Position numbers and translations under genes: made by a program. Below, in pieces: positions 1 through 64,000 of a stretch of DNA of 64,000 nucleotides; positions within the stretch are counted from its first letter, which is position 1; each line of letters starts with the position of its first letter. The notes under the pieces are model-generated. The model ran no database searches, was not told where the DNA came from, and saw nothing but the letters and a program-made list of their open reading frames with translations. This stretch comes from Candidatus Poribacteria bacterium WGA-3G (GTDB lineage: Bacteria > Poribacteria > WGA-4E > WGA-3G). Location of the stretch: assembly GCA_000406005.1 (NCBI GenBank), contig ASZN01000014.1, positions 11,309 through 75,308 of the forward strand, given 5' to 3'.

Positions 1-2
1 AC

Positions 3-257
3 CCGAAGGGTTGGTTTACAGATGGATATACCTTAACTGAAGAAAGCCTGTTCCTTGATGCGCCGCACGATCCGACCGAGTATTTTATCTACAAATCCAA
101 CGAACCGTATCCGAAAGGAGAAGTGGAATTGCTCGGTATTGACGAGGTCATCGGAGACCCAGTCCTTATGTGGACGATCTTCCTTGAAGAGGGGCAGCTC
201 CCCGTAGACCCAGAGGGGAATTTAACCACCACTTGGGGTGAGATCAAGACAGACTAA
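3..257 (+). CDS. 3' end of a CDS cut by the window edge; C-terminus reads ...LPVDPEGNLTTTWGEIKTD
   Basis: Manual translation shows the frame open from nt 3 to TAA at 255-257. It is absent from the ORF track because no start codon lies in the window. The tail motif is shared with the LamG protein at 11832..12638, and a terminator hairpin follows. Confidence 0.4.
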   Translation, partial: PKGWFTDGYTLTEESLFLDAPHDPTEYFIYKSNEPYPKGEVELLGIDEVIGDPVLMWTIFLEEGQLPVDPEGNLTTTWGEIKTD

Positions 258-288
258 CAACAGGGTCATTCAAACCGAATTCCATCAC

Positions 289-314
289 AGGCGGGCTTCT
301 CAGTCCGCCTTTTG
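289..314 (+). terminator. rho-independent terminator candidate
   Basis: Stem AGGCGG / CCGCCT with a 10-nt loop (gcttctcagt), followed by TTTG, about 30 nt after the TAA. Confidence 0.45.
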
Positions 315-396
315 CCGACCTACCTCCAGCAAACGAACGGCACTAAACCTAAAATTCTACTATCCTCTTTTGCCATTACAGACGCTATAATACAAG

Positions 397-604
397 ATTA
401 GGACTTACGCAGTTGGTTCATTAAGACCCACCGATAATAGGGATTTAGGGGTTTAAAAATCAAAATCTCCGATTAAGTCCTAATTCACCCTAAACTTTTT
501 TAGTTTCATCTCTATACTTAATATATGAAGATGGCTCATAAATCATCGCGAATCAGTGTAAACATTTTGGATCGTCTTCTGTTAATAGCATTAGGACTTA
601 CGCA
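397..604. repeat. three copies of ATTAGGACTTA(CGCA) in the 610-bp region upstream of the ECF gene
   Basis: Direct copies of ATTAGGACTTACGCA lie at 397-411 and 590-604, each a few nt after a -10-like hexamer (TATAAT 386-391, TAATAG 583-588). An inverted copy, TAAGTCCTAAT, lies at 474-484. Confidence 0.6.
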
Positions 605-867
605 ATTTATAAAAATATCGCTTGTCGGCGGGAACTCCGAAGGGCATGTAAATATTTTGTCAAAATTGGGGATGCCTGAGTCTTAAAGATGATACAAGTC
701 ACTGATGTGATACCCCTCGCGCCATTATCAATGAGCATGAAGAAAACGAATCCGGCAACATCGCTGGAACATCTGAATAAATATATAAACACGCTCTTAT
801 TTTTTTTCTGATTATGCACCGATTTGACCCTTAACAAGCGTCACTATAGGGTAATCGGAGGTGATTT

Positions 868-2883
868 ATGAAAAATATTGATGTTGAACTTATCCACCGT
901 GTTCTTGATGGTGATGATACTGCCTTCAGTGAACTTGTGAAAAAGTACCAAAAGCCGGTTCACGCGCTTGTGTGGCGTAAGGTTGGAGATTTCCACATCG
1001 CCGAGGAGATTACACAGGATACATTCCTAAAGGCATATCAGGGATTGGCAACGCTGAAAAAACCGCAGAGTTTTGCGAGTTGGCTTTATGTGATTGCTGC
1101 GAATCACTGCAGCACGTGGCTGCGTAAAAAGCGTCTACGGACACAATCCCTTGAAGAAACGAGCAGCGCGCAGTTAGAAAAGGCAACGTACTCGGGATAT
1201 GTCATTGAAGAGAACGAACAGACAGCGGTAGAAACCCGACGCGAAGCTGTCAAACAATTGCTTGCGAAACTCCAAGAGAGTGAACGTACCGTCATCACAC
1301 TGCATTACTTCGGTGAAATGTCCAGTGTAGAGATTGGGGCGTTTTTAGGTGTATCGGAAAATACGATTAGGAGTCGCCTCCGCCGTGCGCAACAGCGTTT
1401 AAAGAAGGAGGAGCCGATGATTCGAGAGGTTTTAGAAAATTTTCAAATCACATCGCATCTCCCGGAAGACATCATGCGAGAGATTTCACGTTTGAAACCT
1501 GCAGTTCCGTCCGGCGGTAGACCGCTGGTACCTTGGGCGATCGCTGCTTCTACGGTAGCCTTAATATTTGTGATGTTAGGTGCCAGTAATCAATACTTAT
1601 CGCGTTTCCAAAAACCGTATAGTTTCGATGCGATGTCAGAGATGACGATTGAATTAATTGAAGCCCCAGTCGTGCTAAACCTTGCGGCCAAACCGGACGT
1701 GCGGAATCAATTCGGTAATGCGGATACAAGAAATAAAAACAGTAAGGTCAACCAGAAACCTGACGCAACTTTATTTCCTTCTGCCTCCGGTCATATTCTT
1801 GATGAAGCGGGGGAACCGGTATCCGGGATCAAGATAGCCGTTACACCTGTTGTAGATGGCAATGGTGCTTGGTTCCGGATTCGAGAACGCAACTCCGCGT
1901 CATCTCAAGCGGAAAGCGATGCAGCGGGTCATTTCACTATCACCAGCGTTATTGATGGTCCCGTGCTATTGTCACTATTTCCATTCCACAGATCGGATGT
2001 CCGAATTTTAAAAGTTCAAATCGGAGCATCATTTTTTTCTCCGAGTGGAATGGGCGATCGTGGAATTGTGTTTGCCACGAGTCCGGGGAGACGTATTGAA
2101 AACATTAAAGTAATCGTACAACACCCACACATCCGTGGAAGGGTGCAGTATACAGACGGAACACCCATCGTCAATACGAAAGTCAAGCTCCGTTTACGAA
2201 CAGTGAGTTTATACGGAAATTCTTCCAGCGATGGGAGTGCTCGGACAGATGCCGAAGGGTACTTTACGCACTATACCGAGAGGGATTTGGAGGTACCAAC
2301 ATTTTATATGCTGTCTGTCGGACATCAGACACAGACGGTGAATGCAAAACCGATTATTCTTAAACCCGGCGATCAAACCCACGAGGTTATTTTCACGTTT
2401 GAGACTATGCCAGAGCGGCCTTTACCTGCACGGCATCCCGGATTCGCAAGAGCGTCGGCTTCAACAAGTTCCCGTGCGCATAATGTATGGGTCGTCAGTC
2501 CAGAAAATGGGCATGCTTACAAAAAAATTCAATGTGAGGATTGGGAAGACGCTCAAGCCCAAGCTGCTGCCGAAAGTGCGTATCTCGTTACAATTAATGA
2601 CGAAACGGAACAGAAATGGCTGCAAGTCGTTTTGGGGGGTGAACCGAGTTGGATTGGACTTAACGACATCGCGCAAGAGGGACAATGGATCTGGGACAAC
2701 GGCGAACCGGTCACCTACACAAACTGGGGACTTCAAGAACCCGGTGATACCCGTATCGGAGCAGAGGATTATGTTATTATAGGGCCTTCAGGGAAATGGG
2801 AAGACTTTGGCTCCGGACATGGCGGAATATCCCTAATTCGGACGGCACTGATTGAGAAAGAAAATTTGCCGGTGAAGCAGTAA
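868..2883 (+). CDS. ECF-type sigma-70 factor fused to a TM helix, CarboxypepD_reg-like beta-sandwich segments and a C-terminal C-type lectin domain
   Basis: Single 671-codon ORF with a GGAGGTG RBS. Sigma region 2 reads DTFLKAYQ..WLYVIAANHCSTWLRKKR and the region 4 HTH reads ERTVITLHYFGEMSSVEIGAFLGVSENTIRSRLRRAQQRL. One TM helix (PWAIAASTVALIFVMLGA). Two G-x-V/I-x-D-x-x-G-x-P ... TD/SD-A-x-G-x-F segments. CTLD signature WIGLNDIAQEGQWIWDNGEPVTYTNW. Confidence 0.85.
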   Translation: MKNIDVELIHRVLDGDDTAFSELVKKYQKPVHALVWRKVGDFHIAEEITQDTFLKAYQGLATLKKPQSFASWLYVIAANHCSTWLRKKRLRTQSLEETSSAQLEKATYSGYVIEENEQTAVETRREAVKQLLAKLQESERTVITLHYFGEMSSVEIGAFLGVSENTIRSRLRRAQQRLKKEEPMIREVLENFQITSHLPEDIMREISRLKPAVPSGGRPLVPWAIAASTVALIFVMLGASNQYLSRFQKPYSFDAMSEMTIELIEAPVVLNLAAKPDVRNQFGNADTRNKNSKVNQKPDATLFPSASGHILDEAGEPVSGIKIAVTPVVDGNGAWFRIRERNSASSQAESDAAGHFTITSVIDGPVLLSLFPFHRSDVRILKVQIGASFFSPSGMGDRGIVFATSPGRRIENIKVIVQHPHIRGRVQYTDGTPIVNTKVKLRLRTVSLYGNSSSDGSARTDAEGYFTHYTERDLEVPTFYMLSVGHQTQTVNAKPIILKPGDQTHEVIFTFETMPERPLPARHPGFARASASTSSRAHNVWVVSPENGHAYKKIQCEDWEDAQAQAAAESAYLVTINDETEQKWLQVVLGGEPSWIGLNDIAQEGQWIWDNGEPVTYTNWGLQEPGDTRIGAEDYVIIGPSGKWEDFGSGHGGISLIRTALIEKENLPVKQ

Positions 2884-2914
2884 GTTTTATGTTCTACGCA
2901 AAAGGAGAAAAATT

Positions 2915-4273
2915 ATGAAACGTTCATCCTACACAAAAGGTTTTTCTTTCTTAATAACAGTTGTTTCGCTTTTCATCGGCTTCGGTTCACAGAGCATTGC
3001 TGCGGAAGAGGAGACAGGAACTTTCTCTGGACGCGTTGTCGATGTAGAAGGGAATCCGGTTGCAGAGTTACCCGTTATGATTGGCCCCACGATGCCTATC
3101 GGACCCGGGATTCGATCTGCTTTCTTCCCAACGAATTATCCGACGACGCGACGCGCCCTCACAGATGCAGACGGACGGTTTTCCATTACAGGTATCGCCG
3201 CAAGGATGTCGTACTTCAGTGCACTCCCGCGTAACGTGGATGTACTGTTTCCAAAGGATCTTGAGGCGAAAATTGCGAAGGCTATAGAAGAGAAGGATTT
3301 CGCTGCGATACACACGAGTCGTGTTACAGAGATGGAAAGGGACGATTTTGAACCCGACTTTGAGGTTATATCTATTGACATCCGCGGTATAACCTTCTAT
3401 CCGCGTAATGATTTTAGTCGGATCGGGTTTAGTGTTGAACGGGGGTCGCATATTAAAAACGTGAAAGTCATTGTGCAACCTCGGATGCGGATTCGGGGAC
3501 GTGTTCTTTTCAAAGACGGGACACCGCTCCGCAACGCGCGGCTCCGCCTCGGTCTCAATTACATTCGTGAAGATGGACAGGGACACGGAAGTTCAGGCGG
3601 AAAACCCCGAACAGATGCTGATGGCTACTTTCTCTTTTATTTAGACGAGAAAGACGATACTGCAAACTACACATTTTCGGTGGAGTACCAAGAAGTTGAG
3701 GCGACGGCTGGCCCTGTGCTTCTTAAGCCCGGGGATCGACTTGATGGACTCACTTTCACTTTTGACAGCGAACCGATTGCCCCCAAACCACCTGATAAAA
3801 TGCCATTCAATCCGTCCGCTACGCCACCGGCACCCAAACCTATATCAATTCCAACGTTTGAAACGGTTTGGATCGTCAATCCCACAAATGGACACGCCTA
3901 TAAAAAGATTCCGTGTGAGTCTCGTGACGCTGCTGTTGCCCAAGCGACAAAAGAAAAAGCACATCTCGTCGCGATTAATGATGCTGAGGAGCAGGCGTGG
4001 CTCTCAGCGGTTTTTGGAAATGAGTTCTATTGGATAGGGCTTAGCGATGGAGAAAAAGAAGGACAGTGGCAGTGGGATAACGGCGAACCTGTCACTTATG
4101 AAAATTGGTTACCCGACGATTTCTTTTCTGAATCCGCTAATACTGGTGAAAGAGATTACGCCGTCACGACATTCACAGAGGGGAAATGGTATGCCGTTAG
4201 TCCTAAAAGTATACTCTTGCGAATGACTGCGATGGCGATCCTTGAAAAACCAGATATGCTTGATAGGCAATAA
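2915..4273 (+). CDS. secreted CarboxypepD_reg-like / C-type lectin protein, paralogous to the sensor part of 868..2883
   Basis: AAAGGAG RBS and a signal peptide (FLITVVSLFIGFGSQSIAAEE). Contains GRVVDVEGNPV..TDADGRFSITGI and IRGRVLFKDGTPLRNARLRL..TDADGYF. CTLD signature WIGLSDGEKEGQWQWDNGEPVTYENW. Confidence 0.8.
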   Translation: MKRSSYTKGFSFLITVVSLFIGFGSQSIAAEEETGTFSGRVVDVEGNPVAELPVMIGPTMPIGPGIRSAFFPTNYPTTRRALTDADGRFSITGIAARMSYFSALPRNVDVLFPKDLEAKIAKAIEEKDFAAIHTSRVTEMERDDFEPDFEVISIDIRGITFYPRNDFSRIGFSVERGSHIKNVKVIVQPRMRIRGRVLFKDGTPLRNARLRLGLNYIREDGQGHGSSGGKPRTDADGYFLFYLDEKDDTANYTFSVEYQEVEATAGPVLLKPGDRLDGLTFTFDSEPIAPKPPDKMPFNPSATPPAPKPISIPTFETVWIVNPTNGHAYKKIPCESRDAAVAQATKEKAHLVAINDAEEQAWLSAVFGNEFYWIGLSDGEKEGQWQWDNGEPVTYENWLPDDFFSESANTGERDYAVTTFTEGKWYAVSPKSILLRMTAMAILEKPDMLDRQ

Positions 4274-4374
4274 TAGTTAGAGTCGGGTGATCTGTTGCCC
4301 GCTGGATGTTTCAGCATTTGAAAAAAGGAATTTACTATGAATCTTCAACGTCTCAGTCTAAAACTTGGCATTTT

Positions 4375-4593
4375 CGTCGCGGTTATAGTATTCTCCTTAG
4401 TGTGTTAACATTCTCACCCGATGGAAAAATCCTTCTCGACCCTAAATCAATAAGTTGGCAACCCCTCATCCAGTTATGGGATGTGGATATTGGCACCGAT
4501 CTCGGCGGAATCCTTTCCGGGCATACGGAAAGCATAGAAACGTTGGTGTTTTCACACGATGGGAAAACCCTGGCAAGCAAAGGAGCAAATATC
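4375..4593 (+). pseudogene. relic 3' end of a third WD40 paralogue, fused in frame to the next gene
   Basis: The translation RRGYSILLSVLTFSPDGKILLDPKSISWQPLIQLWDVDIGTDLGGILSGHTESIETLVFSHDGKTLAS matches the last ~60 aa of both downstream WD40 genes. About 23 codons plus the stop are deleted at the junction. There is no N-terminal part and no credible start. Confidence 0.6.
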
Positions 4594-6627
4594 ATGAAAG
4601 CAAAACACCTATTCTTCATCACTTTTCTATTCGCTGCTGCGATGTTCTCGACCAGTTTCGCACAAGACAATACGAAAGTCGGATTACCTGAGGGTGCCAT
4701 CGCACGACTCGGAAAAGGTGGTATCAATTTGATGCGGTTTTCACCCGACGGTACCCGTCTCGCAGTGGGAACGGATGTCGGCGTGTGGCTATACGATGTG
4801 CCTCATGGCAAAGAGACTGCCCTGTTCACAGAACACCCCGGACAAGTCAATGCACTTGCTTTCTCAACAGATCGAAAAATCCTCGCAAGTGGCGGGTTCG
4901 CGAACCCTGTCATACAACTCTGGAATTTGGAAACTGACAGTAAACTTTCTACCCTAAAATTAGCCGAGAGACACGATTCAATAACAGCATTGGCATTTTC
5001 CGAAGATAACACAATATTGATCAGTTTGGACACATTTGGTGATATTATCTATTGGGATGTGGAGACCGGCAGCAAATTGTTGGATCCAAGGAACGTAGAC
5101 CCCGTAGACACATACGAAGTAGCAGCACTCTCCCAAAACGGTAGCATGGCCGCCATTGGAGACAAAAACGGTACACAAATTCATTTATGGAACACAACAA
5201 CCGGAAGACGACGGGTAACCCTTAATGGACATACAAATTTTTTCAAAGAGGGACCGGATGAAGACGAAAAGGATGCAGACATTCAGGCAATGGCATTTAC
5301 ATCGGACGGAAAAACCCTCGTTAGCGGAAGCGAAGACAAGACAGTACAACTATGGAATACGAACGGTACTAAACGCTCAACCCTCAGAGGGCATCAAGGT
5401 TGGGTTACTACCGTTGCCTTTTCATCTGATGGTGCAATCGTTGCCAGTGGCGATACGAATAAGGTAATCAAGGTATGGGATGTGGACACCGGGCACGAAC
5501 GCGCGACGCTTATAGGACCCAAAAACACCATCAATGCGCTAACCTTCGCTCCCGAAGGAACACCCCTTTATAGCAAGTGTCTTGCCAGTGGCAGCGCAGA
5601 TGGCACAATCCGATTCTGGGATCCAGAGACTGGACAGGAACTGATTACCTTTACTGTGGGACATACAGAATGGGTGAAAGCCGTCGCGTTTTTTGTAGAT
5701 GGAACAACACTTGCGAGTGCTGCGTTCAACGGCACTGTTGAAATATGGAGTCTAATGACCAAGCGGGAACTTATCACATTTACTGCTGGACAAAGCAATT
5801 TAGCCGAGTTAGCCGTATTGTCCCCTGATGGTAAATTCTTCGTGACTCGAGGGTACAACGGTCCAATTGCAATTGCGTTCAATCCGTATGGGTGGGGTGC
5901 CCGTTCTAACCCGAAAGAGCGCGGCAGCATGCAGTTATGGAAAATCACTACTAATGAGCAGCTTCCTGGTCCCTGGCAGAACGTTGCAGATACCACGATA
6001 TCACTCGCATTCTCGCCGGAGAATAAAATACTCGCAAATCGCGGTCCCAAAAATATTCAGGCGTGGGATATGAAAACCAGCATTGAACTGTTCCATCTTA
6101 ACACGGAGAATCCATTTCCAAGGAAGTTGACGTTCTCACCCAATGGAACTCTACTTTGTGTCTACGGCATTCATGGCATCCCAGAGGTATGGGATGTAGA
6201 CGCGCGACGCGAGTTCCCTACATTCACCAACGAACGAGCCTGGAGTTTGGCATTCTCACCCAATAATACTATCCTTGCGCTTGGACATCGGGATAGCATT
6301 ACTTTGTGGGATGTAACGACAACAGGCATGCAGGAGCGCAGCGTAATTCCTGATAATTACCGAGGATTCAGTGATATATTAACATTCTCGCCTGATGGAA
6401 AGACACTCCTGGGTTCTAAATGGGATGGTCTATCTCGAATCCAGTTATGGGATGTGAACACTGGCAGAACTTTAGGAATCCTGTCTGGACATACCGAACC
6501 TATAGAAACGCTGGTGTTCTCACACGACGGGAAAACGCTCGCCAGTGGTAGCGAGGATGGCACAGTACTCCTCTGGGATTGGGACGAAATCATCGCAAAG
6601 CAAACACCTAATGACAAAGGAAATTAA
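4594..6627 (+). CDS. secreted WD40-repeat beta-propeller protein
   Basis: ATG at 4594 is preceded by AGGAG (4581-4585). Signal peptide MKAKHLFFITFLFAAAMFSTSFA/QD. Many WD40-like blades (FSxDGKxLASG....LWD/VWDV). Confidence 0.85.
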   Translation: MKAKHLFFITFLFAAAMFSTSFAQDNTKVGLPEGAIARLGKGGINLMRFSPDGTRLAVGTDVGVWLYDVPHGKETALFTEHPGQVNALAFSTDRKILASGGFANPVIQLWNLETDSKLSTLKLAERHDSITALAFSEDNTILISLDTFGDIIYWDVETGSKLLDPRNVDPVDTYEVAALSQNGSMAAIGDKNGTQIHLWNTTTGRRRVTLNGHTNFFKEGPDEDEKDADIQAMAFTSDGKTLVSGSEDKTVQLWNTNGTKRSTLRGHQGWVTTVAFSSDGAIVASGDTNKVIKVWDVDTGHERATLIGPKNTINALTFAPEGTPLYSKCLASGSADGTIRFWDPETGQELITFTVGHTEWVKAVAFFVDGTTLASAAFNGTVEIWSLMTKRELITFTAGQSNLAELAVLSPDGKFFVTRGYNGPIAIAFNPYGWGARSNPKERGSMQLWKITTNEQLPGPWQNVADTTISLAFSPENKILANRGPKNIQAWDMKTSIELFHLNTENPFPRKLTFSPNGTLLCVYGIHGIPEVWDVDARREFPTFTNERAWSLAFSPNNTILALGHRDSITLWDVTTTGMQERSVIPDNYRGFSDILTFSPDGKTLLGSKWDGLSRIQLWDVNTGRTLGILSGHTEPIETLVFSHDGKTLASGSEDGTVLLWDWDEIIAKQTPNDKGN

Positions 6628-6629
6628 AA

Positions 6630-8672
6630 ATGAAAGCAATACAAATTCTTGGCATCACGTTTCTATTTGCTGCTGCAATGCTCTCAAACAGTTTCGCGCA
6701 AGACAACACGAAAGTCGGATTACCGGAAGGTGCGATCGCACGTCTCGGAAAAGGCGGTATCAATCTGATGCGGTTTTCACCAGACGGGACCCGTCTCACA
6801 GTGGGAACGGATGTCGGCGTGTGGGTATACGATGTGCCGACTGGCGAAGAGATGGCTCTGTTTACGGGACATAAAGGACAAGTCAGCACGCTTGCGTTTT
6901 CATCAGATGGAAAAACCCTCGCGAGTGGTGGATTTAATAATCCTGTCATTCAACTGTGGGATGCGGAAACTGGTAACAAACTTTCAACGCTTCTATCAAC
7001 CGAAAAACACCATTCAACCACAGTATTAGCATTCTCACAAGACAACACAACGCTCATCAGTCTGGATCGGTTTGGCAAAATCATCCACTGGAGTGTTGCA
7101 ACGGGTAAGAGATTGGCAAACAGAAGTAGAAATGTGGGTTCATACGATGTAGTGACAGTCTCTCAGGACGGGAACACCTTTGCTACGGGGAATCAACACG
7201 GTAAAATCTATTTATCGGATTCAACCACAGGTAGACAGTTGGCATCCATCAGGGGACATACCCAACTTTTGGCATCTTTGAAGTCTGTTTTAGGTTGGAC
7301 TGACAGACCTCCGCAAGATGAGGAGGTGCAAGCATTGGCGTTTTCATCAGATGGCAAGATGCTCATGAGCGGCGGCGAAAACAAGATTGTCGGGTTGTGG
7401 AATGTAGAGAAACGCACTAAACATGCCACGCTCAAGGGACATAAGGAGTGGCTTACTGCCGTCGCATTCTCCACTGATGGCAAAACCGCTGCCAGTGGCG
7501 ATGCGGGTAAGGTCATCAAGTTATGGGATGTCGGCACCGGACGTGAACGTGCGACACTTAGAGGGCACAAAAGTACTATCAATGCGCTAACCTTTACGCC
7601 TGATAACGCACCGCTTTATGCCGGATGTCTTGTCAGTGGCAGTGCAGACGGCACAATCCGATTCTGGAATCCGAGCACTGGGCAAGAACTCCTTACCTTT
7701 ACCACAGGGCATACAGAATCGGTGAAAGCCGTCGCGTTCTCGAAAAATGACACAACACTTGCAAGTGCAGCTTTCAACGGGATTGTTGAGATATGGAGCC
7801 TAAAAACAGCACAAGAATTGGCTACTTTTACTAAAGCAGAAAGCGATTTAACTGGGGCAGTCGCCTTTTCGCACGATGCTACGCACTTCGCGATCCGTGG
7901 TGGAAGCGGCGCAATTGCGTTTGATCCGTTAGGCTTCGGAGGTACCGCAAGTGGACCCGGTCCCGGTAACATTCAATTGTGGAATATAGCCACTGGTGAA
8001 CAGATTCCCGGACCTTGGGAGGATGCTGGAGACAACGCGAAAGCGCTTGCATTTTCACCCGATAAGAAGATACTCGTCGCTGATTTTGGTCGTCAAGGTA
8101 TTCGTTCGTGGGACCTAAATACCCGGCTTGAGCTGTTCCACTTTCACACAGCAGAACCGTTTGGAAGGAAGTTTGCGTTCTCACCCACTGGAACTTTATT
8201 CGCTACCAATGGCACGCATGTGCAAACACATGTCTGGGATGTTGACACGCACGCCGAAATCACGCCGCCCAATATCCAAGAAGTTAGTGCCTTGGCTTTT
8301 TCACCGGGCGGCATTATTCTCGCACACGGACATCATCGGGACGGCATTGTTTTCTGGCATGTAACGCCAACAGGCATAAAAGAACACAGCAGAATCCCGA
8401 AGAGTCAGCGCGGGTTTAGCGATGTATTAACATTCTCCCCGGATGGGAAAATCCTTCTTGACCCTAAATTGGATATTTGGGATCCTATCATCCAGTTGTG
8501 GGATGTGGAAACCGGTGAGGAATTGAAGACCCTCTCTGGGCATACGGAACATATAGAAACGTTGGTATTTTCACACGACGGAAAAACGCTTGCCAGCGGT
8601 AGTGCTGATGGCACGGTCCTGCTCTGGGATTGGGAGGCAGTCACCGCGGAGAGGGTGCCAGATAACAAATAG
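6630..8672 (+). CDS. secreted WD40-repeat beta-propeller protein, tandem paralogue
   Basis: Starts 2 nt after the previous stop. Signal peptide MKAIQILGITFLFAAAMLSNSFA/QD. The 5' ~200 nt and the 3' end are near-identical to 4594..6627. Confidence 0.9.
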   Translation: MKAIQILGITFLFAAAMLSNSFAQDNTKVGLPEGAIARLGKGGINLMRFSPDGTRLTVGTDVGVWVYDVPTGEEMALFTGHKGQVSTLAFSSDGKTLASGGFNNPVIQLWDAETGNKLSTLLSTEKHHSTTVLAFSQDNTTLISLDRFGKIIHWSVATGKRLANRSRNVGSYDVVTVSQDGNTFATGNQHGKIYLSDSTTGRQLASIRGHTQLLASLKSVLGWTDRPPQDEEVQALAFSSDGKMLMSGGENKIVGLWNVEKRTKHATLKGHKEWLTAVAFSTDGKTAASGDAGKVIKLWDVGTGRERATLRGHKSTINALTFTPDNAPLYAGCLVSGSADGTIRFWNPSTGQELLTFTTGHTESVKAVAFSKNDTTLASAAFNGIVEIWSLKTAQELATFTKAESDLTGAVAFSHDATHFAIRGGSGAIAFDPLGFGGTASGPGPGNIQLWNIATGEQIPGPWEDAGDNAKALAFSPDKKILVADFGRQGIRSWDLNTRLELFHFHTAEPFGRKFAFSPTGTLFATNGTHVQTHVWDVDTHAEITPPNIQEVSALAFSPGGIILAHGHHRDGIVFWHVTPTGIKEHSRIPKSQRGFSDVLTFSPDGKILLDPKLDIWDPIIQLWDVETGEELKTLSGHTEHIETLVFSHDGKTLASGSADGTVLLWDWEAVTAERVPDNK

Positions 8673-8749
8673 TGGCGGGACCGAACAGTCGAAGATTGGA
8701 TTGAAATATTCGCCGGCGTACGTTATAATCTTTGAAGGAGGTGGTACGC

Positions 8750-9370
8750 ATGGCATTTAGGGATTTTAAGACAATTCCTGAAGTCTTAGAGAGATTCAGG
8801 ATCACCTACACGACAAAAGATTTCGTCCACATTGAGGAGATCCCAGGCACTCCTTCGGAACAGTTTTTGGAAGAATTTGAGTTTTGCCTACAGAATATTG
8901 ACGTTTTTGCATCGGAGGCGGCACGCTGCGAAGCGATTATCTTTCCTGTTTTGAAAGAGATATACAAGGCTTATGCAGAAAACTATGCACTCTGGATAAA
9001 GAAAACCATCACTTACGATGAAACGCTCAACGGAACGCCTGATTATCTTATCTCTACAAGATCCGAATTAGGACTCCCCGTTGTTGGAACACCGTTGATA
9101 ATTCTCGTCGAAGCAAAGAAAAACGATTTCGATCAAGGTTGGGGACAGTGTTTATCCGAACTGGTAGCCGCCCAAAGAATAAATGAGGACACCGATTTTC
9201 CGGTTTACGGCATCGTGAGCGACGGGAAATTGTGGGAATTCGGACAACTTGTTGGTAACACTTTCACCCGAAACAGAACAAGCGTGACGATGGATAACTT
9301 GCCTGTCCTCTTCGGTGCAATTGATGCTGTCTTCAAAGCGAGCACGGAAGCGCGGTCAGAAACCGGCTAA
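8750..9370 (+). CDS. PD-(D/E)xK nuclease-fold protein, HsdR N-terminal-like
   Basis: ATG at 8750 lies behind GGAGGTG, with TATAAT at 8724-8729. Motif GTPDYLIS...PLIILVEAKKNDFDQGWGQCLSELVAAQ gives a D...E-x-K arrangement. The track's start at 8732 is a TTG. Confidence 0.5.
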   Translation: MAFRDFKTIPEVLERFRITYTTKDFVHIEEIPGTPSEQFLEEFEFCLQNIDVFASEAARCEAIIFPVLKEIYKAYAENYALWIKKTITYDETLNGTPDYLISTRSELGLPVVGTPLIILVEAKKNDFDQGWGQCLSELVAAQRINEDTDFPVYGIVSDGKLWEFGQLVGNTFTRNRTSVTMDNLPVLFGAIDAVFKASTEARSETG

Positions 9371-9609
9371 TAGATGAGGCACGCGCCACCCGAACAGACG
9401 CTTCCAGACTTCTGCGTCACATCACCCGCGACATTTTCTGCCTCACCCGCCTCAAACTCAGCGACAATTGACATCGTTTTCTCTGTCGGTTCTGATAGAC
9501 TCAATTGGAGTGTGTCGCTCTGCGTGAGCGTCACGGTGCATCCTGAAAATGCGACAACAGCACAAAAAAAACAGAAAAGTAAAAATAGAGACATGCATTT
9601 GCGTTGCAT
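9367..9609 (-). CDS. small lipoprotein, hypothetical
   Basis: N-terminal hydrophobic segment with lipobox VAFSG-C. Lies 2 nt downstream of the DUF362 gene. Confidence 0.4.
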   Translation of the reverse strand: MQRKCMSLFLLFCFFCAVVAFSGCTVTLTQSDTLQLSLSEPTEKTMSIVAEFEAGEAENVAGDVTQKSGSVCSGGACLIY

Positions 9610-9611
9610 AA

Positions 9612-10727
9612 TTATACCTCAACTTGTCGAAGATCTGCTTGGTCAAGTGTATTTGTACCTAAACCGAGACTGCTTGCTGTATTGATATGGTTGGCGAATT
9701 TGGATACAGAATCTAAATCCATCTCTTCACGTTTTTGGTTGACCGTCTGGAGTACCAACACATCAAGAATAACGGGGTCAGCACTGATAAAGAGACTCCC
9801 GTATTGCCACGTGCTTTCGGCGTGATATGTCGGTCCTCTATCGAACGAAGCGAGCAATCCATCAACAATATTAAGGGTCAACTTGTCTTTCAGCACCTTA
9901 TGCTCCAAAATCTCACTGATAGCCGGATTGCAATAAATCGGCTTTCCGTGAAACCGACGTGTATTATCGACACTCCCGAACGCGAGATTCTTTAAGCATC
10001 CGCTCACGCCTGCCATGGCGTGGTGCTTCAAGACGGGAACGTTGATGATTACATCGACCTGCTCGGTGACGATTCGGGAGTAACGCGAACGGATACTTTC
10101 GTTCTCACGGCGTGCAAGACTATCCTTCTCGCTCTCATAGTAGACCTCATCGTCATACCCAATTCCGTCCGTATCGGAGGCGAAGGTTTGCACATCGCTC
10201 TCATCTCGCTTGATGGGGTAACCGGCATTTAGGAGGTGCTCCTCAAACCGGTCCCAGATAATAATCTGTTTCCGAAGCACCCCGGCACCGTATAACCCGT
10301 CAACAATTTTATCGACGATGATAGAATGCGTGCTAAGTTCTGGTCCCGCGAGTGGATTAATTTTTATGCCGACAACATCATCGGGTAGCACAATATCTCG
10401 CCACGCCTCTTTCGCGGAGGAACGGCCCGTCAACTTCATCATCGCCTGATCCATCAGTTCACTCACAGCATCTTCATTGAGCTGATCGTTTTCCCACACC
10501 TCTTTACCGATAGCCTCAACGACAGGTGTAAGAGATGCTGCCCCTGTCGTCTCAGGTTGTAATTGCCCGCTACTTAACTGTGCGAACGCCGGGAGCGTGC
10601 TAAGCGCACCACCGGAATATGCGGCAAGTCGGGTTAAGAACTGCCGTCGATTGAGCGATCTTTTGGAATCGGTCGCTTCTTCGCTGTCAGCGATGATATT
10701 TGCTATAACTGTGTCGTGAGGTTTCAT
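9612..10727 (-). CDS. Tat-signal DUF362-like protein
   Basis: Twin-arginine signal NRRQFLTRLAAYSGGALSTLPAFA. VGIKINPL-type core typical of DUF362. The ATG overlaps the upstream TGA stop (TGATGA). Confidence 0.65.
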   Translation of the reverse strand: MKPHDTVIANIIADSEEATDSKRSLNRRQFLTRLAAYSGGALSTLPAFAQLSSGQLQPETTGAASLTPVVEAIGKEVWENDQLNEDAVSELMDQAMMKLTGRSSAKEAWRDIVLPDDVVGIKINPLAGPELSTHSIIVDKIVDGLYGAGVLRKQIIIWDRFEEHLLNAGYPIKRDESDVQTFASDTDGIGYDDEVYYESEKDSLARRENESIRSRYSRIVTEQVDVIINVPVLKHHAMAGVSGCLKNLAFGSVDNTRRFHGKPIYCNPAISEILEHKVLKDKLTLNIVDGLLASFDRGPTYHAESTWQYGSLFISADPVILDVLVLQTVNQKREEMDLDSVSKFANHINTASSLGLGTNTLDQADLRQVEV

Positions 10728-11821
10728 CAAAGTTTACCTAATTCTGTGAGGATTTGCGCTGTTGGTACACGCGCAGCCTTGGTATTCAAAGATTTCCAAG
10801 CGATCGTTCCATCCTTGCGGACGATATAGGCGGCAGGACGTGCTATCCGATTGTTGCCAGGATCGACGACGTTGTAGACAGTGATCGCCTCTTTGTCGTT
10901 ATCCGCCAGGACTGGAAATTTGAGCCCATGGTTTTGAACCGTCTGTTTGGTGTCGCCTTCGTTATCGGAACTGATCGCAATGAGTTCCGCGCCTGCAGCT
11001 TGAATCTTCGCATAGTTCTGTTGCAACTCACCGAGTTGCGTTCTGCAGAAGGGTCACCAGCCGCCGCGGTAAAAAATAAGGACAACGTTTTTATCAGCGA
11101 TATAATCATCAAGGGCGTGCGCTTTACCGGTGCTGTCTGGTAAGACAAAGTCGGGGGCTTGGCTTTCAATACGCAAGCCTTGACCGGGAGGCAGCTCCTC
11201 CGCTTCTGGCACTGGTATGAGTTCGACCGTCAGTTCCAGCGTTTCATCCGCTGGTATCGGATCGACTGCTACCTCTTTGTCTTCGTAACCGGCGTGAGCG
11301 ATCATCAAAGCCATAGATTGCTGCACGGGGAGATTTTCAAAGGTGAAAACGCCTGCTGCTGTTGTTAACGTTTCGTAGATATTCCCTGTGTTATCCGTGA
11401 GTTGGAGACTGACACCGCCAAGCACTTCACCCGTCGTTTCGTTCGTTAAAACGCCGTATAAATGCGAGACTGGCGTTTTCAATGCGACGAGCGTTACCTT
11501 GTCAAGCGATACAACCTCTTCAGCGATGACTGTGACGGCTATCTCTTCCGTTTCATAGCCTTTCGCCGATATCTGGAGCGTATAGCTTCCAGCCTCAATC
11601 TCGCCAATTTCATAACTCGCCTGCGTCTCTATTTGCTTCACAAGTTGTCCATCTTTTAGTAAGCGTACCTGAATCCGTACGCCGTCAATTGATTGGACAT
11701 CGCCACGCAAAGTACCCGTTGTATCGGTTTCCACTGTCTCCTCAACCGGATTTTCAGTTTCACAGCCGAATCCTGCGAACAGTAGTAGCGCAAGCGCGAG
11801 GGGTGCCAGTATGTGTTTCAT
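10727..11821 (-). CDS. lipoprotein selenoprotein: CarboxypepD_reg-like repeats plus a peroxiredoxin-like (AhpC/TSA, Prx-like) domain with UxxC
   Basis: Track ORFs 11054..11821 and 10727..11026 are in the same frame, joined by TGA at 11054-11056. The read-through gives APDFVLPDSTGKAHALDDYIADKNVVLIFYRGGW-U-PFCRTQLGELQQNYAKIQAAGAELIAISSD, which is the FYRGxWCPxC redox motif with Sec at the first Cys. Lipobox FAGFG-C at the N-terminus. Confidence 0.75.
11016..11050 (-). promoter_or_regulatory. bacterial SECIS-like stem-loop
   Basis: The mRNA reads UGA CCC UUCUG cagaac GCAACUC GGU GAGUUGC aa CAGAA. It has a 7-bp upper stem, a GGU apical loop 22-24 nt after the UGA, and a 5-bp lower stem. Confidence 0.5.
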
Positions 11822-11831
11822 TGTTTTTCCT

Positions 11832-12638
11832 CTATCTGCCTATTTGCCGCTTGATTCTGCCCCACGTTGTTGTGAGTTTGTTAACGGGGTCAACGGCGGC
11901 GGCAGTTTCAACACCGGCATCCATGAGTGCATCCATATCCTCTTCACTCAGAGCGACATTGAAGAGGGCGACATCATCGATGATACCTTCAGTATAGCGG
12001 TCATAGTGCCGTCCGACGTGAAATACGCCGTCACTGGTGCCGTATCCATCTTTTGCGTTGAAATCGACTTCGGCTTCCATTTTGCCATCAACCCATATTG
12101 AGGCTTTGCCAGTATCTGCATCCGCTCGTCCGGCAATGAAGTGCCATTTCTCATCGGCGATAGGCGTAGTACCGTGCGCAGGAAAACTGGTTCCGGCACT
12201 ATCCCGTAAATAGAGGCTCACGGTGTTTTTGGAACCGTTGTCCCAAAGTAGATACCACGGCGTTGCCTGCGATGTATCCTCATAGTTTTTGCCGACGAGC
12301 GAACCACCAACCTTACTGCCTTTGAAATAGCAGGTGATCGTGAACGATACGCCCGCCTTAAACGCGACAGTGTTCGAGTGCGGAACTTCAACCCAATTGC
12401 TAACACCATCGAATTCAAGTGCTTTACCGAACTTGCCGTCAACCCACTTTGCACCATGGATTTCACCATCGTTCCCATTTCCTGATGCGTCTGCAGCGGC
12501 ACCACCGTTCCCTTCGTCAAAGAACCACATTCCGGTGATAGCCTCGGGATCAATTTTGGCGAGACTCGGGAGCGTTATCAGCAAAAAGATGCCCATCAGA
12601 GCCACAAAGCTGATGTGTACACTCTTAGGTAAATACAT
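11832..12638 (-). CDS. secreted LamG / concanavalin A-like lectin domain protein
   Basis: Signal peptide. Contains GNGNDGEIHGAKWVDGKFGKALEFDG ... ALFNVALSEEDM, typical of Laminin_G_3. The C-terminal tail reads VDPVNKLTTTWGRIKRQ. Confidence 0.8.
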   Translation of the reverse strand: MYLPKSVHISFVALMGIFLLITLPSLAKIDPEAITGMWFFDEGNGGAAADASGNGNDGEIHGAKWVDGKFGKALEFDGVSNWVEVPHSNTVAFKAGVSFTITCYFKGSKVGGSLVGKNYEDTSQATPWYLLWDNGSKNTVSLYLRDSAGTSFPAHGTTPIADEKWHFIAGRADADTGKASIWVDGKMEAEVDFNAKDGYGTSDGVFHVGRHYDRYTEGIIDDVALFNVALSEEDMDALMDAGVETAAAVDPVNKLTTTWGRIKRQIGR

Positions 12639-13057
12639 ACAATGTCTCCTTAAAAAATACAGAACAAAATCGTTTTTGCGTTACCACTTCAGTCTCAAAA
12701 CTGTCAACATCTCTTGCCCTATAGTATACCATCAATAATATGGTCATGTCAAATAGAAACGTGGCAGAAAAATACCTTGACATTCTCTAACATTCTGTGT
12801 AATTTGTTAACCACAAGGCTTATGCAGGCATCGGTTCGGTTGAATACAACATTAAAGAATTTGCTGTATCTTTAAAAAACTTTAGGATCCGATTTCACTT
12901 CACACCTTCCAAATATAAGTGAATCCAACACACCATAAAAATTAGAAAATATATAGTGCCGCATCGGGTTAAAGGTTACGAGCAATTAAACTCACCGTAA
13001 AACATCTGAATAGTCGGGATAGAAACACAACCCGCGACGTGATATGGGAAGTAACAG

Positions 13058-14494
13058 ATGGCGCGAAAGAGAAAACAGTCGCACGGAAAAATGCAAATAG
13101 AGGAATGCTCGCTGAAAATGCAGGAGCATATCCATCAGCTCGGTATATCTTCGGTAGAGGATTACAAGGCGTGGTGCCGCACCCATAATTTTAGTCAAGG
13201 GTTAGATAAAAGTCCGCGCCAACGCCAAGACGAACTCTATGCTGTAACCCGTATACGAGCCTCCAAAATGATGGCGAAAGAGAAGAGGGACCGCAACCTG
13301 AGCGAGCTTCTTCCGAAAATATACAACCAAGAACTACCGGCAGACAAACTACAGAATGCGGTTACCAGAACCGTCTCGAATGCTTTTGAGGCGAGCATGG
13401 CTCCGAAAGTACTCTTGAAACTTCTACTATACCTCGAAACCAACTCAGACCTGCTAAAAAAGGCTACCTATATTCAAGGCATCGCAGCACTCGCAAACCA
13501 TCACGAGAGTTGGATTCGACCGCTTAAGGGATGGAAAGTCAGAAAACATAACCGCGATCGTCAATTCTCCGAACTCGCGCGACACCTACTCGCTTTCTAT
13601 GAGGTGCCGCTCTTTATGGATAGCGTCTGGTTTAACGGGAACGCGACCCATCAGAACTGGTTTAAACACATCGGTACAGGTCAAAATATCCGAACCGCAC
13701 GAGATATCCCGATACCACTCACGAAAAAGATGGCGCACCATTTTTTGAAGGCACCGAAGCATTACACCGTTGAAGAGGCGCTCCGTTGGGGACAAGTCTG
13801 CGCACTCGGGGGTGATAGGTATCTGGTGGATGCGCTCCGGCAGACACGCCTGACCCGAACTTTTAACAACGACGATTTCTGGCTGAATGTGATTCGTTTC
13901 TTTATCGCGAATCCGATGTTGGATGTCAGTCATGTGCAGCCGATTATTGACTATATCTGGCACCAGAGATACGAGAACCGTCGCGTTTTCGTTGAGAGAG
14001 GTGTTGTGAGAGAAATGGGACCGGCGCAACCTAATTTCAGTATGAGAGGGAGGACACCTGAGACGCTGCTTCGCCAAGTTGAGGCGTGGCATAACCAACT
14101 CGGTAAAGTCTCGAAAAGGCGGGAACTTGAGTGGATGTGTTCGCAGATCGGTGAATTCCATTTCTTGGAAGGGAGTGAGCAGTTGCACAACATGAGATTC
14201 TGGTCTATTCGAGAACTGCTCAGCAGCGACGAACTCATTGACGAAGGACGGGCACTGCAGCACTGTGTACAGACTTACGCGAGGTCCTGTTATACCGGAC
14301 GGTCATCGATTTGGAGTATGGAGATTGAGGACGAGAATGGACGACGCAAGATTTTGACCATCGAAGTCGCGCCACGCGAAAGAGTTATCCGTCAGGTTCG
14401 GGGTAGACGAAATCGGTTACCGACCCCAAGAGAGAAAGAACTCTTGAGAAAATGGGCAGATCAAGAAGGACTACAGCTTGCTGGATATATATAG
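13058..14494 (+). CDS. PcfJ-like domain protein
   Basis: C-terminal EGRALQHCVQTYARSCYTGRSSIWSMEIE..RKILTIEV...IRQVRGRRNR matches the PcfJ-like pattern known from conjugative-element proteins. An AT-rich 420-bp region lies upstream. Confidence 0.65.
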   Translation: MARKRKQSHGKMQIEECSLKMQEHIHQLGISSVEDYKAWCRTHNFSQGLDKSPRQRQDELYAVTRIRASKMMAKEKRDRNLSELLPKIYNQELPADKLQNAVTRTVSNAFEASMAPKVLLKLLLYLETNSDLLKKATYIQGIAALANHHESWIRPLKGWKVRKHNRDRQFSELARHLLAFYEVPLFMDSVWFNGNATHQNWFKHIGTGQNIRTARDIPIPLTKKMAHHFLKAPKHYTVEEALRWGQVCALGGDRYLVDALRQTRLTRTFNNDDFWLNVIRFFIANPMLDVSHVQPIIDYIWHQRYENRRVFVERGVVREMGPAQPNFSMRGRTPETLLRQVEAWHNQLGKVSKRRELEWMCSQIGEFHFLEGSEQLHNMRFWSIRELLSSDELIDEGRALQHCVQTYARSCYTGRSSIWSMEIEDENGRRKILTIEVAPRERVIRQVRGRRNRLPTPREKELLRKWADQEGLQLAGYI

Positions 14495-14496
14495 CG

Positions 14497-14712
14497 ATAC
14501 AGATAGAAAAACTCACTCCCGTGCAACAGAAACAAGTTTTGGATTTTGCATTGGAACTTTCGGGTGAGCTGGCAAATCGTTACCCCAGAGAAAAACTGCT
14601 TGAACTTGTCGGCACAATTTCGCCTGAAGACCTTGAAATCATGAAACAGGCAATTGAAGAAGGATGCGGAATGGCATCGCTATCGCAAGGACAGCATACC
14701 AAAAAGCGTTGA
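14497..14712 (+). pseudogene. orphan or degenerate copy of the downstream antitoxin
   Basis: IQIEKLTPVQQKQVLDFALELSGE...SPEDLEIMKQAIEEGCG parallels the 14798..15031 product. Its N-terminus is replaced by the pcfJ 3' end; the only start is ATG 14452, inside pcfJ. The C-terminus diverges and no toxin follows. Confidence 0.4.
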
Positions 14713-14797
14713 TTTCTCATACGACTTGTGATAAAATCTGTTCAAGAGATCAGTAGTTACAGAAACACCATCCCTTAATCAAAAAGGAGGCAACACA

Positions 14798-15031
14798 ATG
14801 GAAAATACAACGACCATCCAAGAAATTATACAGCGATTAGAAAAACTTTCGCCCGGAAAACAGAGACAAGTTTTAGATTTTACGTTAGAGTTGTCCGGAG
14901 AATCTCCAAAAGGTATATCTGGTAAAGAGCTGCTTGAATTTGCTTCTGGACTGTTCCCACCGGAGGATATTGAACAAATAAAGCGGGCGATTGAGGAAGA
15001 CTGTGGACAGATCGATGAGTCAGAATGGTAG
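14798..15031 (+). CDS. type II antitoxin (VapB-type, DUF2281-like)
   Basis: 77 aa with an AAAGGAGG RBS. Contains LEKLSPGKQRQVLDFTLEL. Overlaps the PIN toxin gene. Confidence 0.7.
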   Translation: MENTTTIQEIIQRLEKLSPGKQRQVLDFTLELSGESPKGISGKELLEFASGLFPPEDIEQIKRAIEEDCGQIDESEW

Positions 15032-15410
15032 GTATCTTTTAGATACCAATATTATTATCGGGATGTTTGCCGAGGATAAAGCAATCCAAGAGAAAGTACA
15101 AAATACTGAGAAATTGTTTTTGGCTTCGCCTGTGGTCGGTAAACTGTATTATGGTGCGCGGAAATCCAGTAGACCTATAGAAAATCTGGCGAGAGTCAAC
15201 AGACTGACACAGCGATTTCCACTCTTTTCTTGCGGCTTGGAAACGGGACAGTGGTTTGGAATCATCAAAGACGAACTGCGAAGGAAAGGCAACCTTATCC
15301 CCGACAATGATATCTGGATCGCTGCAATTGCGATGCAACGCGGATTAATTCTCGTCACACGAGACGCACATTTTGATGAAGTTGAAACTTTACAAACAGA
15401 GCGTTGGTAG
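15015..15410 (+). CDS. vapC: PIN-domain toxin VapC
   Basis: LLDTNIIIG near the N-terminus, then DIWIAAIAMQRGLILVTRDAHF. The start could be ATG 15015 or ATG 14991. Confidence 0.8.
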   Translation: MSQNGRYLLDTNIIIGMFAEDKAIQEKVQNTEKLFLASPVVGKLYYGARKSSRPIENLARVNRLTQRFPLFSCGLETGQWFGIIKDELRRKGNLIPDNDIWIAAIAMQRGLILVTRDAHFDEVETLQTERW

Positions 15411-15416
15411 ACACCA

Positions 15417-16763
15417 CTACACCAACAACAGATACGGATCTTGAATATAGCCGGAAACCGTTTGCAAGAACTGCGCTGCAGGTGCGCCGTCTACAATTCG
15501 ATGATCAAAAGTTAGACTTAGCGTCAGCATACTCCGAACAACAATCTCATCTTCGTGAACGACTGGCTTCTTCAGAATCCGACCTACCCCAAGAATAGCA
15601 CTCTCCGGCGGATTGATGATTGGCGTGAACGCATCAATTCCGAAATTTCCGAGATTCGTAATCGTAAAGGTCCCACCTTGAAGCTCCCCGGGTGTCAACT
15701 GATTGCCACGTGCCCGTTCAGCGAAATCTTTTACTTGCCCTGAAATCTCCGATAACCGCACCTTGTCAGCATTCCGAACCACCGGAACCACCAACCCATC
15801 TTCCAATGCCACTGCTACTCCGATATTAATTTCTCGCAGTAGGTGTATCCCTTCATTTGTGAGTGTCGCGTTGAGTCTCGGATGTTCCCCCAAAGCGTTT
15901 GCCACAACTTTCACAAGCAGATCGGTGTAGGTAATACTCACCTCTCTTGCCTGTAGTTTATCGTTGAGCATCCCACGTAATTCAACAAATGCCGTCGCAT
16001 CAACTTCGGTATGGAGCGTGACGCTGGCATTCGTCTGAAGGCTCAAAGTCATCCGTTCTGCAATAATTCCGCGGATACCGTCCATCGCGATGACTTCCGC
16101 AGTCTGCTGAATCGCTGGTGTTTCCACTGTAGGCACTTCAGGTATTGTGCTGGCGACTTGTAACACATCGTCTCGGACGATTCTACCGTCCGGTCCAGAA
16201 CCGGCAATTAAAGTGAGATCGACACCGTGCTCTTTCGCGAGTCGCCTTGCGAGCGGAGATGCCTTAAGGCGCGTCGTTTCGGCTGAAGGTGCTGGTTCCC
16301 TCAAGTCGATATACCGTTGGACATCACTTTCAAGGATGCGTCCACCGGGTCCGGAAGGTTTAACTTCGGTCAGGTCGATAGCGAGTTTCTCGGCGAGTTG
16401 ACGCGCTGCTGGCGAGGCTTTCGGTGCGTCCCCGGTAGGCGATGGTGTCGGTTTCGGTTGTTCGGGTTTCGCTTGTACCTGTTGTTCGGGTGCGGTGTCC
16501 GCTTCAATGCGCGCAACCTCTTCACCGGGTGCACCGATAACAGCCAGTATAGCGTTGACAGGGACATTGGTGCCTTCTTCAGCAAGGATCTGGGCAATAA
16601 TACCGTCGGTAGGGGACTCCTGTTCATGAACAACCTTATCGGTTTCAATCTCCAGCAAAGGTTGCCCCTCGATGACGGTATCGCCTTCTTTAACGAGCCA
16701 TTTCCCGATTTTGCCTTTGGTCATCGTTTGATCCATCTGAAGCATTTTTAATTCTACTGCCAT
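15417..16763 (-). CDS. 2-oxoacid dehydrogenase E2 (dihydrolipoamide acyltransferase) with two E3-binding domains
   Basis: Lipoyl domain (LEIETDKV). Two PSBD repeats (ASPAARQLAEKLAIDL..GPGGRI and ASPLARRLAKEHGVDL..GPDGRI). Catalytic motif DHRIVDGAPAAQFL. Confidence 0.9.
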   Translation of the reverse strand: MAVELKMLQMDQTMTKGKIGKWLVKEGDTVIEGQPLLEIETDKVVHEQESPTDGIIAQILAEEGTNVPVNAILAVIGAPGEEVARIEADTAPEQQVQAKPEQPKPTPSPTGDAPKASPAARQLAEKLAIDLTEVKPSGPGGRILESDVQRYIDLREPAPSAETTRLKASPLARRLAKEHGVDLTLIAGSGPDGRIVRDDVLQVASTIPEVPTVETPAIQQTAEVIAMDGIRGIIAERMTLSLQTNASVTLHTEVDATAFVELRGMLNDKLQAREVSITYTDLLVKVVANALGEHPRLNATLTNEGIHLLREINIGVAVALEDGLVVPVVRNADKVRLSEISGQVKDFAERARGNQLTPGELQGGTFTITNLGNFGIDAFTPIINPPESAILGVGRILKKPVVHEDEIVVRSMLTLSLTFDHRIVDGAPAAQFLQTVSGYIQDPYLLLV

Positions 16764-16792
16764 ATTTTAAATTTTCCTTGCGGTTCGATCAG
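16764..16792 (-). promoter_or_regulatory. conserved leader cassette CTGATCGAACCGCAAGGAAAATTTAAAAT-ATG
   Basis: The same motif occurs upstream of lpxC-fabZ, sulfotransferase 40412..41413 (twice) and pnkp. Confidence 0.5.
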
Positions 16793-16887
16793 GTTAGTTT
16801 TGGGTGACCGATCTTTTCCGTATATCCATCCCGGCGCGATGCTTAGTCTTACGTGCTCTGAGCGTTGGAGAACTGAAAATGAGGCAT

Positions 16888-17205
16888 TTATGATTGCGTC
16901 TCAAGCAATTCAATCAGCAGCTCGACATTCGCATCTTTTTCCAAGATGAGCGCGAATTTGTGGTATTCTTCGCCTTTGAAAATTGCCTGAACAAAAGGAC
17001 TGAAGGCGATCAGAAATTGACTCCCTAAAAAGTTAAGCGGCTTACAGGTCTCTAAGGCGATAATTGCTGGCACGGTAAGACCTCGCCGGACGATCCATAT
17101 CGCGGCTTTTTCAAGTAAGGCGCGCTGCTCCGATTCTGGAATATCCTCAAGAACAGTCGGTATTTCGGTGTTCAGTTCGTCGTTTGGATTGAGCATATTT
17201 TTCAC
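16888..17205 (-). CDS. hypothetical protein
   Basis: 105-codon ORF between the Gfo/Idh gene and the E2 gene on the same strand. Starts at GTG 17205 or ATG 17196. No motif recognised. Confidence 0.35.
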   Translation of the reverse strand: MKNMLNPNDELNTEIPTVLEDIPESEQRALLEKAAIWIVRRGLTVPAIIALETCKPLNFLGSQFLIAFSPFVQAIFKGEEYHKFALILEKDANVELLIELLETQS

Positions 17206-17243
17206 CTATCCAACACGCATCGCTTTACGAATGTGAGTTCGTC

Positions 17244-18281
17244 TTAGAGGTCTAAGTCACTGAGGTAGTCGGCAATCTGTTTCGGTTGCCCATCAAGGGT
17301 CGTTTCCATTGCGGCGATGACCAGCACGAAACTTTTGATGTTGTCCTCAATGCGTGTATCAGAAGGTTCGCCACCATCAAGCCAGTTCAGGAATTCATCG
17401 AACAAATGTTGATGTGCATGATAGGGTATCGGCGGTGCCTCGTAGACCTCTGTTTCCCCACCGACGCGGTGGATCGTCATCTGGTTTCCACCTGCGATCT
17501 CGACGGCGCCCTGCTCAAATTCTGCTCGGTAGTGTTCAGAATTCCAACAATTAATGATGCCTGCAGAGGAGCTGTTACCTTCATAAGAGGTATGAACGCC
17601 GTTATCCATGCGCATCATATAGAAACCGCTGGAGTAGTGCTGGAAGCTTGACCATTCCGGGTTCCAACCGAATCCGATTAAGGTCTCACAATCGCCGCCG
17701 GAGAGGAACCGTAGCATATCAAGATGGTGAACGGAGCCTTCAAAGAGGAGTGCGAAATCCATATCATGTCGCCAATCCCTTCCCCATGAGAGATAGCGAC
17801 GGTAGTCGCAGGCGTATCTGCCTACGATATGTTGGAGTCGTCCCAATCTACCTTCATCACGGATACGGATGAGTTCCTGTTTATTATTCGCGTAACGATA
17901 GTTTTGGATAATAGCGCAGGGTAGTCCGGTTTTCTGTGCGGTGTGCACCATCGCCTTCGCTGCGTCCAAGGTATCCGCGATCGGTTTTTCACAGATAACA
18001 GGCATCCCGTTTTCCATAGCAGCGATTGCGGCGGGACTATGAAATTGTGGTGGGACAGCGATCCCACAAAAATCTGCTTTGACAGATGCACACGCCTCGT
18101 TAAAGTCCGTGAAACGTTGTGAAGTGCTGAGCCCCAACGTCTCGCCTTGTGTTGCAAGAACATCCGTATTCACGTCCGCCAGACCGATGATCTCAATCCG
18201 GTCGCTGAAATTAGTCGTGAAGTTGTGGATCCAGCCACCAGCCATACCACTGCCACCAATCATCAAACATGTTCGTTTCAT
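17244..18281 (-). CDS. Gfo/Idh/MocA family NAD(P)-dependent oxidoreductase
   Basis: N-terminal Rossmann segment MIGGSGMAGGW and the EKP motif (VICEKPIADTLDAAKAM). Confidence 0.85.
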   Translation of the reverse strand: MKRTCLMIGGSGMAGGWIHNFTTNFSDRIEIIGLADVNTDVLATQGETLGLSTSQRFTDFNEACASVKADFCGIAVPPQFHSPAAIAAMENGMPVICEKPIADTLDAAKAMVHTAQKTGLPCAIIQNYRYANNKQELIRIRDEGRLGRLQHIVGRYACDYRRYLSWGRDWRHDMDFALLFEGSVHHLDMLRFLSGGDCETLIGFGWNPEWSSFQHYSSGFYMMRMDNGVHTSYEGNSSSAGIINCWNSEHYRAEFEQGAVEIAGGNQMTIHRVGGETEVYEAPPIPYHAHQHLFDEFLNWLDGGEPSDTRIEDNIKSFVLVIAAMETTLDGQPKQIADYLSDLDL

Positions 18282-18302
18282 AGTAGTTGTCAGTTATCAG
18301 TT

Positions 18303-18356
18303 TTGACCAAGAACTCGCGCCTTAGTAAAAGTATCTGTAGACGCGTTCTTGGTCAA
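18303..18356 (-). terminator. 12-bp perfect inverted repeat downstream of the gamma-CA-like gene
   Basis: TTGACCAAGAAC (18303-18314) pairs with GTTCTTGGTCAA (18345-18356) across a 30-nt loop. There is no U-tract. Confidence 0.3.
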
Positions 18357-18492
18357 GGTTATCAGTATAGTTTTCGGTAACCGCCAAACCAACTGATGAA
18401 CCTCAACCGCCTCCTCGTTTTAAGATTCTATGTTATCGCTATCAGTGCCCGTTTTAACCGTTCTCACTGCGAAACCTGACGACTGATAACCA

Positions 18493-18993
18493 TTAGAGCA
18501 TACGTTTGCCACGTTCAACATAATCGTCTTTGCCGCGTCGGACGCGTTCAAGTTCGGCTTCGGTAGCCTCACGACGTACGACTGCGGGTACGCCCATTGC
18601 GATGGTTCCGGGTGGTATTTCTTGTCCTTCCCGTACAAGTGTCCCCGCTGCGACAATAGCACGTTCACCGATGACCGAACCCGTTAAGAGGATCGCACCC
18701 ATACCGATCAGTGCTTCGTTGCCGATTGTGCAGCTATGGAGAATCGCGCCGTGTCCGATTGTGACATCATCTCCGATAAGGCATGGGATCTCTTTGTCTG
18801 TATGTATAACCGAACCGTCCTGTACGTTCGTGCGGCACCCGATGCGGATCGGTTCTAAATCGCCGCGGAGCACACTGTTAAACCAGATGCTTGATTCTTC
18901 ACCAATGGTTACATCGCCAATGATCATTGCACCCGGTGCAACGAAGACAGAGGCGTGTATATTCGGTGTTATACCCTCATATTCTATCAGCAT
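18493..18993 (-). CDS. gamma-carbonic anhydrase-like / left-handed beta-helix hexapeptide protein
   Basis: Contains VFVAPGAMIIGDVTIGEESSIWFNSVLRGDLEPIRIGCRTNVQDGSVIHTD. Confidence 0.85.
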   Translation of the reverse strand: MLIEYEGITPNIHASVFVAPGAMIIGDVTIGEESSIWFNSVLRGDLEPIRIGCRTNVQDGSVIHTDKEIPCLIGDDVTIGHGAILHSCTIGNEALIGMGAILLTGSVIGERAIVAAGTLVREGQEIPPGTIAMGVPAVVRREATEAELERVRRGKDDYVERGKRML

Positions 18994-19028
18994 TTTTCCT
19001 TCTTTCTGAGCAGTTACAACTTCTTTGT

Positions 19029-19054
19029 AGGCGGGGTTGCAAACCCCGCCTGCA
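19029..19054. repeat. REP-like hairpin AGGCGGGGTTGCAAACCCCGCCTGCA
   Basis: Near-perfect palindrome between the ABC permease stop and the gamma-CA start. A second copy lies at 44407..44430. Confidence 0.6.
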
Positions 19055-19078
19055 GTGTTATTGTGTCGGGTTACTGTA

Positions 19079-20707
19079 CTATTGTGCGACTAACAACTTG
19101 CGAAGGTTGCTTATGCCCCATCTATAGGACACTATGAACACAACAGCAAGGACGAGCATTAACCCCGTAAAGAGAACAAGATTTTCTGTGTGCCACGCTA
19201 TCACTGGCACAATGATGAGTCCAACATTAAGAATAAATATTACCGTAAAGGTCATAACCCGTAAAAGCGGTTTAGGTTGTTGTGTTAATTCCGCCATCCA
19301 CGGCAGCGTTCCAATCGCTGTATTCAATGCGCATCCTGCTGGCAGCGTTATTATAGGTGTCAGCAGCACCGACATCCAATTGTGCCTTGGGATTGGTAAT
19401 AAATAAACGGCGACCACCGACCAAAATTCAGCATAGACCAACGCACAGAGGAGTGCAGTCAGAAATTTTCCTGTGAATACCAATCTCTGTGTGACAGGCG
19501 CGGATTTCAGCATCCACCATGTTTTTGCTTCATCCCGAAAACCGTTACAACTAATACCGAAAGTAATAAAAACGCTGTAAAGTATAATCTGGACGGTAAG
19601 ACTCTCGGCAGCGTTCACGCCACCGCCTTGTATAAGCAAAACACCGATGTGAACTGCGAGAAAAAGCGTAAGCATTAGTATCGCAATTAGCCGTCCGCTA
19701 TGCCTGACATAGATCAGAAAATCTTTTAACATCATGGCTTTTATCGGCCCGCGTCCGAGTGCCACAGCAATCTCTTTTAGCCATGATGCTTTGGAACCAC
19801 CGTTGTGCCGTATAGGTCTACGTTTGGCTTTCAACAAGCGGATATTTTCCCAACCGCGCTGATAAATCAGTTGCGCGACGAGTGTTGCGATCCCTACAGA
19901 CACAACACTTCCGCAGACACCTCCGAGTACCCATCCCCATCGGTCTTGTATTGTAGATTCAGGTGTCCAGATCAATAGGAGTTGCCCAATCCATTCGTGT
20001 GGATACCATTTAGCGGCTGCGTCTGTCGTTTCTGGAGCTGCCCAATCAAGCAAAAACTGTTTCACGGGTATCGCATCAAACGATGTAAAGAGTGTCAACG
20101 GCAAAAGGAAACCCACCGTCACACTGACTGCCGTACCGAGTACCTTGAGTGTTGCAATGAGTCCTCCAGATAAGAAGAAGCGCGCAATGAACATCATACT
20201 GATAGTAACATAACTCGCGATGACTATGAGAAGACATACGCACGTCGGAAATAGCCCTACATAAAAATGCCACGGTAATTCAAAGATTAACCCGAACATC
20301 ACCCACGGCGGCCCCAGGAAACAGAGGATGCTCAGAAGGCGCGTGATCGTAAGGTGGACGAACTTATATCCGAAAATCGCTACTGGACGCATCGGTGTAG
20401 CGTGTAAGAGCGCGGTGTCCGGTGCCTCATATAAAATCTTTAGTGAACCTTCCATCAACTCCTTGGCGACGACAATAACACCAAATGCTACGAATCCGTT
20501 AATTACGCCTAATAGAAGCGTAGGGGCTGCTTCGGTAAGACGTAAATGGCTAAAAAGGGAGTTGCCTAACACCGACAAAGCGACGATGAGAACGAGATAG
20601 GCGATTCCCTTTAAAACGCCTTTCCGCCATGTCTCTCCGCTGTGTTTAAGGTTATTCACCCATCCTTGATAATCGGCTTTTAATAGAACCGTAATATTTT
20701 TTAGCAT
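19079..20707 (-). CDS. polytopic membrane protein, putative ABC exporter permease
   Basis: 542 aa with more than 10 hydrophobic segments, directly downstream of the ABC ATPase. Confidence 0.55.
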   Translation of the reverse strand: MLKNITVLLKADYQGWVNNLKHSGETWRKGVLKGIAYLVLIVALSVLGNSLFSHLRLTEAAPTLLLGVINGFVAFGVIVVAKELMEGSLKILYEAPDTALLHATPMRPVAIFGYKFVHLTITRLLSILCFLGPPWVMFGLIFELPWHFYVGLFPTCVCLLIVIASYVTISMMFIARFFLSGGLIATLKVLGTAVSVTVGFLLPLTLFTSFDAIPVKQFLLDWAAPETTDAAAKWYPHEWIGQLLLIWTPESTIQDRWGWVLGGVCGSVVSVGIATLVAQLIYQRGWENIRLLKAKRRPIRHNGGSKASWLKEIAVALGRGPIKAMMLKDFLIYVRHSGRLIAILMLTLFLAVHIGVLLIQGGGVNAAESLTVQIILYSVFITFGISCNGFRDEAKTWWMLKSAPVTQRLVFTGKFLTALLCALVYAEFWSVVAVYLLPIPRHNWMSVLLTPIITLPAGCALNTAIGTLPWMAELTQQPKPLLRVMTFTVIFILNVGLIIVPVIAWHTENLVLFTGLMLVLAVVFIVSYRWGISNLRKLLVAQ

Positions 20708-20766
20708 GAGAAATGGCTTCGGCTTTCACCTATCAGCAAGAATGGTTCGCAGCGAACTGCTGAGTT

Positions 20767-21525
20767 TTAGGCATCCGCCGTTAGATCAAGGAAAATATCC
20801 TCCAACGTTTCGGTCTGCTGCGGGTTATCACCGGCGGGGTCTACATGGCTTTCGCGCTTTCTCTGCTGTAGTTCCGCGAGCGTTCCGACAGCGATAAGCC
20901 GTCCCTTACTAATAATACCGACGCGGTCGCATATCCGTTCGGCGATTTCGAGGATATGCGTTGTCATGAAGACGGTACATCCCTGTTCACAACGTTCACG
21001 CAAGATTTCTCGGACGGTACGAGCACTTCTCGGATCCAGACCGCTGGTAGGTTCATCAAGGAAGAGTATCTTCGGATGATGCACGAGGAGTGAGATAAGC
21101 AGAATCTTTTTCTGCATACCGTAGGAATATCCTTTAATCTGATCATCCGCGGCATCGGTCAGCTCAAGTAGTTTAAGTAGGATACCCATCTCATTTTCGG
21201 CTTGTTTCGGTGGCACCTCATATAGATCGGCAATCATACGGACAAATTGCCTACCGGTCAACGCTTCATAGAGCTGCGGCGTATCCGGCATCAATCCAAG
21301 AATAGCCTTTGCTTGCAGACTCTGTTTCTGAATGTCGTATCCGGCGAGCGTTGCTGTGCCAGATGTTGGACGGAGTAAGCCTGTAAGCATATTGATGGTC
21401 GTCGTCTTTCCTGCACCATTGGGTCCGAGAAACCCGAATATCTCACCAGCATTTACTTGCAGTGTGAGCGCATCAACGGCACATAACTTACCAAAGTATT
21501 TTGTCAACTCCGAGAGGTTAATCAT
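20767..21525 (-). CDS. ABC transporter ATP-binding protein
   Basis: Walker A GPNGAGKTT, signature-like YSYGMQKK and Walker B ILFLDEPTSGLD. The likely ATG at 21525 overlaps the pspA stop. Confidence 0.9.
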   Translation of the reverse strand: MINLSELTKYFGKLCAVDALTLQVNAGEIFGFLGPNGAGKTTTINMLTGLLRPTSGTATLAGYDIQKQSLQAKAILGLMPDTPQLYEALTGRQFVRMIADLYEVPPKQAENEMGILLKLLELTDAADDQIKGYSYGMQKKILLISLLVHHPKILFLDEPTSGLDPRSARTVREILRERCEQGCTVFMTTHILEIAERICDRVGIISKGRLIAVGTLAELQQRKRESHVDPAGDNPQQTETLEDIFLDLTADA

Positions 21526-22189
21526 TGCCACGACTGCCTAAGATGTCATTTTTGAGGTCTGTAAGTGCTTGGTCCAAGTCGGTTTTTTCGCCTGTCGTTT
21601 CCGTTTCGGTTGTCGTGCGGTGACGTTTTCGTTCCCAAACGTCCGCCTCAACTTCTGTTGTTTTCAACTTCTGTTCTGCTTGTTCAAAGGCTTTAGACAC
21701 GTCATGGTCTATTTCATCAAACAGTAATTTATAGAGTTTTGCGCGCGTTTCGGTCTGTTTCTGACGATAGCAGAGGGTCTCAGCACGTTTCGCAGCATCT
21801 CGGAACCGGTGATAAAAGTCGTGGAGCGCAGTTTTGAGACGATCAACAACTGCCTCTTGTGCATTCATCTGACGTTTATAGTCGTCTGCGCGCGATAGAT
21901 GTTGTTGCTGACGTTGGCGTGCAGCATTCACACGCTCAAGGTCCTCTACTTGCGAAGCGGCATCTGCTTTTTTACCCCATATTTCAGCGGAATCCAGAGC
22001 CGCTTGATAGGCGCGTTTAAGGCGTTGTTCTTCTGCGATTGCTGTCGCGACGAGGTCTTTCGCCTCGGCGAGCCGCTCTTTCATGTTGACGATGGTTTTA
22101 TCAAGTGCTGATTCAGTGCCGTCTACTGTCTCTATAAATCGGGTTATGCCGTCTCGAATCTGTTCTGAAATTTCTTTAAATCCTTTCAC
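21518..22189 (-). CDS. pspA: PspA/IM30 family coiled-coil protein
   Basis: GTG start behind GGAGGG. Heptad-rich sequence with ...VATAIAEEQRLKRAYQAALDSAEIWGKKA, typical of PspA. Confidence 0.65.
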   Translation of the reverse strand: MKGFKEISEQIRDGITRFIETVDGTESALDKTIVNMKERLAEAKDLVATAIAEEQRLKRAYQAALDSAEIWGKKADAASQVEDLERVNAARQRQQQHLSRADDYKRQMNAQEAVVDRLKTALHDFYHRFRDAAKRAETLCYRQKQTETRAKLYKLLFDEIDHDVSKAFEQAEQKLKTTEVEADVWERKRHRTTTETETTGEKTDLDQALTDLKNDILGSRGND

Positions 22190-22333
22190 TGTGTATCCCT
22201 CCGTTGTCTATTTGATGAATCGTTCAATAAAATCAAGCGAGCCGTTTTACCACATCTATTAGAAACGTCTATCCCAAAAAAAGAGAGTCTAAAAAGGGGT
22301 TCGTTCTTATGTCAAATCCAGGATTAAGTATCT

Positions 22334-23215
22334 CTATTCTATTTTCTGTGTCTGCAGTGCCGTGTAGTCGGCATTAACGAGTTGAATGCCGTAAAGTGCT
22401 AACCTATGCATGATACATTTGATTGCTGGGATATTGTTGTCAACTAAAATCGAGGAACGGTCGTGTAGTGCGGCGGCTTCGCCGAATGTGCCACTGCCGG
22501 CAAAAAAGTCCAAGAGTATATCTTCTGGTGACGAATGTACTTTAACGATGCGATTCAGAATACCAAGTGGCTTCTGCGTCGGATAGCCGGTTTTTTCGCT
22601 ACCATTGGTACTGACGATGGTATGCCACCAAACATCGGTGGGTGTTTTGCCTCGTGCTGCCTTCTCTTTACCGACTAAGCCGGGTGCCATGTATGGTATC
22701 CTATCCATTTCATCGAAGTTGAAGATATAATGCTTAGGCGTTTTCGCGTACCATAAGATATTATCATGCTTAGCAGGCCACCACGATTTGGCGCGTCCGC
22801 CGTAATCGTAAGCCCAAATAATCTCGTTCATAAACGATTCGCGCCCAAAAATTTCGTCAAGAATTACTTTACAGTAATGCACCTCCCGGTAATCAATGTG
22901 GAGAAAAAAACTGCCGTTTGGATGTAGCACGCGATACGCCTCTTCAAAACGGGGACGTAAAAATTGCAAGTAGTCATCCAAACTTTCAAATTTGTCAGAA
23001 TAATGTGTACTTTTACCTTTCGTTGTGCGGTAAGTTCTACCTTGAAAGCCGACTCGGTCACCTTGAGCATCCTGTTTAACCTTTAGTTCTGTCCGCTGCT
23101 GGAGTTTTCCTGTATTAAACGGTGGATCAATATAGATCAGGTTGACGCTCTCATCAGGTACATATTCCTGAAGAATCGTGAGGTTATCGCCATAATAGAG
23201 TTGATGTGTGGACAT
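22334..23215 (-). CDS. beta-class N6-adenine/N4-cytosine DNA methyltransferase
   Basis: Motif IV IYIDPPFNTG precedes motif I LDFFAGSGTFGEAA. The likely start is MSTHQLYYGDN at 23215. Confidence 0.85.
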   Translation of the reverse strand: MSTHQLYYGDNLTILQEYVPDESVNLIYIDPPFNTGKLQQRTELKVKQDAQGDRVGFQGRTYRTTKGKSTHYSDKFESLDDYLQFLRPRFEEAYRVLHPNGSFFLHIDYREVHYCKVILDEIFGRESFMNEIIWAYDYGGRAKSWWPAKHDNILWYAKTPKHYIFNFDEMDRIPYMAPGLVGKEKAARGKTPTDVWWHTIVSTNGSEKTGYPTQKPLGILNRIVKVHSSPEDILLDFFAGSGTFGEAAALHDRSSILVDNNIPAIKCIMHRLALYGIQLVNADYTALQTQKIE

Positions 23216-23409
23216 ACTTATAATCCTGCTATAGGTTAGATAGACTATCTGCAACCGGAATTTATTTTTTATCACAGACGCGGGCATCATCTATTCCAGT
23301 TTCTGCTACCGCTTGCAACCTTTCTGGTGTTTTTTATAGCCAAATTATAGCACACTCATGGACAATTTATCAAGTATCTATCGGAATTTTTGCCTTCATG
23401 AGATTTTCC

Positions 23410-23438
23410 TTGACTCTACACAACTTTTCGTGTAAAAT
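23410..23438 (+). promoter_or_regulatory. sigma-70-like promoter upstream of ruvX
   Basis: TTGACT (23410-15), 17-nt spacer, TAAAAT (23433-38). Confidence 0.35.
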
Positions 23439-23538
23439 TTTAAAGTAAATCGGGAAACTGACTAAACAGTGATAGCGATCCAGTGTTTGGCAGTTAACAT
23501 CGCAGCAATTAACAGTCGATGCAAAAAAAGGGAGCGTT

Positions 23539-23982
23539 ATGGAAGTTTTACTCGGATTAGATATCGGCGATATAAGAATCGGTGTTGCACTCAGCGATGA
23601 ACTCGGTGTTGCAGCACATCCACTATGTACGCTCACCCGAAAAAATAGGAAAGTTGACCTGATTGCTATCTCAGACCTTGTCTCTATCCATAAAGTAGAA
23701 CGCGTTGTGATCGGGTTACCGATTTCACTGGACGGTTCCATCGGTCCACAAGCGGAAAAGGTTCAGAATTTCGCCAAACGTTTGGCACAGGTCATTGATA
23801 TCCCGATCGAGTTCCAGGACGAACGTTTTACAACTGCTGAGGCAGAAGATCTTTTAAGGGATCTTAACAAAGACAGAAAAGAACAGAAAGAGCTCATTGA
23901 CGAGGTTGCAGCGGTTATCATTCTTAGAGACTATTTGAACCAGAACAGGGAGACGGAATCAATAGCATCTACTGATAAATAG
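23539..23982 (+). CDS. ruvX: Holliday junction resolvase-like YqgF/RuvX
   Basis: Contains LGLDIGDIRIGVALSD ... VVIGLPISLDGS ... DERFTT. Confidence 0.85.
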   Translation: MEVLLGLDIGDIRIGVALSDELGVAAHPLCTLTRKNRKVDLIAISDLVSIHKVERVVIGLPISLDGSIGPQAEKVQNFAKRLAQVIDIPIEFQDERFTTAEAEDLLRDLNKDRKEQKELIDEVAAVIILRDYLNQNRETESIASTDK

Positions 23983-24050
23983 GTGCTGATTTGCGTTAGC
24001 CTGTGAAAATGTCACAATTGGTGTTTCAGCAATAACCGTCATTAAAGCGT

Positions 24051-25070
24051 ATGAGGTCGACACAAAAAAGACGCGTCATTAAAATAAGTCTCTTGGCATT
24101 CTGTGGTATTAGTGTGCTTTGCCTCGTTGCCTTATCGGTTGCGGCGTTCTTAGTGTTACCGCCGACTTCTTCAAAAGAGAGAGTCAATTTCGAGGTGCCA
24201 GTTGGAAGCAGTTCCCAGACAATTGCGAAGCGGCTTGTCGAGCAAAACTTAATTCGGAGCGAATATGCCTTCCGTCTGATTGTTAAACACAGAGGGACCG
24301 GTAAACGTTTGCATGCGGGAACTTATACGTTGCAACGGAACATGAAGTTGTGGCACATCGTTGACGAATTTGAAAACGGACAGGTTAATTTAGTTAGTTG
24401 GACAGTGCCGGAGGGTTTAACAGTATCGAGTATCGCTGACCTTTGGGAAACGACAGGATACGGTACGGCTGCGGCATTTCGGGAAGCGACCGAATCGGAG
24501 CGTCTATTGACGCAGTTTGGGCTTCAAAACACATCCGTAGAGGGGTACCTGTTCCCAAATACGTACAAGTTCGCGAAAGGGACAACGGCTGATCAGGCAG
24601 TTGAGATGATGCTCAAAGCGTTTAAACAGCGTTGGACTGAAACGTTTGACGAGGCGGCGCGAAATTTAGGTCTGACCCAGCACGAAGTTGTGACGCTTGC
24701 GTCCGTGATTGAGAAAGAGGCACAAGTTAAATCGGAACGTCCTCGGATCGCGAGTGTTTTCCATAATCGACTTAAGGAGAAGTGGCGACTCCAGGCGGAT
24801 CCAACTGTGCTATACGCTTTAGGGAACCCGAAACGGCTCCTAACGAAAACGGATTTACGTGTGGACTCACCGTATAATACATACAGACATCGGGGACTAC
24901 CGCCGGGGCCTATTGCTAGTCCTGGCATTGATTCAATCAAAGCGGCACTGCGTCCCGAAAAAACAGATTATTTTTATTTTGTGGCGATAGGTGAGGGAAA
25001 ACACCACTTTTCAAAAACGCTTTCAGAACATAATAGGATGATACGTAAAATTCGGCGTGCTTCACAATAG
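24051..25070 (+). CDS. mltG: endolytic murein transglycosylase MltG (YceG-like)
   Basis: N-terminal TM segment, then LASVIEKEA, ..YNTY...GLPPGPIASPG.. and YFYFVA..GKHHFSKTLSEHN. Confidence 0.85.
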   Translation: MRSTQKRRVIKISLLAFCGISVLCLVALSVAAFLVLPPTSSKERVNFEVPVGSSSQTIAKRLVEQNLIRSEYAFRLIVKHRGTGKRLHAGTYTLQRNMKLWHIVDEFENGQVNLVSWTVPEGLTVSSIADLWETTGYGTAAAFREATESERLLTQFGLQNTSVEGYLFPNTYKFAKGTTADQAVEMMLKAFKQRWTETFDEAARNLGLTQHEVVTLASVIEKEAQVKSERPRIASVFHNRLKEKWRLQADPTVLYALGNPKRLLTKTDLRVDSPYNTYRHRGLPPGPIASPGIDSIKAALRPEKTDYFYFVAIGEGKHHFSKTLSEHNRMIRKIRRASQ

Positions 25071-25228
25071 CAGGCGGTTTTTAGCGAGAGAGATGCCTCT
25101 GGCGCGAGTCCCTCTTTTCTCACAGCGATTCTTTCCGATAACTGATTGATCTGAAATTAATACAAAAAACGCCTCTGAAACGTAGTGGAAGAGGTTGAAG
25201 AGAGGGACATTGAAACAGCAAACCCACT

Positions 25229-25260
25229 CTGATTAACCGCAAGGAAAATTTAAAAAACGA
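25229..25260 (+). promoter_or_regulatory. conserved leader cassette CTGATTAACCGCAAGGAAAATTTAAAAAACGA-ATG
   Basis: Plus-strand copy of the motif seen at 16764, 41414, 41493 and 59572. Confidence 0.5.
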
Positions 25261-26547
25261 ATGGCAAAGGCAGATTCACAGCAAACAATTCAAGACGAGA
25301 TCACAATGACTGGGACGGGGTTAATGTTAGGACAACCTGTGACATTAACCTTGAAACCGGCACCTGAAGATTCGGGGATCGTCTTTCGACGTGTAGATAT
25401 AGATGGCATTCCCGAAGTGAAAGTCTCCCAAGAGAGTTGGGCAGACATTTTACCACGATGTACCAGTTTACGTAGTGGCGACACAACGGTTAGTAGCGTT
25501 GAACATATCCTTTCCGCTTTAGGTGGTCTCGGTGTCGATAACGCCATAGTGGAATTAGATGCTCCAGAACCGCCTGGACTTGATGGGAGTGCGCTACCGT
25601 ATGTCGAAAATATTCAAACGGTAGGTCTTGTCTCACAAGACGCACCGCGGCACGTCATTGAAGTAAAGGAACCGTTTTCACTCTCATCAGGAGACAGACA
25701 ACTTGTTCTATTACCGGCTGATGCTTTAGAGGTGACGTTCGTTTACGCGCATCCACAAACGACACCGCAAATAGTGACGTTCGAGATAACACCGGAATTG
25801 TATGCCAGCGACATCGCGCCAGCGCGGAGTTTCTGTTTCGAGAATGAGATCGAAGCGCTGAAGGCGCTCGGTATCGGGAAAGGCGCGAATTACGATAACG
25901 TCCTTGTTATTGATACGGCAGGTGAACCGAGCACGCCGCTCCGATTTGATGATGAATTTGCGCGACACAAAATCTTGGATCTGATTGGTGATCTCTATTT
26001 GGCTGGACATCTACCGAGGGCGCATGTTATTGCCATGCGGACGGGACATACGTTCCACGCCGAGTTTGTGCAAGCACTCGCTGAAGCGGGACACCTCGAA
26101 CGGGCACCTGTCCAAGAACCTGTTGAGGTAATGGACATCTATGAAGTGTTACCGCACCGGCATCCGATGTGCATGGTAGATAGAGTCATTGAATATGAGA
26201 GTAAAAAGCGAGCCGTTGGTATCAAGAATGTGACCTACAACGAACCCATTTTTGAGGGACATTTTCCGACGCGTCCAGTCATGCCGGGTGTGCTACAGAT
26301 TGAAGCGTTAGCACAACTTGCCGCTTGGCTTGTGCTTCGGGATATTGGTAAAGAGGGAGAACTCGGTTATTTTCGCTCCATAAGCAAAGCGACTTTCCGA
26401 CGCGCCGTCATCCCTGGGGATCAACTTCGGTTGGAAATAGAGGTTGCACAACTGCGGAGTAGACTTGCACGTATTGAAGGCCGTGTTTATGTTGGAAACG
26501 AACTCGCCACAGAAGCGGAACTGTCAATCGTATTGGCATCTGTTTAA
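25261..26547 (+). CDS. lpxC-fabZ: bifunctional UDP-3-O-acyl-GlcNAc deacetylase / 3-hydroxyacyl-ACP dehydratase (LpxC-FabZ fusion)
   Basis: The LpxC part contains SVEHILSAL.G.GVDN and HKILDLIGDLYL. The FabZ hot-dog part contains LPHRHPMCMVDRV...FEGHFP..PVMPGVL. Confidence 0.9.
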   Translation: MAKADSQQTIQDEITMTGTGLMLGQPVTLTLKPAPEDSGIVFRRVDIDGIPEVKVSQESWADILPRCTSLRSGDTTVSSVEHILSALGGLGVDNAIVELDAPEPPGLDGSALPYVENIQTVGLVSQDAPRHVIEVKEPFSLSSGDRQLVLLPADALEVTFVYAHPQTTPQIVTFEITPELYASDIAPARSFCFENEIEALKALGIGKGANYDNVLVIDTAGEPSTPLRFDDEFARHKILDLIGDLYLAGHLPRAHVIAMRTGHTFHAEFVQALAEAGHLERAPVQEPVEVMDIYEVLPHRHPMCMVDRVIEYESKKRAVGIKNVTYNEPIFEGHFPTRPVMPGVLQIEALAQLAAWLVLRDIGKEGELGYFRSISKATFRRAVIPGDQLRLEIEVAQLRSRLARIEGRVYVGNELATEAELSIVLASV

Positions 26548-26608
26548 GTGACGGTGTGCCATCACGATACATTACTGGCGGGATTTTTAGGATTAGAGAG
26601 AGGCATCT

Positions 26609-27433
26609 ATGTTAGAAACGAACATTCATCCGACGGCTATTATCTCTCCAAAGGCAACACTGGAAAGGGATGTCAAGGTCGGACCTTATAGTCTTATCGC
26701 CGAAGACGTTCATATTGGTCGAGGTACTGTGATAGGTCCGCATGTTCAAATCGAGAAATGGACAATCATCGGTGAAGAGTGCAAGATTTTCTTCGGCGCA
26801 ACCATTGGTAACGAATCTAAAGACTTGAAGTACGGCGGCTGGCGGAGTTATGTTAAGATCGGTAATCGCAATATATTACGGGAGTACGTTTCTATCTCAA
26901 GATCAACATTTGAAGAGGGTTCAACGATCGTAGGAGACAACAACCTGCTGATGAATTGGGTCAATATTGCGCATGATAGCATCGTCGGTAATAGAACAAT
27001 CATGGCAAACTTTGTGTCGCTTGCGGGCCATGTTATGATTGAGGATGATGTCCGATTGGGTGCGCATGCTGCGCTTCATCAATATGTACGCGTCGGCAAA
27101 ATGGCGATGGCTGGCGGTTTCTCAAAGATTGTCCAAGATATTCCACCGTTTGCGTTGTCGGCGGGTCAACCGGCGCGTGTCCGAGACCTTAATCGTATCG
27201 GTATCCGAACATCGCGGATCAATCCTCTGTCGCAGTTGACCGCTGAAGCACTTTCAGCGTTAAAGAAGGCGTTCCGAATTCTGTTCCGTTCAGGTTTACC
27301 GCTCAAACACGCTGTCGCGAGAGTCAAAGTAGAACTCGAAATGACCCCTGAAGTCGAATACCTTCTCGAATTTATTGAAACTTCTAAACGGGGTATCGGA
27401 TTTAGCCAACCCAATCGCATCTTGAGTGGCTAA
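26609..27433 (+). CDS. lpxA: acyl-ACP--UDP-GlcNAc O-acyltransferase
   Basis: IHPTAIISPKA followed by hexapeptide repeats and the C-terminal helical domain. Confidence 0.9.
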   Translation: MLETNIHPTAIISPKATLERDVKVGPYSLIAEDVHIGRGTVIGPHVQIEKWTIIGEECKIFFGATIGNESKDLKYGGWRSYVKIGNRNILREYVSISRSTFEEGSTIVGDNNLLMNWVNIAHDSIVGNRTIMANFVSLAGHVMIEDDVRLGAHAALHQYVRVGKMAMAGGFSKIVQDIPPFALSAGQPARVRDLNRIGIRTSRINPLSQLTAEALSALKKAFRILFRSGLPLKHAVARVKVELEMTPEVEYLLEFIETSKRGIGFSQPNRILSG

Positions 27434-27484
27434 TTTTTCTCTTGACACTTGGCGTTCAAAAACTCGTTACTCTTAAAAAACGAT

Positions 27485-28303
27485 ATGCGGAGTGAAGCGG
27501 TGGAAAAATTAGGGATTATTGCAGGTGCAGGTAAGCTACCGGTGTTATTGGCACGTGCCGCTGTCAACCATGATCGGGAACCCGTTGTCATCCAAATTAC
27601 AAAGTCTGACGCAGAACGCTTTGCCGGCATCGCACACGAAATCCATACTTATGGCGTTGGACAGATTCAAAAGATCGCTCGGACCCTTCTCAATTCTGGT
27701 GTAAAAGAGGTCGTGATTATCGGTAAAGTCGAAAAGAATATATTGCTTCGTCCCTTCCAAATTGATACGACGACCCTTAAAATTTTAGTTCAGAACCGCC
27801 GCGAAAAACCTGCCACAATTGTCAACGCAGCCCTCAACTCCCTCGAATCCACTGGACTCACTATCCTCCCGCAAGATCGGTATCTCGAGGACCTGCTTCC
27901 GCATCCGGGTGTTTTAACAAAGCGACGACCCACCGAAAGTCAATGGAAAGACATTGAACTCGGTATCACGACTGCGCGCCAAATCGCGGATATGGATATT
28001 GGACAGACTGTTGTCGTCAAAAATCAGATTGTACTTGCGATTGAAGCGATTGATGGGACAGATGCGACGATTAAGAGGGGTGGCAACCTTGGAAGGAAAG
28101 GGTCTGTTGTCGCGAAAGCCGCCGCCGCGAATCACGACTTTCGGATTGATGTGCCGACGGTAGGGCAACAGACGCTATCGGCGTTGCATCAAGTTAAAGC
28201 GGGTGTGTTGGCAGTAGAAGCACGTCGCACCTTCGTTATGGATCCGGAAATGCTTATCCAGCAGGCAGACCGATGGAAGATTGCTATTGTTGCTGTCGAG
28301 TAG
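27485..28303 (+). CDS. lpxI: UDP-2,3-diacylglucosamine diphosphatase LpxI (DUF1009)
   Basis: Contains LGIIAGAGKLP, DIGQTVVV, EAIDGTDATIKRG and DVPTVG. ATG at 27485; the track's start at 27449 is a TTG. Confidence 0.8.
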   Translation: MRSEAVEKLGIIAGAGKLPVLLARAAVNHDREPVVIQITKSDAERFAGIAHEIHTYGVGQIQKIARTLLNSGVKEVVIIGKVEKNILLRPFQIDTTTLKILVQNRREKPATIVNAALNSLESTGLTILPQDRYLEDLLPHPGVLTKRRPTESQWKDIELGITTARQIADMDIGQTVVVKNQIVLAIEAIDGTDATIKRGGNLGRKGSVVAKAAAANHDFRIDVPTVGQQTLSALHQVKAGVLAVEARRTFVMDPEMLIQQADRWKIAIVAVE

Positions 28304-28325
28304 TTTCTACATTTTTGTGATTAAA

Positions 28326-28361
28326 GGAAAAAAGCGGAGACGATACAGTGATAGCCTCCGC
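28326..28361 (-). terminator. rho-independent terminator of the SelW-like gene
   Basis: On the minus strand, GCGGAG-(16 nt)-CTCCGC is followed by UUUUUU, about 20 nt after the TAG. Confidence 0.55.
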
Positions 28362-28381
28362 CATCTCAAAGTTTTTCCAAA

Positions 28382-28612
28382 CTATGCTGCGTCTATTGCA
28401 GCTGCAATCTGCTCTGTCGTTGGAAACTGCCGAGTCTCTAACTTCGAGTAGAGCAACGTTCCGTTTAACGAGACTTCAAAAGCCCCACCACTGCCCGGAA
28501 CGAGATCAACTTGCTTAACTTCTGCACCATACTTCTCTTTTAAGGCATCTGCCAAACTGGCTGCCCGTGGTTGGTAGTTTCAAGAGGTGCAATATTCAAT
28601 TTTCACTTCCAT
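28382..28612 (-). CDS. SelW/Rdx-family selenoprotein (CxxU), 76 codons, not in the ORF track
   Basis: Manual translation gives MEVKIEYCTS-U-NYQPRAASLADALKEKYGAEVKQVDLVPGSGGAFEVSLNGTLLYSKLETRQFPTTEQIAAAIDAA. AGGAGG lies 9 nt upstream of the ATG (28612). In-frame TGA at 28580-28582 and TAG stop at 28382-28384. The IEYC..U...RA..L...G.FEV..NG.L.YSK pattern matches Rdx proteins. Confidence 0.75.
28544..28565 (-). promoter_or_regulatory. bacterial SECIS-like stem-loop
   Basis: The mRNA reads GGCA GCCA GUU UGGC aga UGCC, starting 15 nt after the UGA. The GUU apical loop lies 23-25 nt after the UGA. Confidence 0.5.
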
Positions 28613-28740
28613 GGGATGTTATCCTCCTGATTCGAGTTATGAGTAAATTCAACGCTTCACTACAAAATTCTACCATTAATACTACGTAATTGCAAGTTTT
28701 TTCGCGCCGTTATAAAAAATATGTGGACATCGCGAAGGAT

Positions 28741-28756
28741 TGGCACGAATCTTGCT
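28741..28756 (+). promoter_or_regulatory. sigma-54 (-24/-12) promoter candidate
   Basis: TGGCAC-GAATC-TTGCT is an exact match to TGGCAC-N5-TTGCW, about 100 nt upstream of the tonB-like ATG. Confidence 0.5.
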
Positions 28757-28855
28757 ACAATATATTTAGTATGACACACGTTTTAGACGAAAGGGACACG
28801 CAATAGGGTTTTAGACCGATTACCGATATAACGTTCGTAGACAGGTGTTTAAATT

Positions 28856-29668
28856 ATGAACAACGCTATCCAATTTCTGAACAAATCTGTATTTTTATCC
28901 ATCTGCCTTCACCTGATAGGTGTCGGAATAGCATCGTTGTCTGTTGTTGGAACATCGGACAAGTACGGCGATGCGATCGTCGCGGAGTTTGTCTCAGTCC
29001 AAACGCCTAAAGCCCGAAAAAAAATAGCCAGAACGCCACGTCGAATTGAGCTGCCTGAACCGACGCAACCAGAAAAGCTCCGCCTACAATCTTCGCGTGT
29101 GCAGACCCCGACGGAAGTCACCGACGTTCGACAAAACGAGCTGCAATTCGCTGTTGATACGCTCCCTGTCTCTACAACGCATCAGCCAGTGTTGGCGGGA
29201 ACCGGTATAACAGATAAACAGACACTTCAATCCAATTTGCCGCTTCGCCTGAGAAATGGCACTTCACAACCGGTTCGTTTTACACCGAGCCGGATGCCAC
29301 GTCCTGAGTGGACATCCACGCCGCCTGTTATTGCGAGCGCGCAAGCTGCGGAACTTCCACCGATTCCTGAGCTTTTCAACGAACCGACTGAAAACGCTCG
29401 ATTTTCCCGCAGGATTGATCCGATATATCCGGAATCCGCTCGTCTTGCCCACAAACAGGGGATTGTTGTGCTTGAAGCGACAATAGGTGTGGACGGCATA
29501 GCGAGAAATATCGAAATCGTCAAAGTTGTTGAAGTGAGTGGTTTAGGATGTGAAGAAGCGGCGGTTGCAGCACTTAAAGCGTCCCAGTTCGTGCCAGCGA
29601 AACAGGGCAAAGTTGTTGTCAGCCAACGCCTCCGTATCCCGTATCGTTTCCAATTCAAATCCGAGTAA
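28856..29668 (+). CDS. TonB family energy transducer
   Basis: N-terminal TM segment, a Pro-rich linker, and the C-terminal domain YPESARLAHKQGIVVLEATIGVDG....V..S.FVPA...G. Confidence 0.8.
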   Translation: MNNAIQFLNKSVFLSICLHLIGVGIASLSVVGTSDKYGDAIVAEFVSVQTPKARKKIARTPRRIELPEPTQPEKLRLQSSRVQTPTEVTDVRQNELQFAVDTLPVSTTHQPVLAGTGITDKQTLQSNLPLRLRNGTSQPVRFTPSRMPRPEWTSTPPVIASAQAAELPPIPELFNEPTENARFSRRIDPIYPESARLAHKQGIVVLEATIGVDGIARNIEIVKVVEVSGLGCEEAAVAALKASQFVPAKQGKVVVSQRLRIPYRFQFKSE

Positions 29669-29780
29669 TTCCGTATCTCTTCTCTCCCACGTGTTGTGTA
29701 TCTGTACTTTTTTCCAGTGCCGAGGCAAAAAGGCTTGCACTATCACGGCATTCCACATATAATTTCCTTTATCAAATATT

Positions 29781-30236
29781 CCGCTACAAAACCCCCTTGC
29801 TTTAGCTGGGAGATGTCGTAGCGGTTAACGGTTTGTGTCCAGAAAAAAACTTGACAATAAATAACAAATAGTAATATGATATTCCTTGTATTCGGCATTG
29901 GTTGTGAGTTGATGCACTGGTATATTGCTTGATATTCAGACAACTACGTAAAAGCCTATACACCTGAGAAATATCTAAAATATGCTCGTCATGTGTTCGG
30001 GAAATCCAAGTCATGTTGTATCCCACGAGAATGTAAAGAGATTAAGAGTCTCTCAGAACACATCAAATGTTCATAAGGCACTTCGGTGCGGGGTCAGGGT
30101 AGTGTCCCTTGTGCTTAGGCATAGTAAGACTTTCGTTTTTGACATTCTCAAAACAAAAGCAATGTTGTTTGAAGCCACGAATGCTTCCGCTTAGCAAAAC
30201 TTTGCGGAAGTCCCCATGCTTTAGCTGGGGGTCTAT
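29781..30236 (+). repeat. noncoding element NCE-1 (candidate structured RNA or non-autonomous mobile element)
   Basis: 5' nested hairpin CCGCTAC..CCCCCTTGCTTTAGCTGGGAG..GTAGCGG. TTGACA (29851-56) with a -10 of TAATAT or TATGAT. A ~330-nt body homologous to 39936..40406, including the UUCG-capped stem at 30078-30089. 3' hairpin CCCCATGCTTTAGCTGGGG (30212-30230). Confidence 0.55.
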
Positions 30237-30282
30237 CACAGCGTCTTAGAAACCATTCCTCAACGGAATAAGAGGGAACAAT

Positions 30283-31035
30283 ATGGATGTTCGACTTGAT
30301 AACAAAGTAGCTGTAATCACTGGTGCGGCGACAGGAATTGGTGCAGCGACGGCGATCGAATACGCCAAAGCGGGTGCGAAAGTTGTCTTTGGTGATATTA
30401 ATGAAGCAGATGCGCAGAAAACGCTCGATGCGATTGCTGAAAATGGTGGTGTTGCCAAGTTTCTACGCACAGATGTCACTATCGAATCCGAAGTTGCAGA
30501 TTTGATGGAGACTGCTAACACCGAGTTTGGTGGTATTGATGTCTTGGTAACTGCAGCGGGTGTCCTGCTCGGACCGAGCGTCCGTATTGACGATTTTGAA
30601 GCGGTGACCTTCGATACGGTGATTGATATAAATCTGAAAGGCACTTTTTTAGCACTTAAATACGCTGTTCCGATAATGCAAAGCGGGGGCGGCGGTGTTA
30701 TTCTGTGTATTGCTTCAGGGGCCGGTGTCCGTGGTGGAAGTTCCTCGGTTGCTTATGCTTCGAGCAAGGGTGGGGTCAATGGACTCGTCATGACAGTGGA
30801 GAACCAGGTCTCATCGATGAACATCCGTATGCATACGATCTGTCCTGGTGGACTCGCTACGCCTCTTAAACTCGGTCAGATTGCGGAATCGGCGAAGCGT
30901 GGAGGTCAAGATCCGGATGCTGCTGTTGCGAATGCCCGCAATTCGCTCGGTGATCCAGCAGGTGTGGCACGGGTGCTGACGTTCCTCGTTTCTGATGCCG
31001 GTTCATACATGCGGGGCCAGATCTTTACAAGGTAA
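30283..31035 (+). CDS. SDR family oxidoreductase
   Basis: Contains TGAATGIG, NLKG and YASSKGG. Confidence 0.9.
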   Translation: MDVRLDNKVAVITGAATGIGAATAIEYAKAGAKVVFGDINEADAQKTLDAIAENGGVAKFLRTDVTIESEVADLMETANTEFGGIDVLVTAAGVLLGPSVRIDDFEAVTFDTVIDINLKGTFLALKYAVPIMQSGGGGVILCIASGAGVRGGSSSVAYASSKGGVNGLVMTVENQVSSMNIRMHTICPGGLATPLKLGQIAESAKRGGQDPDAAVANARNSLGDPAGVARVLTFLVSDAGSYMRGQIFTR

Positions 31036-31057
31036 TCTTTGGGGTATTGGATTTTCT

Positions 31058-31423
31058 TTATTTCTCCTGAGGTGAAAAGATATAGTCGAAGTTGAGCCAT
31101 AGACTCTTTGAATAGCGGTAGAAGAGAACAGGGAAGATAGCAGAAAAGAGGGTCCATGTGCCCAGATTTACAAGAAAAGGGATCGCGGTGAAGCTTTGAA
31201 ACAAGAAATACCCGGTAAAAGCGATGAGGACGGTTGCACCATAGTTGAGGTACATCGCGCCGATGAAGTAACCTGACTCGCGTTCAAACTTCAAGCCGCA
31301 GGTCGTACAGTGCTTAAACATCGTGAAGACGGTTTGAAACAGCGGGCCTTCACCGCACCGCGGGCATTTCAGTCGGAAGCCGCAGCGCAGAATTTTACTG
31401 AGATTTCCAAACGTTAATTTCAT
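31058..31423 (-). CDS. DUF983-like zinc-ribbon membrane protein
   Basis: CPRCGEGPLF...CTTCGLKF followed by two TM segments. The likely ATG is at 31423. Confidence 0.65.
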   Translation of the reverse strand: MKLTFGNLSKILRCGFRLKCPRCGEGPLFQTVFTMFKHCTTCGLKFERESGYFIGAMYLNYGATVLIAFTGYFLFQSFTAIPFLVNLGTWTLFSAIFPVLFYRYSKSLWLNFDYIFSPQEK

Positions 31424-31427
31424 CGCC

Positions 31428-32186
31428 TTAGTAGGTGTTGTTATCCCAAAAGACTTTGAAGGTGCGGAGGAGTATTTTGAAGTCGTTCCAGAACGATAAG
31501 TTTTCGATGTACGCCAAGTCGACACGGATACCTTCTCGGATTGTTCCACGTCTACGAGGACTGAGCTGCCAGAGTCCGGTCATTCCGGGACGAACAAGGT
31601 GGCGTTGATTTTCCCATGTTTCATAACCCTTTGCGAGGAACGGCATCTCGGGTCTCGGACCTACGAGGCTCATTTCGCCCTTCAGTACGTTGAAGAGTTG
31701 CGGCAATTCATCTAAACTTGTTTTGCGGAGCCATTTGCCGACGGATGTGATACGTCTGTCTTCTGTCGAGTCGGGTTTCTCAGAATAGGTTGGCGTATTG
31801 ACATGTAGACTGCGAAACTTGTGTATGACAAACAGTTCGTTGTTCAATCCGACGCGTTTATGTGAGAAGAAGACATCACCACGCGATGTCAGTTTAATAA
31901 GGACGGCAATCAGTACCATCAACGGGGCAAAAATAAGGATAAGGAAAAATGCAGCGATAGTATCAAACAGATGTTTGCCACGCTTTGCGTAGAAAGAGGA
32001 GAGTCGTTCCACGAGAGTTCCTGTTTTGGGTGAAGTTTGCAAGTCAAAACCTGCAGTTAAACTTTCAGTGCGATGCGCGCTTGTCTCGCTTACATCTTTT
32101 CCTATCTGATTTATACTTCTTGATAGGAATGGCATGGTTAATTCCTCTGATTGCGGTTCAATTTTAGACGTGGGTTTACACAGCAT
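31428..32186 (-). CDS. polyprenyl-phosphate sugar-1-phosphate transferase (bacterial sugar transferase family)
   Basis: Contains KRGKHLFD.., [43 protein letters not shown] and [11 protein letters not shown]. Confidence 0.85.
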
Positions 32187-32200
32187 TTATAACTGTAACG

Positions 32201-33322
32201 TCATGAGTTCTGCTGAAGTTTCTCAAAAACATCAAGATATTGCTGTGCGATAATGTCCCAATTGAATCGGTTTTGGATCTGTTCTGGCGCGCGTCGCCGG
32301 AAATCTTCAACCATCTCCGCATTTTGTTCTAACATCATTATCTTTTCTGTAAGTGATCCGACATTTTTATCGAAAAGTACGCCATAGCGTCCACTCTCTA
32401 AAACCTCATCGTTGAACGGCGTATTCAATGCAAGAATGCAATTAGAAAACCCTAACGCTTTCAGAATTGAGGGATTAATGCCGCCGAATTGATGTCCGTG
32501 GACATAGGCGAAACAGTGATGGTGAAGTTCTTTAATATGTTCAGAATTGTCAATATGTCCAAGAAATTTGACTTTCTCGTTGGCAATACTTTTTAATTTT
32601 GTCAAAAATTCGTTTTCGAGTTTGTTCCCTTTGTAGTCAGCACCACCAGCGATAGCCAATTGTTTTTGACTGTTTGATGCGACGAAAGCCTCTAAAATGA
32701 GGTCGGCATTGTTATCAGGGACAAGTCTGCTTGCGATAAGATAATAATTCCGAGATTCAAGCCCATAATTCTCCAATATTTCTGGGTGTTCTGAAGGTTC
32801 GATATTGGCACCGTAAGCGATATAAGTTGTTTCTGCCCCCAATTCCTCAAGGTATAACCGTTTCATTTCGGAAGCATCGGTAATGACAATCGGAAATGCT
32901 GCCGTTGCCATCCTTGCCGCCCATTTGAAGTAGGCGGCACCGATTCCTTTCCATTTCGGTCGTAACCACTCCATTCCATCAACATTGATAACGGCGGTTT
33001 TACCTGCGATTCGGAAGAACCATCCGAACGGACCGTTGCCAGCGTTCCACGTCAGAATGACATCCGATGCGGTAACTGAAGCGTGTACGGTTGCGAGAAA
33101 ACTGTGACTGAGGGTGCTGAAGAACTTATGTTCTATGCTCGGTAAGTAAACGAGCTTGATGCCTTTCCATTCCGTCAGTCTCTCTTTAAAAAGTGCTTTT
33201 CGGCAATAAACGATGACTTCATGTCCAGCGTCAACCCACCGTGGAGCGAGTTCCCCCATGATCGTTTCCAATCCACTATAAGTGGCGGGAAGCCCGCGTA
33301 TACCCAGTACCCGAATTTTCAT
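32201..33322 (-). CDS. glycosyltransferase (DUF1972 N-terminus plus GT4/GT1 C-terminus)
   Basis: MKIRVLGIRGLPATYSGLETIMGEL plus a C-terminal GT-B domain. Confidence 0.8.
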   Translation of the reverse strand: MKIRVLGIRGLPATYSGLETIMGELAPRWVDAGHEVIVYCRKALFKERLTEWKGIKLVYLPSIEHKFFSTLSHSFLATVHASVTASDVILTWNAGNGPFGWFFRIAGKTAVINVDGMEWLRPKWKGIGAAYFKWAARMATAAFPIVITDASEMKRLYLEELGAETTYIAYGANIEPSEHPEILENYGLESRNYYLIASRLVPDNNADLILEAFVASNSQKQLAIAGGADYKGNKLENEFLTKLKSIANEKVKFLGHIDNSEHIKELHHHCFAYVHGHQFGGINPSILKALGFSNCILALNTPFNDEVLESGRYGVLFDKNVGSLTEKIMMLEQNAEMVEDFRRRAPEQIQNRFNWDIIAQQYLDVFEKLQQNS

Positions 33323-33360
33323 TCTTTTTCCTTACCTCGTCCGAACACATTCCTGTATAT

Positions 33361-33390
33361 ATTATACCCGCTATAGGCGTGAAAGTCCAA
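33361..33390 (-). promoter_or_regulatory. sigma-70-like promoter for the GT and priming-transferase genes
   Basis: On the minus strand, TTGGAC, 18-nt spacer, TATAAT, about 35 nt before ATG 33322. Confidence 0.3.
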
Positions 33391-33499
33391 TTTCTTTTCA
33401 GGCACGGCATCCAGAAGCGATGCTTTGTAACCTTTGATGATCAAAGGGACATAAATCTTCATTTTTTCTAACCCCTGAGGCGAACGTTTTATCGGTTTT

Positions 33500-35176
33500 T
33501 TACCATGGAATTCGGGAGAGGAACTTGGCTTCAATTTCATTTGCGTTTTCGTGTACATCTCGACGGTTTCCTAAGTTTTGTCGCCATACGCGCGCCCACT
33601 CCACATAGATTGAATAGCGTCCTATAACGACCCAGTTCGCTCCAACCGAAAGACGATGCTCGCTTTGCGTAATCCCAGAGAGCGGTGTCCATACGTCATC
33701 TTTTGGTGCGTCAGGAGGGTGTTCCTTATCAATATTGCCTGTCCCATGACGTTCTAATTCATATCCGAAAATTGTCTCAAGTTTGTCTGTCCACCGACGC
33801 CGTAGTTCTAACCAAAGATTATCTGCGTCAGAGCCGATTCCATGCCCAATAGGTGTGGTAAAATGTTTGTAGACGTTTACGGGGTTTACGTGTGTATATG
33901 CGTATTGGTTGATAAAAGCATACTCGGCGTGGAAATCTGTATCTTTAATGCCGAATGGATCTGTTAGGTATATCCCGCCTAAGATGCCGAACTTGGTATC
34001 CCAATGCTTGAAACTCACAGCAGGATTCCCGTCGTCAACCATGAGTTCACCATAAATTTCAAAGTTGTCTATGGGACGCAGGCGCATATCAACGCTCATC
34101 ATAACGTTATCGCCACTACCCGAAACCCGACCATCTGCCCGTGAAATAGGTTGCTCATTAATCAAGTAAATATTGACCGGATTCAGATAGCCCGGCTCAA
34201 AACGGTTGCCGTAGACGACGACTTCGGAAAGCCCAAAACCGAATCTGTTCCAGAAATACCCCTCCGCCCTATGTCCCGAAATATACTTATCGTTGATGTC
34301 CTGCGACATATCTTCTAATATGCCAGTGAAGGCAGTGAAGGTAATGGGTTCGTAGGTGGCTTGCAATTTGATCATGTCCATGGCGAGTGGGTTTTTAGAA
34401 ATTAGCAGGCTATCATGATAGCCGGGTCCCCACTGGAGTGTCTCTTGTCCGAGTTGCAGCTCAAACCATGGTAAATCAAATTTCATATAACCGTTAATGG
34501 CAGTCCGATTTTTGAGATCTCCCTCCAACTGTCTAATTTTCGTCTCATCGGGAAAGAAATCTTCAAAAATCTCACCGTATACGAATCTGTGCGCGACATC
34601 GGTAGTAAAAGCGAACGTCTCTCCTACTTGTCCATAAGCGTGTGGATAGATGGTGGTAACAAACATGTTCCCTTCGACGGGTTGCGCATCCGACAGATTA
34701 TCGACAAGGTGCGTGATCGCCTGTTGTGAGACTCTCATATCAAAAGAGAGGCGATAGTTTTCGCCGGCTTTCGTTATCACGTGAAATCGTCCGCCAGATG
34801 GATTTTCAGGTGTGGTCCCACTGCTGTTCTTCACAGCCGGTTTCGGAAACTCGCGGGCTTCTCGGTAAAATGTTAACAAGGCGTTTAACCGTGCTTGATC
34901 AATAGTACTCAATTCGATTTCGCCATTTTCCTGTTTCCGATGTACCTCCAATAGGTAGGATACCACTTGTTTTCGAGTCAGTGGTAAGGAACCCCGCCGT
35001 ATACCGGGTAAAACTCGCTTATTAAGTAAACGATGTACAAAGCGATAGGTTTCACGATTAAAATCAGAAAGATCTGGGTTAAGAGGAACGTTAATCAGTG
35101 AAGAGGCTTCTGTCAGCGGGGAAGCCAATAGCAACATTGCAAGATAGATCATTAAAAGGTTCCGTAAAACTATCAT
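33500..35176 (-). CDS. outer-membrane beta-barrel protein, Wzi-like (capsule assembly family)
   Basis: Signal peptide. N-terminal helical segment YRFVHRLLNKRVLPG..SLPLTRKQVVSYL. Alternating beta-strand pattern with a terminal aromatic (..SRIPW). Confidence 0.5.
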   Translation of the reverse strand: MIVLRNLLMIYLAMLLLASPLTEASSLINVPLNPDLSDFNRETYRFVHRLLNKRVLPGIRRGSLPLTRKQVVSYLLEVHRKQENGEIELSTIDQARLNALLTFYREAREFPKPAVKNSSGTTPENPSGGRFHVITKAGENYRLSFDMRVSQQAITHLVDNLSDAQPVEGNMFVTTIYPHAYGQVGETFAFTTDVAHRFVYGEIFEDFFPDETKIRQLEGDLKNRTAINGYMKFDLPWFELQLGQETLQWGPGYHDSLLISKNPLAMDMIKLQATYEPITFTAFTGILEDMSQDINDKYISGHRAEGYFWNRFGFGLSEVVVYGNRFEPGYLNPVNIYLINEQPISRADGRVSGSGDNVMMSVDMRLRPIDNFEIYGELMVDDGNPAVSFKHWDTKFGILGGIYLTDPFGIKDTDFHAEYAFINQYAYTHVNPVNVYKHFTTPIGHGIGSDADNLWLELRRRWTDKLETIFGYELERHGTGNIDKEHPPDAPKDDVWTPLSGITQSEHRLSVGANWVVIGRYSIYVEWARVWRQNLGNRRDVHENANEIEAKFLSRIPW

Positions 35177-35191
35177 ATTTCTGTTTTCATC

Positions 35192-35888
35192 CTATTTGAG
35201 AATTACCATTTGGCGTGTGGTTCTGAATTGGCCTGCCTGAAATGTGTAGAAGTAGATACCACTCGCGACCGGTTCACCGACAGCGTTTCGACCATCCCAA
35301 TATGCGGCGCGAGATTGTATGCGATAGGTGCCAGCCGTCTGTAAACCGAGGGATAACTGCCGAATGGATTCACCTTTTAAGTTATAAATGTCAATGTTGA
35401 CATCCGCGTCTTCTGCTAAATCATAAGGTATCCACGTCTCAGGGTTGAAAGGATTCGGATAGTTCGGCAAAAGCACAGTTTCCGTCGGCAGAGTTGTGTC
35501 GATGAGGCGTTCTAAAGTAGCGATCCCTTGTCGAAAAACGTCAGAACCGTCGTCTGCGAACCGGGCTTCGGTCAGCCATTCATCGGCAAGCGTAGCGTGT
35601 TCGGCGCGAAGATGCGTTGACGCGGGCGGTGCTGCAGGATTGACAGATTCGCCGAAATGTGCGGCGACAAGGAGCAGATCAATGATGTCGACACGTCCGT
35701 CCTTGTTCACATCAACCTTCGGTGGTTCTGGGGACGCTACATCGAAGTTGTTTGCGACTAAAATCAGGTCTTGAATATCAACAGTCCCGTCGCTATCTAT
35801 ATCCCAAGGTAGCATTTGTGGAACAGGGATTTGTTCTTGCGTTTCAGGCAAAGCCTCTCGCCATCCAGCATGAAGTTGCTCGCTGAGG
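35192..35888. repeat. ~697-bp near-identical segment shared with 37283..37979
   Basis: The 3' ends of the two sulfatase genes align without indels at high identity, whereas the catalytic parts are much more diverged. Confidence 0.85.
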
Positions 35889-37270
35889 TGTGTGCCGAGT
35901 TCTGCGTTTTCCGGAAGATCCACGATATTAACGGTTTCATTTGGGTCAGTGCTGTAGTCATAGAGTTCTCGGCCAAGTTCTGCATTCTTTCCCCATTCGG
36001 TATATCGGTATTGTTCTGTTCGGATGGAGATACCACCATTTCGATTTCCACCGAACTCGCTAAAAGCAGCGGTTTTCCATGAACGCGCTGGTTGCTCAAT
36101 AACGGGCATCAGGCTTAAACCTTCTACCTTTGAAGGGACCGGGAGTTGGCAGGCATCACACAATGTAGGATAGATATCAACGAGTTCGCTGAGAACCTCG
36201 GTTCGGTTAGACTGTTGTCCCGGCACACTGATAATCAAAGGGGATCTGAGTGAAACCTCAAAAAGGGTTTGCTTTCCCCACATTCCGTGATCCCCAAGAT
36301 GGTAGCCGTGGTCTCCACAGAAAACGATAACCGTATTCTCCGTGAGTCCAAGTGAATCTAGCTGCGATAAAACTTGTCCGATTTGGGCATCCATATAGCT
36401 TGTGGCTGCGGCGTATGCTTTAATTAGATCCAGGGTTTTCGCGTCAGAAAGTGGCTCTGTTCCAGAAGGCAGATCTTGATAGGCTCTGATCGCGTTCCAA
36501 TTGTTGGTTGCTCTACTCGGAACATCCATAGGTGGCTCAGAAGAGGCAGGCAGGTTAAGGGTTTGGTCATCGTATAACTCAAAGTATTTCCTTGGTATCT
36601 TGTGAGGCAAATGAGGTTGGAAGAATCCGAGCGTTAAAAAAAATCGCTGGTCTTTGATCTGTTGCAATACTTCAACCGCCCGATTTGCGATTTTCCCATC
36701 CTCTAATTCATCGTCGGCAATATCTAAGATTTGCCATGAGGGTGTATCTGGTATACTATATGGAATGTAAATAGGTCTCCATGATGGAACACTCCATGAG
36801 TACGCATCATCTTGGAGACGCGGCAGCGTGAATACTCTACCGAGGGACTGTGTATGGTAACCGTGTGTTTTGAAATGTTGTGGTAGGGTTATTGCGTTTG
36901 GTACTGTTTGCCGCAAATCTGTTCTGTTATTTAGGATTTCCGTGGTCTCAGTTCTGAATCCAGTCATCATTGAAATTCGGGATGGACTACAGATCGGATA
37001 TTGACAGTATGCCCGGTTAAAGAGCGTGCCTCGATCAGCGATTCTATCAATATTGGGTGTGTGGATCTCCGGGTGACCATAACATCCAAGTAGAGGACGT
37101 AGATCGTCTCCAATGATAAACAACACGTTGTATTGCCCTTCTGCGTCGGCTTGGAGTTTAGGCAATAGCCCTGTCGTGAAAGCAGCTGCACCTACTTTGA
37201 AACTGGTTGAAAGAAAGTCTCGCCTGCTAAGTGCTTGTGACAACGCCTTCGATTGCTTTATCTGTTGCAT
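35192..37270 (-). CDS. Tat-exported formylglycine-dependent sulfatase with dockerin-like repeats and a T9SS-type C-terminal domain
   Basis: Tat signal SRRDFLSTSFKVGAAAF. CxPxR motif in YPICSPSRISMMTG. Dockerin-like segments DIDSDGTVDIQDLILV and DVNKDGRVDIIDLLLV. CTD sequence NYPNPFNPETWIPY...YFYTFQAG. Confidence 0.9.
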   Translation of the reverse strand: MQQIKQSKALSQALSRRDFLSTSFKVGAAAFTTGLLPKLQADAEGQYNVLFIIGDDLRPLLGCYGHPEIHTPNIDRIADRGTLFNRAYCQYPICSPSRISMMTGFRTETTEILNNRTDLRQTVPNAITLPQHFKTHGYHTQSLGRVFTLPRLQDDAYSWSVPSWRPIYIPYSIPDTPSWQILDIADDELEDGKIANRAVEVLQQIKDQRFFLTLGFFQPHLPHKIPRKYFELYDDQTLNLPASSEPPMDVPSRATNNWNAIRAYQDLPSGTEPLSDAKTLDLIKAYAAATSYMDAQIGQVLSQLDSLGLTENTVIVFCGDHGYHLGDHGMWGKQTLFEVSLRSPLIISVPGQQSNRTEVLSELVDIYPTLCDACQLPVPSKVEGLSLMPVIEQPARSWKTAAFSEFGGNRNGGISIRTEQYRYTEWGKNAELGRELYDYSTDPNETVNIVDLPENAELGTHLSEQLHAGWREALPETQEQIPVPQMLPWDIDSDGTVDIQDLILVANNFDVASPEPPKVDVNKDGRVDIIDLLLVAAHFGESVNPAAPPASTHLRAEHATLADEWLTEARFADDGSDVFRQGIATLERLIDTTLPTETVLLPNYPNPFNPETWIPYDLAEDADVNIDIYNLKGESIRQLSLGLQTAGTYRIQSRAAYWDGRNAVGEPVASGIYFYTFQAGQFRTTRQMVILK

Positions 37271-37282
37271 GATTCGATTTCC

Positions 37283-37979
37283 TTACTTTACAATTGCCAT
37301 TTGGCGTGTGATTCTGAATTGGCCTGCCTGAAACGTGTAAAAATAGATACCACTCGCAACGGGTTCACCGACAGCGTTTCGACCATCCCAATATGCGGCG
37401 CGAGATTGTATGCGATAGGTGCCAGCCGTCTGTAAACCGAGGGATAACTGCCGAATGGATTCACCTTTGAGATTATAAATGTGGATGTCGACATCCGCAT
37501 CTTCTGCTAAATCATAAGGTATCCACGTCTCTGGATTAAATGGATTCGGATAGTTGGGCAAAAGCACAGTTTCCGTCGGCAGAGTTGTGTTGGTGAGGCG
37601 TTCTAAAGTAGCGATCCCTTGTCGAAAGACATCAGAACCATCGTCTGCGAACCGGGCTTCGGTCAGCCATTCATCGGCAAGCGTAGCGTGTTCGGCGCGA
37701 AGATGCGTTGACACGGGCGGTGCTGCAGGATTGACAGATTCGCCGAAATGTGCGGCGACAAGGAGTAGATCAATGATGTCAACACGTCCATCCTTGTTCA
37801 CATCAACCTTCAGAGGTTTTGGGGACGCTACATCGAAGTTATTTGCGACTAAAATCAGGTCTTGGATATCGACAGTGCCGTTGTCATCTATATCCCAAGG
37901 TAACATTTGTGGAACCGAGATTTGTTCCTGCATCTCAGGCAAAGCCTCTCTCCATCCAGCGTGAAGTCGCTCGCTGAGG
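37283..37979. repeat. second copy of the sulfatase 3' repeat
   Basis: See 35192..35888; the offset is exactly 2091 bp. Confidence 0.85.
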
Positions 37980-39379
37980 TTTGATACAAGTTCCTCATTT
38001 TCTGGGATATCCACAATGTTAACGGTTTCATTAGGGTCAGCGTGATAATCGTAAAGTTCCCTGCCACGTTCGCCGTTTTGTCCCCACTCGGTGTATCGGT
38101 ATTGGGTTGTGCGCATGGAGTGCCCATCAATATTTGTACTTCTTTTAAGTTGACTAAACGCTGCTGTTTTCCATAGGCGTATAGGATCCTCAATCACGGG
38201 TAACATGCTAATTCCTTCCAACTCTGATGGAATAGATAATTGACAGATATCACACAGTGTCGGGTAGATATCGACCAATTCAACGAGTGCATCTGTTACG
38301 ACATCAGTATGGGTTTGTTGAGGGACACTGACTATCAGCGGTGAACGGACGGAATCTTCAAAAAGTGTGTTTTTTCTCCAGAGTCCATGTTCACCAAGAT
38401 GGAAGCCGTGGTCGCTCCAGAAAACGATGGCTGTATTTTCGGTGAGGTTTAGGGCATCTAACTGGTCTAAGACGCGACCGACCAAAGCATCAATATAACT
38501 CACATTTGCGGCGTATGCCAGCGTCAATTCTAAAGTTTTCTCGTCAGAAAACGGAGGATAATTTGAAATATCTTGATAAGCTTTCATCCCTTTAGGGTTA
38601 GAGGTTATGCTCGGTGCGTTTCTTGGGAGATTTGAATCAAGAGGTAATTTAAAGTCTTGTGTGGTGTATAAATCAAAGTATTTGCTTGGTGCATAGAAGG
38701 GTAGGTGTGGTTTGTTAAAACCGACTGCGAGGAAAAATTGTTTGTCTTTAATCTCGGTTAGGACTTCTATAGCTGCGTTCGCGATTCTACCATCTTCAAG
38801 TTCATCGTCATCAACATCAAGAGCCTGCCAAGATGGCGACTTTGTTTTATGAATGTATCGCCACGGCTCCCTCCAAATTGGCGCACTCCAAGAGAGTTCA
38901 TCCTTCCACGCAGCATCTCCGTGTGCGACTTTACCAACTGATCGGGTATGGTAACCGTAGTCTTTGAAATGTTGTGGCAGTGTCACAACTCCCGGGAGCA
39001 CCTCCCGAAAATCTGTAGGGTTATCCTGCACACCGGTTGTATCCGGGCGCAATCCAGTAAGTACTGAAGCGCGAGAAGGGTTGCAAACTGGAAATTGGCA
39101 ATCCGCACGGTTGAAGAGCGTACCACGTTCTGCGAGTTTGTCAATATTAGGTGAGTGTATTTCTGGATGGCCGTAGCACCCTAAAAGTGGTCGTAGGTCG
39201 TCTACAGCGATGAATAACACATTGTATGGACTATCCGCCTCCGCTCGGAGTTTAGGTAAAAGTCCGGTTGTAAAAGCGGCGGCTCCTGCCCTCAAACTCG
39301 TTGAAAGGAAATCTCTGCGGGTAAAATGCTGCTTTTGTGAGGCCTGTTCTTTTGTCTGTATATTTGATCCTTTAGGCAT
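37283..39379 (-). CDS. Tat-exported sulfatase paralogue with dockerin-like repeats and a T9SS-type CTD
   Basis: Tat signal TRRDFLSTSLRAGAAAF. CxPxR motif in FPVCNPSRASVLTG. The C-terminal ~230 aa are the same as in 35192..37270. Confidence 0.9.
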   Translation of the reverse strand: MPKGSNIQTKEQASQKQHFTRRDFLSTSLRAGAAAFTTGLLPKLRAEADSPYNVLFIAVDDLRPLLGCYGHPEIHSPNIDKLAERGTLFNRADCQFPVCNPSRASVLTGLRPDTTGVQDNPTDFREVLPGVVTLPQHFKDYGYHTRSVGKVAHGDAAWKDELSWSAPIWREPWRYIHKTKSPSWQALDVDDDELEDGRIANAAIEVLTEIKDKQFFLAVGFNKPHLPFYAPSKYFDLYTTQDFKLPLDSNLPRNAPSITSNPKGMKAYQDISNYPPFSDEKTLELTLAYAANVSYIDALVGRVLDQLDALNLTENTAIVFWSDHGFHLGEHGLWRKNTLFEDSVRSPLIVSVPQQTHTDVVTDALVELVDIYPTLCDICQLSIPSELEGISMLPVIEDPIRLWKTAAFSQLKRSTNIDGHSMRTTQYRYTEWGQNGERGRELYDYHADPNETVNIVDIPENEELVSNLSERLHAGWREALPEMQEQISVPQMLPWDIDDNGTVDIQDLILVANNFDVASPKPLKVDVNKDGRVDIIDLLLVAAHFGESVNPAAPPVSTHLRAEHATLADEWLTEARFADDGSDVFRQGIATLERLTNTTLPTETVLLPNYPNPFNPETWIPYDLAEDADVDIHIYNLKGESIRQLSLGLQTAGTYRIQSRAAYWDGRNAVGEPVASGIYFYTFQAGQFRITRQMAIVK

Positions 39380-39393
39380 AATGTAAGCGACTC

Positions 39394-39927
39394 CTACGGA
39401 AATATTACGACTATTTCTCTGTCCGTTACAGACGCTCGGAATAGCGTAAGGAGTTCTGCCTCACTCTTTTCTGGGAATTCAAAAGACAGGCGGAGATACT
39501 CAAGGATTAGTTCGTCAAAAGAACGGATGTACGTAAAGTAAAACGTTCCAAGTGTGTCGTCTTGCAATTTTTCAACAAAGGCATTTTCAAGGTTCTCAAG
39601 TCCTTCCAGCCTTTCAGTATTTTCAAGGTTCTCTTGGCGGTATATATCCACTAAATCGACCCAAAGTCCCTTTCTAAGACCGAGTTCCTCTTTAAAGATT
39701 TCCTCAGAAGCAGTGAACAAAGTAGAAAAATCGCCTGTTTCTTCGGCTGTTTGCTGTATTTCTGTTCGTCGTTCGTTGACTTTTTTCATCGCCGCTTGCG
39801 CTTTTTCTAAAGGATTCTGTGACGGCATGATCATTTCTGTGATTGGTTGCCGCATCGCTGAATCACATCCGATCAGCGACATGAATGCACAAAGTATCAA
39901 CACAGTCGGTCGTATCCGTAATTTCAT
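39394..39927 (-). CDS. lipoprotein, hypothetical
   Basis: MKLRIRPTVLILCAFMSLIG-C lipobox. The start is probably ATG 39927; the upstream extension runs into the NCE-2 hairpin. Confidence 0.5.
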   Translation of the reverse strand: MKLRIRPTVLILCAFMSLIGCDSAMRQPITEMIMPSQNPLEKAQAAMKKVNERRTEIQQTAEETGDFSTLFTASEEIFKEELGLRKGLWVDLVDIYRQENLENTERLEGLENLENAFVEKLQDDTLGTFYFTYIRSFDELILEYLRLSFEFPEKSEAELLTLFRASVTDREIVVIFP

Positions 39928-39935
39928 CAATCTTC

Positions 39936-40406
39936 GGGCAGGAGACCCCATCCTTTAGGTTGGGGAGGAATGCCCGCTCCTTTTTTTCTTGACAAAAAGT
40001 GTCAAGAGTATTAGTATATCCGTGTAGGACAGAAGGTTGTGAATTACGCGTACCTGACGCTATTGCTGAGTGGATTCACGTAAAACTACGACACTTTGAC
40101 GCTAAACAACCAGGATATAATCTTTGAGTGTAATAGACGCGTGACGTAACAATCCGGTCTCAAACAACGCACTCTCAAAAATACATAGTCAACTTCGGTT
40201 GAGAGGGCTGCTTGTGATCCCTCTGTGGAGCGACAGTAAGACGGTTGTTCAGTTTTCAGTTTCCAGTTACGAGTTACCAGTTAAAGAAACGATCTGATTA
40301 ATCATAGTCTCTTAACTGGTTACTGGTTACTGGTTACTGTTAACTATATCTGAGAAAACCGCAGCCGTTATGAAGCACAAGCCCCTGCCTTTAGGCAGTG
40401 GGTGCC
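39936..40406 (+). repeat. noncoding element NCE-2, homologue of 29781..30236
   Basis: 5' nested hairpin GGGCA..CCCCATCCTTTAGGTTGGGG..TGCCC plus a T-run. TTGACA (39989-94), 17-nt spacer, TAGTAT (40012-17). UUCG-capped stem at 40189-40202. An internal heptamer inverted repeat at 40247-40345. 3' hairpin GCAC..CCCCTGCCTTTAGGCAGTGGG..GTGC. Confidence 0.55.
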
Positions 40407-40411
40407 TTGAC

Positions 40412-41413
40412 TTAACTATTATACCTTAATTTTTCCATCATTTCATCGAAAAGAGGGGCAATTTTCGGGTGAAGATCAAACGGTTTTCTGGCGGGTACTG
40501 GATGCAAGGTCTGTCGAGCGTACTCGCGAAACGTGTTATCTGCTGGTAGTTCACAGAAGCTGCATAATGCGTCGAGCGTCTTGTCTGTCTCTCTGGTTAA
40601 GTCCTCAAAACGGACGAGATGGATACAGTCGGGTAACGCTTGCAGTAAATGGAGTCCTTCCTGCATGGTGACGGTCCATTCTATGGCTGCCCTGTCAAGA
40701 TGTCGCTCAAAACCTTTAGTTTCATCAGCGATTTCGGCAAAAGCCGGGTCTGTTTCAACAAGTTGTTCGGCTATGAGTTTCCACTTCCGGTCATTGACTC
40801 CCCACCAGTCATGTTTTTCCCCATTAACTTGAATGCCAAGTCGCTGTGACCAATTCGCAATGGAATGGCACGTATCCCAACCGTTCCGTGCGAGAAATAT
40901 AAAACGGGCATCAGGGAATAAAGCCCGCACGAAACCGACCCTGAAGATAAGTTCCGGGTACTTATCAACGATACGTTTTGAACCGGTCACTGTCAAATAG
41001 GCACCGAACATTTGAGTAGCGCGTTGCCGCATGTCGCCTGTTGCGTCCTCGGCGGCGAGACGATATTTTGCGTCGCCTCGACTGTAGTTTCCGATGATGT
41101 CTTCATGTGGGTGGATGACGTGCCATATCGCTTTCGGTTCGTTGAGGTAGCCGACTTCTCTATGCATGGATAGTACGATACCGAGTATTGTGGTTCCACT
41201 ACGTCCTGTACCTAAAATAAAGATCGGTTTCTCTATTGACTTGTATCTGTTTTTAGTCGTCGAGGCTGTCTTGAGGATAGAGAAGACGAGTGGATTTATC
41301 CAGCGACCTTTGGTCGTTACAGGTCGCCCTTCAAAGAGTGCATAGCTAATAAAGCGAGGTAATACTTTCATCGGGCGCGTTTTGATGTAGTTCGGATTAA
41401 TTTGTGCAATCAT
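40412..41413 (-). CDS. sulfotransferase
   Basis: 5'-PSB loop FILGTGRSGTTILG and a 3'-PB-like FLARNGWDTCHS. Confidence 0.8.
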   Translation of the reverse strand: MIAQINPNYIKTRPMKVLPRFISYALFEGRPVTTKGRWINPLVFSILKTASTTKNRYKSIEKPIFILGTGRSGTTILGIVLSMHREVGYLNEPKAIWHVIHPHEDIIGNYSRGDAKYRLAAEDATGDMRQRATQMFGAYLTVTGSKRIVDKYPELIFRVGFVRALFPDARFIFLARNGWDTCHSIANWSQRLGIQVNGEKHDWWGVNDRKWKLIAEQLVETDPAFAEIADETKGFERHLDRAAIEWTVTMQEGLHLLQALPDCIHLVRFEDLTRETDKTLDALCSFCELPADNTFREYARQTLHPVPARKPFDLHPKIAPLFDEMMEKLRYNS

Positions 41414-41571
41414 TTTTTAAACTTTCCTTGCGGTTCGGTTAGGCAAATTTGAAATTTGACGTGCTTCTCCGTAGATCCGCTCTCCATTTCATTTTTTAAA
41501 CTTTCCTTGCGGTTCGGTTAGGCAAATTTGAAATTTGACGTGCTTCTCCGTAGATCCGCTCTCCATTTCAT
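41411..41571. repeat. exact tandem duplication (2 x 79 bp plus 3) of the start-codon and leader region
   Basis: 41411-41489 equals 41490-41568. Each unit holds the leader cassette and an ATG. The two upstream units encode an identical 17-codon uORF, MKWRADLRRSTSNFKFA. Confidence 0.9.
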
Positions 41572-41593
41572 TACGAGCTATGTCTCCGAGGTG

Positions 41594-42622
41594 CTAATTA
41601 GAATCAAAGATGTTAAAAATTCGTCTTTTTAGGGTTTCACGGATATTTTTCATCCGGTCAAGATTAAGGAAAAATGCGCCACCTAATTTCACTGGAAAAC
41701 TTAATAGGTGAAGCATCAAACGCGCGATATTAGGTTGGACTGAAACAGGACTATAGTTATGTTTCTTCATGAATGCTGCGGTTATCGTCTGATTGAGGTA
41801 AATTTCAGCGGAACTGAGTTCTCGGCGATTTGTGTCGCTGCGCCAACTGTGCGCTCGCTGTGGATTGATGCCGAGTTGTTGGGGTCGATCCTCACCGACA
41901 GAAGAGCCGACTTGCGGGACTTGGAGCATCTCATCAGTGTAAGTAATACCGACAAAGTCACAGAGGGATTTGACGGTTTTTTCGGGATAGGTGAGTAGTT
42001 CTTCAAAGTATATAGAGATGACCCGTTCGTGTTGTAGAAACCGATCTGCAGCGTTGACAGCAGTTCGCCAGATGTGACTGATGGTTATCGGATGATAGTT
42101 CATCCAATCACGAAGCGTCTCTTTCATCGGCATATCGCTTCCACCGAGGAACCGACGTTTCCACCTCCGCTTTTGGGATAATAATACGTCGCGTGGGTCT
42201 CGAATCATGTTAATAATCCGTGCTTCAGGGTAAAGTTCAAGGATGTCTGCGATGTAAAAGACATTACGTGGTGTCTGGTCACACGGAATAGTTCTACCGT
42301 TTTCAGCAGCCTCACAGCGGAGAAAGGTTTCAAAGAGTGCCACTGGTGTATCTGGATAGACGCTTAAACCTGAAAGAAACGCTTGTGTCTCGCTTAGGAA
42401 GCGGCGCGCGTTTCCGTACGTGCGATAGCCCTCGCGTTGTACACAAAATAATTGTGACGCAAGTTTTTCTATCTCTTTTTTATCTATTTTTGATGAAAAA
42501 GGCGGCGCACATAGCTGACCGAAGAAATGGAGTTCGCCAAAAGTGTAAACATTTGGGTGTTTTCCGAATATGCGTCCCATCATCGTCGTTCCGCTGCGAC
42601 TGTTGCCTACAATAAATATCAT
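41594..42622 (-). CDS. sulfotransferase
   Basis: Contains IFIVGNSRSGTTMMG and IINMIRDPRDVLLSQ. Confidence 0.85.
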   Translation of the reverse strand: MIFIVGNSRSGTTMMGRIFGKHPNVYTFGELHFFGQLCAPPFSSKIDKKEIEKLASQLFCVQREGYRTYGNARRFLSETQAFLSGLSVYPDTPVALFETFLRCEAAENGRTIPCDQTPRNVFYIADILELYPEARIINMIRDPRDVLLSQKRRWKRRFLGGSDMPMKETLRDWMNYHPITISHIWRTAVNAADRFLQHERVISIYFEELLTYPEKTVKSLCDFVGITYTDEMLQVPQVGSSVGEDRPQQLGINPQRAHSWRSDTNRRELSSAEIYLNQTITAAFMKKHNYSPVSVQPNIARLMLHLLSFPVKLGGAFFLNLDRMKNIRETLKRRIFNIFDSN

Positions 42623-42652
42623 TAGTAGTTAGTAGTTATCAGTTATCAGTAC

Positions 42653-42669
42653 GGTTTTCTGCGAAAACC
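42653..42669 (-). terminator. short perfect hairpin between the GH and sulfotransferase genes
   Basis: GGTTTTC-tgc-GAAAACC with no U-tract. Confidence 0.25.
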
Positions 42670-42712
42670 TTTCAGTTAACAGTTTCCTTGACGGTATCTC
42701 TTATCATGAAAA

Positions 42713-44344
42713 TCATCTCTTTAGCTGGAGGGTACCGAAACTGTTTTTTTTGATAGTGAGTTCTGTTGCCTTTCCTGACCATTCTTGGATACCGACTTCA
42801 ATTTTGCCGGATCCCTCCATTTCAGCGTTGCCTCCGTTTGTTGCGTTGAGTCTCTCATTGGCAACGTAACGACAGGTGAGATCTCCTTTGTAGTGTTTGC
42901 CATCAATAAAGATTTGTGGCGTATGATCTTGACCTGTGCGATTACTGACGAGGATAACGATGTTTTTGGCATCTTTGTGTCCGATGGCTTGTGCCTGAAG
43001 ACCGGACATCTCTTTTCCGGCGTATTCTATAGCCCCCAAAAGCGGGGGTTGGTTTTCGATTGAGGTGGTGAATTGTGTATCCGCTTGCGCGAATGCTTCA
43101 CCAATGAGTTGAAAAGTGGGATAGACGGCGCGTCGAATCGTGTTTCCGAAATCTTTTTCTGGTTCACCACCATATTTCCAGAAAGTGCCGGGTGTCACAG
43201 GTGTCACCGGCGAAAATACTGGAAATCCTTTACCGATGCCAGCGAGGACATGAAAGTTCGCTTGTGTGATATTTGGCATGGCTAACATTTTTAGAAGAAA
43301 ATCGCCCGCGTACATCGCGTGGAGCTGCGTGTTTGCGACACGGTTCGCAGGATTGGCGATGTTCCACTCAGTTATCCACATCTCCTTATTCGGAAATAAT
43401 TTTTGATAATATTCAAGTGCTTCTGGAACTGCAAAGTGGATCCATCCGAGGAGATAGCCTCGCATCTCCTCTATCTTTTTTTCCCTGACCGCTTTGTAAG
43501 CGTAGACATGGACGGAGTAAGCATCGAAAAAACTGGTATCCTTTGCGAGTCCTTCATCCCATTTGCGCTGCGGTGTTTTTATCAACCAACCCTCTTTATG
43601 AAATGCGATGGGTGTTGCACAGACAGATACCTTTATATCTGGGTTAACGGCTTTCATCGCTGCGGCATGTTTCTTGGCTTCCTTGACATAGGTCCCGGCG
43701 GTTGGGTATTTGTTGAGGTAGTGTGGGAGATAGTACTCGTTGCCGAGTTCCCAATGCGCAACGTCATACCCCTTATCTTTGGCATAACGGACCCACGCCG
43801 CGCTCTCTTCCGGGCTGCCTGTCCACAAATTCACGACGACAACTGGCGTTATCTTCAACGTGTTACACAACTGCATAAAGTTGTCGAAAAGAATTTTACC
43901 GTCGCGTCGTTTCTGAAGTTTGACGTAATTTCCTCTGTTTCGTTGATTCAGTTTTAGGTTGAGGGTTGATGCCATTTCATCCTGAAGAAAACCACCAATT
44001 TCCCAGTGGTAAAAGTTTCCGACGGTACCACCGGGAAAGCGTAAGGTCTGGGGTGCGAGTGTCTTCGTTAATTCAACAAAGTTGGGGTCAAGGTATCCAT
44101 ATTCGCCGCTCATCATGTTTGTGTTGAAACCGTGGAGTGCCTGACGGAGCGGTTGTGTGTTGCGTGTATCAACCTTTAAACGTATCATATCCGGTAGTTG
44201 TTTTCGGTCCTGACAACCGATACTCAGGGGTAGTATCATCAACCCGATGAGTGCTATACAGCCAGCCCAACAAAGTTTGTTAAAGATGTGATGAACATTT
44301 GCAGACTGAAAATATTTACTTAAGAGAGAACCTGTATTTAACAT
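42713..44344 (-). CDS. clan GH-A (TIM-barrel) glycoside hydrolase with GH79/GH51-like motifs
   Basis: Signal/anchor segment. Contains LRFPGGTVGNFYHW. Acid/base motif KGYDVAHWELGNE. Nucleophile candidate EMWITEWN. Confidence 0.65.
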   Translation of the reverse strand: MLNTGSLLSKYFQSANVHHIFNKLCWAGCIALIGLMILPLSIGCQDRKQLPDMIRLKVDTRNTQPLRQALHGFNTNMMSGEYGYLDPNFVELTKTLAPQTLRFPGGTVGNFYHWEIGGFLQDEMASTLNLKLNQRNRGNYVKLQKRRDGKILFDNFMQLCNTLKITPVVVVNLWTGSPEESAAWVRYAKDKGYDVAHWELGNEYYLPHYLNKYPTAGTYVKEAKKHAAAMKAVNPDIKVSVCATPIAFHKEGWLIKTPQRKWDEGLAKDTSFFDAYSVHVYAYKAVREKKIEEMRGYLLGWIHFAVPEALEYYQKLFPNKEMWITEWNIANPANRVANTQLHAMYAGDFLLKMLAMPNITQANFHVLAGIGKGFPVFSPVTPVTPGTFWKYGGEPEKDFGNTIRRAVYPTFQLIGEAFAQADTQFTTSIENQPPLLGAIEYAGKEMSGLQAQAIGHKDAKNIVILVSNRTGQDHTPQIFIDGKHYKGDLTCRYVANERLNATNGGNAEMEGSGKIEVGIQEWSGKATELTIKKNSFGTLQLKR

Positions 44345-44474
44345 ATTCTGTCTGTCCTATCGGTGCGAAAAATTTTAGAGTAGATTCTGTAATTAATTTC
44401 ACAATAGCGGGGTTACAAACCCCGCCTGCAATAGCATATTCTATCTGTCCTATCGGTGCGAAAAATTTTAGAGT
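44342..44474. repeat. 40-bp direct repeat (1 mismatch) flanking a REP-like hairpin
   Basis: CATATTCTGTCTGTCCTATCGGTGCGAAAAATTTTAGAGT lies at 44342-44381 and again at 44435-44474. The hairpin GCGGGGTTACAAACCCCGCCTGCA lies at 44407-44430. Confidence 0.85.
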
Positions 44475-45847
44475 GTTATTTTCAGAGGTTTATACCTTGG
44501 AAGTGCCCTATCGCTAGCGAACATAAGACCTGCACAGAGCCAGAAATAGAAACCGTAGCCTCGAAACTCAAGTGTTCGGTTGAAGAAAAGCAGGAATACG
44601 GTAACTGCGACGAGACAGAGCATGATGATTGCGACCTGTTGTGTCAAGCGAGAAGTAGAGGGAGTCTGTTCTACGAGAGATGACGTACTGACGGAGCGTT
44701 GGTAAAGGTTCAATGCGTAGCGAAAAAGTTTGTAAAATATCATAGCGAAAAAACCGAGTCCCAATATCCCGTAAAAACAGAGGATCGCCACCCAATATAC
44801 ATCCTTGAATCCTTCCTTACTCAGGACTTTCAGAAGGAACGAACGTTGACTCATATTGAGTCTTTCAATCGTGGTGTTTTGGTCTGCGCCGTAGCCTAAG
44901 ATCGGTTTGTTGACGAGGACAGTCGGGACGTTCCCGATTAATGCGCCGAGTCTCTGTTTTTGGGCAATACGAACATAGTCTCCAGAAAATACACCTGTCA
45001 CGTTTCCGACAAGACCGACCCTTGCTTTGCGGGGGTTTATGTATTCAAGGTTGAACGGGTTTGCGACTGCTAACAATAGGCCGAAGACTACCACCGTCAC
45101 ACCTGCCAGTTGGAGCGTTTTTTTCCATCCATAATGAAAATAATACCACGCGCCACCCGCGAGGAGTGCGGAGAATGTGGCGGCGCGCGAATATGAACGT
45201 GCAATAAAGAAGAATAGCACCGCTGCACCGAGTAGGTTCAGATACTCCAATCGCCGGATACGCGATAGATAGACAATGAGCACAAGGATCATAAAGACCC
45301 CGTAAATCACGGTGTCGCCTAAAGTTCCGTAGATACTGCCAATCTCCCTGCCGACTTCAAGTAGTCTGTATTCTTTGGTAAAACCGCCGATGCTGAGTGT
45401 TGATTCTCGCGGTAGGAAGAAATCAAACGCGGCGGGCCCCCCTATCCATTGAATAAGACCTGCAGTGAGTTGGAATATACCGATACCGAGGATTATTCGC
45501 AAAAACGTTTCTATTTTTCTGTCAGATAGTGAAGAGTTCACAACTAAATAAAAGAGTACGATATATCGAGCCAATGGTCGAACGTTGTAAAGACTCCCCA
45601 TCAACGGAGAATTGTTTACCAGTATTGAAAGCAGGACAACGCTATAAAACCCTATAACTGGCAAATCGATGGCTGTCTTGACGAATGGGATACCTCTATA
45701 GAGTTTATGGATAACGAGTTTTCCGAAGGCGACATATATTAGAATTTCACCGAGGAACCTTAAATAGGAGTAGAGGGTATCGCTAACCGGCAAAAATTTC
45801 AGTATAAACTCTTCAAAAGCGATGTATCCTGTTAGAAAGTAAATCAT
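44468..45847 (-). CDS. O-antigen ligase/polymerase (Wzy-like) family membrane protein
   Basis: 459 aa with about 10-12 TM segments and a central loop, with an ..RSYSRAATFSALL.. region. Confidence 0.6.
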   Translation of the reverse strand: MIYFLTGYIAFEEFILKFLPVSDTLYSYLRFLGEILIYVAFGKLVIHKLYRGIPFVKTAIDLPVIGFYSVVLLSILVNNSPLMGSLYNVRPLARYIVLFYLVVNSSLSDRKIETFLRIILGIGIFQLTAGLIQWIGGPAAFDFFLPRESTLSIGGFTKEYRLLEVGREIGSIYGTLGDTVIYGVFMILVLIVYLSRIRRLEYLNLLGAAVLFFFIARSYSRAATFSALLAGGAWYYFHYGWKKTLQLAGVTVVVFGLLLAVANPFNLEYINPRKARVGLVGNVTGVFSGDYVRIAQKQRLGALIGNVPTVLVNKPILGYGADQNTTIERLNMSQRSFLLKVLSKEGFKDVYWVAILCFYGILGLGFFAMIFYKLFRYALNLYQRSVSTSSLVEQTPSTSRLTQQVAIIMLCLVAVTVFLLFFNRTLEFRGYGFYFWLCAGLMFASDRALPRYKPLKITL

Positions 45848-45977
45848 ATTTTGCTTATTGGTTAATGGTTATAAGTTGTTGGTTAAAGAGGCATACTGTA
45901 ACAATTCACAGCCTCTTGGAGTCCGCCAAGTTGCGGCAGATTGTTACAAAAGCGGCTCTTAACTAATCACTTATAAC
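45848..45977. repeat. 130-bp nested inverted-repeat element filling an intergenic gap
   Basis: Outer heptamer-like arms. Boxes TTAAAGAGGC (45883-92) and GCGGCTCTTAA. Inner inverted repeat TGTAACAAT (45897-905) / ATTGTTACA (45940-48). Confidence 0.6.
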
Positions 45978-46898
45978 TTATAACCAATCCGTCAGGTCTC
46001 TGTCTAACAATTCAGCTAATTGTTCGTTAAAGGGTTTAAAATACGCCATCTGGCGTTCGCGTGTCTCTGGATTGAGCGGTGGTGTAGCCGATTCCGTATC
46101 TTTCTGGGGTTTGTCGTTCCAATCGAGAACGGCTTTCCGTAATTTGTAAGCGGCGGCATCCGGTATAAGTTTCCGAATAGTTCTTCTCAGCGGGTTATGA
46201 GATGCCAGAAATTGCGTAAACAGATAGTTGAAGCGTTCGGAACGCGGCATGGCAGCTTGGTTATGTCTTTCACCGATGACGGGTTTAAAATCGGTGCGTA
46301 CACCGATATGATGAAATATCTGTTGGCAAACGGCTCCGGCATCCTCTTTCAGATCATCCGTCAGCATGCAAAGCACACGGTTTGAACCGAATTGGGTTAT
46401 CAGATTCTTGACATGCGGATAATAGATACTGTTGTACTGATATGCACACTGTCGCCATTTAAACCAGTCTTCGTTTATACGCGCTTCTTCAGCGGCGAGT
46501 GCGTCTTCATAAGTTTTGATGTTCTCCCAGCCTCTTCGCCGCGCCCACCAATATGCAGAGTATGCGCGTGCTACAGGCTCTCGTAGAAGAACAACGAGGT
46601 GTATGTTCGGGTTGTGTTGATAAATTCGCTGCATGACTTCCGGTGAATGCATTACCATCACATTTTTAGCGATAAGCTGCTTATCTTCAATTTTGCTGTG
46701 GTCATTTTCAGCAGCAAAGTACTTGATAAAAGCCCGTTCATAACCCCGCGTGTATTCGCGCGCCTGGAGGAAAAACGTCATCTCTGGCTGCGGATGCGTA
46801 TGGATATCCGGGTGTTGCGCTAAGTAGCGGAGCAGTGAAGATGTTCCTGACTTTTGCGCCCCGACAATCATTAATCGGATTCTTTTAGCGGTTTCCAT
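45978..46898 (-). CDS. sulfotransferase (Sulfotransfer_1-like)
   Basis: Contains LMIVGAQKSGTSSL and VVLLREPVARAYSAY. Confidence 0.85.
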   Translation of the reverse strand: METAKRIRLMIVGAQKSGTSSLLRYLAQHPDIHTHPQPEMTFFLQAREYTRGYERAFIKYFAAENDHSKIEDKQLIAKNVMVMHSPEVMQRIYQHNPNIHLVVLLREPVARAYSAYWWARRRGWENIKTYEDALAAEEARINEDWFKWRQCAYQYNSIYYPHVKNLITQFGSNRVLCMLTDDLKEDAGAVCQQIFHHIGVRTDFKPVIGERHNQAAMPRSERFNYLFTQFLASHNPLRRTIRKLIPDAAAYKLRKAVLDWNDKPQKDTESATPPLNPETRERQMAYFKPFNEQLAELLDRDLTDWL

Positions 46899-47809
46899 GG
46901 TAGCGGTTTCCCTATTAATTCGGAGAGGGTATCAATATCAGATTGATAATAGTCCACTAAACGATGTCGCGTCTCTTCCGATATCAGGGTCTCCTCGTCT
47001 ATCTGTGTATTCAGGTGGAGATAGAGGGGTTCTATTGTTCGTCTGATCATGCGTAACGGATTATGAATAATCGGTTTGTCGTGTGTCCACTGCCGCAATC
47101 GAAATCGGAAGTCCCTATATTTTTGATGCAGCTCGGAGTTACGCATTTTTTCGGTGCGATTTGTTCGTTTAAAAGTGTAGTTCGCGTAAAAATCGGCATC
47201 TATACCGGCGAAGTTACATAAACTCGCCATTACTTGTGCGGGTTGCGTTGCTAATTCTTCGTAAAAGAGTATGTGAATACGCATTGTACCTAATTGGCTA
47301 AGGTATGGTTTCAGATAGATAGTATAACACCCTTGCTGAAGTGTTTGCAAGTGCTGTTCTTCTGCGGCGTTGCGTTCTGAGGCAGCAAATAGTCGTTCGA
47401 CATAAGCATCGAAACTGAGCGTTTCTGGCAATTTACCGATCTGCTTCGCAAAGCGGTACCATGAAATTAACCTCGAAATCGGTTCACGCAAGCTGAAGAC
47501 CAACTTTGCATAAGGCAGGAACTCGGTGATTCTCTCACGTGCCTTTTCACAATAGAGGTAATCAGGGGTTGATTCCATCCGTAACTGTGTTTCACTACAG
47601 TTAGGAAACAGGGAGGCATACGCTTCAATATCACCTTTGTATCGATATTTTGAAGGGAGTGGATAGTCGCTGCTGAGAAAGAATCGTGTCTCCTTATAGG
47701 TGGCGGCGCAAATAGCGGGATGGTCAGTCAGATAGGTAAAAAGTGATGTTGTTGCGGCTTTTGTTGTGCCGCCTACGATGAGATAGTTGTAATCCGCTAC
47801 GCTTTTCAT
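46871..47809 (-). CDS. sulfotransferase
   Basis: Contains YLIVGGTTKAATTSL and VFSLREPISRLISWY. Confidence 0.8.
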   Translation of the reverse strand: MKSVADYNYLIVGGTTKAATTSLFTYLTDHPAICAATYKETRFFLSSDYPLPSKYRYKGDIEAYASLFPNCSETQLRMESTPDYLYCEKARERITEFLPYAKLVFSLREPISRLISWYRFAKQIGKLPETLSFDAYVERLFAASERNAAEEQHLQTLQQGCYTIYLKPYLSQLGTMRIHILFYEELATQPAQVMASLCNFAGIDADFYANYTFKRTNRTEKMRNSELHQKYRDFRFRLRQWTHDKPIIHNPLRMIRRTIEPLYLHLNTQIDEETLISEETRHRLVDYYQSDIDTLSELIGKPLPWKPLKESD

Positions 47810-47890
47810 AATAGTTTTCAGTTATCAGTGGTCAGTTTTCAGTTAAAGAGGCGTGTTGTAGGGACAGTCTCCTATTCGCCGACAATTCTT

Positions 47891-49204
47891 CTAAAACCAA
47901 GAGACCCGCGTCCTTCGGAGGAGGTACGTCAGGTTTCCGACAGCAAGGAGTGCGGTAACGGATACGGACAGTGCGACACCGAGGATCCACCATGTTTTGA
48001 TTAATCCGTACGCAATAAGAAAATTAAGCAGTGCCATTGCTATCATATTTACGAAAATAGGCCGGTACGCCTTTTGTGCGTAAAGTCCTGCATTTAGCAC
48101 AGGGATGAGACAAGAGAATAGCATACCAGCACTGAGCCAGAAGAGGAGTTGTCCTATCAGTTCCACTACGGTATCATCACGTTCAGCCCGTCCGTATATG
48201 AACCCACTAATTTTTTCGTAAAATATCAGCATGAACAAGGTTGCCAAGAACCCGATGATTATAGCGGCGCGTGCATTTCGGTTGAGTGTCTGTTCCAATT
48301 GTCGTTTATCGTTTACTGCGTTGTTGGCTGCCATATCGGGCAAGCCTGTTGTCGCGATACTTGTACCGATGAGTGTCTGTAACGCGGAGAAGATCCGGAA
48401 GGCAGCGTCATAGAGTGCAATAATTCCTTCTCCAAGTTTTGAGACGAGATATATTTCAACCAACAAGCGGTTCGTAATTTGTCGGATGGCGAAGCCGAGT
48501 GTCGGTAAGGTCACACTGTTTTTCAAAGCATGTAGTGTATCGAGAGAGATGCCTGTAACCTCATACCGGTGTCCAGTCTGGTACGCTCCGATACATAACC
48601 AAGTAAAATATGCGATAAAGCCGCCGGTATAAGCCATCGCGACATAGTTTTCAAGGTTTTGTGTATCCCATAGGAGTAAAAAGACGACTCCGGCGATCCC
48701 GGCAGGTAACGCGTTTCGGAGGGCAACGGTTTTAAAACGCTGTAGACTGTTCAGGAAGGCTCCGAGTACCGTGCTACCGCATCCGAATATGATGAGTGGT
48801 GCGAAGCGTCGTAACAGTCCTGTTACCCTCTGAGGATTGATAGTTGGTTTCCCTAACAATCCAGCGGTTATCCATGGTGCGAGAAGTTCAATGAGAGCAA
48901 AGATCGCAAAACCGACACCGATTAAAAAAAAGAGGAGTCCATTTGTGAAACGTCTGTATTCTGTGTGAGTCAATTCCTTTTTGCGTGTAACAAAGAGTGG
49001 TACAAGACTAAATTTAGCACCTTCTCGGACAATCGTATCAACGACTAATACAATTTTCAATGCGGTTATAATCTCATCAGCGATGCCGCTGAAACCGAAT
49101 CGCGTTGGGATCAAAATAGAACGAACGAGGAGGCTCAACCCCATCCCAGCGAAGGTAATGATCATTACCCAAAAGGTTTTGTGCTGTAGGAGTTTTTTGA
49201 GCAT
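47891..49204 (-). CDS. MOP-superfamily polysaccharide flippase (Wzx/MurJ-like)
   Basis: About 12-14 TM segments. The start is uncertain: ATG 49204, or TTG 49231 as in the track. Confidence 0.65.
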   Translation of the reverse strand: MLKKLLQHKTFWVMIITFAGMGLSLLVRSILIPTRFGFSGIADEIITALKIVLVVDTIVREGAKFSLVPLFVTRKKELTHTEYRRFTNGLLFFLIGVGFAIFALIELLAPWITAGLLGKPTINPQRVTGLLRRFAPLIIFGCGSTVLGAFLNSLQRFKTVALRNALPAGIAGVVFLLLWDTQNLENYVAMAYTGGFIAYFTWLCIGAYQTGHRYEVTGISLDTLHALKNSVTLPTLGFAIRQITNRLLVEIYLVSKLGEGIIALYDAAFRIFSALQTLIGTSIATTGLPDMAANNAVNDKRQLEQTLNRNARAAIIIGFLATLFMLIFYEKISGFIYGRAERDDTVVELIGQLLFWLSAGMLFSCLIPVLNAGLYAQKAYRPIFVNMIAMALLNFLIAYGLIKTWWILGVALSVSVTALLAVGNLTYLLRRTRVSWF

Positions 49205-49233
49205 AGCGATTGTCGGGTTACGGATGGACAAAC

Positions 49234-50229
49234 CTATTTCCAGCCATCGGGTAGATTTTTGCGAATTTCAATGTCACTAAATTCGGTAGCCGGACGTGGT
49301 CCAACCGATTTAGCCCACATTGCCATGCGACGAAGCCCCTCGTCTAATGCGACTTGCGATGTTTTTCCGAAAACCTGCTGAAACCTCTCATGGGAACAAT
49401 AGGCGTGTTTAACCTCCTCCCTCGCGTGAACATTAATGACAGGCACTTCCCTATCCATAGCTGTCATCACTAAATCTGCTAGCTCGTTGACTGAGACGTG
49501 TTCATCCGAACCGAGGTTAAAAATTTGCCCCGATGCCTCCGATATATCCACAGCACGGGCGATGTGTGGAGCGACATCTGCGATATGTGTGAAGGCGCGC
49601 GTCTGCTCTCCATCTCCAAAAATGCGCAGCGGCTTATCCTGCATAATGTTGTTCATGAAGATACCGATAACGTTTCGATACTTGTCGCTGATATTCTGGA
49701 GTTCACCATAAACGTTGTGCGGACGGAAAATCGTATAATCCAAACCGAAGAGCCGTTTGGAGACAGCGAGTTCCTGTTCTACGGCATATTTAGCAATACC
49801 GTAGGAATCTTCTGGCATCGGTGTGAGTGCTTCGTGCATCGGGAGTTGGTTCTCTCCATAAACAGCGATAGAAGAAGTGAACACAAACCGCTTGACATTG
49901 TGGTTTATTGCTGCATTGATGAGGTTTACACTTCCAATCAGGTTATTCTGATAGTTAAATCGTTTGATGAAGTGGCTGAGCCCTTCGGCTGCGTAGGCAG
50001 CGAGATGATAGATATAGTCGAATTTATATTGCTCACAGAGCCGATTTATCAGCGCAACATCAAGGATGCTTCCCTCAACGAAAGTTGAGGTGGAATTAAG
50101 GTTCTCTCGGAAACCACCGCTGAGGTCGTCAAGTGCGACAACATCTGTATCACCACGACGGAGGAGTTCGTCAACGACGTGGGCGCCCATAAAGCCTGCG
50201 CCGCCCGTAACCAATGCGTTTTTTTTCAT
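49234..50229 (-). CDS. NAD-dependent epimerase/dehydratase (extended SDR)
   Basis: Contains VTGGAGFMGAHVV and YGIAKYA. Confidence 0.9.
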   Translation of the reverse strand: MKKNALVTGGAGFMGAHVVDELLRRGDTDVVALDDLSGGFRENLNSTSTFVEGSILDVALINRLCEQYKFDYIYHLAAYAAEGLSHFIKRFNYQNNLIGSVNLINAAINHNVKRFVFTSSIAVYGENQLPMHEALTPMPEDSYGIAKYAVEQELAVSKRLFGLDYTIFRPHNVYGELQNISDKYRNVIGIFMNNIMQDKPLRIFGDGEQTRAFTHIADVAPHIARAVDISEASGQIFNLGSDEHVSVNELADLVMTAMDREVPVINVHAREEVKHAYCSHERFQQVFGKTSQVALDEGLRRMAMWAKSVGPRPATEFSDIEIRKNLPDGWK

Positions 50230-50239
50230 GCTTTGCCCT

Positions 50240-52849
50240 TTACTTTAATACGACGAGTCGTTTTGTCTGTTTGAACGTTGGCGTTGTCAATTCGTAGATA
50301 TAGACCCCGCTTGCTACTTGTTCTCCGAGTTCGTTTCTGCCGTCCCAATACGCTGCTCGACTGCGCTCCAGATAATACCCAGAAGTTTGATGTCCAGAGA
50401 AAAGCGTCCGCACGGTTTTGCCTTTCGTATTATAGATGCGTATGGTGATTTCGGCATCTACCGCGAGTTGATACGGTATCCATGTCTCTGGATTAAAAGG
50501 GTTCGGATAGTTAGGATAGAGTTTCGTCTGCAAGGGACCCTCAGCAGGCATCAGCAGATGCCTCAAGAAACGTCTTACCCGCTCTATTTGTGTAGTGCCT
50601 TCTGGCATTTCTTCAATTTTTTGGTAAAAAGCGTGAAGGAGGTCAATATCAGCGTCTGACAGTGTAGCGGTACGATTTGAAATAATATTTTGCGTCGGTG
50701 CCGCAGCACCGTTTTGATTTTCCTCAATGATTTCAATAATGTGAACCAGGTCTTCAATGTTGACCTGTCCATCATTGTTGGTATCAACGCGTGGGTTTGT
50801 AGGTGGACTTTCTCCAAAGTGAACCAGGACGCTAAGTAGATCAAGTATATCCACGAGTCCATCCCGATTGACGTCCCCCGGAATTACTGTTTGCACACCG
50901 TCCTCAACGACATGTAATACTTGGTTCACTGGTACGTCGGTCAACTTTTGGAGGACACCGCTTGGCCAGTGAATGACCAATTCGCTGACGGTTTCATTCT
51001 GCGCGAGTCCAAAATGGATACGTTTCTGGTCTTGTTGGCACCAATGTATACCTCCGCCGTTTTCTCGTAACTGGGTTTTCCCATCAGGTGTGGTTGCGAA
51101 AAGCCTTGCGCCGATCCCATCACGATTTGAGATAGTTCCTTCCAAGTCAACCTGTAGCCAATTGTTACTATTACTGGTAGTATTCCGGTAAAGCTGATCA
51201 GGTCCTTCGTTAAAGGGGTACGCGCCTCTACCATTGGTCACAAAGAGGTCGAGGTATCCGTCCCTATCGTAGTCAGCCATTGTGACACTCATTCCTCTTC
51301 CTTCTGTGCTTCCTTCTGCACCACCAGCCCCTGATAATTGGTGAAAAGTTCCGTCCCCTTGATTTTCGTAAAGATGATTTGGGAAATTGCTGGTGCTACT
51401 TGAGCGAACGACATAAAGGTCAACGTCCATATCATTGTCGAAGTCGCCAGCGGTAGCCGAATATCCGTCAAGTGCCTGAAAAAAAGTAGGTACCGGGGCA
51501 AATTTATTTTCCTGACTGGTTAAAAGAACTGAGCGTGGCTGGTAAGAGAGATCATATACAGAAAAGTTAATGGGTTCTACTTCAACTATTGGTTGATTCG
51601 CCTCTATAAGTGCTTCAAGTCCGGTCCAATTCGTTTGGATATCGGGATCTGTATGGTACAATAGGGTCCACCGATCTGAGTTTGGGTTGTATCCGATGTA
51701 CATGCCCCAGAGTTCGTTTGCCGGACGCGGTTTGAGTCCGACGACTCTTGGATCGTCTGGAGTCAATGCGAATAAGAAGGAGGCAACATTTCGAATAGGA
51801 TCGTTCGGAATAAATTCGCCGTTAAATGCTGTCAGCCGATGTCCCTCTTCACCAATAGATAAGTGGTTTAATCGTGTTGCCCAAACGGTATGAATTTCAA
51901 ATCGGACTTCACCGCGTGTCTTAAAACTGAACCCTTTTTCACCGCTGTTAACTTGAATGTATGTTCTGATTTGATGTTCGTTTTCTGTGTCAATATAGTT
52001 ACGTGCGATCCCACGTGTAAGGAATGCATCAGTGAGTAGGTCCCCGTTGAAATCCACGAATATTGCATCTCGGACATCATAGAGGAGTTTTGGAATGTAA
52101 AAAACTTCACTTAATTCTTTAAACGGTTTAACCGATATATCATATACGCCTCCTGGATAAGGCCTGCCATCAATAAGTATCTCCATGCTTCCATCGCCAG
52201 TTATATCTGTCATCTGCGCTAATGAAGTATCTTTAGTAATTTGGAAACCCGATATTTCATTAACATTAGCGAAACTGCTGGGTGTCTGGGCAAAGATCGT
52301 TGAAGTTACGAGGTTACTTACGCTATCGCGACGGACCCAGCCGGTGACAAGCAGATCCAATCGTCCGTCGCCGTTCCAGTCGAACCAAAGCGGTGATCTA
52401 CCGCGAAGTAGTGGGAGTGATATACCGAATTCCGCAGCTTTCTCTACAAGTACGCCACCCTCATTAACATAAAAATGATTGCTAAACTTGGTATTCGTAG
52501 GGTTTGTTCCGCCGCCGCCGCCGGATAAGACGATAAGGTCTTGGTCGCCGTCATTATCATAATCTGCCCACGCCACACCGTGTGTATCTGCGTCCGGATT
52601 TGCGTTCCAGACCTCATTAATAATGTCTGTGAAAGTTCCATCACCGTTGTTACGATAGAGACTCGGCTTGTGTTTGTGGTTCGTCGCCCATAAATCCAAA
52701 TATCCGTCGCCATCGAAATCGCCCCAAGCGTTTCCCCAACTTTCACCGATTCGCGTAATTCCGGCTTGGTGTGACACTTCTTCAAATTGGATTTCACTCC
52801 ATGCGGGAATCAGAAAAGAGAAAAACGACAATAATATTAAAATTCGCAT
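50240..52849 (-). CDS. FG-GAP/VCBS repeat plus ASPIC/UnbV protein with a dockerin-like module and a T9SS-type CTD
   Basis: Signal peptide. Repeated DxDxDG motifs (FDGDGYLDLW, DYDNDGDQDL, DWNGDGRLDLL, DYDRDGYLDLF). UnbV-like DGIGARLFATT...IHWPSG. Dockerin-like GDVNRDGLVDILDLL and DTNNDGQVNIEDLV. CTD sequence NYPNPFNPETWIPY. Confidence 0.85.
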   Translation of the reverse strand: MRILILLSFFSFLIPAWSEIQFEEVSHQAGITRIGESWGNAWGDFDGDGYLDLWATNHKHKPSLYRNNGDGTFTDIINEVWNANPDADTHGVAWADYDNDGDQDLIVLSGGGGGTNPTNTKFSNHFYVNEGGVLVEKAAEFGISLPLLRGRSPLWFDWNGDGRLDLLVTGWVRRDSVSNLVTSTIFAQTPSSFANVNEISGFQITKDTSLAQMTDITGDGSMEILIDGRPYPGGVYDISVKPFKELSEVFYIPKLLYDVRDAIFVDFNGDLLTDAFLTRGIARNYIDTENEHQIRTYIQVNSGEKGFSFKTRGEVRFEIHTVWATRLNHLSIGEEGHRLTAFNGEFIPNDPIRNVASFLFALTPDDPRVVGLKPRPANELWGMYIGYNPNSDRWTLLYHTDPDIQTNWTGLEALIEANQPIVEVEPINFSVYDLSYQPRSVLLTSQENKFAPVPTFFQALDGYSATAGDFDNDMDVDLYVVRSSSTSNFPNHLYENQGDGTFHQLSGAGGAEGSTEGRGMSVTMADYDRDGYLDLFVTNGRGAYPFNEGPDQLYRNTTSNSNNWLQVDLEGTISNRDGIGARLFATTPDGKTQLRENGGGIHWCQQDQKRIHFGLAQNETVSELVIHWPSGVLQKLTDVPVNQVLHVVEDGVQTVIPGDVNRDGLVDILDLLSVLVHFGESPPTNPRVDTNNDGQVNIEDLVHIIEIIEENQNGAAAPTQNIISNRTATLSDADIDLLHAFYQKIEEMPEGTTQIERVRRFLRHLLMPAEGPLQTKLYPNYPNPFNPETWIPYQLAVDAEITIRIYNTKGKTVRTLFSGHQTSGYYLERSRAAYWDGRNELGEQVASGVYIYELTTPTFKQTKRLVVLK

Positions 52850-53493
52850 TTTTCCTCTTTACCTTTGCTCCAACGTTTAGATTGTTGCGTAAGTCCTATC
52901 ATATTCGTTTTTAATAGGACATTGTTGTCCAATTTACCTTTTGATGCTATGAGTGAACCGGGAACCCGTACGTGCAAAAGACTGGGATCTTTAATAGCTT
53001 TAAGCCGTTTCGCTATCGTTAGTTTCGGGACATCTTCGCAGACCATGACCCCCGGTGTGGCACATAGTGATGTATACATCCTAAAAAATGCAACTTGTTG
53101 GTCGTGTATATGTTCGGCATCATCAATCAGAAGATGATAGGGCCCGTGACGGGCGGCATCTTGTACGCCTTGCTCGGTGTATGCGTCAACTTTAAGAAAA
53201 ACGCCTTTCTCCCCAAAATCTTCCTGAATTGGATTTACATCAAGCCCTACAAATTTCTCTACAAACGGCATCTTTGCAAAAGCGTGCCCACTGCCTTCAC
53301 CAAACATAGTGACCCCTATTTCTAAGACGCGTATAGGCTGCATCCTATTTTGAAAAAGAAGCGAGGCAAACAGCCAGTCATACAGGTTTCCATAATCGTG
53401 GCGAACGCCTGTTTTGTCAGAATTAGATTCATCGAAATAAGCTGAAGGTGGTTTCTCTGAAAAACGGTCTACCAAAGATATCTCTGAAGCCAT
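52837..53493 (-). CDS. class I SAM-dependent methyltransferase-like protein
   Basis: Contains RVLEIGV..GEGSG, FVGLDVN and LLIDDAEH. This is a weak motif-level call. Confidence 0.4.
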   Translation of the reverse strand: MASEISLVDRFSEKPPSAYFDESNSDKTGVRHDYGNLYDWLFASLLFQNRMQPIRVLEIGVTMFGEGSGHAFAKMPFVEKFVGLDVNPIQEDFGEKGVFLKVDAYTEQGVQDAARHGPYHLLIDDAEHIHDQQVAFFRMYTSLCATPGVMVCEDVPKLTIAKRLKAIKDPSLLHVRVPGSLIASKGKLDNNVLLKTNMIGLTQQSKRWSKGKEEKCEF

Positions 53494-53524
53494 GCTTCAC
53501 GTGTCTCCTTATGATTTGATTCCA

Positions 53525-54727
53525 TTACAAAAACTTCCGATATACATCCATAATTTTTTCATAGTGAATGTCGGCATTAAATTTTGTTTCCATTTTTTTT
53601 CGAGCGGCGTTACCCATCTCTGTCACTTCGGTTTTATGTTCGTACATCCATAGTAAACGGTCACGTAATAATTCATGTTCTCCGGGTGGCACCAAAAGCC
53701 CATCGACCTCATTTTCTATCAATTCTGGTATCCCGCCTATATTTGCGCCGATTACGGGTTTGCCGTAAGCAAAGGATTCTAAAACGGCCATCGGGCAATT
53801 TTCATACCATTCGGATGGCAAAATTGTGCACATACTGTTTAGAATCAATTCACGGAGTTCCTCGCCCTGTTTAAAACCCAAGAGGTGAATATGTTTGCAC
53901 CCGTTTTCTTCTATCATTTGCTGGACTTCAGATATTGCTTCGCCATCCCCAGCGATATAGAGAGGGATCTGTTTAAGTGGAGCTGCTGCCTTTATCAATG
54001 TTAGAATACCTTTGCTTCGATCCACCCGCCCAAAATAAAGGACATATTCACCGACAGAAAAATTTGGGACGATGTCAGAGACATCTGTAAAGTTATGAAT
54101 TGTTGAAATCTTATTTTCAGGAATCCCGTACTGTATCATTTTTTTCCTGAGAAAATGGGACACTGAAATAAAATGATCGAATTTATCGACTGAACCGAGG
54201 AAACGAGAGACATAGGATTCAGTGACACTCAGTGCTGTGCGCGCGAGTGAACGCCTATTGCACCGCTTTGGAAGTGCACGCCGAAAATATTTCCCTTCAC
54301 ATGCTTCACAAATTTCATCGCTTGACAAATGCGTAGCCACTGGGCAAGTTAACTTATAATCGTGTAACGTCTGAATAAGGGGTATACCGGTTTTTTTTAG
54401 GCTACCCAAAATTGAGGCAGTTAGTTTACCGTGGTAGATATGAAAGTGCGCGATATCTACGTTTGTATTGCCTAATAACTTCTGCATTGATTTCATGGCA
54501 TCGCGTGAATATACAAAACGTAGTAGGTCGCCAGTTCCGGGTCGCTCGAAATCCGCACCGCGCGGAAAATAATCCTCCCATTCGGACGGTTCATTCTTGG
54601 TGCTCGCGGCTGTAAAAGGGATGACTTGATGTCCATGCTTTTTCAACAGTTCAGCAAGAACAAAAAAGTATCGGTCGGAGCCGCCGCGGACATGATAATT
54701 TTGTGAGACATTTAGAATAGTGTGCAT
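53525..54727 (-). CDS. GT4-family glycosyltransferase
   Basis: Contains MHTILNVSQNYHVRGGSDRY... and PSEWYENCPMAVLESFAYGKPVIGANIGGIPELI. ATG at 54727; the track's start is a GTG at 54769. Confidence 0.85.
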   Translation of the reverse strand: MHTILNVSQNYHVRGGSDRYFFVLAELLKKHGHQVIPFTAASTKNEPSEWEDYFPRGADFERPGTGDLLRFVYSRDAMKSMQKLLGNTNVDIAHFHIYHGKLTASILGSLKKTGIPLIQTLHDYKLTCPVATHLSSDEICEACEGKYFRRALPKRCNRRSLARTALSVTESYVSRFLGSVDKFDHFISVSHFLRKKMIQYGIPENKISTIHNFTDVSDIVPNFSVGEYVLYFGRVDRSKGILTLIKAAAPLKQIPLYIAGDGEAISEVQQMIEENGCKHIHLLGFKQGEELRELILNSMCTILPSEWYENCPMAVLESFAYGKPVIGANIGGIPELIENEVDGLLVPPGEHELLRDRLLWMYEHKTEVTEMGNAARKKMETKFNADIHYEKIMDVYRKFL

Positions 54728-54851
54728 TCTATTAGGGTCGATGATGTTCTGGTTTTTAGGTTTTGGCACGACAACACCTCAGAGATTGTGAGAAAAGGCA
54801 TTCGATATCCGGATATGGTAATATACGGAACACAAAATGTCAAGTTTCAAG

Positions 54852-55748
54852 TTATCGCCGCGGCACGCCATGGTGTAAAGAATTTACCCATTCACCTAAC
54901 CGTTGTGGGATTGTTGTGAGCTGTGCCCGGAAAAGAAGGGGTCCAGCATCATCAGCAATCGGAACAGTCTTGAGTTGATGTGGTGCAGTCTTTAGTGTAT
55001 TCCAGCCTATATCTGTTGTACGCGCCGATCGGAATCCACCTATTTTTACGATCTCGATTTCGCGTTCTGTATAATCGCCGTTGGGGTAACTAAAATGGGA
55101 ACACTCAATTCCTAAAAGTTTTTCCAAGTCTGTTTTGCTTCCGAGGATTTCCCGTCTACATTCCGTTTCTGTACAGTGCGTCAGGATTGGATGGAACTGT
55201 GTATGGGGTTGAAAATCAACGTTGTCTCCCATCTTTTCCATTTCCTTGATATTTAGTGCCTGCCTGTCTGGATACGTTTTTTCTGGTTCAAAGTCAGTTG
55301 TCCACTTCAGGTGCGCCAATCGTTTTGCATTTGGCAGTCGCTTCAGTTTTTCTTTTTCTGCTTTGGACTGCCCTTCTATTTTGAACCAGAAATGCCGATA
55401 TGTATTGATAATCTGCGTAGAAACAAAGAGTGTCGGACGAATACGGTACTGCTTGAAAAGGTCCAAAAGTTCGATATTACCGGCGTGGCCGTCGTCGATT
55501 GTAATTATAACGCTCTTTGCCGGAATCCGTGAAAAATCCTTCTGGTAGATAGCATCAACCAAGACATCAAGTGAGATAATCGTCCAATGGCGCGAGAGAT
55601 AATTGAGGTGTTTGGCAAAGACCGTAGCCTTCGGATCGTGATACATGAGGATGGCGACTCGATTTCGGCAGAGGCGTTCCCGAATGAGAACGTGTATGCC
55701 TGCTAAACAGATTAGGATTGCCACGATATTTTTAAAAAGATTACGCAT
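54852..55748 (-). CDS. polysaccharide deacetylase (CE4)
   Basis: N-terminal TM segment, VIITIDDGHAGN, and downstream His motifs (QPHTQFHP). Confidence 0.8.
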   Translation of the reverse strand: MRNLFKNIVAILICLAGIHVLIRERLCRNRVAILMYHDPKATVFAKHLNYLSRHWTIISLDVLVDAIYQKDFSRIPAKSVIITIDDGHAGNIELLDLFKQYRIRPTLFVSTQIINTYRHFWFKIEGQSKAEKEKLKRLPNAKRLAHLKWTTDFEPEKTYPDRQALNIKEMEKMGDNVDFQPHTQFHPILTHCTETECRREILGSKTDLEKLLGIECSHFSYPNGDYTEREIEIVKIGGFRSARTTDIGWNTLKTAPHQLKTVPIADDAGPLLFRAQLTTIPQRLGEWVNSLHHGVPRR

Positions 55749-55821
55749 CAATTAGATATTCCGGTGGAACATAGAATTCAGAAGTGTTAACCTGCTTTAA
55801 AATCGCATCCGACAAACCTTA

Positions 55822-56739
55822 CTATCTTGGCAATTCGGCGAGGAGTGTCGGATATGGAAAACCTGCATCGGCGATCTCGGCATCCACAAACGGTTCATAA
55901 AGGACGGTGCCTATCTGTTTCGCAATCAAACCTGGATCGCCGCCATCTATGATGGTATCCATTATTTCAATGGGGTCTGCACTGCCCCACCAGTTGTTCG
56001 GTATCGTAAAATCGAATTTTACATTTAACCTCAGGGCGAAAACGTTTGCATTCAGGTTGTTATGTTGAATGATAGACTGTACATTTTCAGAGAAGATACC
56101 TGTCTCATTTTTCGTGATCTTATTTTTCTGAATACGGGGAAGCGTCTGACGTCCGATCGTGCTAATTCCGGTGTTGTTGTCAAGAATATCGTTGTGATAG
56201 ATGTGCGCATCACTCCCATCCAAAGCGATACCGGTTTCATTGAGGCGGAGCGTGCATTCTGCTATCGTTGGTGATGTTGTCTTAATGTCCAGAGCGATTG
56301 TAGCATATTGTATAACAGCACCTCTGATAAAACTCTCCAGATCGTGTGTGTGGTCAAAGAAAATACCGTTCCAATCGCCGGGTGCCGGTCCGATATTGTC
56401 GGATGTGAGATGTACGAGTTGGGTTACCTGCTCTTGTGTTAGAGGTGTTCCAATCTTTAGGATACCTTGGACGGTGATGCGTGCCTCTCTCCCAAATTTA
56501 ACGGTGGTTCCCGGTGAAATATTGAGGGTTATATCCTTTGGAATCTCCAATGAGCCGTGGACAATGTACGTCTTCTCGGGTTCCCATGTTTCATCTTCGA
56601 TGAGTCGGTAGTCTTCAAGTACGATCTCGGTGCCATCTTCGGATGGGAGATGATTGATGGTATCTGGCGTTGTACACCCCGTGCCTAATGCTAAACTTAG
56701 GTAAAAAAGTAAGAAGCAGTGTATGAATCGAATTTTCAT
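55822..56739 (-). CDS. right-handed parallel beta-helix lipoprotein
   Basis: MKIRFIHCFLLFYLSLALGTG-C lipobox with ATG at 56739. Repeated N-x-I/L-x-x-N-x-x-G turns (HNDILDNNTGIS, NKITKNETGIF). Confidence 0.6.
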   Translation of the reverse strand: MKIRFIHCFLLFYLSLALGTGCTTPDTINHLPSEDGTEIVLEDYRLIEDETWEPEKTYIVHGSLEIPKDITLNISPGTTVKFGREARITVQGILKIGTPLTQEQVTQLVHLTSDNIGPAPGDWNGIFFDHTHDLESFIRGAVIQYATIALDIKTTSPTIAECTLRLNETGIALDGSDAHIYHNDILDNNTGISTIGRQTLPRIQKNKITKNETGIFSENVQSIIQHNNLNANVFALRLNVKFDFTIPNNWWGSADPIEIMDTIIDGGDPGLIAKQIGTVLYEPFVDAEIADAGFPYPTLLAELPR

Positions 56740-56872
56740 TGTTCGTCTATTTTTTTCCAATAAATTTCTTATTTTATAGCGTTTGTTGCGATTGGCGGAA
56801 ATTTGCATCAAAAAATTTGGATACATAGGTCAATTTTATAGTAAAGTTTAGAATTAATTGGGCACTCTCAAA

Positions 56873-56926
56873 CAGTCTGAATACCTACAACAGGCATTCA
56901 GACTGGCACAAACTGGAAGTTTGTGC
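56873..56926 (-). terminator. two adjacent perfect hairpins after pnkp
   Basis: CAGTCTGAAT / ATTCAGACTG (56873-56905) and GCACAAACT-gga-AGTTTGTGC (56906-56926). On the minus strand UUUGAG follows. Confidence 0.45.
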
Positions 56927-56973
56927 TACAAATGTGTCTATTTATTTTTAGGATTCACTATAATGACAACACT

Positions 56974-59571
56974 TCAAAGTCTTGGATCGACTGCCTCGCT
57001 CTCGAGTGATAGGATTCCGAAAACACACTCATGAACATGGGATAGCGGTTCACGATGCACGAAACGTTCAAGTGCTTCAACACCTAATGCGAACTCTCGA
57101 AGTGCAAGGGAACGTTTGTGAGAGAGTCCGCGGGAACGGAGACGTGCTAAGTTTTGAGACAACGTATATTCAGGTCCGTAGATTATCCGGAGGTACTCAC
57201 GCCCTCGGCACTTCACTGCGGGTTGTACCAATCCTCGCTTGCCTTGAACAATAAAATCCAGGGGTTTGATGACTATGCCTTCGCCTCCTTGCTCGGTGAG
57301 TTCATCCCATCGGGAGATCGCCTCAGTTTGGCTTTTGTCGTCAGTCACATCAACTACACCGTAGGAGGTTGGGAACAATAGGTTGTTGTCGGAATTTTGA
57401 CAGAGTTTGCTGAGCATTTCCATGTGCCACAGATGGTCTTTGTCGAAGTACACAGCGCCTTCGGTTGCGAGTAGATGAAATGGTGCGAGTTTTAGGTCTC
57501 CGACAGATTCGACGTTCCAACAGTATTGCTGATAAGCCTTGATATACTCGGTCACTGCTGCTGCGCGTTGGCGATAATCATTTAATATAACTTCTACCTC
57601 AACACCGCGTTCGGCAGCAGTTTCTAAGGATGCCACCGCTTCTCCGAGCGCAACACTTGCCGATGTACCTACTGGGGCGTACTGCTGTTTTAACAACTCC
57701 TGTGCCTTAACTGACCACGGCATTAGTTCACAGTCGAGACAGACCCAATCTGTATTGAGGGTTTCCCAATAATTGACTTTATCTATTGCTTCTTTCACCT
57801 GTTTCAACAACTCGGTTTCAATTGCGGTATCTTCAAAGAAACGTCTACCTGTGCGTGTGTAACAGATGCCAAGCGTGTCGTCTGGGATACCAAATCGCTT
57901 TTTTGCGGTTTCTGGTTCTCGGCAAACAATAACGACAGCGCGGGACCCCATGTGTTTTTCTTCCCAAATGAGCTTGGATACACCCTGTTTACGATAATAA
58001 GTGAATGCCTCGGTTGGATGTTCGAGCATCCCTGGTCTGTTTGTTGTTTCGGTTGGGGACATTGTCGGTGGAAGGTATATAAGCCACTTCGGATTTACAG
58101 CAAAACGGCTCATCACTTCCAATGCGTTTATTGTATTCTCTTCACGGATTGTCACATTGTGATGTAATCGTGTGTTGATAACGCGTTTTCCGAGTACATC
58201 ATCAATATTTAGGACATCGTCATACGCTTGTGTTTTGGCAGAAGATTGTTCGTCCGCTTTATCAAGAAGCGGTTTGATGGGTTGATAATACGTCTGGTGT
58301 GCGCGGATAGATACGATTTCTCTTTCAGGGTATCGTAGTGCCGTGAGTTTACCGCCGAAAACACATCCGGTATCAATGTTGATTGTTCGGTTTATCCATT
58401 GCGGTTCTGCGACTGGTGTGTGTCCATAAACGACCGTTGCGGCACCGCGATACTCGTCAGCCCAATTGACCCGAATCGGAAAACCGAATTCATCGGTTTC
58501 TCCTGTGGTTTCGCCATAGAGTGCGAATTCCCGCACGTGCCCTGATGCTCTACCCTGTAATTCTGCCTTCATTCCGGCATGTGCAATGACCAGATTTCCA
58601 CTATCAAGGACGTAGTGGCTTACTAAATTATCTAAGAATTCTGCGACTTGCGTCTTGAATTCGGTAGATTCGTTCTCCAATTGCGCCAGCGATTCCGCTA
58701 ACCCGTGTGTTTGCTTTACGTTTCTGCCGCGAAGCGCACGCACCAGTTTTACGTCGTGATTCCCCGGCACACAGATTGCTGCGCCAGTCTTTTGCATCTG
58801 CATGACGAAGCGTAACACTTCGGGTATCTTTGGACCCCGGTCGACAAAATCGCCGACGAAAATCGCTTTTCTGCCTTGTGGTGGCTCGACAACGGTTTCA
58901 CCGTCTGGCTGCGTTGAGATTTCATAACCGAGTGCTTTGAGCAATTCAATGAGTTCATCGAAACAGCCGTGAATATCACCAATAATGTCAAAGGGTCCGT
59001 GCTCGTCCGTGCGGTTCGTCCATAAGGGTTGGCGTTCCATACGGATGGTATCAACGGCTTCGGGTGTAGACATTACATAAAGGAAGTTCCGAAAACCTTC
59101 ACGTTTGAGGCTGCGCAGTGAGCGGCGAAGTTGTTGGCTCTGTTGACGGACAACATGCGGTTTAAAATTGCGGTCTGGACGTGCCTCGTTTCTTTCTTGA
59201 CAGAGTTTCGTAGGTGTGTTGAACACAATGGCAACGGTTAAGTAGTGGTATTCGCGCGCCAGTGCAATCAAAGGTTTCCGTGCTTCGACCTGAACATTCG
59301 TTGCGTCAATGACGGTCAATTTTCCGGCAGCGAGCCGTTTTGCGGCGATGAAATGTAGCACCTCAAACGCGTCGTTGGTTGCGGTTTGGTCGGTCTCGTC
59401 GTCGGAGACAAGCCCTCGGCAGAAGTCTGATGAAAGAATCTCAGTCGGTTTAAAATGCTTATGTGCAAAGGTAGACTTCCCTGAACCTGAGGGTCCAATA
59501 AGGAGGACTAGCGAAGGTTCAGGAATTTTTATTTTTCCGCGCGGCTCTGAATTTTGAGAAGCATTGGACAT
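56974..59571 (-). CDS. pnkp: polynucleotide kinase-phosphatase (kinase, metallophosphoesterase and ligase-like adenylyltransferase domains)
   Basis: 865 aa. P-loop LLIGPSGSGKST. Phosphoesterase motifs GDIHGC, GDFVDRG and GNHD. C-terminal EEKHMGSRAVV nucleotidyl-transferase region. Confidence 0.9.
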   Translation of the reverse strand: MSNASQNSEPRGKIKIPEPSLVLLIGPSGSGKSTFAHKHFKPTEILSSDFCRGLVSDDETDQTATNDAFEVLHFIAAKRLAAGKLTVIDATNVQVEARKPLIALAREYHYLTVAIVFNTPTKLCQERNEARPDRNFKPHVVRQQSQQLRRSLRSLKREGFRNFLYVMSTPEAVDTIRMERQPLWTNRTDEHGPFDIIGDIHGCFDELIELLKALGYEISTQPDGETVVEPPQGRKAIFVGDFVDRGPKIPEVLRFVMQMQKTGAAICVPGNHDVKLVRALRGRNVKQTHGLAESLAQLENESTEFKTQVAEFLDNLVSHYVLDSGNLVIAHAGMKAELQGRASGHVREFALYGETTGETDEFGFPIRVNWADEYRGAATVVYGHTPVAEPQWINRTINIDTGCVFGGKLTALRYPEREIVSIRAHQTYYQPIKPLLDKADEQSSAKTQAYDDVLNIDDVLGKRVINTRLHHNVTIREENTINALEVMSRFAVNPKWLIYLPPTMSPTETTNRPGMLEHPTEAFTYYRKQGVSKLIWEEKHMGSRAVVIVCREPETAKKRFGIPDDTLGICYTRTGRRFFEDTAIETELLKQVKEAIDKVNYWETLNTDWVCLDCELMPWSVKAQELLKQQYAPVGTSASVALGEAVASLETAAERGVEVEVILNDYRQRAAAVTEYIKAYQQYCWNVESVGDLKLAPFHLLATEGAVYFDKDHLWHMEMLSKLCQNSDNNLLFPTSYGVVDVTDDKSQTEAISRWDELTEQGGEGIVIKPLDFIVQGKRGLVQPAVKCRGREYLRIIYGPEYTLSQNLARLRSRGLSHKRSLALREFALGVEALERFVHREPLSHVHECVFGILSLESEAVDPRL

Positions 59572-59595
59572 TTTTATTTTCCTTGCGGTTCGTTA
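59572..59595 (-). promoter_or_regulatory. conserved leader cassette GTAACGAACCGCAAGGAAAATAAAA-ATG
   Basis: Lies within the 39-nt hen1-pnkp spacer. Confidence 0.5.
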
Positions 59596-59610
59596 CATGG
59601 GACTTCTGTT

Positions 59611-61017
59611 TTATTCATCAATTTTTCGGGTAAAGACTGCCATTTGTGTTGGCGACCCGACGTTTTCAGCCTCCGGTCCGATTGGATGGAACACAACGGT
59701 GTAGCCGAAGCGTTCAGTAACATCTATTGCCCAAGACTGAAATTCGTCGCGTGTCCACTCGAAACGATGGTCTTTGTGCCGAAATTTCCCCGCCTGCAGA
59801 TTCTCAAATTTGACGTTGTATTCTATGTTTGGTGTTGTCACCACAACCGTCCGAGGACAAGCAAACTCGAACAGGACTCGCTCAAAAACCGCGAGTCGTG
59901 GCAATTCCAAGTGTTCAATGACTTCTACCACAGCGGCGGCATCGTATCCAGTCAAGCGTTTATCTCGATACCCGAGCGATCCTTGGAACAAGCGAATCCG
60001 TTTTTTTTCTTTCTCTGCTAACCTGTCATAATGGAGTCGTTCTTGTGCGATTTTCAGGGCGCGATGTGAAACGTCCATTCCGACGATTTCTTCAAACTGC
60101 TTTTCGGCTAATAATTTACGAAGTAGTTTCCCTTCGCCACACCCCAAATCAAGAACGCGTTTCGCGCCGGACTGCCTGAGCATCTCAGTCACCGTAGTTA
60201 AACGGATATTGTTTAGACCGATCTGTCCTTCAACTTCAGTTTCTTCTTGTGCTTGCGTTGCTTCATCAGCCTCTTGTGCATCTTCTTCGCGCAATTGGGC
60301 GAGTGCCTCATGTGTAAGGTGTCGTTGATGTTTCAAGTAGCGACGGGCAATGGATTCTTGTTCTGGATGCTCAGCGAGCCAATCCTCACCATGTTTTAAG
60401 AGTTTTTCGATCTCCGCCTCACCGACCCAGTAGTGTTTCTCGTCGTCAAGTACAGGCATCAAAATGTAAAGATGCGTGAGGAGTTCGCTCAAGCGACAGG
60501 TATTCTCGAGTGCCACAGAAAAATAACGGCTTTGTCCCCAATCTGGGAAGTGTGGGTTCAACATATATTGTTCTGCTGTTACTGTATAACCGAGTGGCTC
60601 GAAAAGTTGTCGCAACAGTTTCTCTCCGCCGCGACAGGGCAAGATGGATAATTCTGCCTTTAAAGGGATCGGGGTATCAACGAGTTGTGGTCGATCTTTG
60701 CATTTGCCGGACAACGCGGTGCTAAAGACGCGCGCGACTGCGACGCTCAAAAACGAGGAAGCGACGTAAGGACGGTCGCTAACGTATTGCGCGAGGGCGA
60801 AATTTTCTGCGAACCGCCCGTGAGGACGGCGGACAAGCGCGACCGGATCGACATCAAGGAGGAGTGCTGCGGTGCATTTTTCGGTGCGTGCCTCTGGGTA
60901 GAAGACGTGTGCTTGTCCAAAAGCAAGTTCAAAGGATTGAATCCGCGCCGGATGTTTATGCAGCAGATAGCCGAGGTCTGTCGCCGGAGAATATGTGGTT
61001 GATATTGTCAATAGCAT
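59611..61017 (-). CDS. hen1: bacterial Hen1 3'-terminal RNA ribose 2'-O-methyltransferase
   Basis: N-terminal MLLTISTTYSPATDLGYLLHKHPARIQSF..AHVFYPEA..CTAALLLDVDPVALVR. SAM motif VLDLGCGEGKLL. Directly upstream of pnkp. Confidence 0.9.
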   Translation of the reverse strand: MLLTISTTYSPATDLGYLLHKHPARIQSFELAFGQAHVFYPEARTEKCTAALLLDVDPVALVRRPHGRFAENFALAQYVSDRPYVASSFLSVAVARVFSTALSGKCKDRPQLVDTPIPLKAELSILPCRGGEKLLRQLFEPLGYTVTAEQYMLNPHFPDWGQSRYFSVALENTCRLSELLTHLYILMPVLDDEKHYWVGEAEIEKLLKHGEDWLAEHPEQESIARRYLKHQRHLTHEALAQLREEDAQEADEATQAQEETEVEGQIGLNNIRLTTVTEMLRQSGAKRVLDLGCGEGKLLRKLLAEKQFEEIVGMDVSHRALKIAQERLHYDRLAEKEKKRIRLFQGSLGYRDKRLTGYDAAAVVEVIEHLELPRLAVFERVLFEFACPRTVVVTTPNIEYNVKFENLQAGKFRHKDHRFEWTRDEFQSWAIDVTERFGYTVVFHPIGPEAENVGSPTQMAVFTRKIDE

Positions 61018-61026
61018 AACAATTAG

Positions 61027-61056
61027 CCGTCAGTGGTCAGCCATCAGCGGTCAGCA
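61027..61056. repeat. heptamer tract (GTCAGNN x4) abutting the hen1 start region
   Basis: Sequence reads ccGTCAGTGGTCAGCCATCAGCGGTCAGCA. Confidence 0.5.
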
Positions 61057-61116
61057 TAGGATTTTTCAAGATAATACCCATGCTGAAGGAAGGTAGTTTT
61101 GCAGTGTTTGGGCAAT

Positions 61117-61189
61117 TGTGACGTTTAATGTGACGTTTTAAACGTCACAGTGACGTGCATAAGTCAAGTGACACGCGGGAATGTGACGT
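61117..61189. promoter_or_regulatory. array of six TGTGACG(T)-type boxes, including a 21-bp palindrome
   Basis: Boxes lie at 61117-24, 61129-36, 61142-49 (inverted), 61149-56, 61167-74 (variant) and 61182-89. The palindrome TGTGACGTTTTAAACGTCACA lies at 61129-61149. Confidence 0.45.
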
Positions 61190-61572
61190 GATTTTCGTTT
61201 TTTCGATTTAGACTTATCCGTTCTATTTGATTTTTGCTGGGTGTTTTATCCTATGTTTTGAAATATACCAAAAACAGATTTTTTCTGCCGAAAAGATACC
61301 AAAGCAAATGTAATATTTGGGTTGCTACGGATTTTATGCAAGATATTTTCAAACTTATTTTTAGTATAGTATAATTATACTATTTTTTCGCGCGGGTGTC
61401 AAATCTTTTTTCGGTTTTAAGAAATTATCGGGTTGTCCTTTTTTCACTCTGGGCATCAGTTAGCAAAATTTGTTTTAAACCCTAAAAAGCAGTATAATAG
61501 AACCAATCTTTCTTGTCCAACACATTGCACGAAAAAATATGATTGAAATCTTTCTCGGAGGACGTTGTAAAA

Positions 61573-63054
61573 ATGGCAGATTTTGATTCCTTTTCATACA
61601 CACCGGTATATCCGGGTCCGAACGCTGACGTGCTTGAAGCACAAGCACGGATTTGCACGGGTCCACATCAGACGCGCCCTTTAGGTGTAAGCGCGTCGGA
61701 TTTTCCGCAACCGGAACCGATTCTTGAAACACTCTTAAAATCTGCGACGGGCGAATTACCGGCATCAGATGCGGCATCGGCGGCGCAAATGGGTGCGTTT
61801 TTCGCGGCGATGACACTCCGTGCTTATTTCCCAGAAGCGACACAGTGGAGTCCGGCAGAAAAAGCGGCGTTTCAGAAATACCGTTCGGCACTCATGGCGC
61901 AACTCCCGTCGGAAATCCAGTATCTCATGGAGCCAGAGCGAGGCTATGTCCCTGCGAACCCGACAGAGGCGGTTGTCGTGAAGGCGTTAGAGAAGATTTT
62001 ACGGGCAAAACATCTCAGTTACGCCGAGACCCGCGAGATGTGTGAAGCGATTCTGAGCGATGCTGTGAGTCCGGCACTCAAGGGTGCTGCACTTATCGGA
62101 CAACGGATGAACCGTGAGACCTACCAAGAGGTGAGAGGCTATCTTGATGCGTTTTATGGACCGGAAGCGGTTCAACCGATCGATGTGCCGACGTTAACAC
62201 ATTTTGGGCAGCCTTATGACGGTGCGACGCGCTATTTCCGTCCGACGCTATTTGTCGCTGCAGTGCGTGCCGCGCTTGGGGAGGCATCACTTCTCCATAG
62301 TGTCGACGCAATGCCGCCGAAGAACGGTGTGACAGAGGAGACCATTTTAAAAGCACTCGGTGCGAACACACAATTGTCGCTTACACAGACGGCTTCCTTG
62401 ATTACGGACGCATCGGTCGGATTTGGGTATATCAGTCAGCGTGAATATTGTCGCGATGCATACGATTTGCGGGAATTGCGGGTGCATATCATGAAACGTC
62501 CGCCGTGGGCTGCGACGGAGAAGGCGCAGCAGTTTTTCTCGGCGCGGGAGGCGAACTATATGGTGCTTGGATATTACCATATCGGTTATGAGAAACCACT
62601 TCTGCAATTGGCGTGGGAACGTGGGGTTGATGCTGCGGTTGCTATCAAAGGCGAGGAGGGGATGAGTCATTATTCGCTCCGTCTCGGTAAACCCTCTACG
62701 AGCGACAGGATGGCGGTCAACTATTCGCAAGGCTTCCGTCGTGTGAATGATACGCGCGAAGATTTCGCGCTGGATATAGACCCGAAAGTTTACGGATTCG
62801 ACTATGTGCACAGTCCACGTCCAGAGGTTGTGAGTGCGGAAGCGTTTGCGGAATTAGGCGTGGCGGCACTATCGGGTGAAAAGGGAGTTATTTACGACAG
62901 GATTCTATTGAACACCGCAATAGTAGACTCCCTGTTAGGGATCTGTCCTGAACCTGAAGCGGCACTTGCCCGGACGCGATCGGTCATGGACAATGGTCAG
63001 GCATTGGCGCGTTTGCAGGCGTACATAGCCGAAAGCCGAGAGTCATCTTGCTGA
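61573..63054 (+). CDS. divergent anthranilate phosphoribosyltransferase-like (glycosyl transferase family 3 fold) protein
   Basis: ATG at 61573 behind GGAGGA. The layout parallels TrpD (..QMGAFFAAMTLR.., LSYAETREMCEAIL, HFGQPYDGATRYFRPTLFVAAVRAALG, ..KNGVTEETILKALG), but GTGGDG is replaced by GQPYDG. Confidence 0.4.
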   Translation: MADFDSFSYTPVYPGPNADVLEAQARICTGPHQTRPLGVSASDFPQPEPILETLLKSATGELPASDAASAAQMGAFFAAMTLRAYFPEATQWSPAEKAAFQKYRSALMAQLPSEIQYLMEPERGYVPANPTEAVVVKALEKILRAKHLSYAETREMCEAILSDAVSPALKGAALIGQRMNRETYQEVRGYLDAFYGPEAVQPIDVPTLTHFGQPYDGATRYFRPTLFVAAVRAALGEASLLHSVDAMPPKNGVTEETILKALGANTQLSLTQTASLITDASVGFGYISQREYCRDAYDLRELRVHIMKRPPWAATEKAQQFFSAREANYMVLGYYHIGYEKPLLQLAWERGVDAAVAIKGEEGMSHYSLRLGKPSTSDRMAVNYSQGFRRVNDTREDFALDIDPKVYGFDYVHSPRPEVVSAEAFAELGVAALSGEKGVIYDRILLNTAIVDSLLGICPEPEAALARTRSVMDNGQALARLQAYIAESRESSC

Positions 63055-63068
63055 AAGCCGAGAGCCAA

Positions 63069-64000
63069 TTAAATATATCCCGTTGAGCCGTCAGGACGGA
63101 TCGGACAGGTGCGTTGCCAGTGGATGTATTCGTTATCTGTGATCGCTTCTTCGTTCACTTCTACACCTAAACCGGGACGGTCTCGCAATTCCAGATAGCC
63201 GTCTTTCGGCAGATAAGGTTCATCTATCCATTCGGCATCGGTCGGTAGGAGATATTCGAGTATCTTGAAATTCGGGGTTGCGGCGGCGAAATGGACATTG
63301 ACAGCCGTTGCGAGGGGTCCCATCGGGTTGTGCGGTGCGACGCTGACGTAGTGTGCTTCGGCAATCGCGGCGATCTTGCGCATCTCTAACAGTCCGCCAC
63401 AGACACAAATATCTGGTTGGATAATGTCGGCGCCTTGTCCGGCGATGATGTCCAAAAACTCGAAGCGTGTGTAGAGGCATTCCCCGGTCGCGAGGGGTAC
63501 TTGCATCTGGGAACGGAGGCGCGTCCATGCGGGGATGTGTTCGGGACGGAGCGGTTCCTCGTAGAAATAGGGATCGTAGGGTGCGAGTGCGTTAGCGAGT
63601 TGGAGCGCGCGAATCGGTTCAAAGATTTTAGCGTGTGGATCGAAGGCGAATTCCCAATCCTCTGGTGTATTCTTCCGAAGCTGCTCAAAATAGGTCGCTG
63701 CTGCATCGCAGACGCGTCCCCAGCGACTTGCGTCGGGGTCGAGTTTGTAAGGACTGGTCTTGAAAGCGGTAAACCCCCACGCCTCATGAAGTTCGCGTGC
63801 CTGATCTGCGGCTTCGATACCGTCTCTGCCGCCGATGCCGCGGTAGACGCGGACACGGTCGCGTGCGTGTCCCCCGAGGAGCATATAGACCGGCAACCCT
63901 GCCGCCTTCCCGCTTATATCCCAGAGTGCATGATCCACAGCAGAGATGACGGCGAGTCCGGCACCGCCGGGTGGGAAACGGAACTGCTGATGCAGTTTCA
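63069..64000 (-). CDS. enolase-superfamily dehydratase (galactonate dehydratase / mandelate racemase family), 5'-truncated by the window edge
   Basis: Contains ALWDISGKAAGLPVYMLLGG, FDPH, YEEP and IIQPDICVCGGLLE. The frame stays open to nt 64000. Confidence 0.85.
   Translation of the reverse strand, partial: KLHQQFRFPPGGAGLAVISAVDHALWDISGKAAGLPVYMLLGGHARDRVRVYRGIGGRDGIEAADQARELHEAWGFTAFKTSPYKLDPDASRWGRVCDAAATYFEQLRKNTPEDWEFAFDPHAKIFEPIRALQLANALAPYDPYFYEEPLRPEHIPAWTRLRSQMQVPLATGECLYTRFEFLDIIAGQGADIIQPDICVCGGLLEMRKIAAIAEAHYVSVAPHNPMGPLATAVNVHFAAATPNFKILEYLLPTDAEWIDEPYLPKDGYLELRDRPGLGVEVNEEAITDNEYIHWQRTCPIRPDGSTGYI

What the first reader, a model, noticed from the sequence alone, without database searches (positions are those of the whole stretch)
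868..8672. ECF sigma factor covalently tethered to an extracellular C-type lectin, with a free lectin paralogue and secreted WD40 propellers
Seen: one uninterrupted 671-codon ORF joins a complete ECF-type sigma (regions 2 and 4), a single TM helix and a ~430-aa outside part. That part has CarboxypepD_reg-like sandwiches and ends in a canonical CTLD signature (WIGL...EGQWIWDNGEPVTYTNW). No ZAS or other anti-sigma domain or gene is adjacent. Following on the same strand are a signal-peptide paralogue of just the sensor part (2915..4273) and two signal-peptide WD40 propellers. Established: ECF sigmas are normally held by a separate anti-sigma factor, although C-terminally extended or membrane-tethered ECF groups exist. 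Inference: this is a one-polypeptide, glycan-sensing transmembrane sigma factor that would need proteolytic release, with the soluble lectin acting as decoy or co-receptor. I do not know of a characterised CTLD-tethered sigma factor.
Basis: partly seen in the sequence, partly recalled or inferred. Interest (0 to 1): 0.75.

Follow-up and report, generated by a model that had tools for sequence, protein, structure and literature searches.

The report
Membrane-tethered sigma factor family in Poribacteria
The gene is real: one protein joins an ECF-type sigma factor, a membrane helix and an outer lectin-like domain, and it belongs to a very large sponge-symbiont (Poribacteria) family in which one conserved sigma-plus-membrane cassette is fused to many different outer domains.

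Summary
ORF 868..2883 (671 aa) encodes ECF sigma regions 2 and 4, one TM helix, two beta-sandwich domains and a C-type lectin-like domain (CTLD). No anti-sigma domain is detectable. More than 60 full-length homologues (46-97% identity) and 14 syntenic loci in Candidatus Poribacteria MAGs rule out a chimeric join.

The gene is one branch of a large family. A ~285-aa cassette (sigma2-sigma4, a near-invariant 38-aa cytoplasmic linker, the TM helix and a conserved ~45-aa outer stalk) is fused to BNR/sortilin propellers, WD40 propellers, the CTLD module and other domains. The family has about 250 clusters at 50% identity and often forms tandem arrays. The cassette sits where free paralogues such as ORF2 and the WD40 genes carry a signal peptide. 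Most members share an upstream motif, ATGCAC-N19-CGTCAC, present at window 814-844.

My best reading is a one-polypeptide transmembrane sigma factor released by regulated proteolysis, which then activates the shared family promoter. The mechanism is inferred, not shown. Glycan sensing is doubtful: EPN is replaced by EPG-D and the CTLD disulfides are absent. ORF2 always follows ORF1 but lacks that site, which argues against a same-ligand decoy. The WD40 neighbours are not conserved. I rate this a new variant of a known kind (IutY, ECF52, Planctomycete ECFs with extensions).

The parts
798..849 (+). Family promoter-like motif. It comprises a T-tract (798-807), the block ATTATGCAC(C) (811-820), a 19-nt spacer (820-838) and the block GCGTCACTATAG (838-849). 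CGTCA lies 29 nt before the ATG.
   Evidence: The motif is enriched 14-20 fold upstream of paralogues. The spacing TGCAC-19 nt-CGTCA is fixed in 39 of 45 cases, and the distance to the ATG is fixed at 29 or about 53 nt. A strict regex hits 79 times in 77 loci, about 63 of them directly upstream of sigma-fusion genes. This is the only good site in the window.
857..861 (+). Shine-Dalgarno sequence GGAGG of ORF1
   Evidence: Read directly from the sequence.
868..2883 (+). ORF1: membrane-tethered ECF sigma factor with a CTLD-containing outer part (671 aa)
934..1134 (+). Sigma region 2 (residues 23-89)
   Evidence: Pfam PF04542, E 5e-14. Near-invariant among 130 paralogues.
1243..1410 (+). Sigma region 4 (residues 126-181)
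   Evidence: Pfam PF08281 and PF04545. The closest solved relatives are SigW and RpoE-type sigmas.
1411..1521 (+). Conserved cytoplasmic linker (residues 182-218; EEPMIRE..NFQIT..L.E.IMREISRLKP..PSGG.P)
   Evidence: Conservation is 8-9 out of 10 across 130 paralogues. The linker always lies directly after sigma region 4 in about 250 clusters. It matches no anti-sigma domain.
1522..1590 (+). Single transmembrane helix (residues about 219-241; LVPWAIAASTVALIFVMLGAS)
   Evidence: Kyte-Doolittle 19-residue window above 1.5 only here. Helix 222-242 in the low-confidence AF2 model.
1591..1719 (+). Conserved outer juxtamembrane stalk (residues 242-284; NQYLSRFQKPYSFDA.SEMT.ELIEAPVVLNL..KPDVRNQ.G)
   Evidence: Conserved across all ectodomain classes. 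Q248, P250 and Y251 are invariant.
1720..1782 (+). Variable low-complexity spacer (residues 285-305). Homology among paralogues ends here.
   Evidence: pLDDT below 50
1783..2412 (+). Two beta-sandwich domains (CarboxypepD_reg and DUF6795-like; residues about 306-515)
   Evidence: Pfam. AF2 pLDDT 70-90. Foldseek finds pilin/adhesin-like Ig folds.
2479..2880 (+). C-type lectin-like domain (residues about 538-671)
   Evidence: Pfam Lectin_C, E 6e-13. phmmer hits to PLA2R, DEC-205, mannose receptor, CD23, SP-D, DC-SIGN and MBP-A. Foldseek hits CD23 with TMt about 0.5.
2915..4273 (+). ORF2: free paralogue of the outer part (signal peptide, CarboxypepD_reg, CTLD). The 31-nt gap after ORF1 has an SD sequence and no terminator.
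   Evidence: The orthologue directly follows the sigma-CTLD gene in all 14 orthologous loci.
4401..4578 (+). Remnant of the last blade of a lost WD40 paralogue, in frame with the upstream extension of ORF3
   Evidence: 76% nucleotide identity to 8423-8597.
4594..6627 (+). Free signal-peptide WD40 propeller protein (677 aa from the Met at 4594)
   Evidence: It is 36-40% identical over its full length to the WD40 ectodomains of sigma-fused paralogues.
6630..8672 (+). Free signal-peptide WD40 propeller protein (680 aa), 59% identical to the preceding one

Best explanation
ORF1 is the sigma-CTLD member of a family of single-pass, membrane-tethered ECF sigma factors, seen here only in Candidatus Poribacteria.

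Shown:
- A conserved cassette carries its own promoter motif, sigma2-sigma4, a 38-aa cytoplasmic linker, one TM helix and a 45-aa outer stalk.
- The cassette is fused to unrelated outer domains: BNR/sortilin propellers, WD40 propellers, the CarboxypepD_reg+CTLD module and others.
- It sits exactly where free paralogues carry a signal peptide.
- The sigma-CTLD fusion is an old, vertically conserved orthologue. It is always followed by the free paralogue ORF2.

Inferred:
- The sigma is held inactive, or away from the nucleoid, at the inner membrane.
- An event at the outer domain (ligand or partner binding to the CTLD/beta-sandwich part) exposes the conserved stalk to a site-1 cut.
- An RseP-type site-2 protease then cuts within the Pro/Gly/Ser-containing TM helix.
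- The freed sigma, with or without trimming of the linker, directs RNA polymerase to ATGCAC-N19-CGTCAC promoters. These include its own ORF1-ORF2 transcription unit and those of its paralogues.
- Because sigma2 and sigma4 are nearly the same in all paralogues, many different sensors would feed one promoter specificity.
For: Architecture and reality of the fusion:
- 165 cassette copies lie in 77 loci of about 15 kb, often as same-strand arrays.

Cassette boundaries and ectodomains:
- Residues 1 to about 285 are conserved among 130 paralogues, and similarity is then lost completely.
- Ectodomain classes among 147 clustered sequences (144 fusion ectodomains plus window ORF2-ORF4): BNR 59, WD40 49, CTLD 15, Big_5-like 12, others.
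- The linker-TM-stalk segment retrieves 248 clusters at 50% identity. It lies at about residues 182-290, directly after a sigma, in essentially all full-length hits.
- Apparent stand-alone copies are truncated genes, as in L078 where sigma2 is deleted.
- Homology to free paralogues begins right after their signal peptides.

Promoter motif:
- The shared bipartite motif has fixed spacing and fixed distance to the ATG. It is almost exclusive to these genes.
- It is absent upstream of free CTLD paralogues, with CGTCA present in only 2 of 42.

Support for a proteolytic mechanism:
- ORF1 and ORF2 are separated by 31 nt with no terminator.
- The closest solved sigmas are SigW and RpoE. Both are released by regulated intramembrane proteolysis; this is established knowledge, not tested here.
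- Precedents exist for fused sigma-TM proteins activated by proteolysis: IutY by Prc/RseP, and SCO4117 of ECF52 (PMC8999054).
- Planctomycete ECF duplicates show conserved sigma2/sigma4 with unrelated C-terminal extensions (PMC7671368).
Against: - No protease, cleavage site or processed fragment has been observed. Every mechanistic step is inferred.
- The 38-aa linker is too short for a class I anti-sigma domain and matches none. How the tethered sigma is kept inactive is therefore unknown.
- The AF2 model of the N-terminal module has pLDDT 47.5. It cannot show whether the linker docks on the sigma domains.
- The motif could be read by another sigma factor. Its conservation could partly reflect co-duplication with the gene. 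From my own knowledge, its 19-nt spacer is longer than usual for ECF promoters, and a sigma70-like TTGACC-N15-TATAGG reading overlaps it.
- The ligand is unknown and the canonical sugar-binding residues are incomplete.
- Two of 14 orthologues are disrupted: a stop at codon 559 in L007 and an insertion in L014.
Confidence: 0.55

Rival explanations
1. The sigma works while still tethered, like ToxR or CadC. The outer domain changes oligomeric state or conformation, and the membrane-bound sigma recruits RNA polymerase to nearby DNA without any cleavage.
For: No anti-sigma domain is present, so nothing obviously blocks core binding. The linker of about 38 residues could act as a flexible tether. 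Membrane-bound one-component transcription activators are established in other bacteria; this is my own knowledge.
Against: The strong conservation of the outer stalk and of the TM helix with Pro, Gly and Ser is better explained by a protease recognition or cleavage module. The characterised fused example, IutY, needs proteolysis. Pro-sigmaE and pro-sigmaK are inactive while membrane-associated; this is my own knowledge.
Confidence: 0.17
2. The conserved cytoplasmic linker is a minimal built-in inhibitor, a short class II-like anti-sigma or a regulatory extension as in ECF41/42. Signalling would relieve it by a conformational change across the membrane, with or without later proteolysis.
For: The linker is as conserved as the sigma core, at 8-9 out of 10 across 130 paralogues. 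It always directly follows sigma region 4. Two short helices, 182-190 and 198-207, are predicted at low confidence. Regulatory C-terminal extensions are the second most common ECF control mode (PMC7826278).
Against: No similarity to any solved anti-sigma chain at E <= 10. No structural evidence of docking, since the model is too poor. A single TM helix is a weak conduit for conformational signals.
Confidence: 0.15
3. The fusions are largely by-products of a proliferating sigma cassette that lands in front of secreted-protein genes ('gene sequestration', as proposed for Planctomycetes). The outer domain would then be an anchor or passenger, not a sensor.
For: The cassette replaces signal peptides of several unrelated protein classes. 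Sigma-module identity is as high between classes as within them, 0.69-0.75 against 0.67-0.84. Truncated or disrupted copies and remnants are common. An odd fusion to DnaN domains exists in L048. The analogous process is described in PMC7671368.
Against: The sigma-CTLD orthologue is kept intact at full length down to 46% identity across many lineages. Its ORF2 partner and promoter are kept as well. Ectodomain residues are under clear constraint, with many invariant positions.
Confidence: 0.1
4. The sigma-sensor join is an assembly chimera or a frameshift artefact.
For: None found. The only irregularities are a stop at codon 559 in L007 and an insertion after codon 362 in L014. Both lie downstream of the sigma-TM junction.
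Against: More than 60 full-length homologues come from independent assemblies. Twelve of 14 orthologous loci are intact, including complete long-read chromosomes. About 250 clusters carry the same junction at the same position.
Confidence: 0.01

Closest known systems
IutY of Pseudomonas putida (ECF243 sigma/anti-sigma hybrid)
   Same: One polypeptide with an N-terminal ECF sigma, a membrane span and an outer sensor part. It is activated by regulated proteolysis through Prc and then RseP (PMC8999054).
   Different: As described in the review and from my own knowledge, IutY carries a FecR-type anti-sigma domain and periplasmic domain, and works with a TonB-dependent transducer. Here no anti-sigma or FecR domain is detectable, the outer part is beta-sandwiches plus a CTLD, and the family is amplified to many copies per genome.
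ECF52 (SCO4117 of Streptomyces coelicolor), with ECF48 and ECF53
   Same: ECF sigma fused through TM helices to an outer proline-rich region and a carbohydrate-binding domain. Release by proteolysis is proposed (PMC8999054 and PMC5826349).
   Different: ECF52 has a zinc-finger (ZAS-like) anti-sigma domain and is actinobacterial. ORF1 has neither a ZAS domain nor its Cys/His pattern. It has a single TM helix and a family-specific linker and stalk.
Planctomycete ECFs with C-terminal extensions (ECF57, WD40-type) and the 'gene sequestration' duplicates of Pinto & da Fonseca 2020
   Same: Recently duplicated, highly similar sigma2/sigma4 modules carry unrelated C-terminal extensions, and WD40 repeats are common (PMC7671368; PMC8999054).
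   Different: Here the duplicated unit also includes a conserved linker, TM helix, outer stalk and promoter motif. The sigma core has one Cys (C81), not the two conserved Cys described for ECF57. The phylum is different.
SigI/RsgI systems of cellulolytic clostridia (my own knowledge, not tested here)
   Same: Several paralogous membrane sensors with different carbohydrate-binding outer domains control sigma activity. Release involves proteolysis at and within the membrane.
   Different: There the sigma and anti-sigma are separate proteins, and each pair has its own promoter specificity. Here the sensor and sigma are one chain, and the sigma cores are nearly identical among paralogues.
SigW/RsiW and RpoE/RseA
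   Same: These are the closest solved relatives of the sigma core, with SigW at E 1e-23 and E. coli sigmaE at 1.7e-17. Both are freed by site-1 and site-2 proteolysis of a single-pass membrane partner; this is established knowledge.
   Different: In those systems the membrane partner is a separate anti-sigma with a recognisable anti-sigma domain. None is present here.
Metazoan C-type lectin domains (mannose receptor family, CD23, collectins)
   Same: Clear sequence homology of the C-terminal domain, including WIGL, WxW and the long-loop acidic positions E-P-x-D...E-D...W-E-D.
   Different: The EPN/QPD triad is EPG. Three of the four conserved Cys are missing. ORF2 lacks the site altogether.

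Membership tests
ECF (group 4) sigma-70 family | Sigma regions 2 and 4 present, regions 1 and 3 absent | tested here: met
   Pfam Sigma70_r2, r4_2 and Sigma70_ECF match, with no r3 or r1 hit. TIGR02937 scores 98.9 bits against a cut-off of 42.9.
Any named ECF subfamily in NCBIfam (SigW, RpoE, SigM, and others) | Score above the curated equivalog or subfamily cut-off | tested here: not met
   The best is PRK12513 at 105.8 bits against 206. SigW scores 98.2 against 209.
ECF Hub group assignment (Casas-Pastor 2021) | Score against the group-specific HMMs of the sigma core | not testable with these tools
   The HMMs are not available and the paper's supplements are not held. Poribacteria, lectin and WD40 are not mentioned in the main text.
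ECF52 (SCO4117-like) | Zinc-finger (ZAS) anti-sigma domain between sigma region 4 and the TM helix | tested here: not met
   No zf-HC2 or other anti-sigma hit at E <= 0.1. The linker 182-218 contains no Cys.
ECF52 (SCO4117-like) | TM helices followed by an outer carbohydrate-binding domain | tested here: inconclusive
   A TM helix and an outer CTLD are present, but carbohydrate binding is unproven.
ECF243 IutY-like sigma/anti-sigma hybrids | FecR-type anti-sigma domain and FecR periplasmic domain | tested here: not met
   No FecR-family hit. The profile of the linker-TM-stalk segment finds no anti-sigma chain in PDB at E <= 10.
ECF57 (Planctomycetes, WD40 extensions) | Two conserved Cys able to link sigma2 and sigma4 (as described in PMC8999054) | tested here: not met
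   There is only one Cys (C81) in residues 1-181.
C-type lectin-like domain (Pfam PF00059) | Match above the gathering score, and CTLD fold | tested here: met
   49.9 bits against 22.6. 129 PDB CTLD sequences match at E <= 1e-3. Foldseek finds CD23, although the model is weak in the long-loop region.
Ca2+-dependent carbohydrate-recognition domain (true C-type lectin) | EPN or QPD triad plus the WND motif | tested here: inconclusive
   EPG-D, E-D and W-E-D occupy these positions and are nearly invariant in orthologues. Asn is replaced by Gly. ORF2 lacks them.
Ca2+-dependent carbohydrate-recognition domain (true C-type lectin) | Two conserved disulfides (four Cys) | tested here: not met
   There is a single Cys in residues 538-671.
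DGR variable protein with CTLD | Template/variable repeat pair and a reverse transcriptase nearby | tested here: not met
   The CTLD-coding DNA matches only the ORF2 CTLD, at 66.5%. No RT was found among the annotated neighbours, but not all ORFs in the window were scanned.
RsgI-type anti-sigma with an autoproteolytic juxtamembrane (SEA-like) domain | Folded juxtamembrane domain with an autocleavage loop | tested here: inconclusive
   The stalk is only about 45 residues. AF2 leaves it unstructured at pLDDT below 35, and it has no Pfam or PDB match.

The most novel reading that the evidence does not exclude
Poribacteria may run a 'many receptors, one sigma specificity' network. Ten or more paralogous membrane-tethered sigma factors per genome would share nearly identical DNA-recognition regions and one shared, self-amplifying promoter. 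Each would carry a different eukaryote-like outer domain (WD40 or BNR propellers, CTLD). Together they would act as a Notch- or SREBP-like receptor repertoire for host-sponge or community cues. The anti-sigma domain would be dispensed with altogether, and the conserved stalk would be a new universal site-1 cleavage module. The free secreted paralogues would be partners or modulators of the tethered sensors.
Probability: 0.25. Interest if true: 0.8.

Novelty: new variant of a known kind. Interest (0 to 1): 0.6.

Why it matters
[quoted passage not shown] Here a compact, portable cassette seems to turn any secreted protein into a transmembrane sigma factor. The cassette is a promoter, sigma, linker, TM helix and stalk, with no recognisable anti-sigma domain. 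One symbiont phylum has used it many times.

If the mechanism holds, three things follow:
- It would define a minimal design for a one-polypeptide sigma receptor, useful for synthetic biology.
- It would give a functional context to the 'eukaryote-like' WD40, BNR and CTLD proteins long noted in sponge symbionts.
- It would provide a natural system for asking how many inputs converge on one promoter specificity.

Tried and rejected
- AF2 of the N-terminal module (residues 1-300, 39-sequence alignment) gave pLDDT 47.5. It could not show whether the linker contacts the sigma domains.
- AF2 of the outer part was good for the beta-sandwiches only. The long-loop region of the CTLD had pLDDT below 50, so I did not use the model to read the binding site. 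I used sequence alignments instead.
- A profile of the linker-TM-stalk segment against PDB at E <= 10 returned only the Notch3 TM peptide 8os0 (E 0.0085). I treat this as TM-helix composition, not homology.
- I searched for stand-alone, anti-sigma-like versions of the linker-TM-stalk. The apparent cases start at the internal Met184 or Met203. The one I inspected (P0181 in L078) is a truncated copy with sigma2 deleted.
- The listing of cluster members gave no taxon names for distant members. The claim that the family is restricted to Poribacteria therefore rests on the named loci only.
- The second strict motif hit in the window (61160, minus strand) lies in a cluster of ACGTCAC repeats upstream of Hen1 RNA-repair genes. 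I rejected it as a target.
- I tested whether the family promoter drives the free CTLD paralogues. CGTCA is present in only 2 of 42 upstream regions.
- I tested for DGR diversification of the CTLD. There is no template-like repeat.
- The supplements of the ECF classification paper are not held, so no ECF group number could be assigned.
- I could not count copies per genome exactly. The lower bound for OX639973.1 is 11 copies in the loci fetched.

Full report

Yes. The ORF list gives an uninterrupted ATG-started ORF at 868..2883 (+), 671 aa. It is followed on the same strand by 2915..4273 (452 aa), 4306..6627 and 6630..8672.

- Pfam finds Sigma70_r2 (residues 23-89, E 5e-14), Sigma70_r4_2 (126-177, 6e-13) and Sigma70_ECF (7-181). 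It also finds two CarboxypepD_reg stretches, a sub-threshold DUF6795 match, and Lectin_C (558-646, 49.9 bits against a gathering score of 22.6).
- NCBIfam places the N-terminus in the ECF superfamily (TIGR02937, 98.9 bits against 42.9). No specific equivalog reaches its cut-off.
- A Kyte-Doolittle scan shows one hydrophobic segment at about residues 219-241. ORF2 and both WD40 proteins have N-terminal signal-peptide-like stretches.
- ORF2 is 34% identical to the outer part of ORF1.
- The first WD40 ORF almost certainly starts at the Met at 4594. The in-frame stretch upstream (4401-4578) is a remnant of the last blade of another WD40 gene, 76% identical in DNA to 8423-8597.
- No anti-sigma domain is detected in ORF1 or its neighbours.

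**2. Is the join an artefact?**

No.

- A search of 5.8 billion proteins returned more than 60 full-length homologues. They are 46-97% identical at about 100% coverage, share the Pfam architecture, and come from many independent assemblies. The named ones are Candidatus Poribacteria.
- A genome scan found 369 relatives. The 14 best loci are orthologues (62-97% identity) in Poribacteria MAGs, including complete chromosomes.
- Two orthologues are damaged: a stop at codon 559 in L007 and a ~570-bp insertion after codon 362 in L014. Both lie downstream of the sigma-TM junction.

**3. What it really is: one branch of a cassette family.**

- Beyond the orthologues, dozens of loci match only residues 1 to about 300, at 64-79% identity.
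- Extracting the genes showed 165 copies of this N-terminal module in 77 loci of about 15 kb. They often form same-strand tandem arrays of up to four.
- An alignment of 130 copies shows strong conservation from residue 1 to about 285. This covers sigma2, sigma4, a near-invariant cytoplasmic linker (182-218), the TM helix, and an outer stalk (242-284...RFQKPYSFDA.SEMT.ELIEAPVVLNL..KPDVRNQ.G). After a short low-complexity spacer, similarity disappears.
- The outer parts fall into classes. Among 147 clustered sequences (144 fusion ectodomains plus window ORF2-ORF4) there are 59 BNR/sortilin-type propellers, 49 WD40 propellers, 15 CarboxypepD_reg+CTLD and 12 Big_5-like domains of about 690 aa. A ~160-aa unknown domain and rarer types make up the rest.
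- The window's free WD40 proteins group with the WD40 class (36-40% identity over their full length), and ORF1 and ORF2 fall in the CTLD class.
- A full HMMER scan of 1.84 billion representatives with only the linker-TM-stalk (109 aa) found 248 clusters at 50% identity, 196 of them at E <= 1e-10. In essentially all full-length hits the segment lies at residues about 182-290, directly after a sigma.
- Hits that seem to start at the linker begin at internal Met codons. The one inspected (P0181, L078) is a truncated copy lacking sigma2. I therefore found no free-standing anti-sigma version.
All were from Poribacteria or unnamed MAGs.
- The genome closest to the window (OX639973.1; L007 is 97% identical) has at least 11 copies in the loci fetched.

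**4. How the fusions were built.**

- Homology between ORF1 and ORF2 starts at ORF1 residue about 307 and ORF2 residue 38, just after the ORF2 signal peptide.
- Homology between the free WD40 proteins and sigma-fused WD40 ectodomains likewise starts at residues about 19-24 of the free proteins.
- The cassette therefore occupies the position of a signal peptide, and its TM helix would do the export.
- Sigma-module identity is about as high between ectodomain classes (0.69-0.75) as within them (0.67-0.84). The sigma-CTLD group is coherent, with a mean of 0.84. This fits an old sigma-CTLD fusion inside a family whose modules are kept uniform by selection or exchange.
- Pinto & da Fonseca described a comparable process in Planctomycetes, where duplicated sigma2-sigma4 modules carry unrelated C-terminal extensions (PMC7671368).

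**5. Synteny.**

- In all 14 orthologous loci the sigma-CTLD gene is directly followed by the ORF2 orthologue (55-96% identity).
- In most loci the pair sits within a tandem array of free CarboxypepD_reg+CTLD paralogues. In L001 there are five upstream and several downstream.
- An ORF3-like WD40 gene follows in only two loci, L010 and L013.
- Window 759-4398 is colinear with L007 at 97.2% and both flanks differ. The conserved unit is therefore the promoter, ORF1 and ORF2.
- The ORF1-ORF2 gap is 31 nt with an SD sequence and no terminator-like site.

**6. Shared promoter motif.**

- Seven-mers such as GCGTCAC and TTATGCA occur in 86 and 72 of 140 upstream regions, against about 4-5 expected.
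- Anchoring on CGTCA gives the consensus (C)AGAATTATGCACC-N-GCGTCACTATAG. Information is concentrated in the two blocks.
- The spacing TGCAC-19 nt-CGTCA holds in 39 of 45 cases. There are two fixed distances to the ATG, 29 or about 53 nt.
- Orthologues at 62% protein identity keep the blocks while the spacer diverges.
- A strict regex hits 79 times in about 1 Mb of loci, and about 63 of these hits lie directly upstream of sigma-fusion genes.
- In the window the site is 814-844, 29 nt before the ORF1 ATG.
- Free CTLD paralogues lack the motif: CGTCA is present in 2 of 42 upstream regions. It is also absent before 4594 and 6630.
- CGTC is a typical ECF -10 element, from established knowledge. 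That this sigma reads the motif is an inference.
- From my own knowledge, the spacer is longer than usual for ECF promoters, and a sigma70-like reading overlaps the motif.

**7. The outer domain.**

- AF2 gives two confident beta-sandwiches and a poorly resolved CTLD.
- Foldseek finds pilin/adhesin Ig-like folds and the CD23 lectin domain.
- By sequence the CTLD matches PLA2R, DEC-205, the mannose receptors, collectins, CD23, SP-D, DC-SIGN and MBP-A.
- At the positions of the Ca2+/sugar site the orthologues keep E-P-x-D, E-D and W-E-D almost invariantly. However, EPN is EPG and only one of the four canonical Cys is present.
- ORF2 has lost these positions.
- Sugar binding is possible but unproven. 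ORF2 is unlikely to be a decoy for the same Ca2+-dependent ligand.
- If Poribacteria are diderm, which is my assumption, the default location of the outer part is the periplasm.

**8. Mechanism.**

- Sigma factors fused through the membrane to sensor parts are known. IutY (ECF243) is released by Prc and RseP. SCO4117 (ECF52) carries a ZAS domain, TM helices, a Pro-rich region and a carbohydrate-binding domain. ECF48 and ECF53 are predicted to work alike (PMC8999054). C-terminal extensions are the second most common ECF control mode (PMC7826278).
- The closest solved sigmas to ORF1 are SigW and RpoE-type proteins. Both are freed by intramembrane proteolysis of their partner; this is established knowledge.
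- I therefore favour tethering at the membrane, a site-1 cut in the conserved stalk, a site-2 cut in the Pro/Gly/Ser-containing TM helix, and then transcription from the shared motif. Targets would include the ORF1-ORF2 unit and the paralogues' genes.
- This family differs from the known cases in having no detectable anti-sigma domain. Only a 38-aa conserved linker is present, and a profile of the linker-TM-stalk finds no anti-sigma chain in PDB at E <= 10.
- I could not resolve whether the linker is a minimal inhibitor, because the model had pLDDT 47.5.
- The rival explanations are action while tethered, built-in inhibition relieved by conformational change, and largely neutral cassette spread. 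They are listed with their tests.

**9. Novelty and score.**

- I found no paper describing a CTLD-tethered sigma factor or this Poribacteria family. The single-cell genomics paper on Poribacteria notes abundant WD40 proteins with TM helices or signal peptides but does not mention sigma factors (PMC3909097).
- The principle of a sigma fused to a membrane sensor, probably released by proteolysis, is established.
- The new elements are the cassette without an anti-sigma domain, its conserved stalk, the shared promoter, the scale of the expansion, and the eukaryote-like ectodomains.
- I rate it a new variant of a known kind, with interest 0.6.
- I could not test assignment to an ECF Hub group.

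Noticed in passing
window 10727..11821 (-), TGA at 11054-11056: ORFs 11054..11821 and 10727..11026 read as one gene through an in-frame TGA...FYRGGW-TGA-PFCRTQL.... This puts the TGA at the first Cys of the CxxC motif of what reads like a thioredoxin/peroxiredoxin-type redox domain (my reading of the sequence; that part was not scanned). That domain follows a signal peptide and two CarboxypepD_reg domains. The gene is probably a selenoprotein (UxxC). An inverted repeat, GCAACT-CGGTG-AGTTGC, starts 14 nt after the TGA and could be a SECIS element.
   Followed up: partly
window 4306-4593 (remnant 4401-4578): This is a remnant of the last WD40 blade of a lost paralogue, 76% identical in DNA to 8423-8597. 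It lies in frame with the next WD40 gene, which makes that ORF look 96 codons too long. It is a deletion or recombination scar among the repeated genes.
   Followed up: yes
window 397-411, 590-604 (+) and about 52883-52897 (-); also L004 near 5310: A short dispersed repeat, ATTAGGACTTACGCA, occurs twice in the 610-nt non-coding stretch upstream of ORF1 and once elsewhere in the window. Its reverse complement sits upstream of a CTLD paralogue in another Poribacteria genome. Its nature is unknown.
   Followed up: no
window 61120-61200 (-), upstream of 59611..61017: A cluster of ACGTCAC repeats lies upstream of a Hen1-type RNA-repair methyltransferase gene (Hen1_L, E 2e-115). The adjacent 865-aa ORF 56974..59571 may be its Pnkp partner, but I did not scan it. 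The cluster looks like an operator for another regulator, not the sigma-family motif.
   Followed up: partly
L048:10204-11577: A copy of the sigma module (59% identical) is fused directly to DNA polymerase III beta-clamp domains (DNA_pol3_beta, E 7e-21) in place of the linker-TM-stalk. It is either an assembly artefact or an odd product of cassette insertion.
   Followed up: no
L007:7001-9013 and L014:7001-9635: The orthologue 97% identical to ORF1 has an in-frame stop at codon 559, just before the CTLD. Another orthologue is split by a ~570-bp insertion after codon 362. These are either sequencing errors in long-read MAGs or ongoing gene loss.
   Followed up: partly
L001:1-15535 (and L002, L005, L006, L008, L012): Up to about 10 free signal-peptide CarboxypepD_reg+CTLD paralogues lie in tandem around the sigma-CTLD gene, 29-56% identical to ORF2. 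The window's genome has lost or moved this array, and homology with L007 stops at window 759 and 4398.
   Followed up: partly
window 1513-1590 (profile A3 positions 41-64): The family's TM segment (KPLLPWA...LLLGVG) matches the Notch3 TM peptide 8os0 at E 0.0085. This is very probably a compositional resemblance between single-pass helices. Notch is a classic intramembrane-proteolysis substrate, so I note it as a curiosity.
   Followed up: no
window 8732..9370 (+): A 212-aa ORF directly after the WD40 genes has no Pfam or NCBIfam match. A 30%-identical relative lies upstream of the sigma-CTLD gene, on the opposite strand, in L011.
   Followed up: no

What the first reader, a model, noticed from the sequence alone, without database searches (positions are those of the whole stretch)
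10727..11821. Selenocysteine-containing lipoprotein peroxiredoxin, split into two ORFs by an in-frame UGA
Seen: ORFs 11054..11821 and 10727..11026 share a frame, and the joining TGA (11054-56) falls exactly at the first Cys of the redox motif FYRGGW-U-PFC. A 7-bp stem with a GGU loop lies 22-24 nt downstream. A second, independent UGA-plus-hairpin gene exists at 28382..28612. Established: the FYRGxWCPxC Prx-like/AhpC-TSA family has known Sec-containing members, and bacterial SECIS elements place a GU-containing apical loop about 16-37 nt after the UGA. Unusual: the Prx domain follows a lipobox and two CarboxypepD_reg-like domains, so the selenoenzyme would be extracytoplasmic.
Basis: partly seen in the sequence, partly recalled or inferred. 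Interest (0 to 1): 0.65.

Follow-up and report, generated by a model that had tools for sequence, protein, structure and literature searches.

The report
Exported selenocysteine Prx-like oxidoreductase of Poribacteria
The two "ORFs" are one gene for an exported redox enzyme whose active-site residue is selenocysteine, encoded by a recoded UGA stop codon kept in all 53 related sponge-symbiont (Poribacteria) species found; the enzyme family is a known selenoprotein family, but this domain architecture is new and is split into two genes in public annotations.

Summary
On the minus strand, 11821..10727 is one reading frame interrupted by a single TGA (11056..11054). The TGA lies inside an AhpC/TSA domain, at the first position of a W-U-P-F-C motif. 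A perfect 7-bp hairpin with a GGU loop starts 14 nt downstream.

- **Conservation:** 53 of 53 species-level Candidatus Poribacteria genomes keep TGA at this codon, followed by 108-109 conserved in-frame codons. No Cys form of this architecture was found.
- **Hairpin:** the 6-bp core is nucleotide-invariant in 54 of 54 sequences, although four-fold sites differ by 53% on average. Its two Leu codons are the only invariant six-fold codons in the gene. The first loop base is always G.
- **U/C column:** in distant full-length homologues this column is Cys in 60 of 62.
- **Second gene:** a SelW/Rdx CxxU selenoprotein gene lies at 28612..28382.
- **Sec machinery:** no sel genes or tRNA-Sec were found in the window. 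The only support is a published COG table for Poribacteria WGA-3G.

The Sec aligns with the nucleophilic Cys of ResA/TlpA-type WCxxC proteins, and the peroxiredoxin Pro/Thr/Arg residues are missing. It is therefore a "Prx-like" UxxC thiol:disulfide oxidoreductase, a selenoprotein family known since 2004, here fused to a signal peptide and two CarboxypepD_reg domains. I rate it a new variant of a known kind, of moderate interest.

The parts
10727..11821 (-). Complete selenoprotein gene: 364 codons plus stop, with one in-frame UGA
   Evidence: The same structure is present in 53 of 53 Poribacteria loci.
11762..11821 (-). Signal peptide MKHILAPLALALLLFAGFGC, ending in an invariant Cys20 (lipobox-like AGFGC)
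   Evidence: Cys20 is invariant in alignment A1. Lipobox variants are tabulated. There is no twin-arginine motif. Lipidation is inferred.
11477..11713 (-). First CarboxypepD_reg-like beta-sandwich domain (about aa 37-115)
   Evidence: Pfam PF13620 matches in 2 stretches. EMC7_beta-sandw and PEGA hits fall in aa 50-112.
11219..11461 (-). Second CarboxypepD_reg-like domain (aa 121-201)
   Evidence: Pfam PF13620 best stretch is aa 121-201, E 1.1e-16.
10796..11167 (-). Prx-like / ResA-like thioredoxin-fold domain (aa 219-342) carrying the UxxC motif
   Evidence: Pfam AhpC-TSA 1.3e-32 and Redoxin 1.4e-18. PDB sequence hits to Bcp 6e-16 and ResA 5e-14.
11054..11056 (-). UGA codon 256, read as selenocysteine. 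It is always preceded by UGG and followed by C.
   Evidence: TGA in 54 of 54 sequences. The aligned residue is Cys in 60 of 62 distant homologues.
11045..11047 (-). Cys259, the second residue of the UxxC motif, at the position of the peroxidatic Cys of Prx and the second Cys of ResA
   Evidence: PFC is invariant in 54 of 54 sequences with synonymous TGC/TGT variation.
11023..11039 (-). SECIS-like hairpin GCAACUC-GGU-GAGUUGC. The invariant core is 11024..11038, and the loop 11030..11032 lies 22-24 nt after the UGA.
   Evidence: The core CAACUC/GAGUUG is invariant in 54 of 54 (one A-U becomes G-U). Loops are GGU, GGC, GGA or GUU. Codons L263, E265 and L266 have zero synonymous variation.
11832..12638 (-). 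Upstream gene for a secreted LamG-like (Laminin_G_3) protein, 10 nt from the selenoprotein start codon
   Evidence: Pfam match. It is upstream of the selenoprotein gene in 53 of 53 loci, directly in most and about 1 kb further up in about eight (for example L001, L002, L004).
9612..10727 (-). Downstream gene for a DUF362 protein with a twin-arginine signal (NRRQFL). Its ATG overlaps the selenoprotein stop codon (TGATG).
   Evidence: It lies immediately downstream in 53 of 53 loci.
28382..28612 (-). Independent second selenoprotein gene, SelW/Rdx-like with a CxxU motif. UGA at 28580..28582; hairpin 28543..28566 with loop GUU at nt 23-25 after the UGA.

Best explanation
Window 11821..10727 (-) is one gene for a 364-residue exported selenoprotein.

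**Architecture.** A Sec-translocon-type signal peptide ends in an invariant Cys, which is probably the lipid-anchor Cys of a lipoprotein. Two CarboxypepD_reg beta-sandwich domains follow, probably as a stalk or binding module. The C-terminal thioredoxin-fold domain belongs to the 'Prx-like' group and has the active site W-U-P-F-C.

**Recoding.** UGA256 is decoded as selenocysteine by SelB and Sec-tRNA(Sec). These are recruited by a minimal SECIS: a 6-7 bp stem with a 3-nt G-first loop, whose conserved core stem begins 15 nt after the UGA and lies inside the coding sequence for R-x-Q-L-G-E-L-Q.

**Chemistry (inferred).** The Sec occupies the position of the exposed nucleophilic Cys of ResA/TlpA-type WCxxC proteins. 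It would attack an oxidised substrate (a disulfide, a sulfenic acid or possibly a peroxide) in the periplasm or at the cell surface. It would then form a selenenylsulfide with Cys259 and be re-reduced by an unidentified donor.

**Context.** The gene sits in a conserved three-gene cluster with a secreted LamG-like protein and a Tat-exported DUF362 protein.

**Shown:** a single frame, phylum-wide TGA conservation, the Cys-aligned column, the RNA-level constraint and the domain content. **Inferred:** actual Sec insertion, lipidation, substrate and reductant.
For: - **Single frame:** one TGA inside an AhpC-TSA domain.
- **TGA conservation:** 53 of 53 Poribacteria species genomes have TGA plus 108-109 in-frame codons.
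- **Database split:** 119 of 120 N-terminal database homologues end in F[YF]RGxW. The exception is a frameshift. The C-terminal 99-aa fragments are 73-98% identical.
- **Coding between the UGA and the supposed downstream start:** P-F-C is invariant with synonymous variation, so this stretch is translated.
- **Hairpin constraint:** the core is invariant in 54 of 54 sequences while four-fold sites differ by 0.53 on average. Only 2 of 39 conserved six-fold codon columns are invariant, and both are the stem Leu codons.
- **Loop base:** the first loop base is G in 54 of 54. This matches the bacterial SECIS consensus cited in PMC13582414 and PMC1088965.
- **Chance:** a hairpin of this kind is expected by chance about 0.6% of the time.
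- **U/C column:** Cys in 60 of 62 distant homologues, as VFYRGxW-C-xx-C.
- **Active-site alignment:** U equals the first Cys of ResA WCxxC. 'RPAAY' aligns with the ResA cis-Pro segment 'LPTSF'.
- **TGA is a normal stop here:** 5 of 47 ORFs use it, including this gene's own end, so there is no code reassignment.
- **Second selenoprotein gene:** a SelW-like gene in the window has a hairpin at the same spacing.
- **Phylum uses Sec:** Poribacteria WGA-3G has SelA, SelB and SelD COG hits (PMC5649159 Table S4). Sec-type hydrogenases are reported from Poribacteria (PMC13582414).
- **Redox residues:** only two Cys/Sec residues follow the N-terminal Cys in 45 of 45 sequences.
Against: - No selA, selB, selD or tRNA-Sec was found in the 64-kb window. 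ARAGORN and Rfam (gathering thresholds) gave nothing, and only about a quarter of the ORFs were scanned with Pfam. The genome itself could not be searched.
- The stem shows no compensatory covariation because it never varies. The structural evidence is therefore constraint, not covariation.
- The hairpin is small (-5.3 kcal/mol consensus) and the region's folding energy is not exceptional (z = 0.26).
- The third loop base is not fixed (U, C or A).
- No NCBIfam model reaches its cut-off. ResA scores 63.9 against 170 and SelL-related 51.9 against 120, so the functional assignment rests on motif-level alignment.
- The residue at lipobox position -1 is Asn in most homologues, which is non-canonical.
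- No structure could be predicted for the read-through protein.
Confidence: 0.85

Rival explanations
1. It is a selenoprotein as described, but it works as a true peroxidase. The Sec, or Cys259 at the peroxidatic position, would reduce H2O2 or organic peroxides in the periplasm, in the manner of a peroxiredoxin or glutathione peroxidase.
For: The best Pfam model is AhpC-TSA and the best PDB sequence hit is a Bcp thiol peroxidase, 6.2e-16. Cys259 aligns with the peroxidatic Cys. From general chemistry, selenols react quickly with peroxides.
Against: The Prx active-site Pro and Thr are replaced: R at -7 and U at -3 relative to Cys259. The Prx Arg position aligns with a Pro, as in ResA's cis-Pro segment. 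The literature classes UxxC 'Prx-like' proteins as thioredoxin-like and not as TxxU Prx (PMC1088965). The PrxU, PrxQ and AhpC NCBIfam models score far below their cut-offs.
Confidence: 0.2
2. The UGA is recoded, but not as Sec. It could be read as Cys by a tRNA(ReC)-type SelC* tRNA, or as Trp or Cys by leaky near-cognate read-through in the weak UGA-C context.
For: UGA is followed by C in 54 of 54 sequences. From general knowledge, this is a leaky termination context. tRNA(ReC) that decodes UGA as Cys with a SECIS is described in some bacteria (PMC13582414, citing Vargas-Rodriguez 2018).
Against: No TGC/TGT form exists in any of 53 species, which would be odd if Cys served equally well. The conserved SECIS-like hairpin and a second, classic selenoprotein gene (SelW-like) lie in the same window. 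SelA, SelB and SelD are reported in Poribacteria.
Confidence: 0.05
3. There are two separate genes, or a pseudogene: a 255-aa CarboxypepD_reg protein that truly ends at FYRGGW, and a 99-aa 'peroxiredoxin family protein' starting at TTG 11026. This is how the region is annotated in public records.
For: Public annotations split it this way. There is a TTG/ATG at codon 266.
Against: The split would cut a thioredoxin fold inside its active site. The unannotated nine codons between the two pieces (PFCRxQLGE) are conserved as protein with synonymous changes. The frame relation and the 108-109-codon length are kept in 53 of 53 species. Homologues with Cys at this column are continuous proteins. The proposed TTG start is the invariant Leu codon of the hairpin.
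Confidence: 0.02

Closest known systems
Prx-like thiol:disulfide oxidoreductase selenoprotein ('Prx-like protein' / 'Prx-like 1', PF00578, UxxC; Kryukov & Gladyshev 2004; Zhang & Gladyshev 2005, 2008; reference protein WP_010940744.1 in PMC13188914)
   Same: It has the same Pfam domain and the same thioredoxin-like UxxC motif, with Sec at the first position. The SECIS lies in the coding sequence just downstream of the UGA. Cys-containing homologues carry WCxxC.
   Different: This protein is fused to a signal peptide with an invariant Cys and to two CarboxypepD_reg domains. That fusion was absent from the ten longest of the top 150 distant representatives (the only ones scanned for domains) and from the GOS fusions listed in the paper. 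Sec is fixed in all 53 species, with no Cys orthologue detected. It sits in a conserved cluster with LamG and Tat-DUF362 genes. Direct sequence comparison with WP_010940744.1 was not possible.
ResA / TlpA / DsbE-type extracytoplasmic thiol-disulfide oxidoreductases (for example B. subtilis ResA, PDB 1st9)
   Same: Both are membrane-anchored or exported and share the AhpC/TSA-like thioredoxin fold. Both have a W-C-x-x-C motif whose first Cys aligns with the Sec, and a cis-Pro segment that aligns (PDB hits 5e-14 to 1e-12).
   Different: This protein has Sec in place of the nucleophilic Cys. It scores 63.9 bits against the NCBIfam ResA cut-off of 170. No cytochrome c maturation or CcdA/DsbD genes lie in the conserved cluster. 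It carries extra beta-sandwich domains.
Canonical peroxiredoxins of the BCP/PrxQ class, and the Sec-containing Prx (TxxU, PrxU)
   Same: They share the overall fold and the best single PDB hit (Bcp, 6e-16). Cys259 is at the peroxidatic-Cys position.
   Different: In PrxU the Sec is the peroxidatic residue (TxxU). Here the Sec is three residues upstream (UxxC), and the Pro, Thr and Arg of the Prx site are absent.
Other predicted exported or lipoprotein selenoproteins (SaoB/SaoX/SaoC of the SAO system, Haft 2022 bioRxiv 10.1101/2022.07.06.499078; DsbA-like and DsbG-like selenoproteins of marine metagenomes)
   Same: These are signal-peptide or lipoprotein selenoproteins that are truncated at the UGA in databases.
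   Different: They belong to unrelated folds and families and occur in other organisms, with other presumed chemistry (metal or organometal binding, or DsbA-type).

Membership tests
Bacterial selenoprotein gene (UGA recoded through a bacterial SECIS) | An in-frame UGA at a position occupied by Cys in homologues | tested here: met
   TGA in 54 of 54 sequences. Cys in 60 of 62 distant full-length homologues.
Bacterial selenoprotein gene (UGA recoded through a bacterial SECIS) | The reading frame continues and is conserved as protein downstream of the UGA | tested here: met
   108-109 in-frame codons in 53 of 53 loci. Downstream fragments are 73-98% identical. PFC is invariant with synonymous variation.
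Bacterial selenoprotein gene (UGA recoded through a bacterial SECIS) | A stem-loop shortly after the UGA with a small apical loop that has G in its first or second position | tested here: met
   A 6-7 bp stem with a 3-nt loop at nt 22-24 after the UGA. The first loop base is G in 54 of 54. Synonymous sites in the stem are frozen. Chance expectation is about 0.6%.
Bacterial selenoprotein gene (UGA recoded through a bacterial SECIS) | Compensatory base changes support the stem | tested here: inconclusive
   None of the 6 pairs shows a double change. All pairs are invariant except one A-U that becomes G-U.
Bacterial selenoprotein gene (UGA recoded through a bacterial SECIS) | selA, selB, selC (tRNA-Sec) and selD in the same genome | not testable with these tools
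   None were found in the window, which was only partly scanned. Literature: Poribacteria WGA-3G has SelA, SelB and SelD COG hits, and Sec-type hydrogenases are reported from Poribacteria.
Bacterial selenoprotein gene (UGA recoded through a bacterial SECIS) | Selenium demonstrated in the protein | not testable with these tools
   This needs 75Se labelling or mass spectrometry.
Prx-like (UxxC) thiol:disulfide oxidoreductase selenoprotein family | A PF00578 AhpC/TSA domain | tested here: met
   E 1.3e-32, 112.8 bits against a cut-off of 26.
Prx-like (UxxC) thiol:disulfide oxidoreductase selenoprotein family | A thioredoxin-like UxxC motif in place of the TxxU of Sec-Prx | tested here: met
   The motif is W-U-P-F-C. 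The family definition is given in PMC1088965 and PMC2398784.
Canonical peroxiredoxin | The PxxxT/SxxC active-site motif plus the conserved Arg | tested here: not met
   In the alignment to Bcp 2cx3, the Pro position is Arg, the Thr/Ser position is Sec, and the Arg position aligns with Pro.
ResA/TlpA-like extracytoplasmic thiol-disulfide oxidoreductase | WCxxC with the first Cys as nucleophile, a cis-Pro segment, and export or membrane anchoring | tested here: met
   Alignments to ResA: GTWCPHC against GGWUPFC, and LPTSF against RPAAY. The signal peptide was seen by inspection.
ResA/TlpA-like extracytoplasmic thiol-disulfide oxidoreductase | Reaches the curated NCBIfam ResA, DsbE or StoA cut-offs | tested here: not met
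   ResA 63.9 against 170, DsbE 26.3 against 123, StoA 32.3 against 210.
Bacterial lipoprotein | A lipobox [LVI][ASTVI][GAS]-C at the end of the signal-peptide h-region | tested here: inconclusive
   The Cys is invariant and is followed by G/E-T-E-N-P. The window has AGFGC, which is acceptable. In the 45 full-length sequences, 32 have GLNC, with Asn at -1, which is non-canonical. No predictor or experiment was available.
SelW/SelT/SelH (Rdx) selenoprotein (the second gene, 28612..28382) | An Rdx-fold match and a CxxU motif with U encoded by UGA | tested here: met
   PF10262 at 1.8e-25. NF041051 at 90.4 against 88, and TIGR02174 at 80.2 against 34.2. The motif is C-T-S-UGA.

The most novel reading that the evidence does not exclude
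The LamG - selenoprotein - Tat-DUF362 cluster, conserved in 53 of 53 Poribacteria species, may be a previously unrecognised extracytoplasmic redox module that strictly depends on selenium. In this reading a lipid-anchored UxxC enzyme, held on a two-domain beta-sandwich stalk, services a Tat-exported DUF362 partner or the cell surface of a sponge symbiont. Sec would be indispensable, since no Cys form exists anywhere in the lineage. Selenium supply would then be a host-symbiont dependency.
Probability: 0.25. Interest if true: 0.55.

Novelty: new variant of a known kind. Interest (0 to 1): 0.4.

Why it matters
**Annotation.** A gene conserved across a whole candidate phylum of sponge symbionts is split in public records. 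The pieces are called 'carboxypeptidase regulatory-like domain-containing protein' and 'peroxiredoxin family protein'. About 60 of the top 150 distant database representatives look like similar C-terminal fragments. No NCBIfam model covers this family, so automatic pipelines will keep splitting it.

**Biology.** This adds an exported, probably lipid-anchored selenoenzyme with a new domain architecture to the bacterial selenoproteome. It shows that Sec can be fixed across a lineage, at 53 of 53 species. It also offers a very small SECIS that is defined by conservation.

**Limits.** It does not change the known principles of Sec decoding or the known list of selenoprotein families.

Tried and rejected
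- **Rfam and tRNA scans:** Rfam at gathering thresholds and ARAGORN on the whole window found nothing: no tRNA-Sec and no curated SECIS family.
- **Sec machinery in the window:** about a quarter of the window ORFs were scanned with Pfam. These were the direct neighbours and the ORFs of SelA or SelD size, which turned out to be E2 acyltransferase, GFO/IDH/MocA, Hen1 and Wzy_C. The rest were only inspected by their ends. No sel gene was seen, so the window search is not exhaustive.
- **Structure prediction:** No structure or fold search was done.
- **Long-range pairing:** the two CTGCAG sites seen in the centroid fold do not form a conserved pair. The 3' partner varies without compensation.
- **Other recoded genes:** a scan of the window for further UGA-plus-hairpin genes found only off-frame noise besides the target.
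- **Cys form of the architecture:** none was found among the GTDB species representatives that matched the two peptide patterns, nor among the top 120 protein hits. Hits 121-318 were not visible.
- **Wider partnership with DUF362:** the one distant Cys homologue whose neighbours could be read (P0266) has no DUF362 or LamG neighbour.
- **Code reassignment:** rejected, because TGA terminates 5 of 47 ORFs, including this gene.
Full report
**1. Observation**

On the minus strand the ORF 11821..11054 (255 aa) ends ...KNVVLIFYRGGW-TGA. The same frame continues PFCRTQLGELQQNYAKIQ... for 108 more codons, to TGA at 10729..10727.

With the UGA written as Cys, Pfam gives AhpC-TSA over aa 219-342 (E 1.3e-32). 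That match runs across the UGA. Pfam also gives Redoxin and two CarboxypepD_reg stretches.

Fourteen nucleotides after the UGA lies the perfect hairpin GCAACUC-GGU-GAGUUGC (11039..11023), with its loop at nt 22-24 after the UGA. The folding energy of the whole 73-nt region is unremarkable (z = 0.26). However, a 7-bp Watson-Crick stem with G in the first two loop bases is rare. By the window's own frequency it falls in the 16-37 nt zone after a given UGA only about 0.6% of the time.

It matches Pfam Rdx (1.8e-25) and the NCBIfam SelT/SelW/SelH models above their curated cut-offs. It has a hairpin with a GUU loop at nt 23-25 after its UGA.

**2. Is the UGA really read through?**

*Protein database hits.* The 120 best hits to the read-through protein are all Candidatus Poribacteria-type proteins of about 255-300 aa that cover only the first 65-70% of the query. 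Of these, 119 end in F[YF]RGxW. The one exception is a frameshifted read. A search with the catalytic domain returns the other half as separate 99-aa 'peroxiredoxin' ORFs, 73-98% identical to the window.

*Species genomes.* A scan of one genome per GTDB species found the gene in 53 Poribacteria species, with protein identity from 90% down to 59%. All 53 have TGA at this codon, followed by 108 or 109 in-frame codons.

*The stretch between the two annotated ORFs.* The nine codons between the UGA and the supposed downstream start encode P-F-C-R-x-Q-L-G-E. P-F-C is invariant, yet CCG/CCC/CCA and TGC/TGT vary. This stretch, which lies in no annotated ORF, is therefore under protein-level selection.

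*No code reassignment.* TGA is a genuine stop in this organism. It ends 5 of 47 ORFs, including this gene itself.

*The Cys column.* An exhaustive HMMER search with the 108-aa C-terminal part found 662 relatives. Among the top 150 representatives, 62 full-length proteins show the motif. In 60 of them the residue aligned to the UGA is Cys, as VFYRGxW-C-xx-C-xxQL. About 60 further representatives are roughly 100-aa fragments that begin just after the motif. This is the signature of other mis-split Sec forms.

**3. The RNA element**

Across the window and the 53 loci, the core CAACUC-NNN-GAGUUG is identical in 54 of 54 sequences. The single change, CAA to CAG, converts an A-U pair into G-U. The first loop base is always G, and the loops are GGU, GGC, GGA or GUU. 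The seventh, basal G-C pair is present in about three quarters of the sequences (39 of 54).

There is no compensatory covariation, simply because nothing varies. The argument therefore rests on synonymous constraint:

- In a 45-sequence codon alignment, four-fold sites differ by 0.53 on average between pairs.
- Of 168 conserved degenerate codon columns, only 8 have an invariant codon.
- Of 39 conserved six-fold columns, only 2 are invariant: Leu263 (CUC) and Leu266 (UUG). These two codons form the two arms of the stem.
- Glu265 (GAG) is invariant and Gln262 is CAA in 44 of 45.
- The UGA is always followed by C.

These features match the published bacterial SECIS description: a small apical loop a short distance after the UGA, with G in its first or second position (PMC1088965, PMC13582414).

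**4. Sec machinery**

The window holds no tRNA at all, and no sel gene was found in it. About a quarter of its ORFs were scanned with Pfam. These were the neighbours and the ORFs of SelA or SelD size, which turned out to be unrelated enzymes.

The exact 255-aa ORF occurs in GCA_000401015.1, contig APGO01000158.1. The whole genome could not be searched with these tools.

The evidence is indirect:
- a second, classic selenoprotein gene lies in the same window;
- Table S4 of Slaby et al. 2017 lists COG1921 (SelA) 2, COG3276 (SelB) 1 and COG0709 (SelD) 1 for Ca. Poribacteria WGA-3G (PMC5649159);
- a 2026 survey reports Sec-type group 4 hydrogenases from Poribacteria (PMC13582414).

**5. What kind of enzyme**

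Alignment to solved structures gives two informative results.

- *Against the Bcp peroxiredoxin 2cx3:* FFPAAFSPVC aligns with FYRGGWUPFC. Cys259 therefore takes the peroxidatic-Cys position. The Sec takes the Thr/Ser position, the Prx Pro is an Arg, and the Prx Arg aligns with a Pro.
- *Against ResA:* GTWCPHC aligns with GGWUPFC, and the ResA cis-Pro segment LPTSF aligns with RPAAY.

The catalytic domain is therefore a thioredoxin-like WCxxC oxidoreductase of the Prx-like / ResA-TlpA type, with Sec as the exposed nucleophile. It is not a canonical peroxiredoxin.

This is the known selenoprotein family 'Prx-like protein / Prx-like 1 / Prx-like thiol:disulfide oxidoreductase' (PF00578, UxxC). 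The family counted 22 Sec sequences in the Sargasso Sea data and 225 in GOS, and it is listed as 'predicted with high confidence' in a 2026 review (PMC1088965, PMC2398784, PMC13188914).

No NCBIfam model reaches its cut-off. ResA scores 63.9 against 170 and SelL-related 51.9 against 120. This explains why annotation pipelines split the gene.

**6. Architecture and context**

*Signal and anchor.* The N-terminus MKHILAPLALALLLFAGFGC-ETENP is a typical signal peptide without a twin-arginine motif. Cys20 is invariant. After it, every sequence has exactly two Cys/Sec residues, namely the UxxC pair. The lipobox is acceptable in the window (AGFGC). In 32 of the 45 full-length sequences it is GLNC, with Asn at -1. 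Lipidation is therefore likely but unproven.

*Fusion.* Two CarboxypepD_reg beta-sandwich domains separate the anchor from the catalytic domain. This fusion was not seen in the ten longest of the top 150 distant representatives, the only ones scanned for domains. Those carry tandem redoxin, SurA-N or dockerin modules instead. Many Cys homologues themselves have lipoprotein-type N-termini, so an extracytoplasmic location is normal for the family.

*Gene cluster.* The gene is flanked by two others. A secreted LamG-like gene lies upstream of the selenoprotein gene in 53 of 53 loci: directly upstream with a 10-nt gap in the window, and about 1 kb further upstream in about eight loci. A DUF362 gene carries a twin-arginine signal (NRRQFL), and its ATG overlaps the selenoprotein stop codon (TGATG). 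It follows immediately downstream in 53 of 53 loci. One distant Cys homologue lacks these neighbours.

**7. Mechanism**

*Shown.* There is one gene. The UGA is fixed and aligns with Cys. An RNA hairpin under nucleotide-level constraint sits at SECIS distance. An export signal is present.

*Inferred.* SelB with Sec-tRNA(Sec) reads UGA256. The unfolded protein is exported through the Sec translocon and probably lipidated on Cys20. The selenolate attacks an oxidised substrate and forms a selenenylsulfide with Cys259. An unknown reductant recycles the enzyme.

*Rivals.*
- A genuine peroxidase function: about 0.2.
- Decoding as Cys or Trp: about 0.05.
- Two genes or a pseudogene: about 0.02.

**8. 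Novelty**

The family, the motif and the decoding mechanism are all known. Exported or lipoprotein selenoproteins have also been predicted before (Haft 2022, bioRxiv 10.1101/2022.07.06.499078; DsbA-like and DsbG-like selenoproteins in PMC1088965).

Three things are new:
- the architecture of signal peptide with Cys, two CarboxypepD_reg domains and a UxxC domain;
- its fixation as a Sec form in every Poribacteria species found;
- the conserved LamG / Tat-DUF362 neighbourhood.

In the searchable literature only one paper mentions both Poribacteria and selenoproteins, and it concerns hydrogenases.

Verdict: this is a real selenoprotein gene and a new variant of a known kind. Interest is moderate (0.4).

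Noticed in passing
window 28382..28612 (-): A second selenoprotein gene, SelW/Rdx-like with a CxxU motif. Its UGA is at 28580..28582. A bulged hairpin at 28543..28566 has a GUU loop at nt 23-25 after the UGA, about the same spacing as in the Prx-like gene.
   Followed up: partly
window 9612..10727 (-) and 11832..12638 (-): The selenoprotein gene lies between a secreted LamG-like gene and a DUF362 gene. The DUF362 gene has a twin-arginine signal (NRRQFL) and two conserved-looking Cys residues (GVSGC, IYCNP), and its start overlaps the selenoprotein stop codon (TGATG). The DUF362 gene follows directly in 53 of 53 Poribacteria loci. LamG is upstream in all 53, in about eight of them about 1 kb further up.
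   Followed up: partly
proteins P0241-P0390: About 60 of the top 150 distant representatives of the catalytic domain are roughly 100-aa fragments that begin just after the CxxC motif (for example MYCRTQLGQL and MHCQRQLGEL). They are probably further Sec-containing genes, in other lineages, that have been split at the UGA.
   Followed up: no
protein P0233: A 220-aa relative, 52% identical and on a 793-bp contig, has FYRFGTWGFC. It has neither Cys nor Sec at the first motif position and no CarboxypepD_reg domains. It could be a one-Cys variant or an assembly artefact.
   Followed up: no
whole window: TGA is the rarest stop codon, used by 5 of 47 ORFs, against 26 for TAA and 16 for TAG. The selenoprotein gene ends in a double TGA-TGA.
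   Followed up: no
window 56974..61017 (-): A Hen1_L plus methyltransferase protein (59611..61017, Pfam Hen1_L 2e-116) lies next to an 865-aa P-loop protein (56974..59571). This looks like a bacterial Pnkp/Hen1 RNA-repair pair.
   Followed up: no
window 35192..39379 (-) and 50240..52849 (-): Three large proteins end in a similar ...ASG[IV]Y[FI]Y..F.....(V/I)(I/V)(L/V)K tail. Two of them have twin-arginine-like N-termini (RRDFLSTS). This suggests a shared C-terminal sorting domain.
   Followed up: no
window 868..8672 (+): This stretch holds an ECF-sigma-like protein fused to lectin and CarboxypepD_reg segments, a Lectin_C protein and two large WD40 proteins, which is typical eukaryote-like repeat content for Poribacteria.
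   Followed up: no

What the first reader, a model, noticed from the sequence alone, without database searches (positions are those of the whole stretch)
28382..28612. Unannotated SelW/Rdx-like selenoprotein gene (CxxU) hidden in an apparent intergenic gap
Seen: ATG 28612 lies behind AGGAGG. The sequence MEVKIEYCTS-UGA-NYQPRAASL...GGAFEVSLNGTLLYSKLETRQFPT runs to a TAG at 28382-84. A SECIS-like hairpin (GGCAGCCA-GUU-UGGCagaUGCC) starts 15 nt after the UGA. A clean terminator (hairpin plus U6) follows the TAG. No ORF of 60 aa or more is reported here because the UGA splits the gene. Established: Rdx-family proteins (SelW, SelT, SelH) carry CxxU or CxxC at this position after an IEYC-type beta-strand.
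Basis: partly seen in the sequence, partly recalled or inferred. Interest (0 to 1): 0.6.

Follow-up and report, generated by a model that had tools for sequence, protein, structure and literature searches.

The report
SelW-like selenoprotein gene, Poribacteria
This is a real but ordinary 76-residue redox-protein gene of a sponge-symbiont bacterium (Candidatus Poribacteria) whose TGA "stop" at codon 11 almost certainly encodes selenocysteine, and the family has been known in marine bacteria since 2005.

Summary
Window 28612..28382 (minus strand) holds a 76-codon gene. It has a Shine-Dalgarno site, an ATG, a C8-T-S-U11 motif with TGA at 28582-28580, a hairpin just downstream of the TGA, a TAG stop and an intrinsic terminator.

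The product matches Pfam Rdx over its full length (E 1.8e-25). Its model folds like the crystal structures of bacterial SelW-related proteins (TM at least 0.9).

The genome has tRNA-Sec, selB and selD. selA is missing only from this 86%-complete assembly. TGA is otherwise a normal stop here.

The gene was found in 168 of 176 Poribacteria genomes, and all 150 listed matches have exactly one TGA. In all 60 orthologues I extracted it falls at codon 11. Relatives at 26 loci outside Poribacteria, spanning several other phyla, also have U there.

The hairpin keeps the same register across phyla. It has compensatory base changes and invariant synonymous sites, as expected of a bacterial SECIS.

SelW-like (CxxU) is the most abundant prokaryotic selenoprotein family in marine metagenomes, so this is not new. 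The named public models examined are truncated 57-58-residue fragments, and the 76-residue entries inspected read the codon as Trp.

This scan has already found the same gene in three other Poribacteria genomes. Selenium incorporation itself is not shown.

The parts
28667..28695 (-). Promoter-like site: TTGCAA, 17-nt spacer, TG-extended TAGAAT, about 55 nt upstream of the ATG
   Evidence: Consensus scan, 9 of 12 matches with TG before the -10 hexamer. This is a pattern match only and has not been shown to function.
28623..28628 (-). Shine-Dalgarno sequence AGGAGG, 10 nt before the ATG
   Evidence: Read directly from the sequence. Most of the 30 orthologues whose upstream sequence was printed have a GGAGG-type site at the same spacing; a few show only GGAG or GAGG.
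28382..28612 (-). Full coding sequence of the SelW-like (Rdx family) selenoprotein: 76 codons plus TAG
   Evidence: Translation. Pfam Rdx E 1.8e-25 over residues 2-74. NCBIfam TIGR02174 at 80 bits and NF041051 at 90.4 bits. AF2 model pLDDT 91.3. Foldseek TM at least 0.9 to 2fa8, 2obk and 2ojl.
28589..28591 (-). Cys8 codon (TGC), the resolving cysteine of the CxxU motif
   Evidence: TGC or TGT in 60 of 60 orthologues. Invariant in the cross-phylum alignment A2.
28580..28582 (-). In-frame TGA at codon 11, read as selenocysteine
   Evidence: TGA in 60 of 60 extracted orthologues. U in 80 of 80 loci, including 26 outside Poribacteria. All 150 listed phylum matches have '1 TGA'. It aligns with the second Cys of the CxxC motif in PDB 2fa8 and 2ojl.
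28544..28565 (-). SECIS hairpin. The conserved apical stem is 28561-28558 paired with 28554-28551, with the G-U-U loop at 28557-28555. In this genus there is also a possible lower stem, GGCA/UGCC, with an AGA bulge.
   Evidence: The apical stem is kept in all 39 sequences of A3. The helix is 87% paired against 18-55% in the slid controls. Four pairs have changes on both sides. The covariation score is 0.229 against 0.118, reached by 0 of 500 shuffles. Third-position entropy is 0 at codons 18-20. The loop lies 22 nt after the UGA. The lower stem is weakly supported: among in-genus sequences I read one G-U variant and one mismatch.
28382..28555 (-). Spurious 57-aa TTG ORF (Leu20 read as Met). 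This is the truncated model found in public annotations.
   Evidence: ORF list. NCBI and JGI entries such as P0017, P0029 and P0024 begin MADALK.../LADALK.... The TTG lies inside the SECIS hairpin, and I see no Shine-Dalgarno site before it.
28328..28362 (-). Intrinsic terminator: 9-bp stem GGCGGAGGC/GUCUCCGCU, 12-nt loop, U6
   Evidence: RNA fold -19.1 kcal/mol, z -2.48. It lies between this gene and the convergent lpxI, which ends at 28303.

Best explanation
This is a single, independently transcribed gene for a cytoplasmic SelW-like (Rdx family) selenoprotein of a Candidatus Poribacteria symbiont.

Translation starts at AUG 28612. When the ribosome reaches UGA 28582-28580, SelB-GTP carrying Sec-tRNA(Sec) is tethered by the small mRNA hairpin whose G-U-U apical loop lies 22 nt downstream. 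Selenocysteine is inserted instead of translation ending, and translation continues to UAG 28384-28382.

The 76-residue product has a thioredoxin-like fold, with the C8-T-S-U11 motif on the loop between strand 1 and helix 1. It most likely acts as a thiol/selenol oxidoreductase. In that scheme Sec11 attacks an oxidised substrate and forms a selenenylsulfide with Cys8. The bond would then be reduced by a cellular thiol system; which one is not known.

Shown here: the gene, its family, its fold, the conserved UGA, the conserved covarying hairpin, and the Sec machinery.

Inferred: actual Sec insertion, the redox chemistry and the substrate.
For: - Family and fold: Pfam Rdx E 1.8e-25 over the full length, TIGR02174 at 80 bits, NF041051 at 90.4 bits against a cut-off of 88. 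AF2 pLDDT is 91.3, with strand 2-8, C8..U11 on the following loop and a helix at 14-31. Foldseek TM is at least 0.9 at about 1 A to bacterial SelW-related crystal structures, and TMq 0.71 to mouse SelW.
- Cys homologues: 2fa8 and 2ojl have Cys aligned to the TGA position.
- Conservation of the UGA: 61 of 61 genomes of the order have exactly one TGA. 168 of 176 genomes of the phylum have the gene, and all 150 listed matches have one TGA. It is at codon 11 in 60 of 60. 26 of 26 homologous loci outside Poribacteria also have U.
- Downstream frame is coding: 0 stops against 264 and 203 in the other frames. Entropy is 1.21 at position 3 and 0.34 at position 2.
- SECIS: the same register across phyla, compensatory changes and invariant synonymous sites. 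The other in-frame UGAs of this genome, in selD and the Prx-like gene, are followed by similar small G/U loops 16-21 nt downstream.
- Machinery: tRNA-Sec, selB and selD. selA is present in relatives.
- Genetic code: TGA ends 479 of 2,338 long frames in this genome, so the code is standard.
- Literature: SelW-like CxxU is the most abundant prokaryotic selenoprotein family in marine metagenomes (PMC1088965, PMC2398784).
Against: - There is no direct evidence of selenium incorporation or of expression.
- selA was not found in this assembly, although the assembly is only 85.6% complete.
- The window's hairpin alone is not more stable than shuffled sequence (z +0.56).
- In this genus the fifth pair of the cross-phylum stem is an A-A mismatch.
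- The hairpin overlaps the highly conserved AASLA peptide motif, so RNA and protein constraints are partly confounded.
- The biochemical function of bacterial SelW-like proteins is unknown (PMC1088965 calls it unclear), and the gene neighbourhood (lpx genes, a TonB_C protein) gives no redox clue.
Confidence: 0.93

Rival explanations
1. The UGA is a true stop. The real gene would then be the 57-residue ORF starting at TTG 28555, as in public annotations, and the upstream 10 codons would be a leader peptide or non-coding.
For: This model exists in NCBI and JGI records of orthologues. Table 11 lists it.
Against: - The 10 upstream codons are conserved as protein and carry the family's defining CxxU/CxxC motif and strand 1.
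- The Pfam match runs from residue 2.
- The strong Shine-Dalgarno site precedes the ATG, not the TTG.
- The TTG lies inside the hairpin.
- A 57-residue product would lack strand 1 and the active site of the fold.
Confidence: 0.03
2. The UGA is decoded as tryptophan, or as another standard residue such as Cys by near-cognate readthrough, rather than as selenocysteine.
For: The six 76- to 104-residue database entries I inspected carry W at this position.
Against: - TGA ends 479 of 2,338 long frames in this genome, so the code is standard.
- The W entries come from short contigs of about 500-1,700 bases. My inference is that a gene caller chose a TGA=Trp table for them.
- Trp at the second position of a CxxC-type redox motif has no precedent that I know of in this family; the solved homologues have Cys there.
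- A dedicated tRNA-Sec, selB and selD, plus a conserved downstream hairpin, are all present.
- Occasional Cys misinsertion under selenium limitation cannot be excluded with these tools.
Confidence: 0.03
3. This is a pseudogene or an assembly error: a CxxC gene recently broken by a TGC-to-TGA mutation or a sequencing mistake.
For: This is a single draft MAG, 85.6% complete, in 286 contigs.
Against: The same TGA is present in independent assemblies of 150 or more species, including closed chromosomes, and in other phyla. The downstream frame is intact and shows purifying selection.
Confidence: 0.01

Closest known systems
Bacterial SelW-like selenoproteins (CxxU; Pfam Rdx PF10262, formerly PF05169; NCBIfam TIGR02174), as catalogued in the Sargasso Sea and GOS selenoproteomes (PMC1088965, PMC2398784)
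   Same: About the size of the Pfam domain (74 positions). CxxU motif directly after strand 1. Bacterial-type SECIS immediately downstream of the UGA, with a small apical loop containing G. Marine habitat. Twenty-six homologous loci outside Poribacteria, spanning several other phyla, also carry U and the same hairpin register.
   Different: Nothing essential differs. In this Poribacteria genus the hairpin has a 4-bp apical stem and then an A-A mismatch, instead of the 6-7 bp continuous stem seen in other phyla. A search of the held paper library for Poribacteria together with selenoprotein found one paper, which is about hydrogenases.
Cys-form bacterial Rdx proteins with solved structures (PDB 2fa8 Agrobacterium Atu0228, 2obk, 2ojl, 2oka, 2p0g, 3dex)
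   Same: Same fold (TM at least 0.9, rmsd about 1 A). The redox motif is at the same place (C-T-Q-C aligned with C-T-S-U).
   Different: They have Cys where this protein has Sec. They are about 25-30 residues longer (103-108 aa). Sequence identity is about 28-35%.
Mammalian selenoprotein W (mouse SelW, PDB 2npb) and MIEN1 (2ljk)
   Same: Rdx-family thioredoxin-like fold with CxxU (SelW) at the junction of strand 1 and helix 1. TMq is 0.71 and 0.66.
   Different: Only 24-33% identity in the structural alignment. By established knowledge, eukaryotic SelW uses a 3'-UTR SECIS and SBP2/eEFSec. Here the signal is a coding-region hairpin read by SelB, and no Rfam family, including eukaryotic SECIS models, matched the window at gathering score.
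NCBIfam NF041051 SelTWH_Campy, 'SelT/SelW/SelH family (seleno)protein' equivalog
   Same: Scores 90.4 bits over positions 1-69 of 70, just above the 88-bit cut-off.
   Different: The match is marginal. The model's name suggests it was built on Campylobacter-type sequences (my reading of the name). I treat it as showing a close subfamily, not strict equivalence.

Membership tests
Rdx / SelW-like family (PF10262, TIGR02174) | Profile match above the curated cut-off over the whole domain | tested here: met
   PF10262 scores 89.4 bits against a cut-off of 22.6, covering residues 2-74 of 76. TIGR02174 scores 80.2 against 34.2.
Rdx / SelW-like family (PF10262, TIGR02174) | CxxC or CxxU redox motif directly after the first beta strand | tested here: met
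   C8-T-S-U11. The AF2 model has a strand at 2-8 and a helix at 14-31. C8 and position 11 are invariant in alignment A2.
Rdx / SelW-like family (PF10262, TIGR02174) | Thioredoxin-like beta-alpha-beta-beta-beta-alpha fold | tested here: met
   pLDDT 91.3, with elements E2-8, H14-31, E34-40, E45-49, E52-56 and H66-75. TM at least 0.9 to 2fa8, 2obk and 2ojl. Thioredoxins follow at TMq about 0.6.
Rdx / SelW-like family (PF10262, TIGR02174) | Thiol/selenol oxidoreductase activity | not testable with these tools
   This needs purified protein. The function of the bacterial family is described as unclear in PMC1088965.
Bacterial selenoprotein gene (SelB-dependent UGA recoding) | In-frame UGA conserved among orthologues, aligned with Cys in homologues | tested here: met
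   TGA in 60 of 60 orthologues at codon 11. U in 80 of 80 loci. Cys at the aligned position in PDB homologues.
Bacterial selenoprotein gene (SelB-dependent UGA recoding) | SECIS hairpin immediately downstream of the UGA, with a small apical loop containing G (PMC1088965). From my memory of bSECISearch: 16-37 nt from the UGA to the loop. | tested here: met
   The G-U-U loop lies 22 nt after the UGA. The stem is kept in 39 of 39 sequences, with compensatory changes at 4 pairs, and 0 of 500 shuffles reach the covariation score. Synonymous sites are invariant. Single-sequence stability is not significant.
Bacterial selenoprotein gene (SelB-dependent UGA recoding) | tRNA-Sec, SelB and SelD encoded in the genome | tested here: met
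   tRNA-Sec at 76.4 bits with anticodon UCA. selB at 367.7 bits, adjacent to it. selD at 360.9 bits.
Bacterial selenoprotein gene (SelB-dependent UGA recoding) | SelA (Sec synthase) encoded in the genome | tested here: inconclusive
   Not found in this 85.6%-complete assembly. Present at about 600 bits in 19 of 20 relatives and in 16 of 16 high-quality genomes. An assembly gap is the most likely explanation.
Bacterial selenoprotein gene (SelB-dependent UGA recoding) | Selenium actually incorporated at the UGA | not testable with these tools
   This needs 75Se labelling or mass spectrometry.
Eukaryotic selenoprotein W proper | Close relationship to animal SelW, and a eukaryotic-type SECIS | tested here: not met
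   24% identity and TMq 0.71 to mouse SelW, well below the bacterial relatives. No Rfam family, including eukaryotic SECIS models, matched the window at gathering score. It works like SelW but is not an orthologue of the animal gene.

The most novel reading that the evidence does not exclude
The SECIS hairpin and helix 1 of the protein are one dual-coding unit that has stayed in the same register across several bacterial phyla. On this reading, the near-universal N-Y-Q-P-R-A-A-S-L-A peptide after the Sec is shaped by the RNA signal as much as by the protein. For example, residues 18 (Ala/Val) and 21 (Ala/Thr) co-vary only in the combinations that keep base pair 23-31 (GCC/GCG, GUC/ACG, GUC/GCG, and never GCC/ACG). 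The Sec form is also nearly fixed throughout Poribacteria (168 of 176 genomes, and no Cys form among the 150 listed matches). That would point to a lineage-wide dependence on selenium in these sponge symbionts.
Probability: 0.4. Interest if true: 0.35.

Novelty: new member of a known kind. Interest (0 to 1): 0.15.

Why it matters
The main value is to annotation. The named public records examined truncate this gene to a 57-58-residue fragment with no active site, and the full-length entries inspected read the codon as Trp. Counts of selenoproteins in Poribacteria are therefore likely to be too low.

Earlier notes of this scan report a Prx-like selenoprotein and selenoprotein N homologues in the same genome. 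With selD, which is itself a selenoprotein here, this suggests that these sponge symbionts have a sizeable selenoproteome.

The finding does not open a new question. The family, the recoding mechanism and the typical mis-annotation have all been described since 2005.

Tried and rejected
- An Rfam scan of the whole window at gathering threshold found nothing. As far as I know, Rfam holds no general bacterial SECIS family, so this says nothing either way.
- ARAGORN found no tRNA in the window. The tRNA-Sec is on another contig.
- Folding the window's hairpin region alone gave z +0.56, so thermodynamics gives no support. I relied on comparison across species instead.
- The consensus terminator scan found 0 sites, probably because the loop is 12 nt. 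Direct folding recovered the terminator.
- selA searches with TIGR00474 and PF03841 in the window's own genome found only weak hits to frames of 379 and 388 aa. I take these to be other PLP-dependent enzymes, but I did not check.
- Upstream of selB there is a 262-aa ORF and part of another. From their sequences I read them as lepB and lepA, not selA, but I did not check this with a profile.
- The gene neighbourhood (lpxC-fabZ fusion, lpxA, lpxI, a TonB_C protein, an SDR, a sugar transferase) gave no functional link.
- The TGA=Trp code was considered and rejected on stop-codon usage.
- The genus-specific lower stem GGCA/UGCC was considered. It is only weakly supported: among in-genus sequences I read one wobble variant and one mismatch.

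Full report
**What is in the sequence**

On the minus strand, an ATG at 28612-28610 sits 10 nt behind AGGAGG (28628-28623). The TGA is codon 11, at 28582-28580. Under table 11 the only ORF here is a 57-residue TTG frame, 28382..28555.

A promoter-like TTGCAA-17-TG-TAGAAT lies at 28695-28667. After the stop there is a 9-bp hairpin followed by U6 at 28362-28328. It folds at -19.1 kcal/mol with z -2.48. The simple terminator scan missed it, probably because its loop is 12 nt.

The flanking genes are a convergent lpxC-fabZ / lpxA / lpxI run and a divergent TonB_C-domain gene. This looks like a stand-alone transcription unit. The arrangement is kept across the genus: lpxI is next door in 45 of 55 Poribacteria loci and TonB_C in 36 of 55.

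**Family and fold**

With C in place of U, the protein matches Pfam Rdx (PF10262) at E 1.8e-25 over residues 2-74. It also matches NCBIfam TIGR02174 'SelT/SelW/SelH family' at 80 bits against a cut-off of 34, and the equivalog NF041051 at 90.4 bits against a cut-off of 88. It is the only Rdx gene in the genome.

PDB holds Cys-form bacterial relatives such as 2fa8 and 2ojl, in which the second Cys of C-T-Q-C aligns with the U.

An AlphaFold2 model built from a 28-sequence alignment has mean pLDDT 91.3. It shows a strand at 2-8, C8-T-S-U11 on the following loop, a helix at 14-31, three more strands and a C-terminal helix. It superposes on 2fa8, 2obk and 2ojl at TM at least 0.9 and about 1 A. Mouse SelW (2npb) matches at TMq 0.71, and thioredoxins at about 0.6.

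**Is the UGA decoded as Sec?**

The genome is a Candidatus Poribacteria MAG, judged from the record titles of near-identical loci. It encodes the following:
- tRNA-Sec with anticodon UCA (76 bits), directly beside selB (368 bits).
- selD (361 bits), which carries its own in-frame TGA.

selA was not found. However, the assembly is 85.6% complete, and selA scores about 600 bits in 19 of 20 relatives, including 16 of 16 high-quality genomes. An assembly gap is the likely reason.

TGA ends 479 of 2,338 long frames in the genome, so it is an ordinary stop here and the organism does not use a TGA=Trp code.

**Comparative evidence**

- Every one of 61 genomes sampled from the order (four families, eight genera) has an orthologue with exactly one TGA.
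- Across the phylum, 168 of 176 genomes have the gene (130 of 133 high-quality ones). All 150 listed matches have one TGA.
- In the 60 orthologues I extracted, the TGA is always at codon 11 and Cys8 is always TGC or TGT.
- Downstream of the TGA, frame 0 has no stops, against 264 and 203 in the other two frames. Third positions vary far more than second positions (entropy 1.21 against 0.34).
- Homologues at 26 loci outside Poribacteria also have U at this position. They include Rossellomorea, Virgibacillus, Verrucomicrobiae, Gemmatimonadales, Thermoanaerobaculia, Chloroflexota, Calditrichota and Pirellulaceae.

**The SECIS**

In the window the hairpin is GGCA-GCCA-GUU-UGGC-AGA-UGCC (28565-28544), and its loop lies 22 nt after the UGA. 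Alone, it is no more stable than shuffled sequence (z +0.56). The case for it rests on comparison across species.

Within Poribacteria, codons 18-20 have zero third-position entropy. Ser is AGT in 60 of 60, Leu is TTG in 56 of 56, and the third base of codon 18 is C in 60 of 60. Neighbouring codons show roughly 1 to 1.9 bits.

The apical stem (columns 22-25 with 29-32, counted from the T of TGA) is kept in all 29 distinct sequences. Pair 23-31 switches between C-G, U-A and U-G with no mismatch.

Adding the other phyla shows the same register with a 6-7 bp stem and a G-N-N loop. On the combined 39-sequence alignment:
- The 7-bp helix is 87% paired, against 18-55% when the partners are slid.
- Four pairs have changes on both sides.
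- The covariation score is 0.229 against 0.118 in shuffles, and 0 of 500 shuffles reach it.
- RNAalifold independently predicts the inner five pairs.

In this genus the fifth pair is an A-A mismatch. A shifted lower stem, GGCA/UGCC, may replace it, but support for that is thin.

The two other in-frame UGAs I examined in this genome are followed by similar small G/U-containing loops. The Prx-like gene has GGU 21 nt downstream, and selD has a GGGU-containing loop about 16 nt downstream by my reading; the minimum-energy fold instead put a CCG loop there. Shared loop features are expected if one SelB reads them all.

**What public databases hold**

The named entries are 57-58-residue fragments that begin MADALK... 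or LADALK..., that is, at Leu20. These are NCBI 'SelT/SelW/SelH family protein' and 'selenoprotein', both from Candidatus Poribacteria bacterium, and JGI 'selenoprotein W-related protein'. The six full-length entries I inspected carry W at position 11 and come from short contigs. My inference is that a gene caller chose a TGA=Trp table for them. The family is therefore recognised, but the active-site half of the gene is missing from, or wrong in, the models examined.

**How it compares with what is known**

[quoted passage not shown] They were again the most abundant in the GOS survey, with 427 genes in 40 samples (PMC2398784). Their function is described there as unclear but probably redox.

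A search of the held paper library for Poribacteria together with selenoprotein found one paper, on [NiFeSe] hydrogenases.

This scan has already reported the same gene in three other Poribacteria genomes. It has also reported a Prx-like selenoprotein and selenoprotein N homologues in this genome. My tests were run independently and reach the same verdict.

**Verdict**

This is a genuine member of a long-known selenoprotein family in a lineage where it is nearly universal.

Not shown here: selenium incorporation, expression, and biochemical function.

The only mildly interesting extras are two. The SECIS register is conserved deeply across phyla, with RNA pairing visibly constraining which amino-acid pairs occur in helix 1. 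And the Sec form is nearly fixed across the phylum.

Noticed in passing
G000 contig 61, 123-1046 (locus L019): The genome's selD (selenophosphate synthetase) has an in-frame TGA near its N-terminus (...VKCAGU ASKL...). The Sec pathway enzyme is therefore itself a selenoprotein here. By my reading, the UGA is followed about 16 nt downstream by a small loop containing GGGU; the minimum-energy fold placed a CCG loop there instead.
   Followed up: partly
window 10727-11821 (minus strand): A Prx-like gene has an in-frame TGA in a G-G-W-U-P-F-C motif, followed by the hairpin GCAACUC-GGU-GAGUUGC with its loop 21 nt downstream. Here I used it only to compare SECIS features.
   Followed up: partly
window 28551-28561, and the orthologues in alignments A1 and A3: Amino-acid pairs in helix 1 appear to be constrained by RNA pairing. 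Residue 18 (Ala GCC or Val GUC) and residue 21 (Ala GCG/GCA or Thr ACG) occur only in combinations that keep base pair 23-31. The non-pairing combination GCC/ACG was never seen in 39 sequences.
   Followed up: partly
window 25261-26547 (plus strand): A 428-residue protein fuses LpxC (residues 7-274) with a FabA/FabZ-like dehydratase domain (297-419). It is followed by lpxA and lpxI. From memory, this bifunctional arrangement is known in some bacteria.
   Followed up: no
G000 contig 59, 32756-34786 (loci L001 and L011): selB is immediately followed by tRNA-Sec on the same strand. Upstream are a 262-aa ORF and part of another, which I read as lepB and lepA without a profile check; selA is not there. 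In closed genomes of relatives, selA lies about 100 kb from the Rdx gene (for example G002: 1.554 Mb against 1.659 Mb), so the Sec genes are dispersed.
   Followed up: partly
public protein entries P0002-P0012: The six full-length database copies of this protein that I inspected carry Trp at the Sec position. I infer that gene callers applied a TGA=Trp table to short contigs. If so, this is a systematic artefact that could mislead homology-based annotation of selenoproteins.
   Followed up: partly
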